In this document: in pieces, positions 1-64,000 of the stretch
How positions within the stretch are numbered: position 1 is the stretch's first letter
Layout of the letters: each line of letters starts with the position of its first letter
Notes under the pieces: generated by a model
What the model was told of the DNA's origin: nothing
What the model saw: only the letters and a program-made list of their open reading frames with translations
The model's database searches: none
Made by a program: the position numbers and the translations under genes
NCBI GenBank assembly: GCA_002633005.1
Contig: NMRA01000059.1
Coordinates: 299,883 to 363,882, forward strand
Source: Phoronis australis
Lineage: Eukaryota > Animalia > Phoronida
Direction: 5' to 3'
DNA length: 64,000 nucleotides

Positions 1-299
1 GAGTTTGTCAAGAGATATATAGGTCATAGAAGGGAGTTTGTCAAGAGATATATAGGTCATAGAAGGGAGTTTGTCAAGAGATATATAGGTCATAGAAGGG
101 AGTTTGTCAAGAGATATATAGGTCATAGAAGGGAGTTTGTCAAGAGATATATAGGTCATAGAAGGGAGTTTGTCAAGAGATATATAGGTCATAGAAGGGA
201 GTTTGTCAAGAGATATATAGGTCATAGAAGGGAGTTTGTCAAGAGATATATAGGTCATAGAAGGGAGTTTGTCAAGAGATATATAGGTCATAGAAGGGA
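1..299. repeat. 33-bp minisatellite, ~9 perfect copies (continues upstream of window)
   Basis: Unit gagtttgtcaagagatatataggtcatagaagg repeated head-to-tail. Confidence 0.97.
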
Positions 300-403
300 G
301 AGTTGTTGGGAGAAGGCTGTCAACAAGTGAAGGAGAGACAGGAGGCTGGTGTTGACAGTTTAGTCATATAATTATCATTGTCTTGTTTTGTTCACAGTTT
401 CCA

Positions 404-1369
404 ATGGAATCCACAAGTGCTGTTCAAGGTTCTGGTAATAAATGCTCAAATATACTGGATTTCCACGCAACTGAATCCCCTCCGTGGCGTGAGGGTAGAA
501 GCTTACCACAAGTTTCTGAGATGCTTAATGAAATTGTGGGTTTTCGTAAAGATTGGTTTGAAATGAAAAAGAAGCATGCAAAAAAAGGCATTGATCAAGT
601 ATTAGATGAAATGAGAACGAGTTTTATTCATCATGTCAATGTTGGAGAAGGAATCGGAACTCAAACCCTGGAAGAGACGAGAGCAGTTCTGAGCGATCAA
701 ACAAACACTCCCAGTCTCAAGAGATCTGGTTCAAAGAGTGAGACTGAAACCATGAATATTCGGGTAGCAATGGATCACATGGCCGACCTTTTGAAACAAG
801 AAACTGATGATCACCTGTATCTTGGACTTCTGGAACAAACTGAATTTATAAAAGATGTCCACAAAAAGTTAATGCAGGGAGTCAACCAATGCAGTACAGC
901 TCCAGGACACTACAGTGTGAACCAAAGGAGCGCAGAATATAAAGGAGAGATTCACAATTATCCAAAGTTTGAGAGAGAAGAAGAAGCAGAACACCGTGTT
1001 CAGATTTTAATTGACATTTACAACAAGATTATTGCAGATGTAAAAAACATTACCCGTGAACGTGAAAAAATTGAATTGGGATTCAAGTGCGCTGCTTGGT
1101 TTTTCTTCGAGTTCATTTCACTTCATCCGTTTGGGGATGGTAATGGAAGGTTGAGTCGTTTGCTCTGTAGTTATGTTCTAAGTGTTATCACGCCATTTCC
1201 AACTTCTATTTACAATATCTACTGTGAATCCAAAAAGACGGATTACATTGATGCCATTGTTTCAGCTCGCACATCAAAGAGCCGGCATCCTTGTGATCTA
1301 GCAGCCATGATAATTGAATGTAACTGGTCTAGCTGGAAATATTTTATAGACAAATTGAAAAAGTTTTAA
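404..1369 (+). CDS. Fic (Fido) domain protein, putative AMPylase, ~321 aa; single visible coding exon (acceptor ttcacag ends 397, so upstream exon(s) likely)
   Basis: Canonical Fic motif HPFGDGNGRLSR; IKDVHKKLM and PGHYS Fic-core elements; HVNVGEG resembles the inhibitory (S/T)xxxE(G/N) helix; no TM/TPR as in FICD. Confidence 0.92.
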   Translation: MESTSAVQGSGNKCSNILDFHATESPPWREGRSLPQVSEMLNEIVGFRKDWFEMKKKHAKKGIDQVLDEMRTSFIHHVNVGEGIGTQTLEETRAVLSDQTNTPSLKRSGSKSETETMNIRVAMDHMADLLKQETDDHLYLGLLEQTEFIKDVHKKLMQGVNQCSTAPGHYSVNQRSAEYKGEIHNYPKFEREEEAEHRVQILIDIYNKIIADVKNITREREKIELGFKCAAWFFFEFISLHPFGDGNGRLSRLLCSYVLSVITPFPTSIYNIYCESKKTDYIDAIVSARTSKSRHPCDLAAMIIECNWSSWKYFIDKLKKF

Positions 1370-1467
1370 AGACAGTCTGCACGCCACCTGTTGGCTATAT
1401 TGTATTACCGTTATCTGAAAAGATTTCTGCACTGTGATGTGTCCAACAGGTGGCATGCAGATCAGGC
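1370..1467. mobile_element. ~98-bp inverted-repeat element (MITE-like) flanked by TTAA on both sides
   Basis: tctgcacgccacctgttgg vs ccaacaggtggcatgcaga (18/19 inverted match); TTAA at 1366-1369 and 1468-1471. Confidence 0.5.
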
Positions 1468-3141
1468 TTAAAAGTAGTTGTGATCTATATTTGCGGACTG
1501 GTTTAAGATTTACATATTCATATGGTGCATAATATTACTTTCAGTTTTATTGTCAAGGGCCTATTCACACTTGCTGTAAAACTGGCACAAGTGGGGCCAA
1601 CTGGTCCAAAATATTTTTTTTAACTTTAAAGGCATAACTGATCAATCTGAAGGTCCCAGTGTACACACTAGAACAGTCATAACTTTGAATTCAATATTCA
1701 TTTTATGAATACAAAATGTATACATTTACCATTGACTGAGGGTTATTGCTGAGTTTTACTGTATCAAGATTTTATAAGTGCAAAATGTACACATTTACCA
1801 TAGACTCAGGGTTAGTTGGGATGTGATGCCCTAATATGTTTTTTTGTGTTTTTGAAATATAGAGGGAAGTATATTGTGTTTGGTTCAATTGAGAAAATGT
1901 TGAGAGTTGTGACTTAAGTTATTTCTAACTTGTATTAATATCTTATACTCTGAGTATGAATGACTTATGGTCTACTAAATACAAAGGGCATTTTTGTCTA
2001 TAGGCCGACCGTTTTTTTTATTATTGAAAAGCATTATTTTGTGTAGTATTGGAAGCTGATCTTCTGATATGTTTTAGAGCTCCGATTATTTTACCATTAA
2101 AGCAGTATTGTCTATTCTCTTGAATGTAAATTGATGAGAATATTTTAATTTTTAGTGATTGATTTATAGGGGGGAGCGGGGTAAATGTTTATTAGGTCGT
2201 TTGTCTTTCTGCTATAATGCAAGAGCGACAAGTTCTTCCCCGGCTGTAAACTCTGGTTCTACTAGGTCATGTACAAAATCACACTTTCACTGGGAAGCTG
2301 GCATTGGATTTGCTGAAAAAATCTTGTGGGTAATCTGAGCAAAATTTGAAAACAGTTTTTATCAAAAGCCGAAAGGTGTTTGAATAATTAAGAATCTAGA
2401 ACTGAGGTCGAAGAAATCGACACCCTCCTCATTCTATCTTAAAGTCTTAGTAGCACACGTTTTAACCCTTATTAAATGGTTAGAAGTTATGAGAAACCAC
2501 GCAGTACTTATCCCATAACCAATAACCAATCCATAGTCGAAGAAAGTTTAAATAAACGCGCCACTCATAAGAACGCCGGCCGTGCGACAGGAGCAGTGTC
2601 TGTTACCAGCCTGGAAACGGGGATAAAATAATCGACGGAGGACCTTAACTTTAAGAAAACCAAAATAGGGACAATTTGTACTGAAATTGTTGACAAAATG
2701 TGGCAAATCAATTTTAACAGAAATTATTTTAGCGGATTCTGACTTGCAGCCGACGACCCAGTACTAGCGAAAGATTAATGCATGCGGTCGTCCGTTTTAA
2801 CGAAATAGGCCTAAATGGTTAAAATCACAATGCAGTTGCAGACACTGGCATATAATTACGGACTAGTCACAGTCCTGTGCCAACGATTGAATAACAACAA
2901 AGATATTACAGGAAACTATGAAATCTTTGATAACTATGGCGACAAGGCTAAGCGTGCTTTACCGTGTGTCAGTAACTAACTTCGGTAACAAACAGTGTAA
3001 ACAAAACAACGATCATGTAATATCTAAATAATTGAATAAAATTGCCAAACAGAATATCCTGACGATTAAACTTGCGAAAATATCGAAAATAAATGTAGAC
3101 GGAAATTAAGATACCTGTGGTCTGCCGCTTCTTCCGTTACT

Positions 3142-3292
3142 CAAGGCGGATCCAGGATTTTGAGTTGCGGGGGGGCAGGGTTGAGTATTAGCCAGGATTT
3201 TGCCCGTCAGCCATTCGCACCCCCGAACAGCCAAATAGAATCTGGAAGAATTTTAGGAGGGGCATGACCCCTCTTCCCTAAATCCGCCACTG
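3142..3292. mobile_element. hAT-type MITE (GGCGGATCC termini)
   Basis: caaggcggatccagg ... aaatccgccactg imperfect TIRs with internal G-run/C-run; TSD not clear. Confidence 0.55.
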
Positions 3293-3787
3293 TTACCTAC
3301 TAGGCCGAACGACAGAATACCATGGTGGCAAAATTTTCACAAAGAAATCTTGTCATGGTGCCAAATGGTATTAGATAAGTATTTTAATACTTATACCAAA
3401 ATGTAAAAGGAATAACTACCACTCAACCAGAAGCTACTGCTCGACGGAGCCCGACCACCTGTCAGTGCTCCGTAGCGCAAGATGGAAGCGCGCCCGGACC
3501 TTGAATGGGTGAAATTCGTGTAACAAAAAGGTTAAAAAATACTGTGTCATGCTCCTAACACTGCAATATTTTACCATCGCCGACATTCAACTCATTGACT
3601 ACAATTCACTACGCTCTGCCCCTCGTTTGCGTTTTCAGAGATCGCGGAATCGGTTTTTATATTTAGACAACAGAGGTATATATTGAAAGTTTTTGTCACA
3701 TTTTAATAGGTTTTCCCTAATTGAAAATCAAAGCCAGTTTAGCAAGTGATTACCGGTATTTTACCTGTGAGGAGTCCCAGCAACTGC

Positions 3788-4215
3788 AGGGGAATTAGAG
3801 TAACATGGGGCAAAAGGCCTACGCGGGGTCAAACGCCCCCTATAAGTCGGGAATTATACAACTTAGGCAGCCACGTGATGGATTACGTCTTCTGGTTTCA
3901 CACGATCGTCTGCTGACACGTTTTTTGGATTTCAGACTTCAACGCTATGTCTTTGTTTACATTGGTTTTCTTGTAAAAACGACACTTCGTTACTTTTAGT
4001 GTCGTATGCGTTACTAATAATAACTGACAGTTCAGATGATTTTTCCTGCTAAATCAGTGCATTAAGTTGTTGTTAGACTTATCTCCCTTTCTTTTACGAT
4101 ATTTTGATAAAAAATAGAAGGCTGTTCACTGGGGGCAAACGACCTCCATGCTTGTGGGGCAAGACGCCTACATGGGCCTTTTGCCCCAGTGCAGTGGGTG
4201 TTTTGTCCTCTACAC
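3788..4215. mobile_element. Non-autonomous DNA-transposon fragment with repeated ggggcaaa(a/c)g subterminal motifs
   Basis: ggggcaaaaggcc (3807) is inverted to ggccttttgcccc (~4175); several ggggcaa repeats. Confidence 0.35.
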
Positions 4216-5271
4216 TTAGAATTCTGTCAGTAGAAGTGTGCTCTGCCTTTAAACAACGTACTTGAATTTTAAAAAACGTTTTTTTCGTATTTTAATTAAT
4301 GATGTGATTACTGTTTTCATTTACTTGGCACATTCATAACGCTAACAGGTGAAGGGATAGGTAAAAAAGGTTAGGTTCTACATTGTGTAACTTTGTTTGA
4401 TGCGTGTTTTTTTGAAATTTAAAGAGAATATAACTAAATGTTACCGACTTAAAGATCTTGATGATATTAAATATTCGGTATTTTGGTTTTAGATATGGTA
4501 CGAAAGTATAAAAGGAAAACAGTTTCCCGACTTCCTGATAAGAATCGGTGTAGTTAAGGGGGAAAGCACGTTGTTTCGCTGGTCCTAGTACTTCTGTAGC
4601 TTCGCAAACACGCACTGAGCGACTATTTTGCAGTTTTGAAGGCGCTTTCTTGTCAAAATGTTTTAACGGATGACCGCTGAACACTCCAGGTTCAGGCAGG
4701 GTTACGCGTACCTGATCAACAATTCTTCTCATCATATTGGAATTAATCATGTTTAGTTTACTCCCTGATTATAGCATGTCAAAGGATCCGAAGTGAGATG
4801 CGATGGAGTGATTTGGTCTTGCACTGATCAGAGTTACAAAGTTTACATTTTAAATCCCCAACTATCATTGCCAAACATAACCCGTTACTGGCTCGGCGTG
4901 TCGTAGCCATTCCCACTTCCACGTCTTCTCCAATTTTTCTGTCAGTGCTCAAGCTTTCTCATCAAGAACGAAAAAATCCACCTTTGTTCGCGGCTTCAGA
5001 CAATTCCGAGCTAGAACTCTCATAACAGCTTGTTCGAGCTCTTTAGAGCGCGATCCTTTATGAGAAATAGCTTAAAATGATATCAAACCCGGTTTTGGCC
5101 TATTAACAAATACTAAGATGACGTCCACTTCTCTAATACGAAATAATACTGCAGGACTCCACCAAAGGATCATAATGTCGATTTTGTGAAATAGAGTGTA
5201 AGTTTTTAGATTGACGCAATGGCAGAATGAGGATTGGTTGAAATCATCTAACAGGCGCGCCAGCGTAATTT

Positions 5272-5476
5272 CAAGCTCAACTGATAAGACCATTCCAAGC
5301 TCAATAAGACCAATCCAAGCTCAATAAGACCATTCCAAGCTCGATATGATCATTCCAAGCTCAATAAGACCAATCCAAGCTCAATAAGACCAATCCAAGC
5401 TCAATAAGACCATTCCAAGCTCGATAGGACCATTCCAAGCTCAACAAGACCATTCCACAAGCTCAATAAGACAATT
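5272..5476. repeat. 20-bp minisatellite, ~10 copies
   Basis: Unit aagctcaataagaccattcc. Confidence 0.93.
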
Positions 5477-5748
5477 CTGTGAATTACAGAAGAGAAATAA
5501 AAGTATAGTAATTCGCTCAAAAACTCACATTTATTGCCAAACAGAACACTAGTCGCATTTTTTTACGTGCGACGCCTTAACTGGAACAGACGGCCCTGCT
5601 CACCGAGTGCCTGCTGAACTTGAACCTAGGCACGACTGAGCAATAGGTCTCTTCAACTACACGTACGCACATGCAAAGATGGTATAGCTAGTCTCTAGAT
5701 GCGCACGTCAAATTTACGACAGTTGTTCCGCCGACTGAGTGTCGAGGT

Positions 5749-5775
5749 CATAGACATCCTAATACTATGTCTATG
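5749..5775. mobile_element. 27-bp mini-element, TIR CATAGACAT, 8-bp TSD
   Basis: gtcgaggt|catagacatcctaatactatgtctatg|gtcgaggt. Confidence 0.75.
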
Positions 5776-6010
5776 GTCGAGGTAGCACTGCACTGACATT
5801 ATCCGTCACCCCGGAGTCGGCACTAAAGTTCGCATTGCAATCGAAGCTAAATCCCACTCGTTAAATAATAGACTTTTAAAGCGCATTTACAATTTAACTG
5901 GTCAAATCACTGGCCTTGATTTCAACGACTGTCTGGCAGAAACTGGCGATTTGAAACAAAATCACAAAACAACGGAATTTGTTGTTTACAGCTCTGGTCA
6001 AGGCTAATAC

Positions 6011-6038
6011 CACAGACATCTTAATCTTGATGTCTATG
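6011..6038. mobile_element. 28-bp mini-element of same family, 8-bp TSD
   Basis: gctaatac|cacagacatcttaatcttgatgtctatg|gctaatac. Confidence 0.75.
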
Positions 6039-8918
6039 GCTAATACCTTCAAGAAGTCTCTTCCAGCAATGAATCTAAGAAAGCATTTTCCGGTCCCAAA
6101 ATCGATGACGAGTGCGAGCGGAACATTTTCTTGTTTCATTTCAAGCACACACCCCACCCAAAAACCAACGAAACAAACAATCAAGCGCGTAGTAAGACTA
6201 CGATAAGTGACACTAATCGTTCATACTCGCCCACCGTGTCTCCCGCATCTAGTGTTGTAAATCAACTCGTGAGCATATTTTATGGTAGAAAAATGAATTT
6301 CCGTGATGTAATATTGTTTGTACATTTCTCACAGAGTGACCACAAGTTTACTAACCTATGGACCTGTAACTTATAAGACTTCCAATATACCGTATTCGTA
6401 TTTTTCCTAAGTGCTCAATGTTTGTGAGCGCCACCAACCGGATTTTGAACTTTATATTATAAGTGCCCTTCCTTTCGACGTAGCTGACAGTGTAAAACAG
6501 ATACCAGCGCACAGGTCTATTAATCTCTCTTGCATTTTTCTTATCTGCAAGTCGCACTGCACTTCAAAATTCCGCCATGTTTTAAGAAAGGTAAATACCA
6601 CACGATTTCACATCAACCAATCATAACAAATTGTTAAAAAAGCAGCTAACTTTACACCTGCTTTCAATTGATAACATCACAGAAAACGCCTACCTGTAAA
6701 CTAATTCAAGTTCCCACTGGCTTTCTGATGTACCCAATTCCAATTTAATGGCATGTCGGGGTGTTGAATGTAGGTAAAAATTTTAGACCAATTTTGAGGT
6801 CTATGGCAATAAAAGGATACAGAACATATCAATCAGTTTGACAACTTTATGTCACTAGAACGAGGCAAAGTATTTAAAATAGCAACTAGTACCATGCTCT
6901 TATTTTTAACAAGACACCAACTAGCACCACTGTTAGGGAAAACATATTCACAAAACTATGTCCCCCTATTTTTTAACACTCAGGGTGAAGAGGGTACAAG
7001 TGGTTAATTCCCTGCATAAGACAAGGGTGCCATATCAAGATGGAGATCAATACAAACGACTTTCCTGTCAAGCATTCCATTGTATTTGATGACAAGATGC
7101 TGTTTACAGACTGATACAAAATCTATCTAGAATTACAGGCAAACACAAGTCTCACATGACTGAATCACTGTGGACCACAGAAGGTTTCACTTCTTAATTA
7201 CAGGGCCTGCGACCACCAAATTTTATCAGTCCCTTAAATTACTAGACAATGAAAAATTACTCAAACTGAGTGATTTCTCAGGCTTTCCAGACCACCAGAA
7301 TGTACACATCTAAAATGTACTTAAAATCTTAAACAATTCTCAGATTTTTAAGTAGTATTCAAGAAAGTGTGAGCACTAATAGTTCTTGAGTACAATTTCA
7401 AGCACACTTGGAAAAACAACCTACAAATTCCGAGAGCACTTAATAGCATGCCTGAAAAGGAACTCAATGTAAAGTACACTTTATTGAAGGTTTAGGTGAT
7501 ATCTTATTATTGACAGAGTGTATTTAATAACATTACAATCAGTATCAATAAGTAAAATCCTGATTTACACAGTTTATACAATGCACTTTTAAATTCGCAG
7601 AAAACAAGACGCCAGGTTTCAAAATGCTCTTAAATTTTATCTTTCTGGTTTATCGCATCAAATACTTCCACAATAAATGGAAAATATTTCTCAAGTCTGA
7701 GAATGTCTTGAAGAGATTTGAGTAAAGACTGACGCTCATTAAGTCAAGAGTATTACTGCACTTAGGCAGGTGGGAGAACAACTTGGATTAGTCTGAATAA
7801 TTTAATGGTCAGAGTAAAGTTTGGTGGCCACTAGTCCAGAACCAATAAATGCACAGCTGTTATACACAAAAATATACAAGTGTTACCAAGGAGACCTATA
7901 CACTGCATTTATACAAAGGCACCACCTACCACGTATCAAAAACATAATAAGAAAATGTTTACTTACAAGAACAAGATATCATAAAATGATCATTAATAAA
8001 AAGGAAAACCATTAACATTACAATCAAGCATGACTTATATTTTGGTAATTTTAACCTTTGACATGAAATTTTGTAAATTAATGGTGAAACTCTGCTTAAG
8101 TCTCAATGGAAAATGAAATATTGGACATAAACAATTGAATGAAACTTTGTTCTTTACAAGATGTTTTGCACTTCATTTCTACAAAAGCACAAGCTTGCAA
8201 TAATGCTACTCTAAATCCTCCTTGTCTAAAAAAGCTGCGATGCAGTACTTGAATCTTTAGGACAAACAGACCACTGAAGACCTTTAGAGTACAAACAATA
8301 CAATGCCTGATGTCTGTGCAACAATCTTACACACACCTGTTCAAACAGTGCTGTGTACTGCGTGACACTATCAACTACAAACAATACAAATGTTTCACAT
8401 GTTCCACAGACAAACTGGAAACGACTTTTCCAAGTTCTGTCTGACGTGCTTCCAGTTGGTTGTTTGTGACAGTGCTTCCTATTGGCTGTTTGTAACAGTG
8501 ATTCCTATTGGCTGTATGTGACAATGTTTCAACTTTCCAGTGACTGACTTCACAAAAAGTATAACTTTCTTGGCTTACAGGGACAATAAACTGGAATGCC
8601 ACTGGTTTTGATATTATTTTTAAATCCATAAGACTTTCAATTTATCCTGCATGTAACCATTGCCCTTCTAAATGAACACAATTAAGGCCAGGGAATGGCA
8701 ATTATAACTGAACTTCATCAATAATCACAGGCAAGTCTTAGTAAAATTAACACCTAAAACATTGGCTTTCCCTTTTAAGTAATCAACCACTGAGAAGTTG
8801 TTCCATCTAAGGACAGTTCTGTGCCCCACTTGCCTAAACACCCCAGGCACAAAAGTGTTCTATAACGTACAGACACTGTGGTACGACATGATCAACTTTA
8901 CACATGTGTGATACTAAC

Positions 8919-9346
8919 TCACACTGATGTTTCGGAATTGAGTCGCAGTACAAACTTATTGCGCTTCGGGTCAATGACCTCTTCAGTGAGATTAAAGTGC
9001 GGGATGCGTTTGACAGCACACAGGATCGACACCTCTCCCTGCCGCAGCTGAAACACAGTACCATGCTCGATTGTCCGGCTCAATAATAAGTCGCTGACAA
9101 GCACCCATGTCTGAGTTTCCTTATAAAACTTGTCCACACCAATCACGTTTCCCTGGGTGAGGTAACGTGAGAGGAACGCTTTAGGACTGAGGTCATGTGA
9201 GATGCACTCAGCCAAGTGCTCCAGTACCATCTCCATTGTATACTTGGGTTGTTGGCGTGTCACACGCAGGAATTTCTGAAGGGCACGTGCCATCGAGGGG
9301 AAGATAGCTTGAGCAGCTTCCTGAGGGTCCATGGGGATGGCAGGAC
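8919..9346 (-). CDS. VANGL: Vang-like/Strabismus planar-cell-polarity protein, last coding exon
   Basis: GPAIPMDPQEAAQAIFPSMARALQKFLR...KFVLRLNSETSV* (PDZ-binding ETSV); acceptor ttgcag, phase 1 matches upstream donor. Confidence 0.97.
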
Positions 9347-10825
9347 CTGCAACAACAATTAAACAAGGTATAGTATGGCCCACAACAGGAATATGGTCAT
9401 AAGGCTAACCAATTCAAGGCACATGAGCGACCACTGGAGGCTAGAGTATATATTTATTTCAACCTTCGATGACCAAAAATTAATCGATAGATTAACAAGA
9501 TGGCACATATCACTAAAACTGGTCATGTTTTCAGAAGCTTGTGTTTCAGTGGTACTTGTATTTCAGTGGTACTTGTTGTACATAGCATAACTTAAGCATG
9601 TGTAACTGGTTAACCACAAACTTCTTAAATTTAAGAATGTTGAGGTTCACAAATGCAGTGCTAGCTTGGGGTTAAGAGCCCCACCCAAACCACTGACTTT
9701 GCTTGAACTTCTTTTTGTTCATAAAACAACTGTAGTTACGCACTATTTTTATTTGCTGAACACGTCTGTCAGAATAAATATTGATTAAGTAATTAGTAAG
9801 AATAGATCCATTTTAAGTTGCCCAAAATTTGTGCATACTTTTAAATCATGGGGTCAAACTTGTTGACATGTACTTTAACGTCAAAATCTATTTTAAACGG
9901 TGTTTACAAGTTTGGGTTGATGATATGATTGGATATGATCATGTGGTTTTTATTAACAAATCACTAAATAAGTAGAATATTATAATAAGGGCTTAAGTCA
10001 ACAAAATATTCAGATGAGCTATAGTAGTTGAAGCATAAAGATTTGCTACAGTGTACAGAGGAAATTGTACGACAGAGCCATCTCGTGGAAGATTCTAGAA
10101 AGGATCTTGGCAAGGCCAAGGGCTTGTCACTTGCATCGTGGGTAGTAAGATACTACCTGGAGTGTTGCATCACCAGCCAGAGACTGTGACCAGCAAGAAG
10201 AATCGCGGGTAGAAGAAATTGCCAGCAAGTGTTGCATCACCAGCCAGAGACTGTGACCAGCAAGTACACTGTCACAATACAGTGTGTGTAGTTTGAAGAT
10301 TCACCAACAGGACAGTCATCCAACAAGAGGAGAGTCCTAGCTTGGATAGCAGATAAGACATCTGACTATTTTGGTTGATTGATTAAAGTAATCTTTAAAG
10401 AGGGTGCTAGTGTAGTTACTCTTCTTTGAAGTTAATTGCTTAATTAACAACAGGTTTCACTCGTCTAATTAGGGCTTATCATATAATAAATTAATTACTG
10501 GATTTCATTATTCACTCCACATCTACGCACAATCTCAAAGCATAGCTACCTTTTAAACAAACCCAGTCAATCGTCTGACAACGTCCCTATACATTTTTTA
10601 ATAAAACTGATTACCACAAAAGTTATTGGTTTTGTAATAAGCAGTAAAAACTGGGCTTTTCAACTATGGCTCATAATTCAGATTTCCAAATACGGTGCAA
10701 AGTATTTGCAGCATGGTGCAGCTCTGTCTGTAAATATACGCTTATTTAATGCATTGAGTCTGAAACAGTACAGGTGAGCTCAGTGAGCTGTCCAACAATA
10801 GTAAATCTTTTGTAACCAGAGTTTT

Positions 10826-12482
10826 AACAAAAGCAACACGGAGCGTTGAAATGCGCCCACGAATGCATCGCAAATGGTGTGCTTTTCGGGTTATTTATTT
10901 GTATCATAAAAATGGCCATTAGATGGTGCAACAACGTACAATCCATCCAAAAACGGGAACATGCCATATTTCATAAAAATCTGTCAATGAACTTCAGGGA
11001 AAAAAAGGAGAACAGAATAAAATGAAATTGCCACTTGGATCCGCCTGAAAGTCATCGTCTGTTGTTATCTTCATATAAATACACAACTAAATTTACAATG
11101 AGTGGGTTTAGGAGATATAGCTATGGGCACAAAACAAAACTACCACTAGGCGGCACCACAGAAGTCAGTCACCATCATCAAACATCCTCTTCACACTGAA
11201 AACATACGCCAATTTTCAAAACCATCCCTACAATGATTTGGTTGATAGAGGGGTGGACGCCAAAAACAAGATTTGAAAACAGCAAAAATGGCCACTAAGT
11301 GGTGCAAAATACCTCGATTCCATTCAAAAGCAGGAGGATAGTGTCATCTCATCAACAGATGCCTATATTCAAAACTTTATGAAAATCTGTTGAGGATCTT
11401 TGAAGATACAGACTGGTAAACGTAAAAAAATAAAATTGCCAGTAGTCAGATCCATGCGAAAGTTGTCGTCGTCCGATGTCACCATATAAATACACTTGCT
11501 AAATTAAGTAAAGATCCTGCAAACGGTTTAGAAGATAGAGTCATGAACGCAAAAAAACTACCACTAGGAGGCGCCACAGTACTCGAAGTCATCGGAAAAT
11601 CATTGTCAGCCGTTCACTTCATAGTAAAAACAAACATGCCAATTTTCACAATTATCCTGAAAGCGGTTTCGTTGATAGATGAATGGACACCAAAAAACAG
11701 ACTCGAAAGCATTAAAAATGGCCACCAGGTGGCGCAAACTAAGTCGAATCCATCTGAAAACGAAGAGATGGCGTCACCTCATTAACAGATGCCACTGTAC
11801 CAAATTTTATGAAAATACGTTGAGGACCTTTGAACACAGAGGTAAACGTAAAAATAATAAAACAGTCGTCAGATCTGTCCAAAAGATGTCGTCCTCTGTC
11901 ATTAACATCATATAAATACACTTACTAAATTTAGTAAAGATCCAACGAGCGGTTTAGGAGAAACAGCCATAGGCGCAAAAAAAAACAAAACTGCCACCAG
12001 GAGGTACCAGAGTCGAAGTCGTTCGAAAATGTCAGCCGTCCACTTCATAGTAAGAACATACAAGCCAATTTTCACAATCATCCTTTGAGGGGTTTGGTTG
12101 ATAGAGGGGTGGACGCAAAAACAGACTAAAAACAGTAAAAATGGCCACTATGTGGCGCAAACTATGTCGAATCCATCCGAAAACGGGAGAATAGTGTCAT
12201 CTCACAAATAGGTGCCTATATACCAAATTTTATAAAAATCCGTTCTGGACTTTTGAAGATACAGAGGTAAACGTAAAAAACTAAAATTGCCACTAGGGGG
12301 CACACCAGTAGTCGAATCCGTCCGAATGTTGGCTCAGGCCGTCCCACTTGGGGAGAAACACATGTGCAAAATTTCATGATTATACGTCAAGGCATTTTGG
12401 AGATAGAGCAGCGGACGGACAGACGGACGGACGGAGATGACAGCATAATGCGTCCACATATAAATATGTGGGTGCATAAAAA
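10826..12482 (-). mobile_element. HINE/DINE-1/pearl-type non-autonomous Helentron element, copy 1 (full length)
   Basis: Subterminal inverted repeats ATGCGCCCAC / GTGGG(C/T)GCAT, terminal stem-loop caac(a)cggagcgttg, (GGAC)n microsatellite, hairpin gcgtccacatataaatatgtgggtgc, ~145-bp internal subunits in ~425-bp higher-order repeats, T/A-run termini. Confidence 0.8.
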
Positions 12483-12597
12483 TGTAAATAATATCAGGAA
12501 TACTTCCCATGATTTTTGAATTGGAAAACCGAACATTTTGTAGGGAATTAATAAAAAAGACTTCCTAGAGCAGACAGTTTAAGACACCATTTATAAG

Positions 12598-13695
12598 ACA
12601 AGAGCAACGCGGAGCGTTGAAATGCGCCCACAATTGCACCGCATACGGTATCCCTCTAGGGTTGTTTATTGGTACCATAAAGTGGCCAGTAGAGGGCATA
12701 CTTTGCAAAATGGAAAGGCATGGTCATTGTCTCCTCAATAGGATAGGGGCAAAATGTGAGTAATCTTCATAATACAAGCACATCCTATACACCAGTTGCT
12801 TAAAGCACCACAGAAACANNNNNNNNNNNNNNNNNNNNNNNNNNNNNNNNNNNNNNNNNNNNNNNNNNNNNNNNNNNNNNNNNNNNNNNNNNNNNNNNNN
12901 NNNNNNNNNNNNNNNNNNNNNNNNNNNNNNNNNNNNNNNNNNNNNNNNNNNNNNNNNNNNNNNNNNNNNNNNNNNNNNNNNNNNNNNNNNNNNNNNNNNN
13001 NNNNNNNNNNNNNNNNNNNNNNNNNNNNNNNNNNNNNNNNNNNNNNNNNNNNNNNNNNNNNNNNNNNNNNNNNNNNNNNNNNNNNNNNNNNNNNNNNNNN
13101 NNNNNNNNNNNNNNNNNNNNNNNNNNNNNNNNNNNNNNNNNNNNNNNNNNNNNNNNNNNNNNNNNNNNNNNNNNNNNNNNNNNNNNNNNNNNNNNNNNNN
13201 NNNNNNNNNNNNNNNNNNNNNNNNNNNNNNNNNNNNNNNNNNNNNNNNNNNNNNNNNNNNNNNNNNNNNNNNNNNNNNNNNNNNNNNNNNNNNNNNNNNN
13301 GAAAACACTAAAAATGGCCACTAGGTGGCGCAAACTATGTCGAATCCATCTGAAAACGGCAGGATAGCGTCATCTCACTACTAGGTGCCTACATACCAAA
13401 TTTCAAGAAAATCCGTTCAGGACTTTTGAAGATACAAAGGTAAGCGTAAAAAACTTAAATTGCCACTAGGGGGCACACCGGTAGTCGGATCCATCCAAAA
13501 GTTCGCACATGCCGTCCCATTAATGAATGGAACATATGTGCCAAATTTCATGAACGTATGTCAAAGGGTTTTGGAGATAGAGCAGCGGACGCCGGACGCC
13601 AGACGCCGGACGGACGCCGCCCGGACGGACGGACGGACGGACGGACAGAGATGACGGCATAATGCGTCCACATATAAATATGTGGGCGCATAAAA
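12598..13695 (-). mobile_element. HINE-type element, copy 2 (interrupted by assembly gap)
   Basis: acaagagcaacgcggagcgttgaaatgcgcccac at left end; (GGAC)n, hairpin and gcgcataaaaa at right end. Confidence 0.75.
12819..13300. other. Assembly gap (N run)
   Basis: Run of N. Confidence 1.
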
Positions 13696-16600
13696 AGTGG
13701 TAATGAATGAGTCGGCCATCATAGTGGCACGCTCGTATACACATACCTCTCTCATGGAGTATTCCCCAGGAGCTTGGTTCAACTATCTCATGAGAGAACC
13801 CCCAGTTGAGGCCATTGTTACAATTTGATATTTTAAAGTGTTCTACTTCAAAAGACTAAAGTGCATTTCCTCAATGTCAAGGTCGCATGCTCATAAAATT
13901 GATCTTCTACTACCCCTTACCAATATAGGTCTTGATTTAAATCGCTACTAAAGAAAACAATTCAGCATTCATTGAGGCTGCTCAAACTTGAAATATGACC
14001 TGGACATTGCTGCATCTATACCCATTGGTCCATCTACACCCATTGCCTGCCGTGGAGTGAGCTTCTTCCCTATTCGTCAACACTTCAAGATATGATGACC
14101 ATAGCAATATTTTTACGGCAAATCCAAAAGTGCTTCTGAATTTTACTGTGACAGCAAATGAGCACATATAAATAGTGTTTTTACAACAAACTCAGCAAAA
14201 ATGGGAATTTTGGAATTTTAAAACATGTAGATGAACACTAAATACCCTGGCGCAACCATCATACCTTGTAGCTTCAACTAAAAGGCCTTTTACACCATGG
14301 ACTTAGAAGGGTGAACGAACAGTTTTATTCGACCACAGGAATTTTAGACATATTACGAAAAGTGGTTTGGACCAGACTAAATTTAGGACAGTACTAAAGT
14401 TATTCTAATTACGTAAGCACAATGCAAAAGGTTTAGTCTGAACAATTATTCTTGACCGTCCTGAACTATCTCCTCTCTTTATGTGAGTACAAAGTTCTTC
14501 CTGCAACTTGGCCCACATTGTGTCATCAGCGATTCATTGCAGATATGGATGGAAAGAATGACATGAGGCAGTGGGATGCAGTCATGTGAAAAAGGTGACA
14601 ATTTGTGAGTGTAGGTTATCAAGCTGATCTAAAATATGCCCCAACAATGAAGCAGTCCTCCACACTAACTCTAATGTCTAAACAGCTTCATGAAACACAT
14701 TTACATATCTCTATTCTCCAGTTTTATGGCTCTCAATAAATACAGCCTCCAGTCAGGCTACACAGTATGACACAATATATGGTTTTATTGCATTCTCAGA
14801 TAAGAGCCATTTGATTACAGAGAGGAATAATTCAGCATTCAGTTATGTGTGTATTGATCTTGGCAAGTGAGTCATGACCTTATTTCAACAGTTACATAAC
14901 AACAAGATAGTGACATCCTCAAAGAGCATGCATAAGGCAGTTTCAGGACTTACAAAGATTTTATTTTCTCCTACCTTTTAATCAAACTTCGACTTCAGCG
15001 TGTTGAAGACACTGACAGAAAGGGGTCAAATACTTTCAAAATCACAGTTTTAAAAACTGCACAGCATCTTGGTGTTAAAACACAATTTAGATGTTAGCAC
15101 AGTAGAAAGTAGAAACAGTCAAATGTGGCAACAATTGAAAGGAGAAGGGGACTTCATTGCACAGTTAGTTCCTCTACTGAATTGTGGTCAGAGAGAAGTT
15201 AAAAAAATGTGTCTAGTACCATTATGGAGAATATGATGTTATGGTCACTGTGTGACAATATGTCCAGTCTCCCAGTTTGTTCTTCTACCCAGTAGTGGTC
15301 AGGGAGAAGTTGTTATGAAAATGTGTCCAGTCCAATCATGGAGAATATGATGAGCCTGGTCACTGTTACATACAGGGCCATGATATACTAAGCACTTGTT
15401 AATGCCACTAAAAAGGAGGGAAGGATTTTCCAAGCAGAATATTATTCACAATACGGTTCTTCTGTGCAGCGTTCAAATTATTTCCTGAGGTGTTTTAGTT
15501 GGACATAAGCCTTGTTGCAAGGATATCGTTGAAGCATCACTGAAATAAATTTGTTTCAGTTATTTTCAACATGGTGAAGGCTTGGAAAAATTCATAGGTT
15601 GCGCTTGCATATAGTAACCACCAGTATCAGAGTAGATACATCCTAACTTAACATTGTCTTTAATTTATGACACCATTAATGAAACATTCCTTGAAAACCA
15701 CACTACTAACCCAGGTAAGTGCATGACTGTAGAGATACAGACCACTAACCTACATTTCTCAGAGAGGGCCAGTTCATTTAAAGTGGCTACAAAACCCCAT
15801 TCTGTTCAAGAAACTAACTTTTGATTTAGACCAGTTACCATCATAACATTGATCTCAACTTATTTATTCCCCACTCATATGCTGAGGGATTTCAGCATTT
15901 GAAAACAATAATGACACTTTGTTATTCCTTGAGACTCCCTGCAAATAGTGACATGTCATGAGAAGACAATTTGTCGACCTTGGCTTCAACCGTGCTTTCT
16001 AAGTCCTGAAATTATCTTCCATGTCACCCAGGAACAGTTTGAGACCAATTTCAATAAATATGGCAAGTGCTAAGCAGTCCAAACCAAAAGTTGATTTTTG
16101 TGACGGAAGTTGTGTTTACAGTCGCTAAATAGCAGATCTCACAGAATTAATGAAATAATGAAAACACTTATTATTGCAAAAATGACAAGTGGATGCACAT
16201 TTAACAACAGCAGACAACAGTTCAAACACCAATGAATAAAGGTCAAGCAATAAAACTGTGTGCCTTCTTGCAAAACTAACAATGTATAACCAGTCCACAA
16301 TGGTGAAGATAGCCTCCGGCTCTCTATATTAGCCATTAAACGTGATAAAATCACAACTGTCAATTCAATCAATGCACAAAAAAAAAAACCACCAACCAGC
16401 AGGGGAGGCGACTGTTTGTTTTCCCACTTCATCAAGAGATCTGGTTTCTCTTGAGTGTTTTGATAGCATTTTTTATCTAATAATCGCATTCCCTTGTGAC
16501 CTGTGAGAGCCGAGCCAAAGCCTCAAGCTTAGAACTGCAAAGTGCTGCGACTAGGCTTAATTCACACATCACATCTAACCTCCAGAGTTCAAACAGTGAA

Positions 16601-18743
16601 GGGATTTTGACTAAGCCCATAGGAAAAAAACAATTGTATGACTTTAATTAAGGTGGCCTTGATGATCATGTTACCGTGGCATCAACTTTATTCGCAGGTT
16701 ATGAATAATGAGCCATATGAGTCCATGACTAGTGAAAACCACAGCCAGTTAACAACCAGCGACAGAGATAATATGTCAGTCTAGACCTGTCAGATGGCTC
16801 TGGGTTATCAGCTTGACTCCAGGTCACAAAAAAGGTTGGTAAAGCTGATACGGGAAACATGTCTTTTGAGGTCAATTCGACTGGAATTCATTTCGGATTA
16901 TAAATGCAAAGAAATACACAGGCAAATCGCGCCCAGATAATTTTAGGAGTAGTTTAAAAAACACCATGTAAAATATGACACGGCAGATAAAAGCTAACGT
17001 TCTGCAGAGGGTGCATGTTTGTGAAGGACATCTCACTCAGTTATCTTATATTCATGCTTCATTTACTGTGCAGTCAGCTGAGATGAGTATTATCACACAA
17101 CTCAGTGTGCTCTTCCTGGATTCAATACACAACTTCTCAACCATTGCAGGATTCAAGCTTTAGTGAGTTTATCTAGAGCTTATTATAATTCAATGTTAAC
17201 AAGAGGTTACACAAAGAACCTTGCACCACTTGTTCAAAGGTAGACTACAATGTACAAAATAACGAGTAACCCATGCTTGCATAGCAGTGGCATCAAATTT
17301 ATCCAATGTTTATTGTATTTTTAAAAATAAAAAATTTATCGACGACTTTCAGTTTCTTGCAACACTAGGAAAGCACTGACAACCATTTCCATTACTTTAA
17401 GTAAAGTTACGCAATTAAAATGTTCAGTCTACAAAAAAGTAGTGGTTGATGACTCATTGACGCCTAGGTATAAATTTGAACACAGCAGAGGCGCCCTCTA
17501 GCCACAAGAAGAAGCAATGTGCAGACAGAAAGATGGCAGACCTTGCTACAAATGGTGGTCTCTTCTTGACACTCGTGTCAACAAGAAATGTTTTTGAAGA
17601 AAGGCACAATGTTCTATTTTCACTGCTGTTATGAAACATACCAATGGGCTCATGAACTAAAATAGCACCAACAGGTGAAGATCGTCTTTGAAAATACAGA
17701 AATGTTGGTAAATAGTTTGAATGGAGTATTTGAATACATCCACTCAGTAGTGAACAGTACATGCATCATCGGTCACTTTAGTGGTCATTGTTTGTAATTA
17801 CTAGAGGTAAAGGTTTGGTTTAAACAAAATTTAGCCCACATTATGTTCCTGTCACTGTAAATACAGAAAGGTTATGCAGAGGGCACAAAACACGAACTAT
17901 TCACAGCTCAGTCCAAAACAACTAGAAAAGGTTGTATTGAGAGTATAAATCCATCAAAAATATTTCAAATAAGCCACATTTTTGCTCGCAAAGTTATGCA
18001 AAACGTTGTTCCGAAAGTGATTACGCAGTCGCATTCCCACAAGCATCAGATCAGCCAATAAATCGCTCCTCAACAAGCCAAAATCACGTTGGTCAAAACA
18101 ATCTAGTCAGGGCGCCACACTGGAATTTGAAACTGCGGGTCAGTATAACTGGAGAACGTTTGCTCTATGCTGACTTCTCTATATAGATGTTAACACAACA
18201 TTAACGGTTATTAATTTGTATTTTGTTCACAATCAATTTACGTGCCAGTGGTAAACAATTTCTGTTCAAAATACAACAGCACGATTTGTATGTTCACAAA
18301 TTTGTTGGCCTGTTCTCTTATCTGAGACTTTCCTTGTCTATTCACTCATAGCTAGGCCTACATACTACTTTGCACTGGACGAATGACAAAGGTCAAGGCT
18401 GAATGGAACAACATTGGTAATGCATAAGTGATTTTTGATTGTTCTGCGAACGCTCTTACTCTTCCTGCTTTCACAAAGTGTCCGCCATATTAAGTGACAC
18501 AAAGTTGAACATGCTCGACTTCACTGCAACATGTCTGCCGACACCTGCACCACGTTGCAAAACATGCTGCAGAGTCGTTCACATGTGCACTTTGGATGTC
18601 GGCTGACGTTTTGCATAATTTTTGGCCGACAATGTCGCTCGCCTGAAACAGGCTTTAGTAATGTTTGAGCTCACTCAACAGTACACCAAGAACCTGTCAC
18701 ACAAGACATTCCTGGGGAAGACACGCCTGGAAATATTACTTAC

Positions 18744-19739
18744 CTTGTTCATCCTGAAGTCTCTTGATATGAGTGAACGCTTCCTCAGCAGCGGCCATAA
18801 GTCGGGCTCGTCTCTTCCTGACGCGCCGCTCGTATTCTTGCTCCTCATAGAATCGCTCATTATGACTGACATCTCGCCGCCTCGCAGCTGCCGCAAATAT
18901 ACCACGGGCCTTGCTGTGTGGCGTCTGGGTAGAAACACCATCGACATCATAAACTTTGAATGAGTTCATTTTTGCAGACTTACGACTCCCAATATTTTCT
19001 AAGTAAGGGTTATAGGCACTGAAATCTCGGTAATAGTGCTTGAGACACTCCACTGCAGCTCGCTGTATACTTAACATGCCCATGTTGTATGAACGTGTTT
19101 CACCATCAGGAGAACGCACTATCTTTACTGTAAACTGACACTGGAGCTGGCGAATCTCCAGCAAGATGACTGCAATATAATGGATGAAAAGCAACGCATC
19201 AACAAGTGACACAGCAAACTGGACAATGGTCTTGTATTGTGTCTCCTTCTTGAAGAAGATGCGCACTCCATAGAACAGCCAGAAGGAGAACGTTAGGACG
19301 AAGACGAGGAAGAGAATGAGTGCACGGAAAATGAAAACACGTGGCATTGTGGCCTCCAGGCGCCGGAAGAACAGCGCCCACGTCCCGATGAGAAGAATCA
19401 ACAGTTTGAAGGCAAAACTGATGAGAAGTCCCTCACAGCTGGCTTCACACTCCCCTGTCTTCCAGTCTGCAAGACCGACTTTAGGTAATACTACCATGGC
19501 AATGGGTGACAGGAAGGCGAGGGCAGCCAAGATGGCCGACACCACAGTGCCGACATAACGTGTACAGTCAAAGCCCATCGACTCTTCCATGTCTTTTGTG
19601 AATCGGCTCATGTCCACATCATTGACAGTAAAGTCAGTAACACTAGTGTTGCCTGTGATAGCTGACTCAGCGCCCCAGTTGTCATCCTGCGGCAGGATCT
19701 GTACCTCAATACGTTCATCCTCACCCATTGTGTCATCAC
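18744..19739 (-). CDS. VANGL: Vangl coding exon 2 (four TM helices and cytoplasmic region)
   Basis: IEVQILPQDDNWG...CEGLLISFAFKLLILLIGTWALFFR...LSIQRAAV...HNERFYEEQEYERRVRKRRARL; tttcacag acceptor, G|gtaagt donor, phase 1/1. Confidence 0.98.
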
Positions 19740-19874
19740 CTGTGAAAGAAACACATCAAGTTTCATATGTATTGTACAATAATATCGGTCATAATTAGAG
19801 TTGGACCCTTATGTTTGACATTTGGAATCCGTCACATTTAGAGTTACTCATATGTTTGATTCATGATATCTTGG

Positions 19875-20051
19875 GCTCATATGTTCAGTGTTCTTCAGTG
19901 GTAGACTCATATGTTCAACGTTCTTTAGAAGTAGACTCATATGTTCAACATTCTTTAGAGGTAGACTCGTATGTTCAACGTTCTTTAGAAGTAGACTCAT
20001 ATGTTCAACATTCTGTAGAGGTAGACTCATATGTTCAATATTCTTTAGAGG
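19875..20051. repeat. 30-bp minisatellite, ~6 copies
   Basis: Unit gtagactcatatgttcaacattctttagag; explains spurious ORFs here. Confidence 0.93.
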
Positions 20052-20628
20052 TTTAAAACTCACATGTTTGATATACATTATCAGCCATATTTAGAGCTGC
20101 AGTCTTATGGTTGACAAAAAGTATCAGCCATATTCATACATAACCACAGTATCATCCAATCAAATAGACGTGAACTCAATATATTAATAGAGGCTACGAG
20201 CCATAATTAAAGTTGGGAAAAAGTGAAATAGCATCTCGGTGAAACATTAAGGTTATGTATGACCTTATCAACCTGAGCCAAATACCAAAAATCGATAGAA
20301 TTTAACTCAGGAAATGTACATAATTTATGAAAGCAAAAAGCGTGTAAAATTTTATTTTTGATTTTATTCCAGTCATGCTGGCCTGACAAAAAATTGGAAC
20401 AATTTAAAACACTTCCTAAGAACTGTGTAAAGCATAGTGTCTGAAAGTATCAAATGAATAAAGGCAACCATTTCTGAGACATGATGTGCTGAAGTTTGCT
20501 AAATTAAGTCATCTTTCTATTTTCCATTCCAAACTTTTCACTATGTTCCAAATTGGACCTTAAATTACAATTTCTTGAACTGACAATTTTTCAATCAAAT
20601 CTAACAAGAACCAAAAAGCGACACCTAC

Positions 20629-20776
20629 CTGGAGACTTGATAGTTACAGACCGATCATCACGGTCATGGTCACGTCCTCGACTGCGTCGGCCATGATGGC
20701 GCCGGTGTCCATGACTGCGGTGCGACCGCTCGGACCTCTCACTGCGCCCAGACAAGACAGACTCCGCACCGTCCAT
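20629..20776 (-). CDS. VANGL: Vangl first coding exon (exon spans 20629-20798)
   Basis: MDGAESVLSGRSERSERSHRS...DRSVTIKSP; ttttcag acceptor at 20799, G|gtaggt donor; joined CDS 148+996+428=1572 nt, 523 aa. Confidence 0.93.
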
Positions 20777-21061
20777 CTTGTCAACTGTGCCACATTACCT
20801 GAAAATTAAACGCTTTGTAATATAGTGTGCCACAAATGACAACTTAATACAGAAAACCTTAGGTGGTCGATGCACTACTACTTAATGTTGATGAGAGGAT
20901 GGTGTATTTGAGTGAACATATAGGACACTAGCAAATATCAGAAATGCCATCACTGAAGTGACTGGTCAGAAAGGGTGCCATGTTGAATTTTAAAAGAAAA
21001 TTATTCATTCACAAAATTATGTTCCAAGCTGCTTTAGCACCTTCACAGGGCTTCAAATTGA

Positions 21062-21250
21062 TGAATTCTAACACTCTCCAAGAAATTGTTGAATTCTAAC
21101 ACTCTCCAAGAAATTGTTGAATTCTAACACTCTCCAAGAACTTGTTGAATTCTAACACTCTCCAAGAAATTGTTGAATTCTAACACTCTCCAAGAAATTG
21201 TAGAATTCTAACACTCTCCGAGAAATTGTTGAATTCTAACACTCTCCAAC
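21062..21250. repeat. 28-bp minisatellite, ~7 copies
   Basis: Unit tgaattctaacactctccaagaaattgt. Confidence 0.95.
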
Positions 21251-23359
21251 AAATTTTCTAAGGCATAAACTGGTGTGCACTCTGTATGGAAATCTTACAA
21301 GTTAGCAGCTCGATCTTGCATTTTATTGGACAGCAAGATGTTGAATTATGGGGGAAAGTTTACTATTTCCGCAATATTTCCCATTGCAAGTGCTTCCCAA
21401 CTGACTAACGTTACAAAAGACATCACAAACCCTCTACCTTGCAGGTGGTCAGCCAAAAGCTCTCAACACTAATAGTGGGTCCATTGAACTGAAAGCTTTC
21501 TTAAAATCAACACAAAACAATGCCTGAAATACCAAACATTTGCAACCACACTGAAAGGCCCATGTAGACCAGTACAGACATGTTAATACATAGTTACCTT
21601 CTTGTTAACCTCCAGTTCCCACACAAGTCATTGTGACCAAGAACAACTGGATAGGAGTGTATGAAGGGTAAATAACCAGCTCAATGCAATCAGTGAGAGT
21701 GGTCTATAATGGCATATTGTTTGACATAGAATGGTTTGGACAAACAGCTCAACAATGATTTGTGAAAAGTTAAGATGCCATAGTGTAATGATACCCCCCA
21801 CCCCCCTCTCAGTAGTAACACTTATCACCAGGTATGAGGCCTTTCATTCATCTAATTTTGCTGCATTATCACGGATAGTATGAAATAGGGTGTCTAAGCA
21901 TAAAAGAAATGTCTGTGACTGCACTGTAAAACTGGGATGCAGACAACCATTGTACAAGTTGCCTTGTGGATAAAATGAAGAGGCGCCACTTGAAACTAAC
22001 GTAACACTTTGGGCCACCTTACTGAAGCACAGTAGTGTTACGTGTGATCATGGTGGCCCTCAGCATCTGGCCATGTGGAAAGAGGTGATGCCAAGCAAGA
22101 CTGTCTCCCCCTGCAATACTTCAACCTTGATACACATGACAAGCTTGTCTGGTGAACTTGATTACAGCTGTGATTGCCTGTCAGGTTATTTCCTCTGTGG
22201 ACCTATCAAGTTGAACCACTTCCAAGCACAAAACCTTTCATGCCCCCTACATAACGTAGTCGACAGAAGGAGAAAAATAGAGTTGCCAGATCTCAGTCAG
22301 CATATTCAACCAACAGAGCACGACATCTCAACTCTCATAGGTTGTTATTCTGAAGTTAAATTGAAATGGACAGTCTAAGTGCTGTCCACACTATGAGTTA
22401 TTCTACAACAAGTTACTCCTGGATGATATTTGTGCTGGTCCAACTTGACACATAAGTGACAACTTAACATTCATCATACCAGGGCTCTATTATGAAACAT
22501 GCCAGTTGCTAATGTGACATTAGATTTTGTTTGGAAACACATGCAATTTCCACACCCCAATAGTTCTAGGATAACCAACAGTGTGGACATTGACAGGAGA
22601 GAACAGAACTCACAAAAAATTATAGCACACTCAAGAACTAAGAAGCCACTGGTAATGTGGTCTTGTCTTGCAATGATATTCCTGGAGTGCACCTTTGCAC
22701 CAGTGCGCCTAATGGCATATCTTTCACAAAAAGACAAGATTCTAGTCATGTTACAGCCAGTCAGATAAAACATGACTGTTCTTATTTCGACTGCCCTTGG
22801 GGTTTCTGTGTCATATATTACCACTTTAATTACAATAAGTCGGTTGGGCACAGATTTTTAAAAAAGGCACACTTTTTATCATCAGCTGCGCCCGAAGGCT
22901 ACAGGTTCAAACCCGGTCAAAATATCCCTGGTCTTGTCGAAAATGCACAGACCTGAGGCAAAACTGGGATAGGAGACAAATGGAATACAGTCAATACAGA
23001 GGTGTCACATTAACACCCAGACTGACACATTTAAAAGTTAGTTATAACAGAAGCAGACAGATGGAGACACTAGAATAACATAAGACATAACCTTTTAGAA
23101 TAACATTTACCTAGCCTGAACATTTACCTAGACTGAACATGTCCAACAAAGCACATGGTGCCCTAGGCTGGCTCAAGTTCAATGCAGTAGCAGTGAGGTA
23201 TTTGAAGACAGGTGCAGGTGATGCAGAACTCAGTCCAACACCTGGACTGGGAATGGGGGAGATAGGGGTATAAGGTGAGGGAGATATTTACCTTAACATA
23301 ACAGATGAGCCAAACCTATATCATATTGTAAACTCAACTCAAGTCACACTGGAGCATGG

Positions 23360-24115
23360 GAGTTGAATATCAAACTGAGAGAAACAGAGTCCGGTGATAA
23401 CAGCCTAGATCAGTACTTGAATATCAGACATAGTCCAATGACACCAGCCTAGAGTAGAGTCCAGTTTAGATATCAACTTTTGGCCAGGCGTATTTGACAT
23501 GGAGCAAACTGATCGGTGTCAAGCGTCCGTTTACACACACAACTCACTAACTGTGGCAAGACGGATATTGTAGGCTGGAGAGTGGATCGCACATGCGCAG
23601 GTTTCCAAATGACGGGAGTTGATGAGACAGAGAACCTGTATTTAGGTAATTACACAAGTGCAGTAGAGATGATCCTTTCCGCGCTTAGACACATAATTGA
23701 CACGTAGGAAGTTGTTCTAGAGCAACTTGCTCTACCTCACAAATGGGTGGCAAAAGTTGTCGCCGTGGTGTCAATTTGCTCCGTGTCAGTGCTGTTTACA
23801 CACTGGAACAACTCATTCCGTGTCAGCTGATTCGCGTCAACTTCAGTAGTATTAACGGCACTTTGTACTTGAATATCGGACTGAGTCAAACAGAGTCCTG
23901 TGATAACAGCTTAGAGTAGTACTTGAATATCAGACAGTCGAACAGAGTTCAGTGATAACAGCCAAGATAGAATAACAGACTGAGTCAAACAGAGTCCTGT
24001 GATAACAGCCTAGATTAGTACTTGAATATCAGACTAAATCAGAGTCCAGTGAGAACAGCCTACAGTACCGTCCTACTTGAATATCAGACTGAGTAAAACA
24101 AAGTCCAGTGATAGG
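23360..24115. repeat. Degenerate ~50-bp tandem array interrupted by a ~390-bp MITE-like insert (~23480-23865)
   Basis: gtacttgaatatcagactgagtcaaacagagtcc...gataacagcctaga units on both sides; insert has internal inverted ttgacatggagcaaactga / tcaatttgctccgtgtca. Confidence 0.6.
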
Positions 24116-26162
24116 TACAAAGAATTACAGTTGAAAACATACCAGTTGACCTACTTGCTTCTTTACCAATTGGCAGCTGTTAGGAGATGTAATAATAGGC
24201 AAACACAGGTCAGAACAAATGATGTGTTAAATGGACAAGTACCAACCAGCACCACTTGAAGTCTAACAAAAGCCAAGGAATATTTCAAAAACACAAACAA
24301 TGATTATGGTTGGACAATTTACAGTGTATGGCTACATCCAAGACATATGTCAAATAGCAAAAAGAAACCAGAATGTGTCTGTTTTTGAGACTTCAATTTT
24401 ACATTAGTGAGGCATCAGAGAAATAATTTGTAACAAATAGTGTTTTATCTCAAAAGTAAATTAAATAGGAAACATGATACTAAATACAAACAAAACTTGT
24501 CACACAATAGGACATTAACCTACATTGTGCTCAGTTATGGCCCAGGCAATGGCTTATCATACAACAGTAGCAAGACAAGCTGTTGATGAAAGTTTGGAGC
24601 TAATGAGCAAAAGGTCAAAGAGTCAGATGAAATAAATGATCACAGATTGTGGAGGGGAGTCAGTTGGCTGGCAGATGTAGGGAAGACAGAAGACCACAGT
24701 TCAAGGCATTAGCATACACAGTGAGGAACACTGAATTCATTCATCAACATTCAAATTCTGTTCAGACTTTTCCATACTAAACCACCAACACATCTGTCAA
24801 TCAACATATCTGTCACTCAACAGGCACTTTCTCAGGTTGGTTTTCATGTTGAAACATGCAACTTTTGACAATGAAATATGGTTTTAACACCAGCTGGCAA
24901 AAATAACAAAACACACATTTTAAGAGCAATATAAGGTACAAGAAATGATTTGTTGACATGACTTTTCCTGACCTTTCAGTGCAGATATATTGACATTAAC
25001 ACAATCAATGAATACAAACACAATACAGAGTTGATTAAATATTGAAAACACTAAAGAAATCCATAAACCAACAAGAGAGAGGCTAACAACCACTGGGTGA
25101 CATTGATATGTGATGAACACTAAACTCAGCTGCAGAGCTCGATTTGGGGATGTGCAGCTTGCCAATGTAAGCTCAGATTGTATTTAGCGACCTGAGAAAA
25201 ACCCCAAGTCGCCACAACGAGTATCAAAGTCAGACAATAATTTTCCCGAAATTTGTTTCAAAGTTTGTGTTGACTCACAAACTTTAGCTTACTAACAGTT
25301 TTCCAAGATATTTTGGTTCATAATTGTTTCATGAAACCAGTATATTTGCCACTTTAGACAGTGCCACACTGCCACAGTCTACTTAACAGTAAAGACGGTG
25401 GTAACCCCACATCGGGTTTTCCAGAAGCTTTTCGACAAATTATACCTCACACTGATTAAACTATTTAAGTCATTAAAGTCATATTAAAGTACCTTATGTG
25501 CTTAGAGAGACACCTCAGGAGGTCATCGATGTCTTTAATTCCTTCCAACTAAAACAAATACTCCCGACCCATGACCAAACTTTTCTGAATAGCCCTTCAT
25601 TCAGATGTCCAAATCGGCAAAATTCTGAGTACGGACTTTTTTCTTTTTTTGTTTGGCAACCTGGGATTTTCGCCAAGTCGTCAAATGACTCAAGCTAGGT
25701 GTTGAGCACTGAGCTGAATATCAGGCACCACTGTGGCTCAAAATCATATGTACATGTCAACAGTATCTAGGTAGATTTCAGCACTATAGCTCACCTCCAC
25801 TGCAATATGACTACACACTTACAGTTGAAAATGTACACATCAAGTTAAAACAGAGTGATGCGACATAGAGCTGGATACAAGCCTAAACTGACAGCACATT
25901 TTCACATGATTTGCACAACTAGACACACATGAAAGAAATTGTCAGGCACTGCTTACAAGCTATGCAACATAACCAACTCGTGGTAAAAACAGCAGTTGGA
26001 AAGATGGAACTTGACAAATCTAGAGTGTCAGTGGAATTTTTCATTAGTTTTGCACACCGCAATAATAAAATCACTTATACCACAATATTAGCGTCAAATG
26101 GCAGATAAAACCGTGTAATAACCCATAAAGTTATCTCACTAGTGTGATAACGATTTGGCGGG

Positions 26163-26234
26163 AAACCGAGGACGGAGTCGAACCCGGGACCCAAGAGTTT
26201 GCAGGTCGCCGACTTAACCACTACACCACGCAGC
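26163..26234 (-). pseudogene. tRNA-like sequence (pseudo-tRNA or SINE head), possible GCA/Cys-derived
   Basis: Reverse strand GCTGCGTGGTGTAGTGGTTAAG...CTGCAAA...CCGGGTTCGACTCCG: A-box and B-box present, acceptor and anticodon stems pair poorly. Confidence 0.6.
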
Positions 26235-26781
26235 GACTGACGTCATCAAGAGTGAAAATAGAATACTTAAATGAGCACGCGCAATAATCGCACGTTCAAC
26301 AAACCGCATTGTACTGTACTTATACGCTACGAAAAATAAGACACATAATTTCCATAAAAATGATATCTTAATTCAGTGAAATTTTTCTCTCATGTCCTCT
26401 TACTTGTAAATCACCGATCTCCAGTTTGAATGCGGGTATCGTGTCGTCAGGATCTTTGACTTGAGAATTATATTCAGTTACCAGTGGTAACCTACTTTAG
26501 CAGACGATAATTTCCCGGTCGAAGCTTAGCGTGTAAAAAACGTGTTTTAAGCTATAATAGTTGCTTAACCTTAATTTAGAGATTCACTTCATTTCTATTT
26601 TGTTTTAATTTCCAATTGGTTTTGAGTATAAGCATTATTTGACAAAAATAGCTCGGCTTTTCTTAAAAGGTCACGACCTCCGACCCCGGGCCTCTGACAT
26701 AGAAAGTAGTCACAAAGCCGAGGCGAGTCGAGAAAGGTAGATCGATTCATTGCAATGTTTCTCGTTTAGTATGTGGTATAA

Positions 26782-26945
26782 ATAGATTATTACATGTTCT
26801 CAGTCGTTATCCCCCTTATCTAGAGCCCTCGTGGATTTTGTAGAATTATCACCCTCAGGGCTGACGCCCCTCGGGCGATAATTCTCCAAAATTCACTCGG
26901 GCTCTAGATAACGGGGGATAACGACTTCGCCATGTAATAATCTAT
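26782..26945. repeat. ~164-bp imperfect palindrome (foldback)
   Basis: atagattattacatg/catgtaataatctat, gtcgttatcccc/ggggataacgac, ttatctagagccc/gggctctagataa, gaattatc/gataattc nested arms. Confidence 0.9.
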
Positions 26946-28227
26946 ATATATATTTCTCCACAAAAGTAAATACAAAGAATATTTAACTTGGTTTTTATGT
27001 TCTCATATAACAACAAAATCTCAGCCATCTGTTACAAGGAATAAAAGGTATAGGGAAGTTAAAAAATACAAAAATGAAAATAGAGTTGTATAATCACCGA
27101 ATAAGGACCACTATTTCCCAGCGGACAGAGCAGGTTAAATAAGAAAAGGGATCAGAGCCCCAGACTGGCATACAAGCTTTGCATGTTTGTAAAGGCAGGC
27201 TTACAAGCCCTCTAGAGTTGTGTCTCAATATGTAGACAATCCAGTGATCCCTCTAATTCTGAGCTGAAGAGGGTATATGGATGAGTAAATAGACAAGGTC
27301 ACTCCACTGTCTGAGCCAATGTGCCACTGGGACTAGCAATACAGAATAAAAACAAACAAGTTTACACATGAAGAAAGACAAAGTGCTTCTCTTTTCATGG
27401 CTAGAGTGCCATTGACACCGCACTGCTCCTGACAAAAATCAGCCTTCGAACTCTAGATTTATCAGTTTCTTAACCTTTCTCTCTAATATTTCATTTAAAC
27501 AACTACCGTATATAAACTTGCAAATCAACATTTTCCCTTGCTGAGCATGTCATCATTTTTACAACAAAAAAATAAAATATCAAGGCTCACACTTAGCATT
27601 AACTCAACATGAGAAACGTGACATCGTATGACAAAATTCAGTCTTTGTCAAAACACCAAATAGGAACTGAAGTCATAAAATCTCACTGGCAAGAGCCGAA
27701 AATGAAATGCCTGAAGTGAAAAGCTGGTGAACTCAGAAAATTTATGCCGGCATGCTTGTTTTTTCCAACTCACAGCATATTAGGAGTGTTTCATGAGCTT
27801 GGTGAGGACCAATTCCCCTTCTCGGGGGCCCAATATCCCACGCACAGCTCAATACCCCTCACAGTTTAAAAACATGGTCCAGAATTTTTCAAATAAGGCT
27901 CATTATTTTGAAACACAGGAGAAAACATGGAGCAGCGCCATGTAAGGAGAACATTTTGGTTAAAGTCAGAATATTCATTCACTGTCACCGGACTGACCTG
28001 TCCACTCTGCCACTGGACTGATCTGTCTGGCATTTGTTTGGCACAACATATGTTTTGTAAATTATCTCTGTTCACCCATGTCCAATAACAACACAACAGA
28101 ATATGAGAGAACACAGATGTCACTAGTACAAAGTCACACCTGGTGAGACTATAGCAGCTCATCAAAGGAGGGATGATGATTGTCACAGTAGGGAACGTCA
28201 ACAATGGGAGTAATGATCACCTGAACA

Positions 28228-28535
28228 GGGGGTGTTATTCCAGAAGAGTTGGGTATGTTCCATTCATAAGAGCACTATTGAATTCGATCAGCTAAAAAGC
28301 CCTCACCAGCAGAACTGCAATATTTAGAACTATTCTCATAAAACTACAGCTCAACATAACTGTCCGATAATGGCCAGTTAAGGCCATTAATAAAGGCTAC
28401 ATTCCGTACAAGTCTCTTGTGAAAAAGCAAGATTGCACAAGTCTTTGCGAGATATCATTGATCATCATACTTTACACACAAAGCGGGTGATCACTCCAGC
28501 CTAACTCACAAATGTCTCGTATATGGAACGCACCC
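28228..28535. mobile_element. Possible PIF/Harbinger-type MITE
   Basis: ggggtgttattcca ... tggaacgcaccc imperfect TIRs. Confidence 0.35.
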
Positions 28536-29151
28536 TTTCAACTCAACCACTTATTCAAGAAAAGCTGACTTATGAACATATGGGAAGGGTTTATAGAACT
28601 AGTCTCCAATATAGTGACTTATCATATGATCATCAGCTTGATTCCATGAATCATAATTTGACCAGAGGAAATTGTTTATGAAAGAAGTGATTATGCAGTG
28701 CATAATCAGGCGGATGACCTCACAATATGGTTGGTCATTGTAATTCTTAAGTACATAGCCAGGAATGGAGAATGTCATCATGCCTTCATGGAATTCATTA
28801 AACAACAAGTTAAATCTGTTGCTACCTGACTTGCACAAAAATAAAGCAATTTCGACTTATGACTGACAGGTACAATATTGATTTCACTGTTCCTTACTCA
28901 AGATTATAAATGGTTTCTACAGTTTCAGAAATTTTGACTTAGAGTAGACAGAAGTGCTGAAGACCTAAGGTCTAGTTAATCAGGAGTTGACTGACACATG
29001 TCGTCTGACTAGATGATGCCCTGTAGGGAAGGATGACCCTAACCATGTCTTATGTGGCTGCAAGAACTATCAATATGGAATACTAGCACTTAGTTATGCA
29101 CTAGGGGTATTAAACACATGCTATGTTGTGGCTAGCCTAGAGCCAATACAA

Positions 29152-30019
29152 CATTACAACAGGAAGAGACAGAAATGAAATGTCATTTCCCCAATGTCTG
29201 GTCAATTAGGCATAAAAACGGTTTGTGGAGACAGAGCAAAAATCCACAAAAACCACACGCAGAATATACAGTTGTCAATTAACTAAGAGCCTCGTCTTAT
29301 GAGTAAATCGCTTTTTGCCCAAAAATCGAATCAGGGCTTACAATGTCCAGACGAAAATCAGGTCTGCAGCCAATTTGTAACAGTAAATATTTCCCCTGGT
29401 TGTTAGCTGTGAGTGTTGAGGTAATCTACAACATCTGTTTCATTAGCTCAAGTATGAGCAGGTTTAGTGAATGGTAAACAGGTGAAGCCTACTGGTGATT
29501 GAAGCTCTACACAGGTTAAGCTTATTAGGGCCCTTGAGAAATGTCCAATAATTTGGAACGTCCTATCGTCCTATCTCAGAAATNCAGCATTACAACAGGA
29601 AGAGACAGAAATGAAATGTCATTTCCCCAATGTCTGGTCAATTAGGCATAAAAACGGTTTGTGGAGACAGAGCAAAAATCCACAAAAACCACACGCAGAA
29701 TATACAGTTGTCAATTAACTAATAGCCTCGTCTTATGAGTAAATCGCTTTTTGCCCAAAAATCGAATCAGGGCTTACAATGTCCAGACGAAAATCAGGTC
29801 TGCAGCCAATTTGTAACAGTAAATATTTCCCCTGGTTGTTAGCTGTGAGTGTTGAGGTAATCTACAACATCTGTTTCATTAGCTCAAGTATGAGCAGGTT
29901 TAGTGAATGGTAAACAGGTGAAGCCTACTGGTGACTGAAGCTCTACACAGGTTAAGCTTATTAGGGCCCTTGAGAAATGTCCAATAATTTGGAACGTCCT
30001 ATCGTCCTATCTCAGAAAT
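29152..30019. repeat. 432-bp direct duplication split by a single N (probable allelic/assembly duplication)
   Basis: 29152-29583 and 29588-30019 differ at about 2 positions; N at 29584. Confidence 0.85.
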
Positions 30020-31632
30020 GGCTGTTGGGATTCAAATGAAACCTTAGAGTTAAATAAGTCTCAGGTCACACCGCAACATGAGATATTATGAGCTTGGTCT
30101 GAAAAGACACCAAGCCATCAAGTTGTTTGCAAGCCTAGTGATCACACTACTATCAAGAGCAAGTATCCAAAATCAAAACCTGTATTTCTACATAGAGCTC
30201 GGTCTTTACAATGCTTTAAACATATGAGCAGGTGACACAACACCACATGGAGGATGTTTATTGGAACTGTAATGACCACCTTCGGATCACATGCGATGGA
30301 AGTACACGAGTGATCTACACGAGTGAAGTACACCTGTGAGATCAAAATGTGTTCAAATAAGATTCCCTGTAACTAAAGCAGTAAAGATATTGAAGAAAGC
30401 AGATTTCACAAGATACTGCTGAGTGAATGTATGGATCTGTTTAACCCACTATCTCTATAACCTGTTTATGCACCAAAATCTAGGGTCAAAATATCAACGT
30501 GTCCCCATCACAAAGGCCAGATCTTCCTCTGAAATTTTGCTGTCAAAAAAAACTTTTTCTCAGACATGCACCATGCACCAGCACCATTATCAAGTCTACA
30601 GGAAGGTGGAATTAGGTCATTTCAATGACATGAACAAGTGAGTCAGAGTTACCAACAGATCGACCTTCTAAAAGTGGCAATAAATTCACATTCCGTTTAA
30701 ATAACTATTTTTATTTAGAAAACTATCTGATATAAAGCTGATTCCAACTTGTTCCTTGCTCCTTAATCAGATTTGAAAGGGTGTTTGGTTTTACAAAAAA
30801 CAGAGACAGTTTGTAATGTCAAAGCCTGTGTTCAGTGAAAACAATCATAACAAATCAACTTACAGGGCCTCATCTCAATCAAATAAACAATTGTCAGTTC
30901 ATTCCAATGCTAGATGTACTAACAACTATTTCGACTAAAGAATAATTTATTAGACCAAATTTACATTGTGATGATATTTGGTCTACAACTACATTGGCTA
31001 TTGCTATTTCTTTAAGGAATTTTTAGAGAAACTGATGATCAAAAACTGACATCTTTTCAAACCTTTCACGACAGTTTACAGTTCGATGGGAAAGCGCCTT
31101 TTTACAGCTAGACATAATGCCTGACCATGACATGTCAATTAGTTATACGCCTCAACGTGGCTCAATCAGACACCATCAGGCAGAGTGAAATAAACTCCTC
31201 ATTTGGATAGGAACACACACGTTTATTAAATAGCTCTTACACCACAGTGAAAGGAATATGCGCTTGGCTGCCAGTCGGCCTATTACAATGAAGTTTGAAC
31301 AGGTCGGTAAAGAAGTGTGGGTCACTGAAGTGGAAATAAACCGACTCGCTCCCATTGATTGTTTCTAGCAGGTTAGCACACTAATTTGGTCTATACTTCA
31401 CGAACCAGACAAGAAGTTGAACTAGCTAAGGCGATGACTATGACTGAAACAACCCACAATGCCCAATGGATGGCTGCATATCACACAATGCTCGCATGAA
31501 TCCAACGCACTTCACCGTTCACTTGGTTGGCAAATAAACCACTTATCATTGGACGATTCCAGGTTCTGACGCGAAGCTTTACATTTAAAAAGTTAAAAAT
31601 ATATTGATGTCCCATATAACACACACACTCAC

Positions 31633-32300
31633 CAATCGAGAAGAGCGATCTCAATATTCCAATCACAGCACAGAATAACTTTAGTTCAAACTCCAGACCA
31701 ACATCAGCATTCTTTCAAAAAATAAAATGGACGCACTGTTTTAGGTGGCTATTCCTTTCACTCCCTCTACAAATTAGGTGTACATTTAAAAAAATATAAA
31801 AAATGAAACCATGTTACTGTATAAATATATTTCATGCCATTGAGTGATATGAGTTAGTATTAAAGATATGTTGTGTTTTATGATCATGATATCGAATACA
31901 TCTGAACGGGAGGACATTGTAACAGCCACAGGTGAAATTCATGTGACCCAAATATCAGTTTCTTGCTGTCAGAGATGAATTAATGTACGTTGTCGAGCTA
32001 GTTATCTTTGAATGAAAATTAATACTGAGTTTTTTAATTTGTATAGTATGCATCACGAGACGATTAAGAATCACTAGTTTTCTGAGCTATAACTCAAATA
32101 AATGGAGCTCTAAAAACAAAAGTCACGTGACATACAAAATGGTGGACAGTGCGAGAAAAGTGTAGGACTTCGCTGGGATCCCGACTGTGTTGGTCTTGCA
32201 GATAAGGGTGGACCAGCGATAAGCATGATAAGACGCGACTGGTCGTGTGAATGTGCCATAGCATAAAGTCGATCCAGACTTTTAAGTTACATCCATCAAA
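31633..32300. promoter_or_regulatory. Probable bidirectional promoter region with candidate non-coding Vangl exon 1 (donor at 31632, - strand)
   Basis: Head-to-head Vangl (-) and PhyH-like (+); locally more CpG; minus-strand donor attg|gtgagt. Confidence 0.4.
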
Positions 32301-32390
32301 ATGGTGGTCCTTCCAAAGGAATTTAAGCCTGGTGTTCCCGACTACAGCTCAGTTCACGAACCGCTTGGGGAACTCTTCAAGCCTGTCAAG
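32301..32390 (+). CDS. PhyH-family Fe(II)/2-oxoglutarate dioxygenase, exon 1
   Basis: MVVLPKEFKPGVPDYSSVHEPLGELFKPVK|gtttgc, phase 0; aaaATGG start context. Confidence 0.75.
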
Positions 32391-33801
32391 GTTTGCAGCT
32401 CATTAGATGAAACTTGCGAGCTAGCTGATGTTTGCATTAATGCACGCGACATTAACACCCAAAGGCCAAAACCCATTCACGGTGGTGAGGGTAAAAACCC
32501 ATCTAGGAACAATGGGGAAAACAAATTATGGCCCCATAAAGTCAGGAAATGTATCAGTTAGCAGACCTGAGGCTGAGACTGAGAGACCTAGTCCTAGTCC
32601 TAGTTTGTTTTTTACGTTCTGAAAAGGGGCATGCATCCAATGATTAAATTTCAAGCAAAAGCCAACCCCCCTGCCATTTCTGTAGTGAGTGAGCAAAAAG
32701 TCACGGAAGGAGACACAGAGGTCTCCAATTTGATGTTAATAATTCAAATTGTAGACAAATTTCTGGACTTGTTTGTCAAAACAGGCAAACCATGTCTGTA
32801 ATAAGAGATATCAGAACTTAGTAAGTCCAGAGCATATGTTGAAGCAAACTGGTAGATGTGACTTAACACGTGGCACCCCTTAGTTGTGTCTGTTTATGTG
32901 GAAATGCCTGTTTATACCAGAAGTGTGGTTGCTGTAATGTTGTAAAATCCTGCTTGCATTGTAATCATTGATAACTTACTGGAAGTTAGCCATCTGATGT
33001 CTTGTATCATGAATTCCAACTACGGAATTCACTCAGTAATCCAATCAGCCACACAAGTACGTCCGTTACAGTTGTGACCCATCAACAAGTTAAACAACAG
33101 CACAAAACGAAGGCTGTTGAATTGAATGTCCCACACTTGCTGGAGATAGGTGATGTGGACCAATTTTTTCAAGAAAAACAAGGTGAAATCACTCTTTAAA
33201 ACTCCATGAGAAGGCAAACGCTGGATAGTCTAACGTTGACAGTAAGAAAGCCTTCATTCTATCATAAACACAAAAGGAAGGATCCTCAAGGGTTGATCCA
33301 TGGGAATCTTGCTTTGAAATTTACCACTAGAGTGCGCTATGCAATTCCTCATCTTTTTCAACTAAACACGACGAAATGCATTTTTTAAAACTATGTATTT
33401 AGTTGCCAAGACAAAAAATGAAAAAACATTACACCTCTTTAGATCTGATTTTTGCATATTATTCCTCACATGATTTTTGCATATTATTCCTCACCATGAT
33501 AGAACTTGATTCAACATAAGCATCAGCGACTCCAGAGAGTGCTTCAAATTTTTGGGAGGTTGGCCAGCCTCAATAATGAGAATTCAAAAATGGTGCTTGT
33601 ATACATTGCCTACTGCCTTTACTTGCCGGCAATTTAATTTACAATTCGGCATTGTTTATTACTGCATGCCGTCTTATTATTTCAACATTTAACAGAGTTC
33701 TCTAGCTCCTTGTAATCCGGCTTCAGGGACGATAATTTCACATCAACATGTTTTGAGGCTATTAGCCTTCTGCTGATTCGTAATGGTTATTCATATTTCA
33801 G

Positions 33802-33939
33802 GACAAAGCTGAATGGAATTCGTACAAGTTTTCTCAAGAGCAGGTTGACCAATTTTGGAGAGATGGTTACATTACCAATGTACCTTTGTTAACAGAGGCG
33901 CAGTGTGACCGAATCCTTGAAGACTGTAAATATTTTATG
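33802..33939 (+). CDS. PhyH-family dioxygenase, exon 2
   Basis: DKAEWNSYKFSQEQVDQFWRDGYITNVPLLTEAQCDRILEDCKYFM; typical PhyH N-terminal EQxxxFxRDGY; tttcag / gtaagt, phase 0/0. Confidence 0.93.
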
Positions 33940-34157
33940 GTAAGTGAGTGCAAAAATCAGTCAAGTTGTATTTGTTGAACTTGTAATATTTGAAATGAGG
34001 TCACCGGAGTGCAAACACTAATTTCTCAGAATGTGCCTTCACAAATACTATACAAAAGATGTATTAAAAATTAAGACAATTGTTGACATGGAAAAGTAAT
34101 GCTAACAGGGTATAAGGAAAATTATGAATAAATGATGAGATAATAAATACTGATGAT

Positions 34158-34328
34158 TACAAGATGTACGATGGTACAGCGTGATGAGATAAAACAAAGA
34201 TGTACCATGGTACAGCATGATGAGATAAAACAAAGATGTACCATGGTACAGCATGATGAGATAAAACAATGTTGTACCATGGTACAGCATGATGAGATAA
34301 AACAAAGATGTATTGTGCTACAGCATGA
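34158..34328. repeat. 36-bp minisatellite, ~5 copies, abutting the Penelope relic 3' end
   Basis: Unit gatgagataaaacaaagatgtaccatggtacagcat. Confidence 0.92.
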
Positions 34329-34334
34329 GCTGTA

Positions 34335-34760
34335 GACATTGATCTGGGTTCATGGTGGGTTGTCTGCTCCTGATAAAGATGGCTTCTTTAAATTTGAAGA
34401 GATCCAATGTTCCTCTCTGCTTAGAACTTGGTCATTGTCCCTGTCCACAGTATGGTCAGTGTTGATGGTGTGTTCACCAATGCCTGAGGGTTTGTCCATG
34501 TTGGAGTGTTCCTTTCTTCTAGTCACCAGAGAGTAATAGTTTCTCCTATGTTGGTGTGGGAGGGGCCCTCTTTGCAAGAGAGCTAATATTCCACATATGA
34601 CTTGTTGTCGGTGAGAGTGGAATCCTAAGGGTGAATCAGTTTCTCCTGGATGGTGTTTTAAAAATAAGCTTGCAGTAGGTATCTACCCCATGCGATCTAG
34701 AGGTGTGTGCAAACTGCTCAGAAAAGTTCCTGAGGGCCACAGAGGAGTGTTTTCCTTGTC
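34335..34760 (-). mobile_element. Penelope-like retroelement relic (linker + GIY-YIG endonuclease), frameshifted
   Basis: Fragments SEQFAHTSRSHGV...TIQEKLIHP*D, IGET...LVTRRKEH...SGIGEHTINTDHTVDRDNDQVLSREEHW, KEAIFIRSRQPTMNPD resemble the PLE C-terminus. Confidence 0.8.
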
Positions 34761-35168
34761 ATCTTGGAAGGATGTATATGTATCTTCTAAACTTTTCGTG
34801 CTTGCTCTTAACAACTTTAATTTGGACCAGATTAAATAAAGGTGCTATAAACCTGCTTTCAATAAAAATAACCTTTGAATCATTAGATAGCCATATAACT
34901 TGAATGTTAAGTCTAGTTCAAGTTGCATCTCCTTTAGTACTACTATTGGGTAGAGCGGCATTATGTCAGGTGTTGGTGATGGCTATAAGACTAATCTTTC
35001 TCCCTGTGGTGTCATATACTTTGAAAATAACAGAAGCCATTCATCAAGTTAAGCAATTCATTCCTTCAATGTTTTTGACATGTTGTAGCTGCCACATTTA
35101 TGTGTGTTATCATTCAAGGTAAAGTAATACTCTTGGTGCTCCGTGCATTGGGTATTCTTCATTTCCAG

Positions 35169-35422
35169 GATGCCACTTGTCGTCACCCCGGCCACGAAAT
35201 GTTGTATGAATATTGGTCTAATCAAACAGGAGATAGTGACAATGTTTTGATGCATTGTCTTGGTCACTGGAGGCTGACCAGACTCTTCCATGACTTAGTC
35301 TTCTTACCAGCAGTTGTAACCCCAGCATCACAACTGCTGGTAGAAAAAAAAGAAGTCCCTGTTAGATTTTGGCATGACCAAATGTTTGCTAAACCAGCTA
35401 AGCATGGTGGAAATGTCTGTTG
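35169..35422 (+). CDS. PhyH-family dioxygenase, exon 3A (mutually exclusive alternative)
   Basis: DATCRHPGHEMLYEYW...HCLGHWRL...VRFWHDQMFAKPAKHGGNVCW; ttccag / gtaagt; 254 nt, phase 0/2. Confidence 0.93.
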
Positions 35423-35721
35423 GTAAGTTAAGTTCGTTGCCATGTGTTCTTGCGGCCATTAGCTTTGTGCTATTAGCAGCCACGCTTTCTGAAACTGCGC
35501 TAGATATTGCACTGGGTAAAAATAAATTCTTACTAGTAAATAGGCCATTGCTGTATATTTAGTCTATCAGACAAAGAACTCATAATGCCATTTAGTTACG
35601 GAATAAGGATGACATTCAAGTTCTAATAATTCCTTTCAAAATGTTCTCAGACAGGTGGAGTCAGTGGCAAATTCATGAATATTTTGTGTCGATGACTATT
35701 TTGTGTGAGTCATGTAAGCAT

Positions 35722-35890
35722 CCCACCACCCTGAGGCTCGTACCACCTAACTGAGGCTCCCACTACCTAACTGAGGCTCCCACCACCTAACTGAGGCTCC
35801 CACCACCTAACTGAGGCTCCCATCACCTAACTGAGGATCCCATCACCTAACTGAGGATCCCATCACCTAATTGAGGCGCCCACCACCTAA
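35722..35890. repeat. 20-bp minisatellite, ~8 copies, between exons 3A and 3B
   Basis: Unit ctgaggctcccaccacctaa. Confidence 0.93.
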
Positions 35891-36125
35891 GTGAGACAGA
35901 GCCCAGACAGTTGTCTGATGCGGAGGCACAGAGTGAGACAGAGCCCATAGACAGTTCCGTGCATCACACAAACTTGTGAATATGAGCGTGCCATATTTGT
36001 CATTACCGGACGTTGATTATAATGATACACACTTGTGATTGTGAGCACTCCATCTTTTGTCATTACAGGACAGTAATTATACCACACACTTAAGGATATG
36101 AGAACGCCATCTTTTGTCATTACAG

Positions 36126-36379
36126 GACATTAATTTAAACCACCCTGGTCACGATATGCTATATGAGTACCACAGAAACCAATCAAATGATGTGGACAAT
36201 GTGCTAATGCATTGCCTGGGACACTGGCGCTTGACCAAACTGTTTCATGACTTGGTGTTTCTGCCGCAAGCTGTTGTTCCTGCTTCACAGCTTTTGCTTA
36301 AAGATAAGGAATGTGGTGTGCGCTTCTTTCATGATCAAATATTTGCAAAACCTGCTAAACATGGCGCCAATGTTGCCTG
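36126..36379 (+). CDS. PhyH-family dioxygenase, exon 3B (mutually exclusive alternative)
   Basis: DINLNHPGHDMLYEYH...HCLGHWRL...VRFFHDQIFAKPAKHGANVAW; ttacag / gtgagt; 254 nt, phase 0/2. Confidence 0.93.
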
Positions 36380-36790
36380 GTGAGTGTAGGGAACACCCAT
36401 GAACTGTTATCTGGTACAACTTGTCTTGTATCATGGTGATCAAGTCTGCATCTGAGCCATGTTTATCATTGCTTTGTTGAGGATGTAAAACTCATGTACA
36501 CTCCTAATCCAAAATTTAGTTCTCTAAACGTAATCTGTGTTTCATTCCAGAATAAATATTGTCATTTAGTTAATTGTTTATGAACATATTGTCACCTAAC
36601 CAGTCTAAGCAGACAATAATTTCTGCGAACAGCTAGTCTTCTCCAATTATAGTCCATTCAATCTGTAGTTTGGAATGTAGGTCCTTGGCTCCACTTTGCA
36701 GGGTTTCTCAAATGAACAGTTTCAGTGAATGTCAAACAAAGTAAATGCTTTATGGCTCATTCATCTCTGGACAAAAAATTTCAAAAGTAC

Positions 36791-37035
36791 TTGTCATAAC
36801 AGATGTTGCAGCATTATGGGTACATACAGCAAGATTTTAGTGTGTTTCGTGGCTGCACTGACAGTGAAGTTAAGTTGGACTAATTTAGACACTTTAATAG
36901 TATTAAAGTGTCTAAATTAGTCCAACTTAATTCTCTGTCAGTGCAGCCACGAAACAGTAGGGCCGTCCCTGATTACACATACACACTAAAATCTTGCTGT
37001 ATGTACCCATAATGCACCAGCATCTGTCATGACAA
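36791..37035. repeat. ~245-bp near-perfect foldback palindrome centred on 36900
   Basis: ...ttggactaatttagacactttaata-g-tattaaagtgtctaaattagtccaa...; outer arms gcattatgggtacatacagcaagattttagtgtgt / acacactaaaatcttgctgtatgtacccataatgc; ~25-nt insertion in right arm. Confidence 0.95.
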
Positions 37036-37782
37036 TAGCTCACTGTTTTCCACCATTGGAGGTGTTCTTCATTCTTATTAATCCTTACATTTTTTTGTCC
37101 GCTGCTTTACCAACGAAGTATTACTGCTGTGCTGTGTGCTGCAACTGATGGGAGAGAGCTGGATAAACTTGATAAGTGCCGTTTGATGCATGATGTTAAG
37201 CTCTTCACCTTCCTGACTTCAATCATTGATAAGAAAATGCAGAGCTAGTGAATGAAACGAGTTTGTCGAGTTAATTTTGAACCGAACAGAATCCCCTTTT
37301 TTAATGATACCCTGTCTATGCCCTTACTTTTGAGTGGTTGAAATCAGGAATATTTCCACAGCCATACACCTTGACAATTTCTGTCATGAGTTGTGAAAAT
37401 GTGCGCGGCATTCGTAAAGGAGGCACACGCCTCTGGGACAAAAGAGAGTTCTATTGCTGTGGTATTCTATTATGTTAGGTCTGAGCTGACATTGTTAGCT
37501 TTTTACTTTACCTGGCCATTATAATAAATATAATAAGTTATTTGTGTCCATTTCTATTGTTATAATTAGCAATGTTATACATTTCATGGAAAGAAATTAA
37601 AGAAAAAACCGTGATGAGTGTAAACTATAATGCTATTTTATACGCTGCCATCAAATTTTGGGTTCAAGCATATGTGGCATCACGTCAGTCCAGCTGTTGG
37701 TTCTTATCTTTCCATGTGCATTAATTATATTGAACTTCTGTAGCTGAAAATATAATAATTGGCCACACTGTTTTGTTTACAG

Positions 37783-37834
37783 GCATCAAGACTACTCCTA
37801 TTGGACAAGGACCAAACCACTGGCTCACTTGACG
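37783..37834 (+). CDS. PhyH-family dioxygenase, exon 4 (HxD iron ligands)
   Basis: (W)HQDYSYWTRTKPLAHLT; tttacag / gtaagg; phase 2/0. Confidence 0.95.
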
Positions 37835-38260
37835 GTAAGGTTACTCTGTCTGATGATGGTATTCATGGATAATGCACAGTGCGCTCTTTGTTCATTCTGT
37901 TACATTACGTACTGCATGTTAGAAAAATGAGATCAGGTGAAATAGTAATGACACACAGAGTAAAAGTCTGATTGTCATTCAAACAAGTGTTGATAACAGT
38001 GTGTGTAGTTACTATAATGACAATTCAGTCAACTCTACAATTCAATTTACATTTAAATTATGTAACACTAATTCTCCATCATGTTAAGAGAGAAACATGG
38101 AGGCTTTTAACAATAGTAGTATTAGGACTCTAAAATCTGTGCATTTATGGAATTACTTCCTATACCCTGAGCATAACTTGAGGTCTATGTTCAAGTTTGT
38201 TTGGGTTTTTCATCCTTTGTTTGGAAATCAAGCTTTGACTAGTTGTCTTTTTGTTTGCAG

Positions 38261-38328
38261 GTTCACATTGCTCTGGATGACCAGACTTTGGATAACGGCC
38301 CTTTGCTGTACATTCCTGGCTCACATAG
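38261..38328 (+). CDS. PhyH-family dioxygenase, exon 5
   Basis: VHIALDDQTLDNGPLLYIPGSH(R), hallmark LDD...NG.L..IPGSH; phase 0/2. Confidence 0.95.
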
Positions 38329-38701
38329 GTCAGATTTTGGTAGAGTCTTAAATTATCTGTATACCAATAATAATCATAATAATGACTTAGTAACATAATG
38401 GTAAGAGCTGTTTCAAGTCTTATTATGTAATCAAAGTGGCACATATTTGCTGTCTTTTTACTGAAAGGCAACAAACAATGGGCAGATTTAAAAACATTCC
38501 ACCATGGCTTTATATGTGCAGTGCACACTGGCTCATGTCCATGGCTTTATGTGTGCAGTGCACACTGGCTCTTGTTCACAATATGTTTGTTGATCCCCAA
38601 AGAACAGACATGGAGTAAATTTTCAGTATCGAAGGATCAACCAGTATACTTCAAATTTGAATGAGCATGCATTAAATTGGTTAACCGACAGTACTTTTGC
38701 A

Positions 38702-40024
38702 TTTTTATGCGCCCACATATTTATATGTGGATGCATTATGCCATCATTTCCGTCCGTCCGTCCGTCCATCCGTCCGTCTGGTGTCCGGCATCCGCTGCTC
38801 TATCTCCAAAACGCCTTGACATATGTTCATGAAATTTTGCATATGTGTTCCCAATGTGGATGGGACGGCATGAGCGAGCTTTCAAAGGGATCCGACTATG
38901 GGTGTGCCCCCTAGTGGCAATTTTAGTTTTTTACGTTTACCTCTGTATCTTCAAAAGTCCTCAACGGATTTTCATAAAATTCGATATGTTGGCACGTATT
39001 AGTGAGGTGACGTTGTTCTCTCATTTTCGGATGGATGCGACGTAGTTTGCGCCACCTAGTGGCCATTTTTACTGTTTTCGAGTCTGTTTTTTGCATCCAC
39101 CCCTCTGTCAACCAAACCGCTCGAAGAATGGTTATGAAAATTGGCATGTACGTTCATACTGTGAAGTGGACGGCTGATGATGATTTTCTGATGAGTTCAA
39201 CTACAGTGGCACCTCCTAGTCGCAGTTTTGTTTATTTTGCGCCTATGCCTGTATCTCCTAAACCGTTCGCAGGATCTTTACTAAATTTAGAGAGTGTATT
39301 CATATGATGTAGGCAATGAACCACAACAACTTTCGGATGGATCTGCCTGCTGGTGTGCCCCCTAGTGGCAATTTCATTTTTTTTACGTTTAACTGTATAT
39401 GTTCAAAGGTCCTCAACAGATTTTCATAAAATTTTGAGTATAGGCATCTATTGGTGAGGTGACGCTATCCTCCTGTTTTTGGATGGAATCGAGGTATTTT
39501 GCACCACCTGGTGGCCATTTTTGCCATTTTCGAATCTTGTTTTTGGCGTCCACCCTTCTATAAACCAAATCATTCTAGGGATGGTTTTAAAAAATGGCAT
39601 ATATTTTCTCAGTGTAAAGGGGACGACGTTTGATGAAGGCGACTGACTACTGTGGCTCTTCCTAGTGGTAGTTTTGTTTTGCTTTTTGCCCATAGCTGTA
39701 TCTCCTAAACTCACTACAGGATCTTTATTAAATTTATTGAGTGTACTTTGTAATGAAGATAACAAAAGATTTCTACTACTTTCAGACGGATCTAACGGAC
39801 ACTGTGCCCCACTTAAGTGGCAATTTCATTTTATTCTGTTTTCCTTTGTTTTTCTGAAGTTTCTTGACACATTTTTATGAAATATGGCATGTTCCATTTT
39901 TTTGATGGATTGTACGTTTTTGCGCCATCTAGTGGCTATTTTTATGATACAAATAAATAACCCTAAAAGCACACCATTTGCGATGCATTCGTGGGCGCAT
40001 TTCAATGCTCTGCATTGCTCTTGT
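38702..40024 (+). mobile_element. HINE-type element, copy 3 (full length)
   Basis: tttttatgcgcccacatatttatatgtggatgc ... (TCCG)n ... gtgggcgcatttcaatgctctgcattgctcttgt. Confidence 0.82.
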
Positions 40025-40434
40025 GAATCAGTTTTGTGTACAATCAGAGCTGCTAGCAAACTACTTTACCTTGAGTTTATACAGAACCGTGGAGGTGGAA
40101 GTTCGTTGCTCACCAGTGACTGCTGGTTAGTAGTATATATGAAAGGGAATTAGACTTATTGCCTGAAATTTATAGTTTACGACTGAGAAGGAAAAAATAG
40201 ATTCCAATTTAATTGTTTTTGGTAAAAAAACAATGCTGACGTTCTGATTATTTTTTGCACAAGATAGAAAAAACAGAAGAGACTGGATTTGTCATGTAAC
40301 TTTCAATTTTTATTTTAAAAGAAAAATCAAGTTTTTCTGTTGTACAATGACCTGAACTACTAGTTGTATGATTTATTGATCCAATTTATTTCATTGAGAA
40401 CTAATCAATGAACCAAGTCAACCTATGTTTGTAG

Positions 40435-40501
40435 GTGGACAAGAAATGGCGAACCTCTTCCAGTTACAGATTTTAACTTTGTTGACATGGAGTCAATCAA
40501 G
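40435..40501 (+). CDS. PhyH-family dioxygenase, exon 6
   Basis: (R)WTRNGEPLPVTDFNFVDMESIK; ttgtag / gtaatt; phase 2/0. Confidence 0.88.
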
Positions 40502-40566
40502 GTAATTGTCCATTTCAATAGATTTCTACAAATAACAATGTCAGTGTAAGTTCTAACATTCTTAGT

Positions 40567-42305
40567 TTTATGCGCCCACATATTTATACGTGGACGCATT
40601 ATGCCGTCATCTCTGTCCGTCCGTCCGGCGTCTGGTGTCCGCTGCTCTATTTCCAAAGCCGATTGATGTATGTTTATGAAATTTTGCACACGTGTTCTTT
40701 TCATGGATGGGACGGCATGAGCGAATTTTTGGATGGATCCGACTACCGGTTTTCCCCCCTATTTACAATTTTAATTTTTTACGTTTAGCTCTGTATCTTC
40801 AAAGGTTCTCAACATATTTTCACAAAATTTGGTATATAGGCATCTATTAATGAGGCGACAATATCCTCCCCTTTTTGGATGGATTGGACGGAGTTTGCGC
40901 CACCTAATGGGCATTTTTACTGTTTTCTAGTCTGTTTTTATCGTCCACCCCTCTTTCAACCAAACTGCTCTAAGCATGATTGTGAAAATTGGCATGTATA
41001 TTTTTACTATGACGAGGACAATTGACGATGATTTTCCGACGACTTCGAATACTGTGGCGCCTCCTAGTGGCAGTTTTGTTTTTTATGCACCTATAGCTAT
41101 ATTTCCTAACCGTTTGCTAGATCTTTACTAAATTTAGTAAGTGCATTGATATCATGATGACAACGGACGACGACGACAAGTTTCGGACAGATCTGACTAT
41201 TGGTGTGCCACCTAATGACAATTTGATTTTTTTGTGTTTACCTCTGTATCTTCAAAGGTCCTCAACATATTTTCATAAAATTTGGTGTACAGGTTTCTGT
41301 TAGTGAGATGACACTATCTTTCTGTTTTCAGATGGATTCGACGTAGTTTTCGCTACCTAGTGGCCATATTTACTGTTTTTGAGTCTAGTTTTTGGGGGTT
41401 CACCCCTCGATCAACCAAACCGCTTTCAGGATAATTGTGAAAACTGGCATATATGTTTTTACTATGAAGTGGACGAGTGACGATGATTTCTGTTGACTTT
41501 GACTACTGTGGCGCCTCCTAGTGGCAGATTCGTTTTTTGCGCCCTGGGTGTATCTCCTAAACCGTTTGCAGGATCTTTACTAAATTTGATAAGTGTGTTT
41601 ATATGATGTTGACAACGGACGAGTGTGCCCCCTGGTGTCAATTTTAGTTTTATGTCTACCTCTGTATCTTCAAAGGTCCTCAACGGATTTTCATAAATTT
41701 TTGAATATAGCATCTATTAGTGAGATGATGCTATCCTCTCATTTTTGGATGGAATCAAGGTATTTTGCACCACCTAGTGGCCATTTTTGCTGTTTTCGAG
41801 TCTGTTTTTTGGCGTCTACCTCTCTATAAACCAAATCATTCTAAGGATGGTTTTGAAAATTGGTGTATGTGTTCTCAGTGTGAAAAGGACGGTTGACGAC
41901 AACTTTGACTACTGTGGCACCTCCTAATGGTAGTTTTGTTTTTTTTTGCGCCCATAGCTGGATCTCCTAAACCCACTGCAGGATCTGTATTAGATTTTAT
42001 TAGTAAGTGTATTTATATGAAGCTAACAACAGACAATGATGACATTCAGGCGTATCCAATGAACAGTGTGCCTCCTAGTGGCAATTTCATTTCAATATGT
42101 TTCTCTGATGTTCCGGTATGGATTTCTATGAAATTTGGTGTATAGCTTTCTATTAAAGAAGCAATGACGTGGTTCTGTTTTCGGATGGATTGTACCTTTT
42201 TGCGCCATCTAGTAGCCATTTTTATGACACAAATAAACAACTCTAAAATCACACCATTTGCGATGCATTCGTGGGCGCATTTCAATGCTCCGCGCTGCTC
42301 TTGTT
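40567..42305 (+). mobile_element. HINE-type element, copy 4 (full length, more internal units)
   Basis: Same termini as copy 3; ends gtgggcgcatttcaatgctccgcgctgctcttgtt. Confidence 0.82.
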
Positions 42306-42605
42306 ATCAGCGCCATGAACTTTTATCTGTACGGTCAACGGAGCCATTTCCAGTGACTTGTTCAATCACCATTTCTTGAAATTCTTCCAGTTAATGTACT
42401 TTACATACTAGTATCGACACATAACACTGTATGCACATGTTTACGCCCAAGTACCATGTGAAGGTGCACTTAAGTTCAGAATTAATTACATGTCCCTGTA
42501 TGTGAAAGGCTTGAGCAACATTTTCTTTGAAAAACATCATTTCAGACATTGGTGCATGGCCCAAAATACGCTCATGTGTGGTAATTTTGTTGTGGATTGT
42601 TTTAG

Positions 42606-42718
42606 ACCATCTTGAATGAAGAGGAGAAGGCTAATTTCAACCCGGTGTCAGCCATGTTGAAAAAAGGCCAAGCCAGCTTTCATCATGGTCTTTCTGTACA
42701 TGGCTCTTATGGGAACAG
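42606..42718 (+). CDS. PhyH-family dioxygenase, exon 7 (distal His ligand)
   Basis: TILNEEEKANFNPVSAMLKKGQASFHHGLSVHGSYGN(R); phase 0/2. Confidence 0.95.
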
Positions 42719-43230
42719 GTAAAGTTGTATACTGGAACTTTTTTACTGTAAATCGGATGCTCCTGAAATTAATTTATCATTTATAATGAAGTTTTCAACA
42801 TATTGTAGTACTTCTTAACTTTGATGTTCAAGTGCAAAAGGGCAACAATTTATACTAGAAGCCTGGATATAATGATTTGTCCTCGGAAACAATTCTCTCA
42901 ACCATTATTGTTTAATACTTGTGTTGTAATAAAAAAGTCAAAACTAAATTACATTTTGTTTGAACATTTTTATGGGTTTATGTGCAAGGGACGAGTAAAA
43001 AGTGCTTACATCAAGAGTGTACATAACATCCATATTTCCCTAACACCTCCACCCATCCCAACGTGTTATGTAAAGGAAGATCAAATTAAAGTGACCATAT
43101 ACTCACCATATACTCACCTGTCAATACAAGGTAAATGGTGATTTCAAATACTACGAAGATACTTTGTAAACTTTTTAAGGTTACTATAATTGTGAATAGC
43201 CCTTATACTGTGCTAATGTTATTCCCTAAG

Positions 43231-43330
43231 GTCCGACAGCCCCAGGCGTGCTACTGTTCTAAACTACTTCATGGATGGTGTCATGTCTGACACGGATGAA
43301 GAAACATTGAAAGGAATAACTATTCCTAAG
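43231..43330 (+). CDS. PhyH-family dioxygenase, exon 8 (2OG-binding Arg)
   Basis: (R)SDSPRRATVLNYFMDGVMSDTDEETLKGITIPK; ccctaag / gtaaga; phase 2/0. Confidence 0.92.
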
Positions 43331-44039
43331 GTAAGATAGTCTTTCTCATGAATGTAAAAGGCAAAGCAAATTTTACAAGTTAAAGCACTTCATGTCAAGA
43401 GCACAGCCTTGCTGGGCTGCACTCATCTCATGCGGTGCTATTTTTATAAAACACCTTTTGTCTCGATTCATGTTTTGGATATAACCTTTCGGCATAGTTA
43501 TTTACTACAAACGAAAAGGTTGGAGTCTGATTGATTGCAATTGATACCTTAAGAAGCTCCATTTTGTCCTGATTAGTAGACTAAAAGGCAAAATCGAACT
43601 AAGGCTTTTACTGACATGCACTTAGATCTTATGTTCATTACCAACATGGAGGATGAACCAACATGGAGGATGAACCAACATGGAGGATGAAACCATCGGC
43701 AACTCAAGAAAATTTTTCAGAGCTTAGTAGAGTTGTCTGACCTTAAAACTGCATACACATTTCCCTTTACTAGAGCTGCCAGGATCATTCAACTATAATT
43801 CAAGATCAGAATATTCTTTTTAAACCCTAAAGGGCTTTGGTTAAGAATTCAACGTAGACAGCAACTGTGAAATGCAGCTTTAATTTAAAGGAATTTGGTT
43901 TTTTGTAATGAAGGTAATCAGCCTCTGCAAATTATCTTTTCGTGCTGTCATGTTTTGCATCGAAAATGGTCTCGACTAATAATGAACTTTAGTACTTTGT
44001 AAGTTCAGAAACCATCTCTCATCTGATACGTTATACAAC

Positions 44040-44288
44040 TTGATATACACTTGCTCATATTGTTCTCTCCATACAATACAGCTTGATATACACTTGCTCA
44101 TACTGTTCTCTCCATACAATACAGCTTGATATACACTTGCTCATACTGTTCTCTCCATACAATACAGCTTGATATACACTTGCTCATACTGTTCTCTCCA
44201 TACAATACAGCTTCATATATACTTGCTCATACTGTTCTCTCCATACAATACAGCTTCATATACACTTGCTTATACTCTCCGTACAATT
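44040..44288. repeat. 43-bp minisatellite, ~6 copies
   Basis: Unit gatatacacttgctcatactgttctctccatacaatacagctt. Confidence 0.93.
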
Positions 44289-44891
44289 TCCGATCTTCAG
44301 TTGTGCAGCGGTATAGCAAATTGTCAATAAAAATAACAAACAAGCTAAAATAGTAACTATATTTTAAGATCACATCTCATCCTCAGACTCATGATAAAAT
44401 GAACGTTGTGGAAGCAAAATAACCCACAAAAGCAAGTAGAAGGACATACAAGCCAAAAGTGTGAATGTAGCCATGTTACATCATCAGACTATATGAGCTG
44501 TGTATGTCAAGCTGTCCAACAGGAAGTAGTCATGTTTTCAATCAAGTTTAAGATATTCATGTGAACAGATATTTAGTGATGGTACTGGAATATTGTTCTT
44601 AGTCGCAGCTGGACAATTGGTAGATTGCATTAAGACAAATGTTTCGAAATACCATAAAACTCGCCACTTGCAGCCATCTGTTTCCAAGATTTTATAGGAA
44701 TTGTCTGAATGCCCAAGTGCCCAAACTGGAATGAACATACTTTGTCCAACACCTTGAAGTTAATCTTGTGTTGAAGTTCTTAAAAATGTTTAGTTGGTGT
44801 GATTTTACAAATGCCACCCACTCAAACGAGCCTCCTTGAAACAGGCCCCCTTGAAACCCTTCTTTGTATATCTCTATTCTTTTTGTTTCAG

Positions 44892-44951
44892 GGAGAGAAG
44901 ATGGGTGGTCAATTCTTTCCTCTTGTCTATGATCCAGCTTGTACCAAGTAA
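44892..44951 (+). CDS. PhyH-family dioxygenase, last exon (total CDS 942 nt, 313 aa with either 3A or 3B)
   Basis: GEKMGGQFFPLVYDPACTK*; tttcag acceptor; AATAAA at 45364. Confidence 0.9.
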   Translation, partial: GEKMGGQFFPLVYDPACTK

Positions 44952-45824
44952 AGTGCCAAAATCAAGCTGCACTTCAAACTACAACTTATAAATGCAGAAT
45001 GGCAGAAATACTAATCAAACAAAGCATGCCATATCACTAAATAGCATGCCATATCACTCATTATTTCTTGAGTGTTTTCAGGCTATGTAGGATACTAGAA
45101 AAATGTTTTCTCTAACTTTGTAACGTTACCATGAATGAACTTTGTTTTTACTAAATTTTCATAAAAAAGCATGGTCAAATGATCTTATTAATGGTAAATT
45201 GGCTTTAAGTCCACAATCATATTTTACCGAGTTTTAGAAAATATGCTTTTTGCTGTCTGGTTAAATTCTAGTTTTGTAGATGTTTGGCTAATGGAAAGTA
45301 ATGTGGAGCAGATGGGGACATATGGGTTGAACACTAAGTTCTCACGTGTTACTTGAAGGAAATAATAAAATTTAATTTTAACCAAAGTTGGTGCCATCTG
45401 CGTATGTTTTTATTAAAGACGAGCATCATCTTTGATTGCAAAAAACATTTTAAACCATCTTTCAAAAGTTGACCAACATTATGTTGCCATTTGGAACAGA
45501 GTGAAGCTGAGAAGAGGACAACAACATGGAGGAAACTGGCCAGTGTTGGACAGATACACTCAAAACTGAGTTGAGACTACAATAAAGGAAGACCTCACTG
45601 TAATCAAATAATGCATAAAATTGTATTTTGTTAACTTACATCTTCTCCAGATATTTTATGTATCTGTTCACAAGTTCATATTTTACAAGACTGATTAATG
45701 AACACACACACAAGCACACCATAACATAAACCTCATCCATTATACAGTGGCACTACTTTGGCAGTGACAGACATTGTGTGGACAGTTTTAAAAAGGAATA
45801 AATGTTTTTGACATTAACTTTCCT

Positions 45825-46650
45825 AACAAGAGCAACGCAGAACATTGAAATGCACCTGTGATTCCACCGCTAATGATGTGCTTCTAGGGATGTTTATTTG
45901 TATCATAAAAATGGCCATTATATGGCAAAGAATACATTGAACCCATCCAAAAATGGGAAGGTGTTGTCATCTTTCAAAACCATTAGCAAATTTTATGAAA
46001 ATCTGTCAAAGAACTGCCACCAGTAGTCTGTGGTAGTCGAATCCATCCATCTGCTGTCAAGTTAATAGGAATACAACTGCAAAAGTTCAAAAACATCTTG
46101 CAAGGGTTTAGAACATACAGCCGTAAATACAAAAATGTCACTAGGGGGCACCACAGTTGTTGGACCCGTTTGAAAATCCATGACAATCATGCTCTTGTCA
46201 GTAGGAACACATCTGCCAATTTGGCAGATACAAAAGTTGACAAAAATAATTAAAATGGTCATTAAAGGAAAGGTACTCTCCTCTTCATAACAGAAACTTG
46301 TTTGCAAATGTGCAGAATAAAATTGCCACAAGGGAGCACTGCTGTAGTTGGATTGGTCTGAAACTCACCGTTTTCTGTAGGCATTGCCATAGGTACAAAA
46401 AGATCTTGCAAAGGGTAAAGGGGATACAGCAATTTGTTAAGGACCTTTGTAGATACAGAGTTAAACGTAAAAAATAAGGTTGCCATTAGGAGGCACACCA
46501 ATACGTCTGAAAGTTCGCTCATGCCGTCCCAGCCATCAGAAGAACATTTGTGCAAAATTTGATCAACATACATCAAAGGGTTTTGGAGCAGTGGACGCTA
46601 GACAAATGACGGACGGACGAACAGGGATGACGGGTGCATACAAATAAAAA
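45825..46650 (-). mobile_element. HINE-type element, copy 5 (older, diverged)
   Basis: aacaagagcaacgcagaacattgaaatgcacc at left; gacggacggacg and gggtgcatacaaa at right. Confidence 0.7.
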
Positions 46651-47073
46651 CCAAATTCCTGCTCATTTCAGAGACAACATTCATGGTCAATTAAAGTTTG
46701 CTCAGCAGCATGTATAAACTACAAATGGATGGACAATAAAGTGATATTGATGGATTAACAGGTGTGTATCTTGTTCACTACTAAAATCACTTCCTGAAGG
46801 AATCGACATTCCACGGCTAGAGTTCTATGCATAAATCAAAAGTGATTGCAGGATGTGGGCCTTGCACATTTCACGTCACTTCTGTATGAACGGTACATAA
46901 TGCTGAAAAATTTCTCTGGGATAACCAGTGGTGGATATGTTTCCATGGCTACACCACTAAACTTCAGTCCCTGAGCAGCAAACCTCAACATCAGGTACAA
47001 ACTTATTTACAGTTTATATTTATGACCATGGCATCACTTTCATAATATCAAAAGGATTCTCCACTTTAAGGAA

Positions 47074-47568
47074 CAGTTGAACCTCGTTGAGGAACAGTCG
47101 AACCTCGTTAACGAACAGTCGAACCTCATTAAAACGTATCGTTTTTAGACCATTTGCATCCGTGTAACGTACAAACTTCCACGTCCCAGTTTTATGTAAT
47201 TTTAGTACTAGGCACAATCGTTCACAATACAACTTCTCAATGATTACATTAATACAACGTTCAAAATTTCTGTCCCTAGTGACCACAAGCTACCTTTAAT
47301 ACGAACATAGGCTGACTTCGCTACCACACAGTCTAAAGAATGTGCATACGCCATTAGGCCACAATCAAATATATTTTGTGTCACTTTTTGAATTGCGTAT
47401 AATGCAAAAAGAATGTTCATGAAGGCCTGTGGCCCAAAAGAGTTTACGATCAAAGACATTCAAGACACAAACGACCTATAAACAAGTCTACCCTGATTGC
47501 ACTGAACTATTGTAATAATGTACAAATTCTAAGTGTCCCTTGATGTACTTTGTAATGAGGTTTGACTG
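47074..47568. mobile_element. Tc1/pogo-type MITE with triplicated left TIR
   Basis: cagt(t/c)gaacctc(g/a)tt x3 (47074-47130) versus aatgaggtttgactg|ta. Confidence 0.6.
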
Positions 47569-47855
47569 TACAAAGGCTCATGTATAAGTCACTCAAATCC
47601 AAGGAAACACAAATAGCTCCTCCAGAAAAACAAATGATGGCTTGTAAATGATTTTGGATGCCAGGAAGTTTATAGCAAAAACTTTAAAAAGTCAACTATA
47701 GGCTATTAAAACATAGAATGTAAATGAAAACATAAACTTAAGACCATAACATGACTTGGGAAGACTAAAAGGATGCAGTTCATTAAATTACAGAGGTAGA
47801 AGAGACAAATTCAGTTCATAATCTCTTTGTAAACTTCTTTAGTGGTTTGACATCA

Positions 47856-47896
47856 TCACTTTTTCTCCATTTTTGACAACTTCTTGTTTTGTGTCC
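47856..47896 (-). CDS. ePHD-finger gene, probable last exon
   Basis: tttttcag acceptor; (G)TQNKKLSKMEKK* in phase 1. Confidence 0.55.
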
Positions 47897-47919
47897 CTGA
47901 AAAAGACAAGTACAACATG

Positions 47920-48108
47920 AATACACATTGTTGCCATAACACGTTGTTCAAAACATTATTGCCATAACATGTTGTTCAATACATTATTGCCATAACACAT
48001 TGTTCAATACATTATTGCCATAACACAATGTTCAATACATTATTACCATAACACATTGTTCAATACATTATTGCCATAACACATTGTTCAAAACATTATT
48101 GCCATAAC
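47920..48108. repeat. 28-bp minisatellite, ~7 copies
   Basis: Unit aatacattattgccataacacattgttc. Confidence 0.92.
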
Positions 48109-48673
48109 GAGTATAAATAAATTGAGCCTAGACAGAAGAAATTTACCCAAATAGACTAAAATAGTCGATTGTAAAATATGGCTGACATCATTAATTTGTA
48201 TGAAAAAAACTGTTTTAAGTGGTGAGTCAAACACGGGACTTGTGTCTGTCTGTGCGTCACAACATTTCTTTCCCATGTAATTACACCATAAATAGTCTGA
48301 AGATTAAAATTCCAAAATATTCAAATCAAATCTAACAATTGAACGTAGTCTCGCCACTTTTCCATCCACGGCAGCTGTGATGTTGCCATGAAAACAAATA
48401 GAACGATGATAGGAAGCAGACAATCTTAAAAGCATTCTGCCAACCTCAACACTTCTGATGACATTTCAGACTCTTTTTACTGACAACGATTGGCCTTCCA
48501 ATTTGGGACAGGAGATTATTTACTGTCGTGTTACGAAAAAGAATTGAAATGGATAAAGTGCAGTTGAGTGATCTGGTTTATACTATGCATATTATTTGGC
48601 ATACATTTACTATGTGAATGAAATACAGTTCATACTGCCTACACATGCACAAGACACTCCTCGAGAGCCTCAC

Positions 48674-48866
48674 CTGACAGAGGTATGTAGACAAGAACAC
48701 AGGTGACTGGGAATTTACTGGGGTCAAATGCGCTCCACATTTCTGTGTGCCTTTTCAAAATATCTGGCACTATGTCAGTGCGCTTGAATGGTTCCCCTTG
48801 TAGGTCCATAACACACAACAGGTCATCATCTTTGTCCAGTTGGTTAGTGACCATGTACTGCAGGGT
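48674..48866 (-). CDS. ePHD-finger gene exon (C-terminal domain)
   Basis: TLQYMVTNQLDKDDDLLCVMDLQGEPF...VLVYIPLS; ctacag / gtgagg; phase 0/1. Confidence 0.75.
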
Positions 48867-48910
48867 CTGTAGATATGGAGTAATAAAGGTAGTAGACAAT
48901 CATGTGAATG

Positions 48911-49062
48911 AACCCTGAATTGTACCCCTGAACCACTGAATTGTACCCCTGAACCCCTGAAATGTACCCCTGAACCCTGAATTGTACCCCTGAACCCTGA
49001 ATTGTACCCCTGAACCCTAAATTGTACCCCTGAACCCTGAATTGTACCCCTGAACCACTGAA
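48911..49062. repeat. ~20-bp minisatellite
   Basis: Unit ccctgaattgtacccctgaa. Confidence 0.92.
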
Positions 49063-50064
49063 TCATTCTTTCAAACAGGACAAAAAATCTTACATAGGAA
49101 CTTCAAAACCAATTGTTCCAAAAAATCAAATGTTATGATTATTTTAATTCAAAAATCCATTGTACACACTGCACACATTATGTATTGTGCCTCATACATA
49201 GGATGTTGGACTTAATACATTATTGGGTAGTTCTGTAGTAGTATCACTAATCAGAGACTTTCCATGCACTCTAGACAACAAACATTTGTCTGAAGAGATT
49301 TTCACGTTTTCTGTTGAACATTTACACCATGGACATACCGGTCAGAGGTGAGCTGGAATATATTGTGAACTCCGTACTATCTATCATTCAAACCTGCATG
49401 CAAAGACTGAGACAACACTTCTAAGTAGTGAATCCACTGATTTTCAAGTGTGACGAGTTCGGAAAATGCATAATTAAGTCAAGTACATTTAACTGGTCAA
49501 AAGATGACTGTAAATAATGGTGGGAATGGGACTGTATACAAAGAGGAGACAAGAAAACAAAACAAGTTGAAGACTAGTGCCTTGAATGGCATGCCAACTG
49601 TCAATGTCTGACATTGATCAAGTTTCTGAAAGCAGTCCCCAGCACACTGTAAGTGACGACACCTACAGGGAAATTGTTAAATTACCACAGCTGGCTTTGC
49701 TCTTGCAGGCACCAAGCAGCCTGTGACGCTCTTTTACCACAATTGTGGTTATTTCTAATATTTTGAATTTTTACCAGCTAACATGGTGAGAGGTGATTTG
49801 TTGATTTGTAGACCATCATCTTTAAATGGAAATCGTGCCTGGTATGCAAACTGAACCATGAAAGGGTTGAGAAGATCAAAATGTAAAACGTTTTACAGGC
49901 CACTATAATGAGGTACAAGCCTTACTTGCAACATTGGTTTGGGTTTTGTTAAATGCCTTTTCTGTAGGTAAACGGCAGTTTGCTCATTTGATGTCACAAA
50001 GTCAAATTGTGATAAGACCACAGACTATAATACAAGGCCAGGTGAGTAATTTGTCCATGCTACT

Positions 50065-50285
50065 TCTTAACTACAAAAGTCCAATATAGTTCGATCTAGC
50101 TAGCTCTTGACTACAAAAATCCAATATGGTCTGATCTAGCTAGCTCTTGACCACAAAACTCCAATACAGTCTATCTAGCAAGTTCTTGACCACAAAACTC
50201 CAATATAGACTGACCTAGCTAGCTTCTGACTACAAAGGTCCAACATAGTTTGATCTGGAAAGCTCTTGACTACAAAAGTCCAACA
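50065..50285. repeat. Degenerate ~40-bp minisatellite
   Basis: gctcttgactacaaaa-tccaatatag...tctagcta units. Confidence 0.8.
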
Positions 50286-50600
50286 TGTTGAAAACCTTTT
50301 TAAGACAAGTAAGCCACATGCTTAACCAACAATGCCATAGATGGTGTGTGGACTAATTTTGACTTAAATTATTAATTTTGATGTGTTGAAATTATCGAGA
50401 TTTTCAGGCTTATTTTCATAACAACAACAACCTTACTTTAATAAGACCAGGCAACTTAAACATGATTTTTACCATCTGCAACACTGTCTCATTCAACATG
50501 CCTGTGGTTGACTGTTTGAATATCAATTTGAGTTGTGATTGTTACCAACAGGATAAGTCTGTTTGATGCTATTATCATGTGATCATGTCAAAGAACTCAC

Positions 50601-50728
50601 CTGTTTGTAATAGTTCTTTTGTTTAACAACAGAGCAATTGATAGGACCCAGGAAAAGAAGCTTAGCAGGCGCACTGACTGTGGAGGTGATGTCTGCCAGG
50701 ATATTAACAATGGACGACTGCCGATCAC
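50601..50728 (-). CDS. ePHD-finger gene exon
   Basis: (G)DRQSSIVNILADITSTVSAPAKLLFLGPINCSVVKQKNYYKQ; caacag / gtgagt; phase 1/0. Confidence 0.78.
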
Positions 50729-50809
50729 CTGTTGCGAAAATGTGTGCATGTGACCAGAAATATCACAGCAAGAGGTGTGGTGACAAATACACCATTCAAA
50801 CCATTTTAA

Positions 50810-51140
50810 AACACACACAGGCATCATTACACCCACAGGAACCACCACACCCACAGGCCCCATCACATCACATACCCCTTTACACCCACAGGCATCATCA
50901 CATGCACTGTCCCCTTCACACCCACAGACTCCTCCACACAGAAAGGTCGCATCCAACCCACAGGCACCATCACACCCATAGGCCCCTTCACACCCACGCA
51001 CCCTTTCACACGTACAAGCCCCTTTACAGCCAAAAGTTGCATCACACCCACCAGCCCCACATCACCCACTGGCCCCATCATACCCACAGGGCCCATCACA
51101 TGCACAGGTCCCTTCACATCCACAGGCCCCTTCACACCCA
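50810..51140. repeat. Degenerate 18-bp minisatellite
   Basis: cacacccacaggcccc(t/a)t units; source of His-rich and Val/Gly-rich spurious ORFs. Confidence 0.85.
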
Positions 51141-51244
51141 TTGACCTACGTATCACATTTTAGTAAATTTAGCACTGTATATCCATTTTCACTCACAAAA
51201 CCTACATTGAAGTCATCAAACCTAAGTCATCATTCTATTCTTAC

Positions 51245-51732
51245 CCTTTAAAACTTCTTCTGACGGCAAGGAAGTCACACAGACTGTCGACCTCTGACGT
51301 ACATGGTCCTCAACTTCACATCTAACAACCTCTGCCTCGGCTCTTCTAAACCACTCCAGGTCAGAGGTCATATAGGCTGAGTGTGCCGAGACAACTGTAT
51401 CATTGTCCCACTCGAAAAGACCACTTCCCTCTCCCCAAGTGAGAAACTGTCGGATCCGTCCATCACAATCCGTCACGTCGTTTAACAAGACAGTCATTAC
51501 AAACACTTGCTCTTCATCTAGACAGTAAAGTGAGGCCAGCTCACCAGCACCACAGTACTCGCGACATGCCTTTTCCAGATTTTGGTCAATCATAGTATGA
51601 ACAGAGTGCACTATCTCTCTTAACTCTGAGGAGTCCTTACGGTTGTTGTAGTCAATCTTGACATTGAATTCTGCAATACTCTTTTGGTCCAGCTGCCGTA
51701 AAAGCTTTGAGAAATGAGAATAGTCCTTCTCC
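51245..51732 (-). CDS. ePHD-finger gene, large exon (488 nt)
   Basis: EKDYSHFSKLLRQLDQKSIAEFNVKIDY...LASLYCLDEEQVFVMTVLL...EEVLK open throughout; tttcag / gtaaga; phase 2/1. Confidence 0.82.
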
Positions 51733-52249
51733 CTGAAATGAAAACAAAAGGCATGGTCTAGTGAACATATCTAACTCAAGCACACACATTTATACTAAAT
51801 TACATTACTTGCCAATAGTAATGGATTCCTTGTCCAAAAGCAAACTTAGACTTAACTTGGAAGCTGTATTCAACTGGCTAAAAACAAGTTCAGTGAATTT
51901 ACATTTTTCTGAAGTAATTGCAACCCACTACGATGACAAAAACATTGGCAATGCAATCCAAACCAAGCTGAGCCTTTGAATAATGGGGAAAACTTCCATT
52001 CACGGATCTCTTCTGTCCAGTGTCTATACACCGAAATAGCATTCAAAACTAAAAGAGGGAAGTCCATTGTCACCAAGAGCACATTCCCTACATGTAAGAC
52101 ACTCCCTGGGGCACATGCCATACGTTAAGACACTTACCAGATGCCTACAGGGAGAAATCTTGGCATATGGAACAGAAATAACATTTCTACAAAAAGTAAC
52201 TATACTTCCCAGATTTCACTAAATCTGCAAGTAGATACACCAGTATTGA

Positions 52250-52620
52250 CTGCATGCAGTCCACCCTGGACTTACTCAAACTGGATTTGTGTAAAGACTA
52301 CCGTGCGTGTTTAGCTTTGTTCACATGTCTCCATGGCATGACACCTGAGTATATTTGAGACAAACTTCAACTTAGTAAATCAGGTTCACAATAGACATAC
52401 TAGGTCTAGTGCAACTGGCAATATCTACCTTTACAAGACCAGGGCTCATTTTGGCAAACATTCCATCTTGTACTCTGGTGACATGTCATGGAACCATCTA
52501 AATTCAAATATCAGCTAGAGCGAATCTATAGGTACATTCAAATATCAGCTAGAGTGAATCTATACGTACATTCAAATATCAGCTAGTAAGAGTGAATCCA
52601 CAGGTACATTCAAACCCAGG
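52250..52620 (+). mobile_element. CR1/L2-clade LINE 3' fragment
   Basis: Degenerate LFTCLHGMTPEYI*...HTRSSATGNIYLYKTRAHFGKHSILYSGDMSWNHL resembles the post-RT tail of CR1/L2. Confidence 0.65.
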
Positions 52621-52847
52621 TGCATGCGGATGGTTTAACTGTGTGCTCTACCAACTTGTTTTTCCAGCTTAGTTGGAGACAATTCTGTCTTATAATTTGA
52701 TTGTTTTTTCTAATGCCATTTTGGTAGTCAGATTTCCAGTATTTTTCCCACGAGGACCCTATGGAGGAGCTGTATCTTCAACCCTAACATATTAAGTCTG
52801 CCCCTTAAGACTATCTCCACACCTAACATATTAAGACCACCCCTTAC

Positions 52848-54518
52848 AGGAGCATGCCACCCAAAAAACAACCTATTTTGTATCAATTTAGATCGAGTAG
52901 TTCCACTCCATAACATCAAGCTCAGTTGTTTTACCTGACACCTGACCGCAGATGGAGGTGTTGAAATTAACCAACGACGTAATCGGTTCGAATGCAGTCT
53001 GTTCAGCCGTTCACAACCCATTTACTGGTGTCAACTTATCGCTTGAAAGCATCGTTTTACACCAATAAATAATGAAATTTCGATGTAAAAAACTTATAAA
53101 TATATAGAGTTTTTGAACAAACGTGTTGTTTTATTTCATTGTTACGGATTTATAGGTACTCGAACGTAGGGTAACCTACAGAGCTTGGTCAAGGAGTGTA
53201 TACTCCTAGGTTCGGTACACCAATTTATCATGGTCGATCGCGGGAGTTTGGGTCTGTTTGGAGATAAATTCGAATCGTTCTTCCGTGAAATAAGGACATG
53301 AAAGATAGCTGTGTGTTGTACTTTTAGACTTGTGATTTTTTCAGTTCTAAACACACAAAACTCTTGTTATCCCAGCCAGTGCCTAGGAACCCGATCAGGC
53401 CCATCGCGGCCGCCGGGACTGGACATCATGAACATAAACCAGCTTAAGTTGGAAAGTAAACCCCCAGTCACAAAAAGACTACACCTAGTGATCCAAAAAA
53501 TGATGTGCACGTAATTATTTTGGTGAATTAGCCACGAAACTGCAAATCTAGTTACTTGTCGGGGGCCACGAAGTCAAGTTTCCCCTTTACAGAACCGTCA
53601 GGACAAAAGTTGTACACTAACGATGATGAGAATAATGTATTTGTATATCTAAATAAAGATTGCCCTAACATGTGACCATAGCATATAAAATCCAGTTGTT
53701 TCACAACAGCTTTCTGTCAGCAAACACTGAATTAGCATGCGCTCTCAAGGCCTCAGTGCCCGGTCAATCACCTTTATTGCATCTGAAGCCAGTGACGCAG
53801 TGGTTTATTCATTGCTGGTTTCTCAAACATTTGCACTCACAAATACTCCAAAGGCATTACAAATTGTATCTGATGAGACAGACTTTGTTTAAGTTTTACA
53901 TAAGAATTGGTTAGGGTGAGAATAGTTCATTTTGAAACAGAATGCTGAATAATTAATAAACGTCAACATGGCAACTCGCAATACCGACTTAGACAAGAGC
54001 TCATCCGACGAAGACTTCACAGTTGGATCATTAAGTTTCACAGGCTATCAGTTCGAACCAGAATACACTGATCTAAAATACTAGGGAGGCGCCATGAACA
54101 TGCACAGGCAACGGAATGTATGGATAGTTCTTTGGTAAGCCGGCATTCGTCAGACTCACTGTCGACGACTGCTGGCCACAGAAAAGGAGATGTTTCACGG
54201 CCTCATACTTGCTAGTATCAGCGTACTTTTCATTCTTCACTACCGCGAGCATTTCGGACTCTCGAGGAAGTCGAAAATACGATATACTGTCTCGCTTTCC
54301 TCGCAGCTTCATAGTTCGGACAAGCGGGAACGATGCACCACAGCATAGCGGCATTCACTCAGCAAATGAACCATTGACGTCGTTGCGTTGTTTCTCACCT
54401 TTCTCACAGGTTAACGCGACACCTCTCGGCCAGGCAAGGTCGACCGTATGCGAGGCGATGTGGACATAGACCGATTAAGATGGTAAAAAAGACTAATTAA
54501 ATCGGGTGACATTCTCCT
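52848..54518. mobile_element. Non-autonomous Kolobok-like DNA transposon (1.67 kb)
   Basis: TIRs AGGAGCATGCCACCC / reverse complement AGGAGAATGTCACCC; TTAC and TTAA flanks inside a host minisatellite; THAP-like remnant 54073-54354(-); MATRN...GYQFEPEY remnant 53968-54084(+). Confidence 0.7.
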
Positions 54519-54651
54519 TTAAGACTATCTCCACACCTAACATGTTAAAGCTCACTCTTTCAGGCAACCTCCACACCTAACATACGAAGCCACACCCCTT
54601 AGACAACCTCCATACTAAACATATGAAGCCCCACCCCTTGTCCACACCAAC

Positions 54652-54841
54652 CTCAAAACCTTTGATAGCCTGGAGAAGAAGTACAACATCTGCTGATTGG
54701 TGAGTGGGATGGATGAAGCACATTGTCTCCAGTCAAAGACAGAGTCTGGTGATACACTATAGCTAGACTCTGCCAATATTGTGATCTCCTGCTGCATGGA
54801 CTGTGGAGAGTAGTCGCCTTCCACCAAGTACAGCAGACAAT
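54652..54841 (-). CDS. ePHD-finger gene exon
   Basis: (D)CLLYLVEGDYSPQSMQQEITILAES...LYFFSRLSKVL(R); gttcag acceptor; AG|gttggt donor gives the phase 2 required by the next exon. Confidence 0.75.
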
Positions 54842-56396
54842 CTGAACACAAACACAGAACACTTGCATTTTATACCAATAACAACAACAACAATAATAAC
54901 AATAACTGTAATAACACCAGCTACAGCACAACTGGTTTTGATGCACTTATTGTCAACAGCATTAACACAAAGAACATTTAATATGAAAGTTAAAACATCA
55001 ATTTCGGAGTAATCCGTTTGACCCTAAATTACGGTTATATAAAAGGTGTTTTCAAGCTTAATTTGAATTACTTTAAATATTTATTTGTACTCAAATTCTT
55101 GCTAATAGCTTAAATTGAAGAAATCTAATTCTCAGTCTCTTATTATGTTATATACAAGGAAGTAAAGATCTCATGAAGACTTGTGTTTACATTCAACTCT
55201 TTGGACCATATTATGACTACACCGTTGAAACTTCAGAACAATAATCTAATAACAGAGATTTCTCATACGGACGGTGAAGTGATGCACCATCAGTCTTTGT
55301 GAAGCATGGCATATTAGTATTAATTTTGTTTGCTTCAGTTCGCAGGATACTGACCACTATATGTCTACGTTTTGATACCAATTTGAAATGCATATATTTG
55401 CTTTGAACAAATCAAGGTTTAAGTGCAGAAATTCAGTGAATGAAACCCACAAGAGTCACAAAAATGGTCATGTCCAACATTTATAGTGACCAGCTGCATT
55501 GATTTGACCAGTTTGAGTTATAATTGTACTGCTTTATGGAATATTCAAGTTGTATTTCCTTAGTTTTATCTGCCACAGGCGGTTAGAGGAAAACTGTTTA
55601 AGAAAACTTGCATTTTGAGCATTTCTGTTTGCAGATATCTGTGCCACATCGCTTTACAGTGAAAATGATGTTGCTCTTTTATAAGAAACAACTGTCCCCA
55701 ATCCATACACTTCTTCATAAGCTATGTTCTCACATGCGATGAAATTGCAACGAATTCAAGTACAATTCATTGTCGCTTAAAGCAGTTCATCTAATATTGC
55801 ATGATACCACAGGTAAGTCATGACCAGACTACAAGACGTGCACGATACCACAGGTAAGTCATGACAAGACTACAAGACGTGCAATACTGAACATGTACAA
55901 ATGTATTCAGGTAAAACGCAGTAGACACAAAGAAAAAGCATGCACATTCAGTGAGGTAAGCATGTAAGGCTGCGCAGGAGATTACATCTCTTCCTCACGT
56001 GCTAAACCAACAATTGGGTTGTTATATTTTGATCACAGAGCTTGATGATGGCATATCATACTAGGACAGCTCAGCATGTTTACAACTCAGCACGATATTG
56101 TTTACGTATATGTATTAGGTATTCCTGCAACATATCATATGTGAACACTTAGTGTATAAAAATCTCTATTCTCAGCCACAAGTATCCCAACACTCATTTA
56201 AGTCATCCACACAACAGGACAATATGAGGTCAAACTGACAACAGTGTTAACCCGTCATTACCTTAATTGCAGGAAGACAATACTGAAATTAAACTATTTA
56301 TTTATCCCATAAAGTTTGCTTTATTACCTAGAGCACCAACAATATTTTAGCCAAGGAGTTTGAATTTTATGCAACACTGATTTTGATTTTGCAGCG

Positions 56397-56540
56397 AGCT
56401 TCACAACTATGCCCCTGAATACAAGACAGCAGAGCTTCACAACTGAGCCCCTGAATACAAGACAGCAGAGCTTCACAACTGAGCCCCTGAACGTGAGACA
56501 GCAGAATTTCACAACTGAGCCCCTGAACATGAGACAGCTG
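56397..56540. repeat. 36-bp minisatellite, ~4 copies
   Basis: Unit gagcttcacaactgagcccctgaatacaagacagca. Confidence 0.9.
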
Positions 56541-56636
56541 AGCACATCTAAAACTGTTAACTTCACCAGGACTTTCTAGATACAAAAGACAGACTACATA
56601 ACCTTGATGACTGCAATTTGATGACATAATACAAAC

Positions 56637-56690
56637 CTCTGTTACACCTCTGTCCTTTCGCTGGGCTTGAGTTGTTAGTTCCATTTTGTT
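56637..56690 (-). CDS. ePHD-finger gene, candidate linker exon
   Basis: (E)QNGTNNSSPAKGQRCNR; 54 nt, phase 1/1; weak acceptor. Confidence 0.45.
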
Positions 56691-56940
56691 CTAGTTTGAC
56701 ATGTACTTGTTTGTGAACACTATTCTCTAACACCTCTTGACTTCCTGCATAAAGAGGTTATATTTGTAATTGTACTGAATTTTAATACTCAGAGGGACAT
56801 GGACACTTTTTACTGGAACAAAATGGATTTTCTATAATGGCAATTCCATTATTAACAAGATTTGCTTAGAAAAATCCCATGTCACGTTACTATGAATGCC
56901 AGGCACCATTATCATGCTCACAACATGTGTCTTCACTCAC

Positions 56941-56976
56941 CAAGGAAGAAAACTTCCCCTGAGACCTCTTTTGTAC
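56941..56976 (-). CDS. ePHD-finger gene, candidate linker exon
   Basis: (G)TKEVSGEVFFL; 36 nt, phase 1/1; tgctag / gtgagt. Confidence 0.4.
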
Positions 56977-57344
56977 CTAGCAGCATGAATCAGCAGAGTT
57001 TGCAACTAGCAAAAACTTACACAAACTGAGAAATAACTTCATGAACAAAAACAAATAGGAAGCGCACTCCAGAAAGTCGTGATAGTTTCTGATCTGCTGT
57101 GTTATGCACATATTGTTCTGAAGTACCTTCAAACACAGACCTGACTACCTAGTCTTTTATGTGTGGATGATAACAATATGAACTTAACTTAAACTCCTTA
57201 ATAGTGAAGTAGTGTAACACTGGAGGTCTTTCTTCAATTCAATGTTTCATGTCTCTACTCACTTGCCCAGCCTAGACTGTAACAACATCAAGTTTTACAA
57301 CACAGTTGATGTGACACAACCAACAGATGTCAGTACTTTCTTAC

Positions 57345-57449
57345 CACTTTTCCTCGTTCCTTTTGCCTTTGTGTCGTTACTTACAGCGCCATCTGCTGGC
57401 CCCAACTCCCCAAATGATGAGTCAATGCGCTCGTATTTGATTGGCGTCG
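57345..57449 (-). CDS. ePHD-finger gene, linker exon
   Basis: (A)TPIKYERIDSSFGELGPADGAVSNDTKAKGTRKS; ttttag / gtaaga; phase 1/1. Confidence 0.72.
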
Positions 57450-58159
57450 CTAAAACACACAACTAGGAAATTATCTGGGATAGCGGAGACAATACACAAC
57501 TTAATAATGGGAATCATCTCCTCAATCAAGGAGTAAAATGGTCCAATGTCTTATTGAGGGTATCTCCAATATCAACAGTAGTACTGTTAGTGTTCAGGGA
57601 ATTTAAATTGAGACTCGGATATAAAGTGGTGATCAACAGACAGATAGCTTATAAAATGAAATATCATGAAGTCAGAGTGAACATTTACTTGAACAACTTA
57701 TATAAGTTTAACATAGTTAACACCCATACTGCTGTGTTGAAGGCCATCTACTAATGCATCACTCATGTCCCACATAAATGACAAAAGCAGAATTCAAGTA
57801 TTAATTCCCACTGTCTCTGAGGCACAAGTTGGACATTATGGTTCTTGGTAACAGGCCTTTCCTGCAGTTGTGTAACTCATCTAAAGGTCAAGGTCACGCT
57901 TGCCTGTTTAGCAGACTTGGCAAGGAGTTTGCTACAATCTTTTGAGCATTGTCAAGGGTTACATTATTTTGGATGGGAAAGTTGTTTGTAGTAATAGGTC
58001 AAAACTGAATTTGGTATCCGTTTATTGTAAGGAGACATGTCAGTTGTTCAGACAGTGTACTCAAGTGCATGTTTACATATTGTCATGTTACATGTAGTTC
58101 CCTCTCAACACACGATACAACTGGAGGACATGGCCAGTCCATTCAAAACTGATACAGAC

Positions 58160-58282
58160 CTTGTTCATTGGAATTTTTGTCTTTTTTCTCACTACTCCCA
58201 CTAGTGCTCCTGGTTGTCCTTGTAGGAGTCTCGTCCTCATCAGACGATGATGTGTCACTCACAAGTTTTATATTGGATGTAT
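58160..58282 (-). CDS. ePHD-finger gene, low-complexity exon
   Basis: (N)TSNIKLVSDTSSSDEDETPTRTTRSTSGSSEKKDKNSNEQ; tttcag / gtctgt; phase 1/1. Confidence 0.75.
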
Positions 58283-58779
58283 CTGAAATGATAACACCTC
58301 AAGGTCATGGATCACACCTCAAGGTCATGGATAATATCTGAAAGACACAACAGAAGTATACCACATGCAACCACTTGTCTAGTGCACGAGATCTTTCAAC
58401 GTGTGCTTATTATAAATTAAAGCAAAGACAACTGCCTAATAATAAAGGTGGTAATAACAACAACAACAAAAACAATAACGTTGAACTAAACCCACAACTG
58501 CACTACCAACGGTACACTTCCACGGGTCTTCATTACTGTCACGTAATATACAAAACAAAAAGCCAACTAGGGGTGCAGGATAACTCAAATCCATTTGAAA
58601 TATAGAAAGTGCTGTTGTCTCCTCAAAAGAAACTTATTAGTTAACTTTCTTTAATATCCGTCAAAGAACTTGGTAGATACAAAGTTGTACAATAAAATTG
58701 TCATTCGAGAATGCCACTGCAGTCGGCGTACTCTCCTAGACTGAAACTAGTATTTCATGAAGATCCCTCAAGAAACTTG

Positions 58780-59600
58780 GTACATATTGAGGCTCGGGCA
58801 AAAAACAAATTCACCACTAGGAAGCGTCACTTTAGTCCAACCTGTCCAAATGTGTACGTCAGTAGTGATTGTCTCAATAAACACACACCTGTAAAATTTC
58901 ATAACGTTCCTCCATGCACTTCGGCGCATACAGAGACAGGCTCCAAAAACAGATGGAAAAACATTAAAAAATGGCCACTAGGGTCTGCAGAATACAGTGA
59001 ATTCATCTGAAAATGGGAACGCTTCATCACCATAACAGAAAACTCACAGAAAATTTTCATGAAAAATCCATGAACTTGGTAGATATAGGCAAACAAAAAT
59101 GATAGTCAAATTGTCACTAGGGAGCACCAGAAAAGTTCAACCGGTTAAAAAATCATAGTCAGACATGCTCATTTTATTAGAACACGTGTAATATTTCATA
59201 ATTACTCTTTAGTGAGCAAACTGGCAGGTAAAAAGGTGGACACCAAAACAAAGCCACATAAATAATTAAACTGGTCACTGGGGGGCGCAGACTACATAGA
59301 ATCTGCCTGAAATTGAAAAGGTGTCCTCGCCAGAATAGAAACCTATACAGAAAATTTCACAAAAATCTGTCGATGTTCTCCGTAGATATAGAGGCCAATG
59401 AAAAAATGAAATCCGTAGGAAAATTGGCTTCTGCAGTCTCCTCCATGACAGGAACATGTCTGCAAAATTTCCCAAACATTCCTTATTATGCATTACATAA
59501 TTTGGACGTATTGTGTCATCATCCCTGCCTGTCTACCGTCTGGGTGTATTGTGCCATCATCCCTGCCTGTCTACCGTCTGGGCATATTGTGCCATCATTA
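58780..59600 (-). mobile_element. Highly degenerate HINE-related internal repeats
   Basis: aaaatggccactaggg, tgtcactagggagcacc, ggtcactggggggcgca motifs at ~140-150 bp spacing; termini not recognisable. Confidence 0.5.
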
Positions 59601-60550
59601 TACAATTTAGACTTCATATTTCCATGCGGAGTACGGTCCAGAGTTAATAAAGCCTATATTATTGTTATTTGTAAACTGCCAATTTCATTATTCTTTATGA
59701 TTGAGTCTAATTGTGCTGAAGCCTTTTAGCTGGATGTCCTTAGCTTACAGCACTGATTGCGACCAATAGATGTCATCGAAGTTTGGACATGCATATCCTT
59801 TTTGTCTTAAAGTTTGATACGCGAAGGTGTGCAAAATTTGCTCCGCCCCTTCGTTCTTGGCATTTCATTAACTTAAGGACAAATGCACATCTAAGTTAGC
59901 TTAGGTATTACAATGAATTAACACTAGAGATGATTCCCATTGAATTTTATGCAGGTACCTGCTATTTGTTTGGCGGTAGTCTACAAAATTTTCCTGAAGC
60001 ATTGTTTTGAAATTAAGATAGGTGGCGCATTATGCAGTCAAGACATCTGTGCCCATAAATCGCTTGTGATGACCGTAATTGTCAACTCTATCGCTGATTG
60101 TGTGTTTACTGGAGAATCTTTATCATTTGTTTATAGATTGTTCATTTGTTTCAGATACGGTCTGATTGTTGATAAAGACAGTAAAATAAAGATTCACCTT
60201 TCCAAGATTGCTTTCTTAAATATGATCTGACCTATAATTATTGTATATTCTTTATTGTCAATTTGGCTTGCTACAAGTTTCATTATTGTGATATTTAAAA
60301 TGAGGGTGGCCTCTTCAGTGACAGCACTGCTTTCCAAGAGGACCCTCAACAAGAAAAACAGTAATATAATACAATGAAGTAATAAAACAACAATGAAATA
60401 TACGTAACAGAGATACAATTAAAACAGGTTGAGAATTAAGACAATAACTAAATGAAAAATAATGGTAAAAATTTAGCAAGTCATAGATAAGCTAATGACG
60501 TTGTGTGATGTAGTTAAGTATGGTATAGATGAGCAGTGCATAATACTCAC

Positions 60551-60712
60551 TCTTTCCGGTCGACACCTTTCCATTGTTAGATTTCCGCTTCAATGTTTTC
60601 TTCTCACAGCTTGAGACGAGACTTCTTCTGGATGCTGGGGGGGTGACTCTCTCAACCTCATCCTTGGTGACCGACAAGTTCAAATTATTTTTGTTTTTGG
60701 AACTTGTCTTAT
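60551..60712 (-). CDS. ePHD-finger gene, basic linker exon (NLS-like KKTLKRK)
   Basis: (D)KTSSKNKNNLNLSVTKDEVERVTPPASRR...GKVSTGK; ttgtag / gtgagt; phase 1/1. Confidence 0.8.
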
Positions 60713-61039
60713 CTACAAGAAAACATTCTCAATTTGAAGATAGACTTTTGAGACAAAGCCCCCAACCCCTCTGTGGTGCGCCGCCTATAGACCATGGGTA
60801 GCGCAACACTGAAAAAGTGGGTCTATAGCCCCCCTCCCCAGCGCCCTATGGTGCGCCGCCTATGTCACCTAAAGACTGTTCAATTAGTTCTACTGACTAA
60901 GACATGTGATTGGTTTGTGAGCTGGAAGTTGAGCTAAAACACTGGGGACTCTCAGGATAACAGAGATACAACATGATTCAAAGCCGTGATGTTACTTTCC
61001 AGTGTTTCACAACAATTGTGAACAAGTACAACGCGTTAC

Positions 61040-61192
61040 ATCACGCACACATACCTAGACATGTATGCACGCATACACACATGCACACACGCATGCTAGC
61101 TCGCACGCATACACACATGCAGACACACACACACACCTCGACACACACCCACACACCCACCCACACACACACCCACACACACCCATACACAT
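61040..61192. repeat. (CA)n-rich microsatellite
   Basis: acacacac/acaccc runs. Confidence 0.9.
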
Positions 61193-61209
61193 CATCCTTC
61201 CTGTCCAAC

Positions 61210-61374
61210 CTTTCTGAACTATAGTTGGTGTCCTTGTATCAGCCTCTTCAACAGCTAGCCTGGGTTTCTTTGAAGCACTGTGAGGTTCCTCAAAGTCAGA
61301 TAACACCAACTCATTGTCAGTATGAGCGCTCACCTCGTCACTATCTATGTTAGACGAGGAGTCCACAGTGGCCA
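61210..61374 (-). CDS. ePHD-finger gene, acidic linker exon
   Basis: (V)ATVDSSSNIDSDEVSAHTDNELVLSDFEEPHSASKKPRL...IVQK; tttacag / gttgga; phase 1/1. Confidence 0.8.
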
Positions 61375-61410
61375 CTGTAAATATTAACATGAGGCACCAG
61401 GGGGCTTTTT

Positions 61411-61828
61411 AAAACAAGAGCAATGTGGAGCATTGAAATGCACCCACGAATGCATCGCAAACAGTGTGCTTCTAGTGGTGTTTATTTGTATCATAAAAAT
61501 GGCCACTAGATGACGGATTATATGTCCAATGCAACCGAAAACTGGCATATGTCATCGAAGCCATTTACCAAATTTTATGAAAGAACTTCTGAGAAACCAA
61601 GGAAAATGAAAAAATGAAATTGCCAATAGGAGTCTATGGGCGCAAAAAACATAACAGCTTCTAGGAGGCGCCACAGTAAATGAATTCGTCGGAGAATCAT
61701 CGTCAACCGTCCTCTTCACACTAAGAATATATATGCCAATTTTCACAATCATCCTCAGAGTGGTTTGGTTGACAGAGGGGCGGATGCCAAACACTGACTC
61801 GAAAACAGTAAAAATGGCCACTAGATGT
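61411..61828 (-). mobile_element. HINE-type element, truncated copy 6
   Basis: aaacaagagcaatgtggagcattgaaatgcacccacgaatgcatcgc terminus plus about three subunits. Confidence 0.75.
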
Positions 61829-61837
61829 CCAAATATA

Positions 61838-61970
61838 CCGTATTCTCTGTAATAACTGCCCAGGGCGCTTAGAAAAGTTCAGTTAATGGACTGGGCGCTT
61901 ATTTCAGCAAAGTCTGAAAACGCGTGGGGGGTGCTTATAGGGGCATGGGCGGTTATTACGACGAATACGC
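61838..61970. mobile_element. pogo/Tigger-type MITE
   Basis: ta|ccgtattctctgtaataactgccca ... tgggcggttattacgacgaatacg TIRs. Confidence 0.65.
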
Positions 61971-62481
61971 AAATGCAAATTTAAGGTTATGTAGGACCCT
62001 AGAAAATGCACAAATTTTGAACATCATAACTCAGAAATTTTCAGACGCTATGATTTATGCACTATTCTCCAGTGCTGTATGGAATTGTTTCTAAAATAAT
62101 CAGGTTTGCATGAAAAGCTATCAACCAACAGGACTTGACTTTCACAAGGAAAAACTAGTTCCATAAAAACGAAAACTGTAACAGTGTTTTTGAGATCTTA
62201 TCTTGAGCATTTAGATAAAATAAAATTTGATCATTTTGATACTGTAGTTTTACTAACAATTTACTTGAAGTCTTTTGTCAAGTTTTACTAGCAATGAAAC
62301 TTTCTTTTTGTCAAGTTTTACTAAAATGACATGGTTACAAGACACAACAGCAGACTGGTAAAGTCAAAAATCAAATTCTACAGTTTTTAATTTCACAAAA
62401 AATAAACTTTTACTCACTACAAAAACTATAGTTTTCTAAACATTTAGCTAAACTAGTTCATCACGTTTGTAAATTTCTTAC

Positions 62482-62543
62482 CTCCCTCGTTGTTTTCTTC
62501 TATTTCTTCGTACATTTCCTTGTGTTTTGGTCCACAAAATACT
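62482..62543 (-). CDS. ePHD-finger gene exon completing the finger
   Basis: (R)VFCGPKHKEMYEEIEENNEG supplies final Cys/His ligands; tttcag / gtaaga; phase 2/1. Confidence 0.85.
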
Positions 62544-62739
62544 CTGAAATAGGATCACAAAAGGTCTTTGTGCTGCTGCTATGTTTCGCAAGAAGTCAAG
62601 AAAGCAGTATTTGCTTGTGGCGTTTTGTCGAACAGTTTTGGGGAAATTGCAGACAACACATGTGCAGTTACAAGGGTTGATCATGCTAAACAATAGAGAG
62701 AAAGGTATCTTTTCAACCAATGCTCAAAATTCAACTGAC

Positions 62740-62878
62740 CTGTATTTTACAACCTTCCCCCTTAGGTTGTCCTCCTGTGTGTAACGGTAATATGTGGCCT
62801 GGTCGTCGAGACCTAGCGCCACACAGCTGAAGTGAAACGATTTTGAACACCGACTGTAGGCACAACCCGCAGAGGCAC
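62740..62878 (-). CDS. Extended PHD finger (zf-HC5HC2H; PHF6/PHF11/G2E3-like) core exon
   Basis: (G)ASAGCAYSRCSKSFHFSCVALG...VVKY(R) fits GAxxGCxxxxCxxxFHxxC; tcacag / gtcagt; phase 1/2. Confidence 0.88.
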
Positions 62879-63116
62879 CTGTGAAGATTATATTCGATAT
62901 GAGGACCTGAGTAAAAGGATGAGCATGTGAATGTTCAGAGCTTACCTCTACTGTATCTACGTGTTACATGTCTATAATGGGCATGATAGTAAGACACTCA
63001 CACCAAACTACCACCATATAACTCAATCAAACAATGTGCAAATAGTTTCACTGCTGAAATATTCTCATCTCAGCCAAGTTCTCATAAATAAAGCTAATGT
63101 GATGACCCTGCTGTGT

Positions 63117-63463
63117 TTGTAATGTATGGCGATACGTTGCAGGCCTGCAAGATCTAGTAATGTATGGCGATACGTTGCAGAACTGCATGATCTTGTAATG
63201 CATGGCCATACCTTGCAGACCTGCATAATCTTGTAATGTATGGCCATACCTTGCAGACCTGCATAATCTTGTAATGTATGGCCATACCTAGCAGACCTGG
63301 ATGATCTTTTAATGTATGGCCATACCTTGCAGACCTGGATGATCTTGTAATGTATGGCCATACCTTGCAGACCTGCATAATCTTGTAATGTATGGCCATA
63401 CCTTGCAGACCTGCATAATCTTGTAATGTATGGCCATACCTTGCAGGCCTGGATGATCTTGCA
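63117..63463. repeat. 38-bp minisatellite, ~9 copies
   Basis: Unit gtaatgtatggccataccttgcagacctgcataatctt. Confidence 0.95.
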
Positions 63464-63509
63464 TTTACATAAAAAAGCACATAAGTGTGCAGATAATTAT
63501 AAAATATAC

Positions 63510-63570
63510 CTTTAAAAATTTTCTTTACAGTTTTCTTGGTGGAACCCTTCTTGGAACACAGAGCACATTT
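63510..63570 (-). CDS. ePHD-finger gene, most 5' exon visible (gene starts beyond window)
   Basis: KCALCSKKGSTKKTVKKIFK(G) gives the CxxC of the finger; ctctctag / gtatat; phase 0/1. Confidence 0.82.
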
Positions 63571-63856
63571 CTAGAGAGAGAAACAGTGATAAACTATGCA
63601 AGACTATAAATAGCCAACAGGTTGCACAATATGTCCACGTCTGACTGACTTACTTCACACTGGTCCTTCAGTCTTGTTAATAACCTCTCACTTACAGGTG
63701 TGCTTCAGTTCAGGTGTTATATTCAACACAGGGGGTATACCTAGCCATAGACAGCACGGAGACACATAGGGGCTCAGTGTGGTCTACACTACAATTTAAA
63801 GCATAACATTTAAAACAAGTTTAAAATTTGAACACCATTAGTAACTTTTATTGACC

Positions 63857-64000
63857 ACATGCTGTGAGGCTACACTAGAGACTGCTGACATGGCATATTA
63901 ACACTTTATTCATTGTGGGGTCTCTTGAACACATGCTGTGAGGCTACACTAGAGACTATTGACATGGCATAGTAACCCTACATTCATTGTGGGGTGTCTT
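63857..64000. repeat. ~74-bp tandem repeat running off the window
   Basis: cacatgctgtgaggctacactagagact...gacatggcata...ttcattgtgggg seen twice. Confidence 0.8.

What the first reader, a model, noticed from the sequence alone, without database searches (positions are those of the whole stretch)
35169..36379. Duplicated, obligatorily mutually exclusive exon pair that swaps the active-site-proximal segment of a PhyH dioxygenase
Seen: exons 3A (35169-35422) and 3B (36126-36379) are both exactly 254 nt, both phase 0/2, both with good splice sites and no stops; 62/85 aa identical by my count, with many synonymous changes in conserved stretches (aatgttttgatgcattgtcttggtcactggagg vs aatgtgctaatgcattgcctgggacactggcgc, both NVLMHCLGHWR). 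Only one copy of every other exon exists. Including both or neither shifts the frame. Known: in PhyH-family enzymes the segment before the HxD motif carries the first core strand with the 2OG-binding Lys and substrate-contacting loops. Inference: one gene encodes two isozymes with different substrate or kinetic properties (EYWSN vs EYHRN, FWHDQM vs FFHDQI, GGNVCW vs GANVAW), analogous to the PKM1/2 or KHK-A/C switch; I do not know of this being described for this family.
Basis: partly seen in the sequence, partly recalled or inferred. Interest (0 to 1): 0.82.

Follow-up and report, generated by a model that had tools for sequence, protein, structure and literature searches.

The report
Swappable pocket exon in orphan dioxygenase
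An invertebrate gene for an iron-dependent dioxygenase of unknown substrate carries two old, diverged copies of one exon, and RNA reads show either copy being spliced in, which gives two predicted enzyme forms with the same catalytic residues that likely differ modestly in how they handle substrate, a known kind of splicing switch that my searches did not find reported for this enzyme family.

Summary
Confirmed. Exons 3A (35169-35422) and 3B (36126-36379) are a tandem duplicate in a nine-exon PhyH-family Fe/2-oxoglutarate dioxygenase gene of a lophotrochozoan. Three RNA runs show all four exclusive junctions (e2>3A 37, e2>3B 47, 3A>e4 100, 3B>e4 47 reads), list no 3A>3B junction, and show 5 reads that skip both. 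Synonymous sites are saturated, dN is 0.25, and 7 of 8 listed read variants are silent, so both copies are maintained. The 3A share is 35-69% by depth across runs. Other animals split this segment with an intron that both copies lack, and 219 homologue records show no such pair, so the duplication is likely lineage-restricted. The exon builds much of the pocket, but the Fe ligands lie in shared exons, and the conserved Lys and the other invariant residues are the same in both copies. Each copy departs from the family at 3 of 36 near-invariant positions. A kinetic or selectivity difference is plausible but untested, and the substrate is unknown. New member of a known kind (coq-2, PKM, P4HA1).

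The parts
32301..32390 (+). exon 1, coding part (ATG at 32301; transcript contig begins near 32209)
   Evidence: junction 32390>33802 in 46/31/37 reads and contig X1; model
33802..33939 (+). exon 2, common upstream exon, ends in phase 0
   Evidence: junctions to 3A, 3B and e4
35169..35422 (+). exon 3A, mutually exclusive copy, residues 77-161 (W92, W144, M148, G157, C160)
   Evidence: 37 upstream and 100 downstream junction reads
35963..36138 (+). three tandem 57-60 nt units spanning the 3B acceptor; the middle unit gives a decoy AG at 36067-36068 that is in frame but meets a TGA
   Evidence: repeat families D4-D6; translation; no junction to it listed
36126..36379 (+). exon 3B, mutually exclusive copy, residues 77-161 (H92, F144, I148, A157, A160)
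   Evidence: 47 upstream and 47 downstream junction reads
37783..37834 (+). exon 4, common downstream exon; completes Trp161 and encodes Fe ligands His162 and Asp164
38261..38328 (+). exon 5
   Evidence: junction reads
40435..40501 (+). exon 6
   Evidence: junction reads
42606..42718 (+). exon 7; distal His255 and Ser257 (His-X-Ser)
   Evidence: junction reads; motif position
43231..43330 (+). exon 8; Arg266, predicted 2-oxoglutarate-binding
   Evidence: junction reads; motif position; spacing as in EctD His248/Arg259 (PMC2871039)
44892..44951 (+). exon 9, coding part with stop; 3' UTR runs to about 45353
34696..34710 (+). upstream arm of a candidate 15-bp intron-intron RNA stem (lead only)
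   Evidence: -26.3 kcal/mol, reached by 4 of 300 shuffles, one of 10 region pairs scanned
37423..37437 (+). downstream arm of the same candidate stem (lead only)

Best explanation
The gene splices either exon 3A or exon 3B between shared exons 2 and 4, giving two predicted 313-residue PhyH-family dioxygenases with the same iron and 2-oxoglutarate ligands, which likely act on the same unknown substrate with somewhat different affinity, rate or stability. Shown: both junction sets, the frame logic, purifying selection on both copies, and a ratio that differs between samples. Inferred: the pair arose by tandem duplication of an exon that had first fused through intron loss in this lineage; the choice is made by ordinary regulated splice-site competition; frame-shifted both/neither products are cleared by nonsense-mediated decay; the few changes at conserved positions next to the pocket (W/H92, W/F144, G/A157, C/A160) tune the enzyme rather than change its reaction.
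For: Junction reads in 3 of 3 runs for all four exclusive joints and none listed for 3A>3B against 100 for 3A>e4. pS 0.89 (saturated) against dN 0.25; 37 of 58 identical degenerate residues use different codons. 7 of 8 listed read variants in the two exons are silent, the eighth Glu>Asp (P about 1.5e-4 given the silent-site share). 3A share by depth 0.45, 0.35, 0.69; junction totals differ between runs, chi-square p 0.011. Model of the scallop orthologue (pLDDT 94.9) puts the exon over the hairpin, two helices, strand I and the start of strand II; in EctD the residue three before the first Fe-His points into the pocket (PMC2871039), and its equivalent Val159 is shared. Premature stops lie 641 and 328 nt before the last junction. 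31 of 150 listed hits stop matching at codon 50 and read on as if into a phase-0 intron, 3 start there, and 2 carry an insert there.
Against: No activity or substrate is known. 18 of 23 differences are in variable columns. Three departures per copy is not exceptional (10 of 41 animal homologues have 3 or more; 3/36 against 0/50 in the shared exons, Fisher p 0.07). The shift between runs is clear at the upstream junction (p 0.005) but not at the downstream one (p 0.42), and run X4 also differs in genotype, so regulation and cis variation are not separated. Residue orientation relative to the pocket was not measured, because no coordinates were returned. The three runs are one study.
Confidence: 0.55

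Rival explanations
1. Both exons are functional but interchangeable: the duplicate is kept because either copy works and the splicing choice is loose or genotype-driven, and the differences are mostly neutral drift.
For: A and B are 73% identical, about the same as either is to orthologues of other phyla (53-75%); departures at conserved columns are within the range of other animal homologues; both forms are present together in all three runs.
Against: A redundant copy would be expected to decay over the time needed to saturate synonymous sites, yet both stay open and selected. F144 (2 of 148 homologues), A157 (1 of 146), C160 (0 of 146) and W92 (1 of 148) are rare in the family.
Confidence: 0.27
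2. A true substrate or reaction switch of the coq-2 type: one copy keeps the ancestral substrate and the other has been remodelled for a new one, selected by condition or tissue.
For: The exon covers most of the pocket wall before the HxD motif; coq-2 does this with two residues in worms and molluscs (PMC7434440); active-site swaps switch outcomes between SnoK and SnoN (PMC12006828), the next-best folds; the ratio differs between runs.
Against: Neither copy is simply ancestral: each carries its own departures. All invariant residues are shared. No second species with the pair was found, whereas coq-2's exon pair recurs across phyla.
Confidence: 0.15
3. Assembly or haplotype artefact: 3A and 3B are alleles, or belong to two collapsed gene copies.
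For: The species is polymorphic; the whole genome was not available; read-level linkage between exon choice and the exon-4 variant in X4 was not examined.
Against: The copies differ at 35% of bases, while reads differ from each at about 1-2%. In X2 and X3 each exon shows two alleles of its own while the exon-2 variants are fixed (60/60, 42/42), and both exons join the same exons 2 and 4 at 93% likeness or more. Sense-strand reads cover the intron between the copies.
Confidence: 0.03

Closest known systems
coq-2 exons 6a/6e of nematodes, flatworms, molluscs and annelids (PMC7434440; passages read)
   Same: Homologous mutually exclusive exons that rebuild part of an enzyme core near the substrate site, in invertebrates.
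   Different: coq-2 has a genetically proven substrate switch and isoform-specific residues conserved across phyla; here the pair is seen in one species and no function is shown.
P4HA1 exons 9a/9b (PMC11868403; passages read)
   Same: Mutually exclusive exon pair in a hydroxylase of the Fe/2-oxoglutarate superfamily (superfamily membership recalled); ratio changes with condition (hypoxia).
   Different: Collagen prolyl 4-hydroxylase, not PhyH family; a different segment of the protein (recalled).
Homologous MXEs as a class, including PKM1/PKM2 (PMC7954323; abstract, outline and passages read)
   Same: Same origin by exon duplication; fold kept, variable residues at or near functional sites.
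   Different: No mention of 'dioxygenase' or 'hydroxylase' in that paper's main text; its supplements and web resource were not seen.
Trypanosome RESC14 (PDB 8FNC chain 14)
   Same: Closest solved structure: E 1.6e-62; Z 36.3, rmsd 2.1 over 291 residues, 33% identity.
   Different: The RESC14 sequence has Gln-Gln-Asn where this family has His-Gln-Asp and lacks the distal His, and it is deposited as an RNA-editing complex subunit; both isoforms here keep the full triad.
SnoK, SnoN, MysH, proline hydroxylase H11, human PAHX and PHYHD1
   Same: PhyH-type fold, Z 21.6-26.1.
   Different: Only 22-25% identity; none assigns a substrate. Database names such as 'PHYHD1-like' or 'ectoine dioxygenase-like' on the orthologues are automatic labels.

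Membership tests
Homologous mutually exclusive exons | Adjacent exons homologous by tandem duplication, same length and phase | tested here: met
   254 nt each, phase 0/2, 62/85 aa
Homologous mutually exclusive exons | Each exon is spliced to the same upstream and downstream exons | tested here: met
   four junctions in 3 of 3 runs
Homologous mutually exclusive exons | The two are not joined to each other | tested here: met
   no 3A>3B row (listing needs 3 reads from 2 starts in a run), so at most about 3-10% per run; skip-both seen in 5 of 89
Homologous mutually exclusive exons | Both copies under purifying selection | tested here: met
   pS 0.89, dN 0.25; 7 of 8 variants silent
Homologous mutually exclusive exons | Both isoforms made as protein | not testable with these tools
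   needs proteomics
PhyH family (PF05721) | Pfam PhyH match above cut-off | tested here: met
   met on orthologues P0001 and P0002 (112 and 122 bits, cut-off 22); each exon alone gave no hit, and the spliced isoforms themselves were not scanned
PhyH family (PF05721) | HxD...H triad, His-X-Ser, downstream Arg | tested here: met
   H162, D164, H255, S257, R266, all in shared exons; motif definition from PMC2871039
PhyH family (PF05721) | PhyH-type double-stranded beta-helix fold | tested here: met
   orthologue model, pLDDT 94.9; Z 21-36 to PhyH-type structures
PhyH family (PF05721) | Fe/2-oxoglutarate turnover | not testable with these tools
   needs assay
Human PAHX / PHYHD1 orthologues | Closest characterised relative and same clade | tested here: inconclusive
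   22-23% identity, well below RESC14 (33%) and marine bacterial hits (45-55%); no tree with them was built
coq-2-type substrate switch | Isoform-specific residues recurring across species | tested here: inconclusive
coq-2-type substrate switch | Different products from the two isoforms | not testable with these tools
   substrate unknown
Docking/selector RNA-pairing control | Conserved competing base pairs in flanking introns | tested here: inconclusive
   one 15-bp stem, 4 of 300 shuffles, one of 10 region pairs; no comparative sequence

The most novel reading that the evidence does not exclude
A lineage-specific splice switch gives an orphan dioxygenase family, the catalytically intact relatives of trypanosome RESC14 found in marine animals and Bacteroidota, two pockets with different substrates or oxygen affinities, chosen by tissue or condition as in coq-2. 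The two natural variants on one scaffold would then point to the residues that set specificity in an uncharacterised family.
Probability: 0.15. Interest if true: 0.7.

Novelty: new member of a known kind. Interest (0 to 1): 0.42.

Why it matters
It adds an RNA-verified, enzyme-core mutually exclusive exon pair in a family where my searches found none reported. It has a readable history (intron loss, then exon duplication) and offers a natural two-variant experiment on an orphan enzyme. Its weight is limited: the kind of switch is well known, other readers have noted several such clusters in the same genome (unchecked), and neither substrate nor isoform difference is shown.

Tried and rejected
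Whole-genome search: no genome is held for this window, so paralogues elsewhere in the genome were not checked. The run finder listed no holder on record as RNA; the raw-read runs came by species label and were laid. The first lay was swamped by a repeat at 38.7-42.3 kb. The assembled contig of X1 carries 3A only, and its depth in the 3B bin is 0; contigs do not show absence, so this was not used. Exon-3 tree of 50 rows: unresolved; 3A and 3B not sisters in the best tree, but sisterhood not rejected (p-AU 0.38); it gives no date. Steric exclusion rejected: the intron between the copies is 703 nt, and the last six branch-like motifs, the only ones printed, lie 384 nt or more from its donor. U2/U12 incompatibility rejected: all sites are ordinary GT-AG. 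Flanking introns of the two copies keep no alignable similarity (22/60 on each side). RNA-pairing scan: 9 of 10 region pairs gave nothing clearly beyond shuffles apart from a tandem-repeat palindrome. The Atlas search returned only PhyH clusters. Searches of earlier findings by relatives and by words were empty. Paper searches without a relevant hit for this family: 1 unrelated listing; 0 each; some searches gave listings that did not describe it. No open text on RESC14 or on the MysH structure was found. A MysH-like (sunscreen-compound) function was considered and not pursued: identity is about 25%, no better than other PhyH members.

Full report
Observation. They share 164 of 254 nt and 62 of 85 residues. 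tblastn of each of the ten exons against the window finds a second copy for exon 3 only. With exons 1, 2 and 4-9, either copy gives a 313-residue frame; both together stop at the 11th nt of 3B, and neither stops in exon 5. The seven junctions listed for this gene in the first lay agree with this model.

Expression. Three stranded raw-read runs of one study (about a fifth of each read) were laid on 33750-38400. Reads per run X2/X3/X4: e2>3A 5/4/28, e2>3B 14/14/19, 3A>e4 22/18/60, 3B>e4 12/12/23, e2>e4 1/0/4, e4>e5 37/38/87. No 3A>3B joint is listed (threshold 3 reads from 2 starts). So both copies are used at comparable levels and one at a time, with a leak of 5 of 89 that skip both. By exon depth the 3A share is 0.45, 0.35 and 0.69. 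Pooled junction counts differ between runs (p 0.011); the upstream junction carries this (p 0.005) and the downstream one does not (p 0.42). X4 also differs in alleles from X2 and X3, and sample identities are coded, so tissue regulation and genotype cannot be separated.

Selection and artefacts. Synonymous sites are saturated (pS 0.89; dS not computable) while dN is 0.25. Of the 8 read variants listed inside the two exons (26 further rows of that table were not shown), 7 are silent and one is Glu to Asp. In X2 and X3 each exon shows two alleles of its own while exon 2 shows one, which argues against haplotypes or collapsed paralogues. The genome itself was not available.

The gene. Homologues are PhyH-family proteins (PF05721; on two orthologues) of molluscs, annelid, nemertean, brachiopod, amphioxus, echinoderms, krill, sponge, rotifers, protists and many aquatic bacteria. 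The neighbouring Vang/Strabismus gene matches lophotrochozoans best (up to 71%, best named hits 64-68%), so the host is a lophotrochozoan not represented in the database; I could not place it more closely. In 14 of the 15 named species present in both hit lists, the Vang and PhyH records give the same longest-contig length (read by eye), including a 221-kb Ruditapes contig and consecutive accessions in Mya, which supports orthology. The closest solved structure is trypanosome RESC14 (E 1.6e-62; Z 36.3, rmsd 2.1, 291 residues), whose sequence lacks the metal triad; next come SnoK, SnoN, H11, MysH, PAHX and PHYHD1 at Z 21.6-26.1 and 22-25% identity. No substrate follows from this.

History. Among 221 rows (219 homologue records plus the two isoforms), 131 pairs differ by 5% or less outside exon 3, and only the A/B pair has 8 or more differences inside it. 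This covers annotated isoforms of many molluscs, Owenia, amphioxus and a crinoid, but only what annotation holds. A profile search (150 of 215 hits listed) showed that other animals split this segment. In 42 hits the first-half motif is followed by Val or Gly with no second-half motif; I dropped 11 whose tails continue in homologous sequence, which leaves 31 that read on as if into a phase-0 intron after codon 50. They include a fragment matching the oyster sequence and a Biomphalaria record. Three ORFs hold only the second half and end at the same Trp as our exon, and two carry an insert at that point. Both 3A and 3B run through this position without an intron. The simplest reading is intron loss followed by duplication of the fused exon in this lineage (inference). 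The exon tree does not resolve the order (p-AU 0.38).

What the exon builds. A model of the scallop orthologue (70% and 69% identical to 3A and 3B over the exon; pLDDT 94.9) places the exon over a loop, the hairpin strands 89-92 and 103-106, two helices, core strand 140-150 and the start of strand 158-161. The Fe ligands H162, D164 and H255, and S257 and R266, are in shared exons. All 12 invariant columns of the 113-row alignment, among them H104, Q146, F148, K150 and V158 in scallop numbering, are the same in both copies. In EctD the residue three before the first Fe-His protrudes into the pocket (PMC2871039, passages); its equivalent here is shared. Of 23 differences, 18 lie in columns under 90% conserved and 5 in the 36 columns above. 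A has T96, M148 and C160 (Cys in 0 of 146 homologues), plus W92 (1 of 148, krill); B has F144 (2 of 148), I148 and A157 (1 of 146). Three departures per copy compares with a median of 1 in 41 animal homologues, 10 of which have 3 or more; the shared exons have 0 of 50 (Fisher p 0.07). This hints at divergence near the pocket but does not show it. Side-chain orientation was not measured.

How exclusivity is kept. The intron between the copies is 703 nt and all sites are GT-AG, so steric and spliceosome-type exclusion are unlikely. Both mis-spliced forms have stops far upstream of the last junction and would be decay targets (established rule, recalled). Skip-both reads survive while double inclusion is not listed, which suggests that splicing itself disfavours 3A>3B (weak inference). 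A 15-bp stem between 34696-34710 and 37423-37437 is reached by 4 of 300 shuffles, and its upstream arm's next-best partners lie at the 3B acceptor repeats, but it is one of 10 region pairs scanned and has no comparative support.

Comparison and verdict. It works like coq-2 6a/6e (PMC7434440, passages), PKM (PMC7954323, abstract, outline and passages) and P4HA1 9a/9b (PMC11868403, passages). It meets the tested criteria for homologous mutually exclusive exons and, through its orthologues and motifs, for the PhyH family. Ten searches of the open library showed no report of such a pair in this family; two searches asked that directly. Subscription papers and supplements, including MXE catalogues, were not seen. 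Unchecked notes list five other duplicated-exon clusters in the same genome, so this is a common device there. Verdict: real, RNA-verified, likely lineage-restricted, new member of a known kind; functional divergence plausible and untested. Interest 0.42.

Noticed in passing
window 8919-19755 (- strand): Vang/Strabismus gene (PF06638, E 2.7e-149); appears linked to the PhyH gene in 14 of 15 named species present in both hit lists.
   Followed up: partly
window 356-1369 (+): 337-codon stop-to-stop ORF with a Fic/DOC domain (PF02661, E 1.1e-11), apparently without introns over this stretch.
   Followed up: partly
whole gene 32301-44951; PDB 8FNC chain 14: This orphan animal and bacterial PhyH subfamily is a close relative of trypanosome RESC14 and keeps the metal triad that RESC14 lacks; it may mark the active lineage from which RESC14 derived.
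   Followed up: partly
window 35963-36138: The 3B acceptor and first bases of the exon are triplicated in 57-60 nt units, creating an in-frame decoy acceptor with a stop; no reads listed for it.
   Followed up: partly
window 35305-35342: Perfect 13-bp hairpin with a 12-nt loop inside coding exon 3A (I22); read depth over 3A rises from 5' to 3' in X2 and X3.
   Followed up: no
window 35466-36089 and 37182-37649: Sense-strand intronic read depth is higher after 3A and after 3B (up to 9 and 14) than in the exon 4-5 intron (0), perhaps slow removal of these introns.
   Followed up: no
window 36791-37035: Nested inverted repeat of about 245 nt, MITE-like, in the 3B-exon 4 intron; tandem repeats at 34125-34340 (36 nt) and 35703-35922 (20 nt).
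   Followed up: no
window 38700-42300: Two copies of a high-copy repeat with internal tandem units flank exon 6 and attract many reads from elsewhere.
   Followed up: no
window 51222-51770 (- strand): 182-codon ORF with protein-like composition and no Pfam match; exon-like pieces near 47850-49630 suggest a gene on the - strand.
   Followed up: partly
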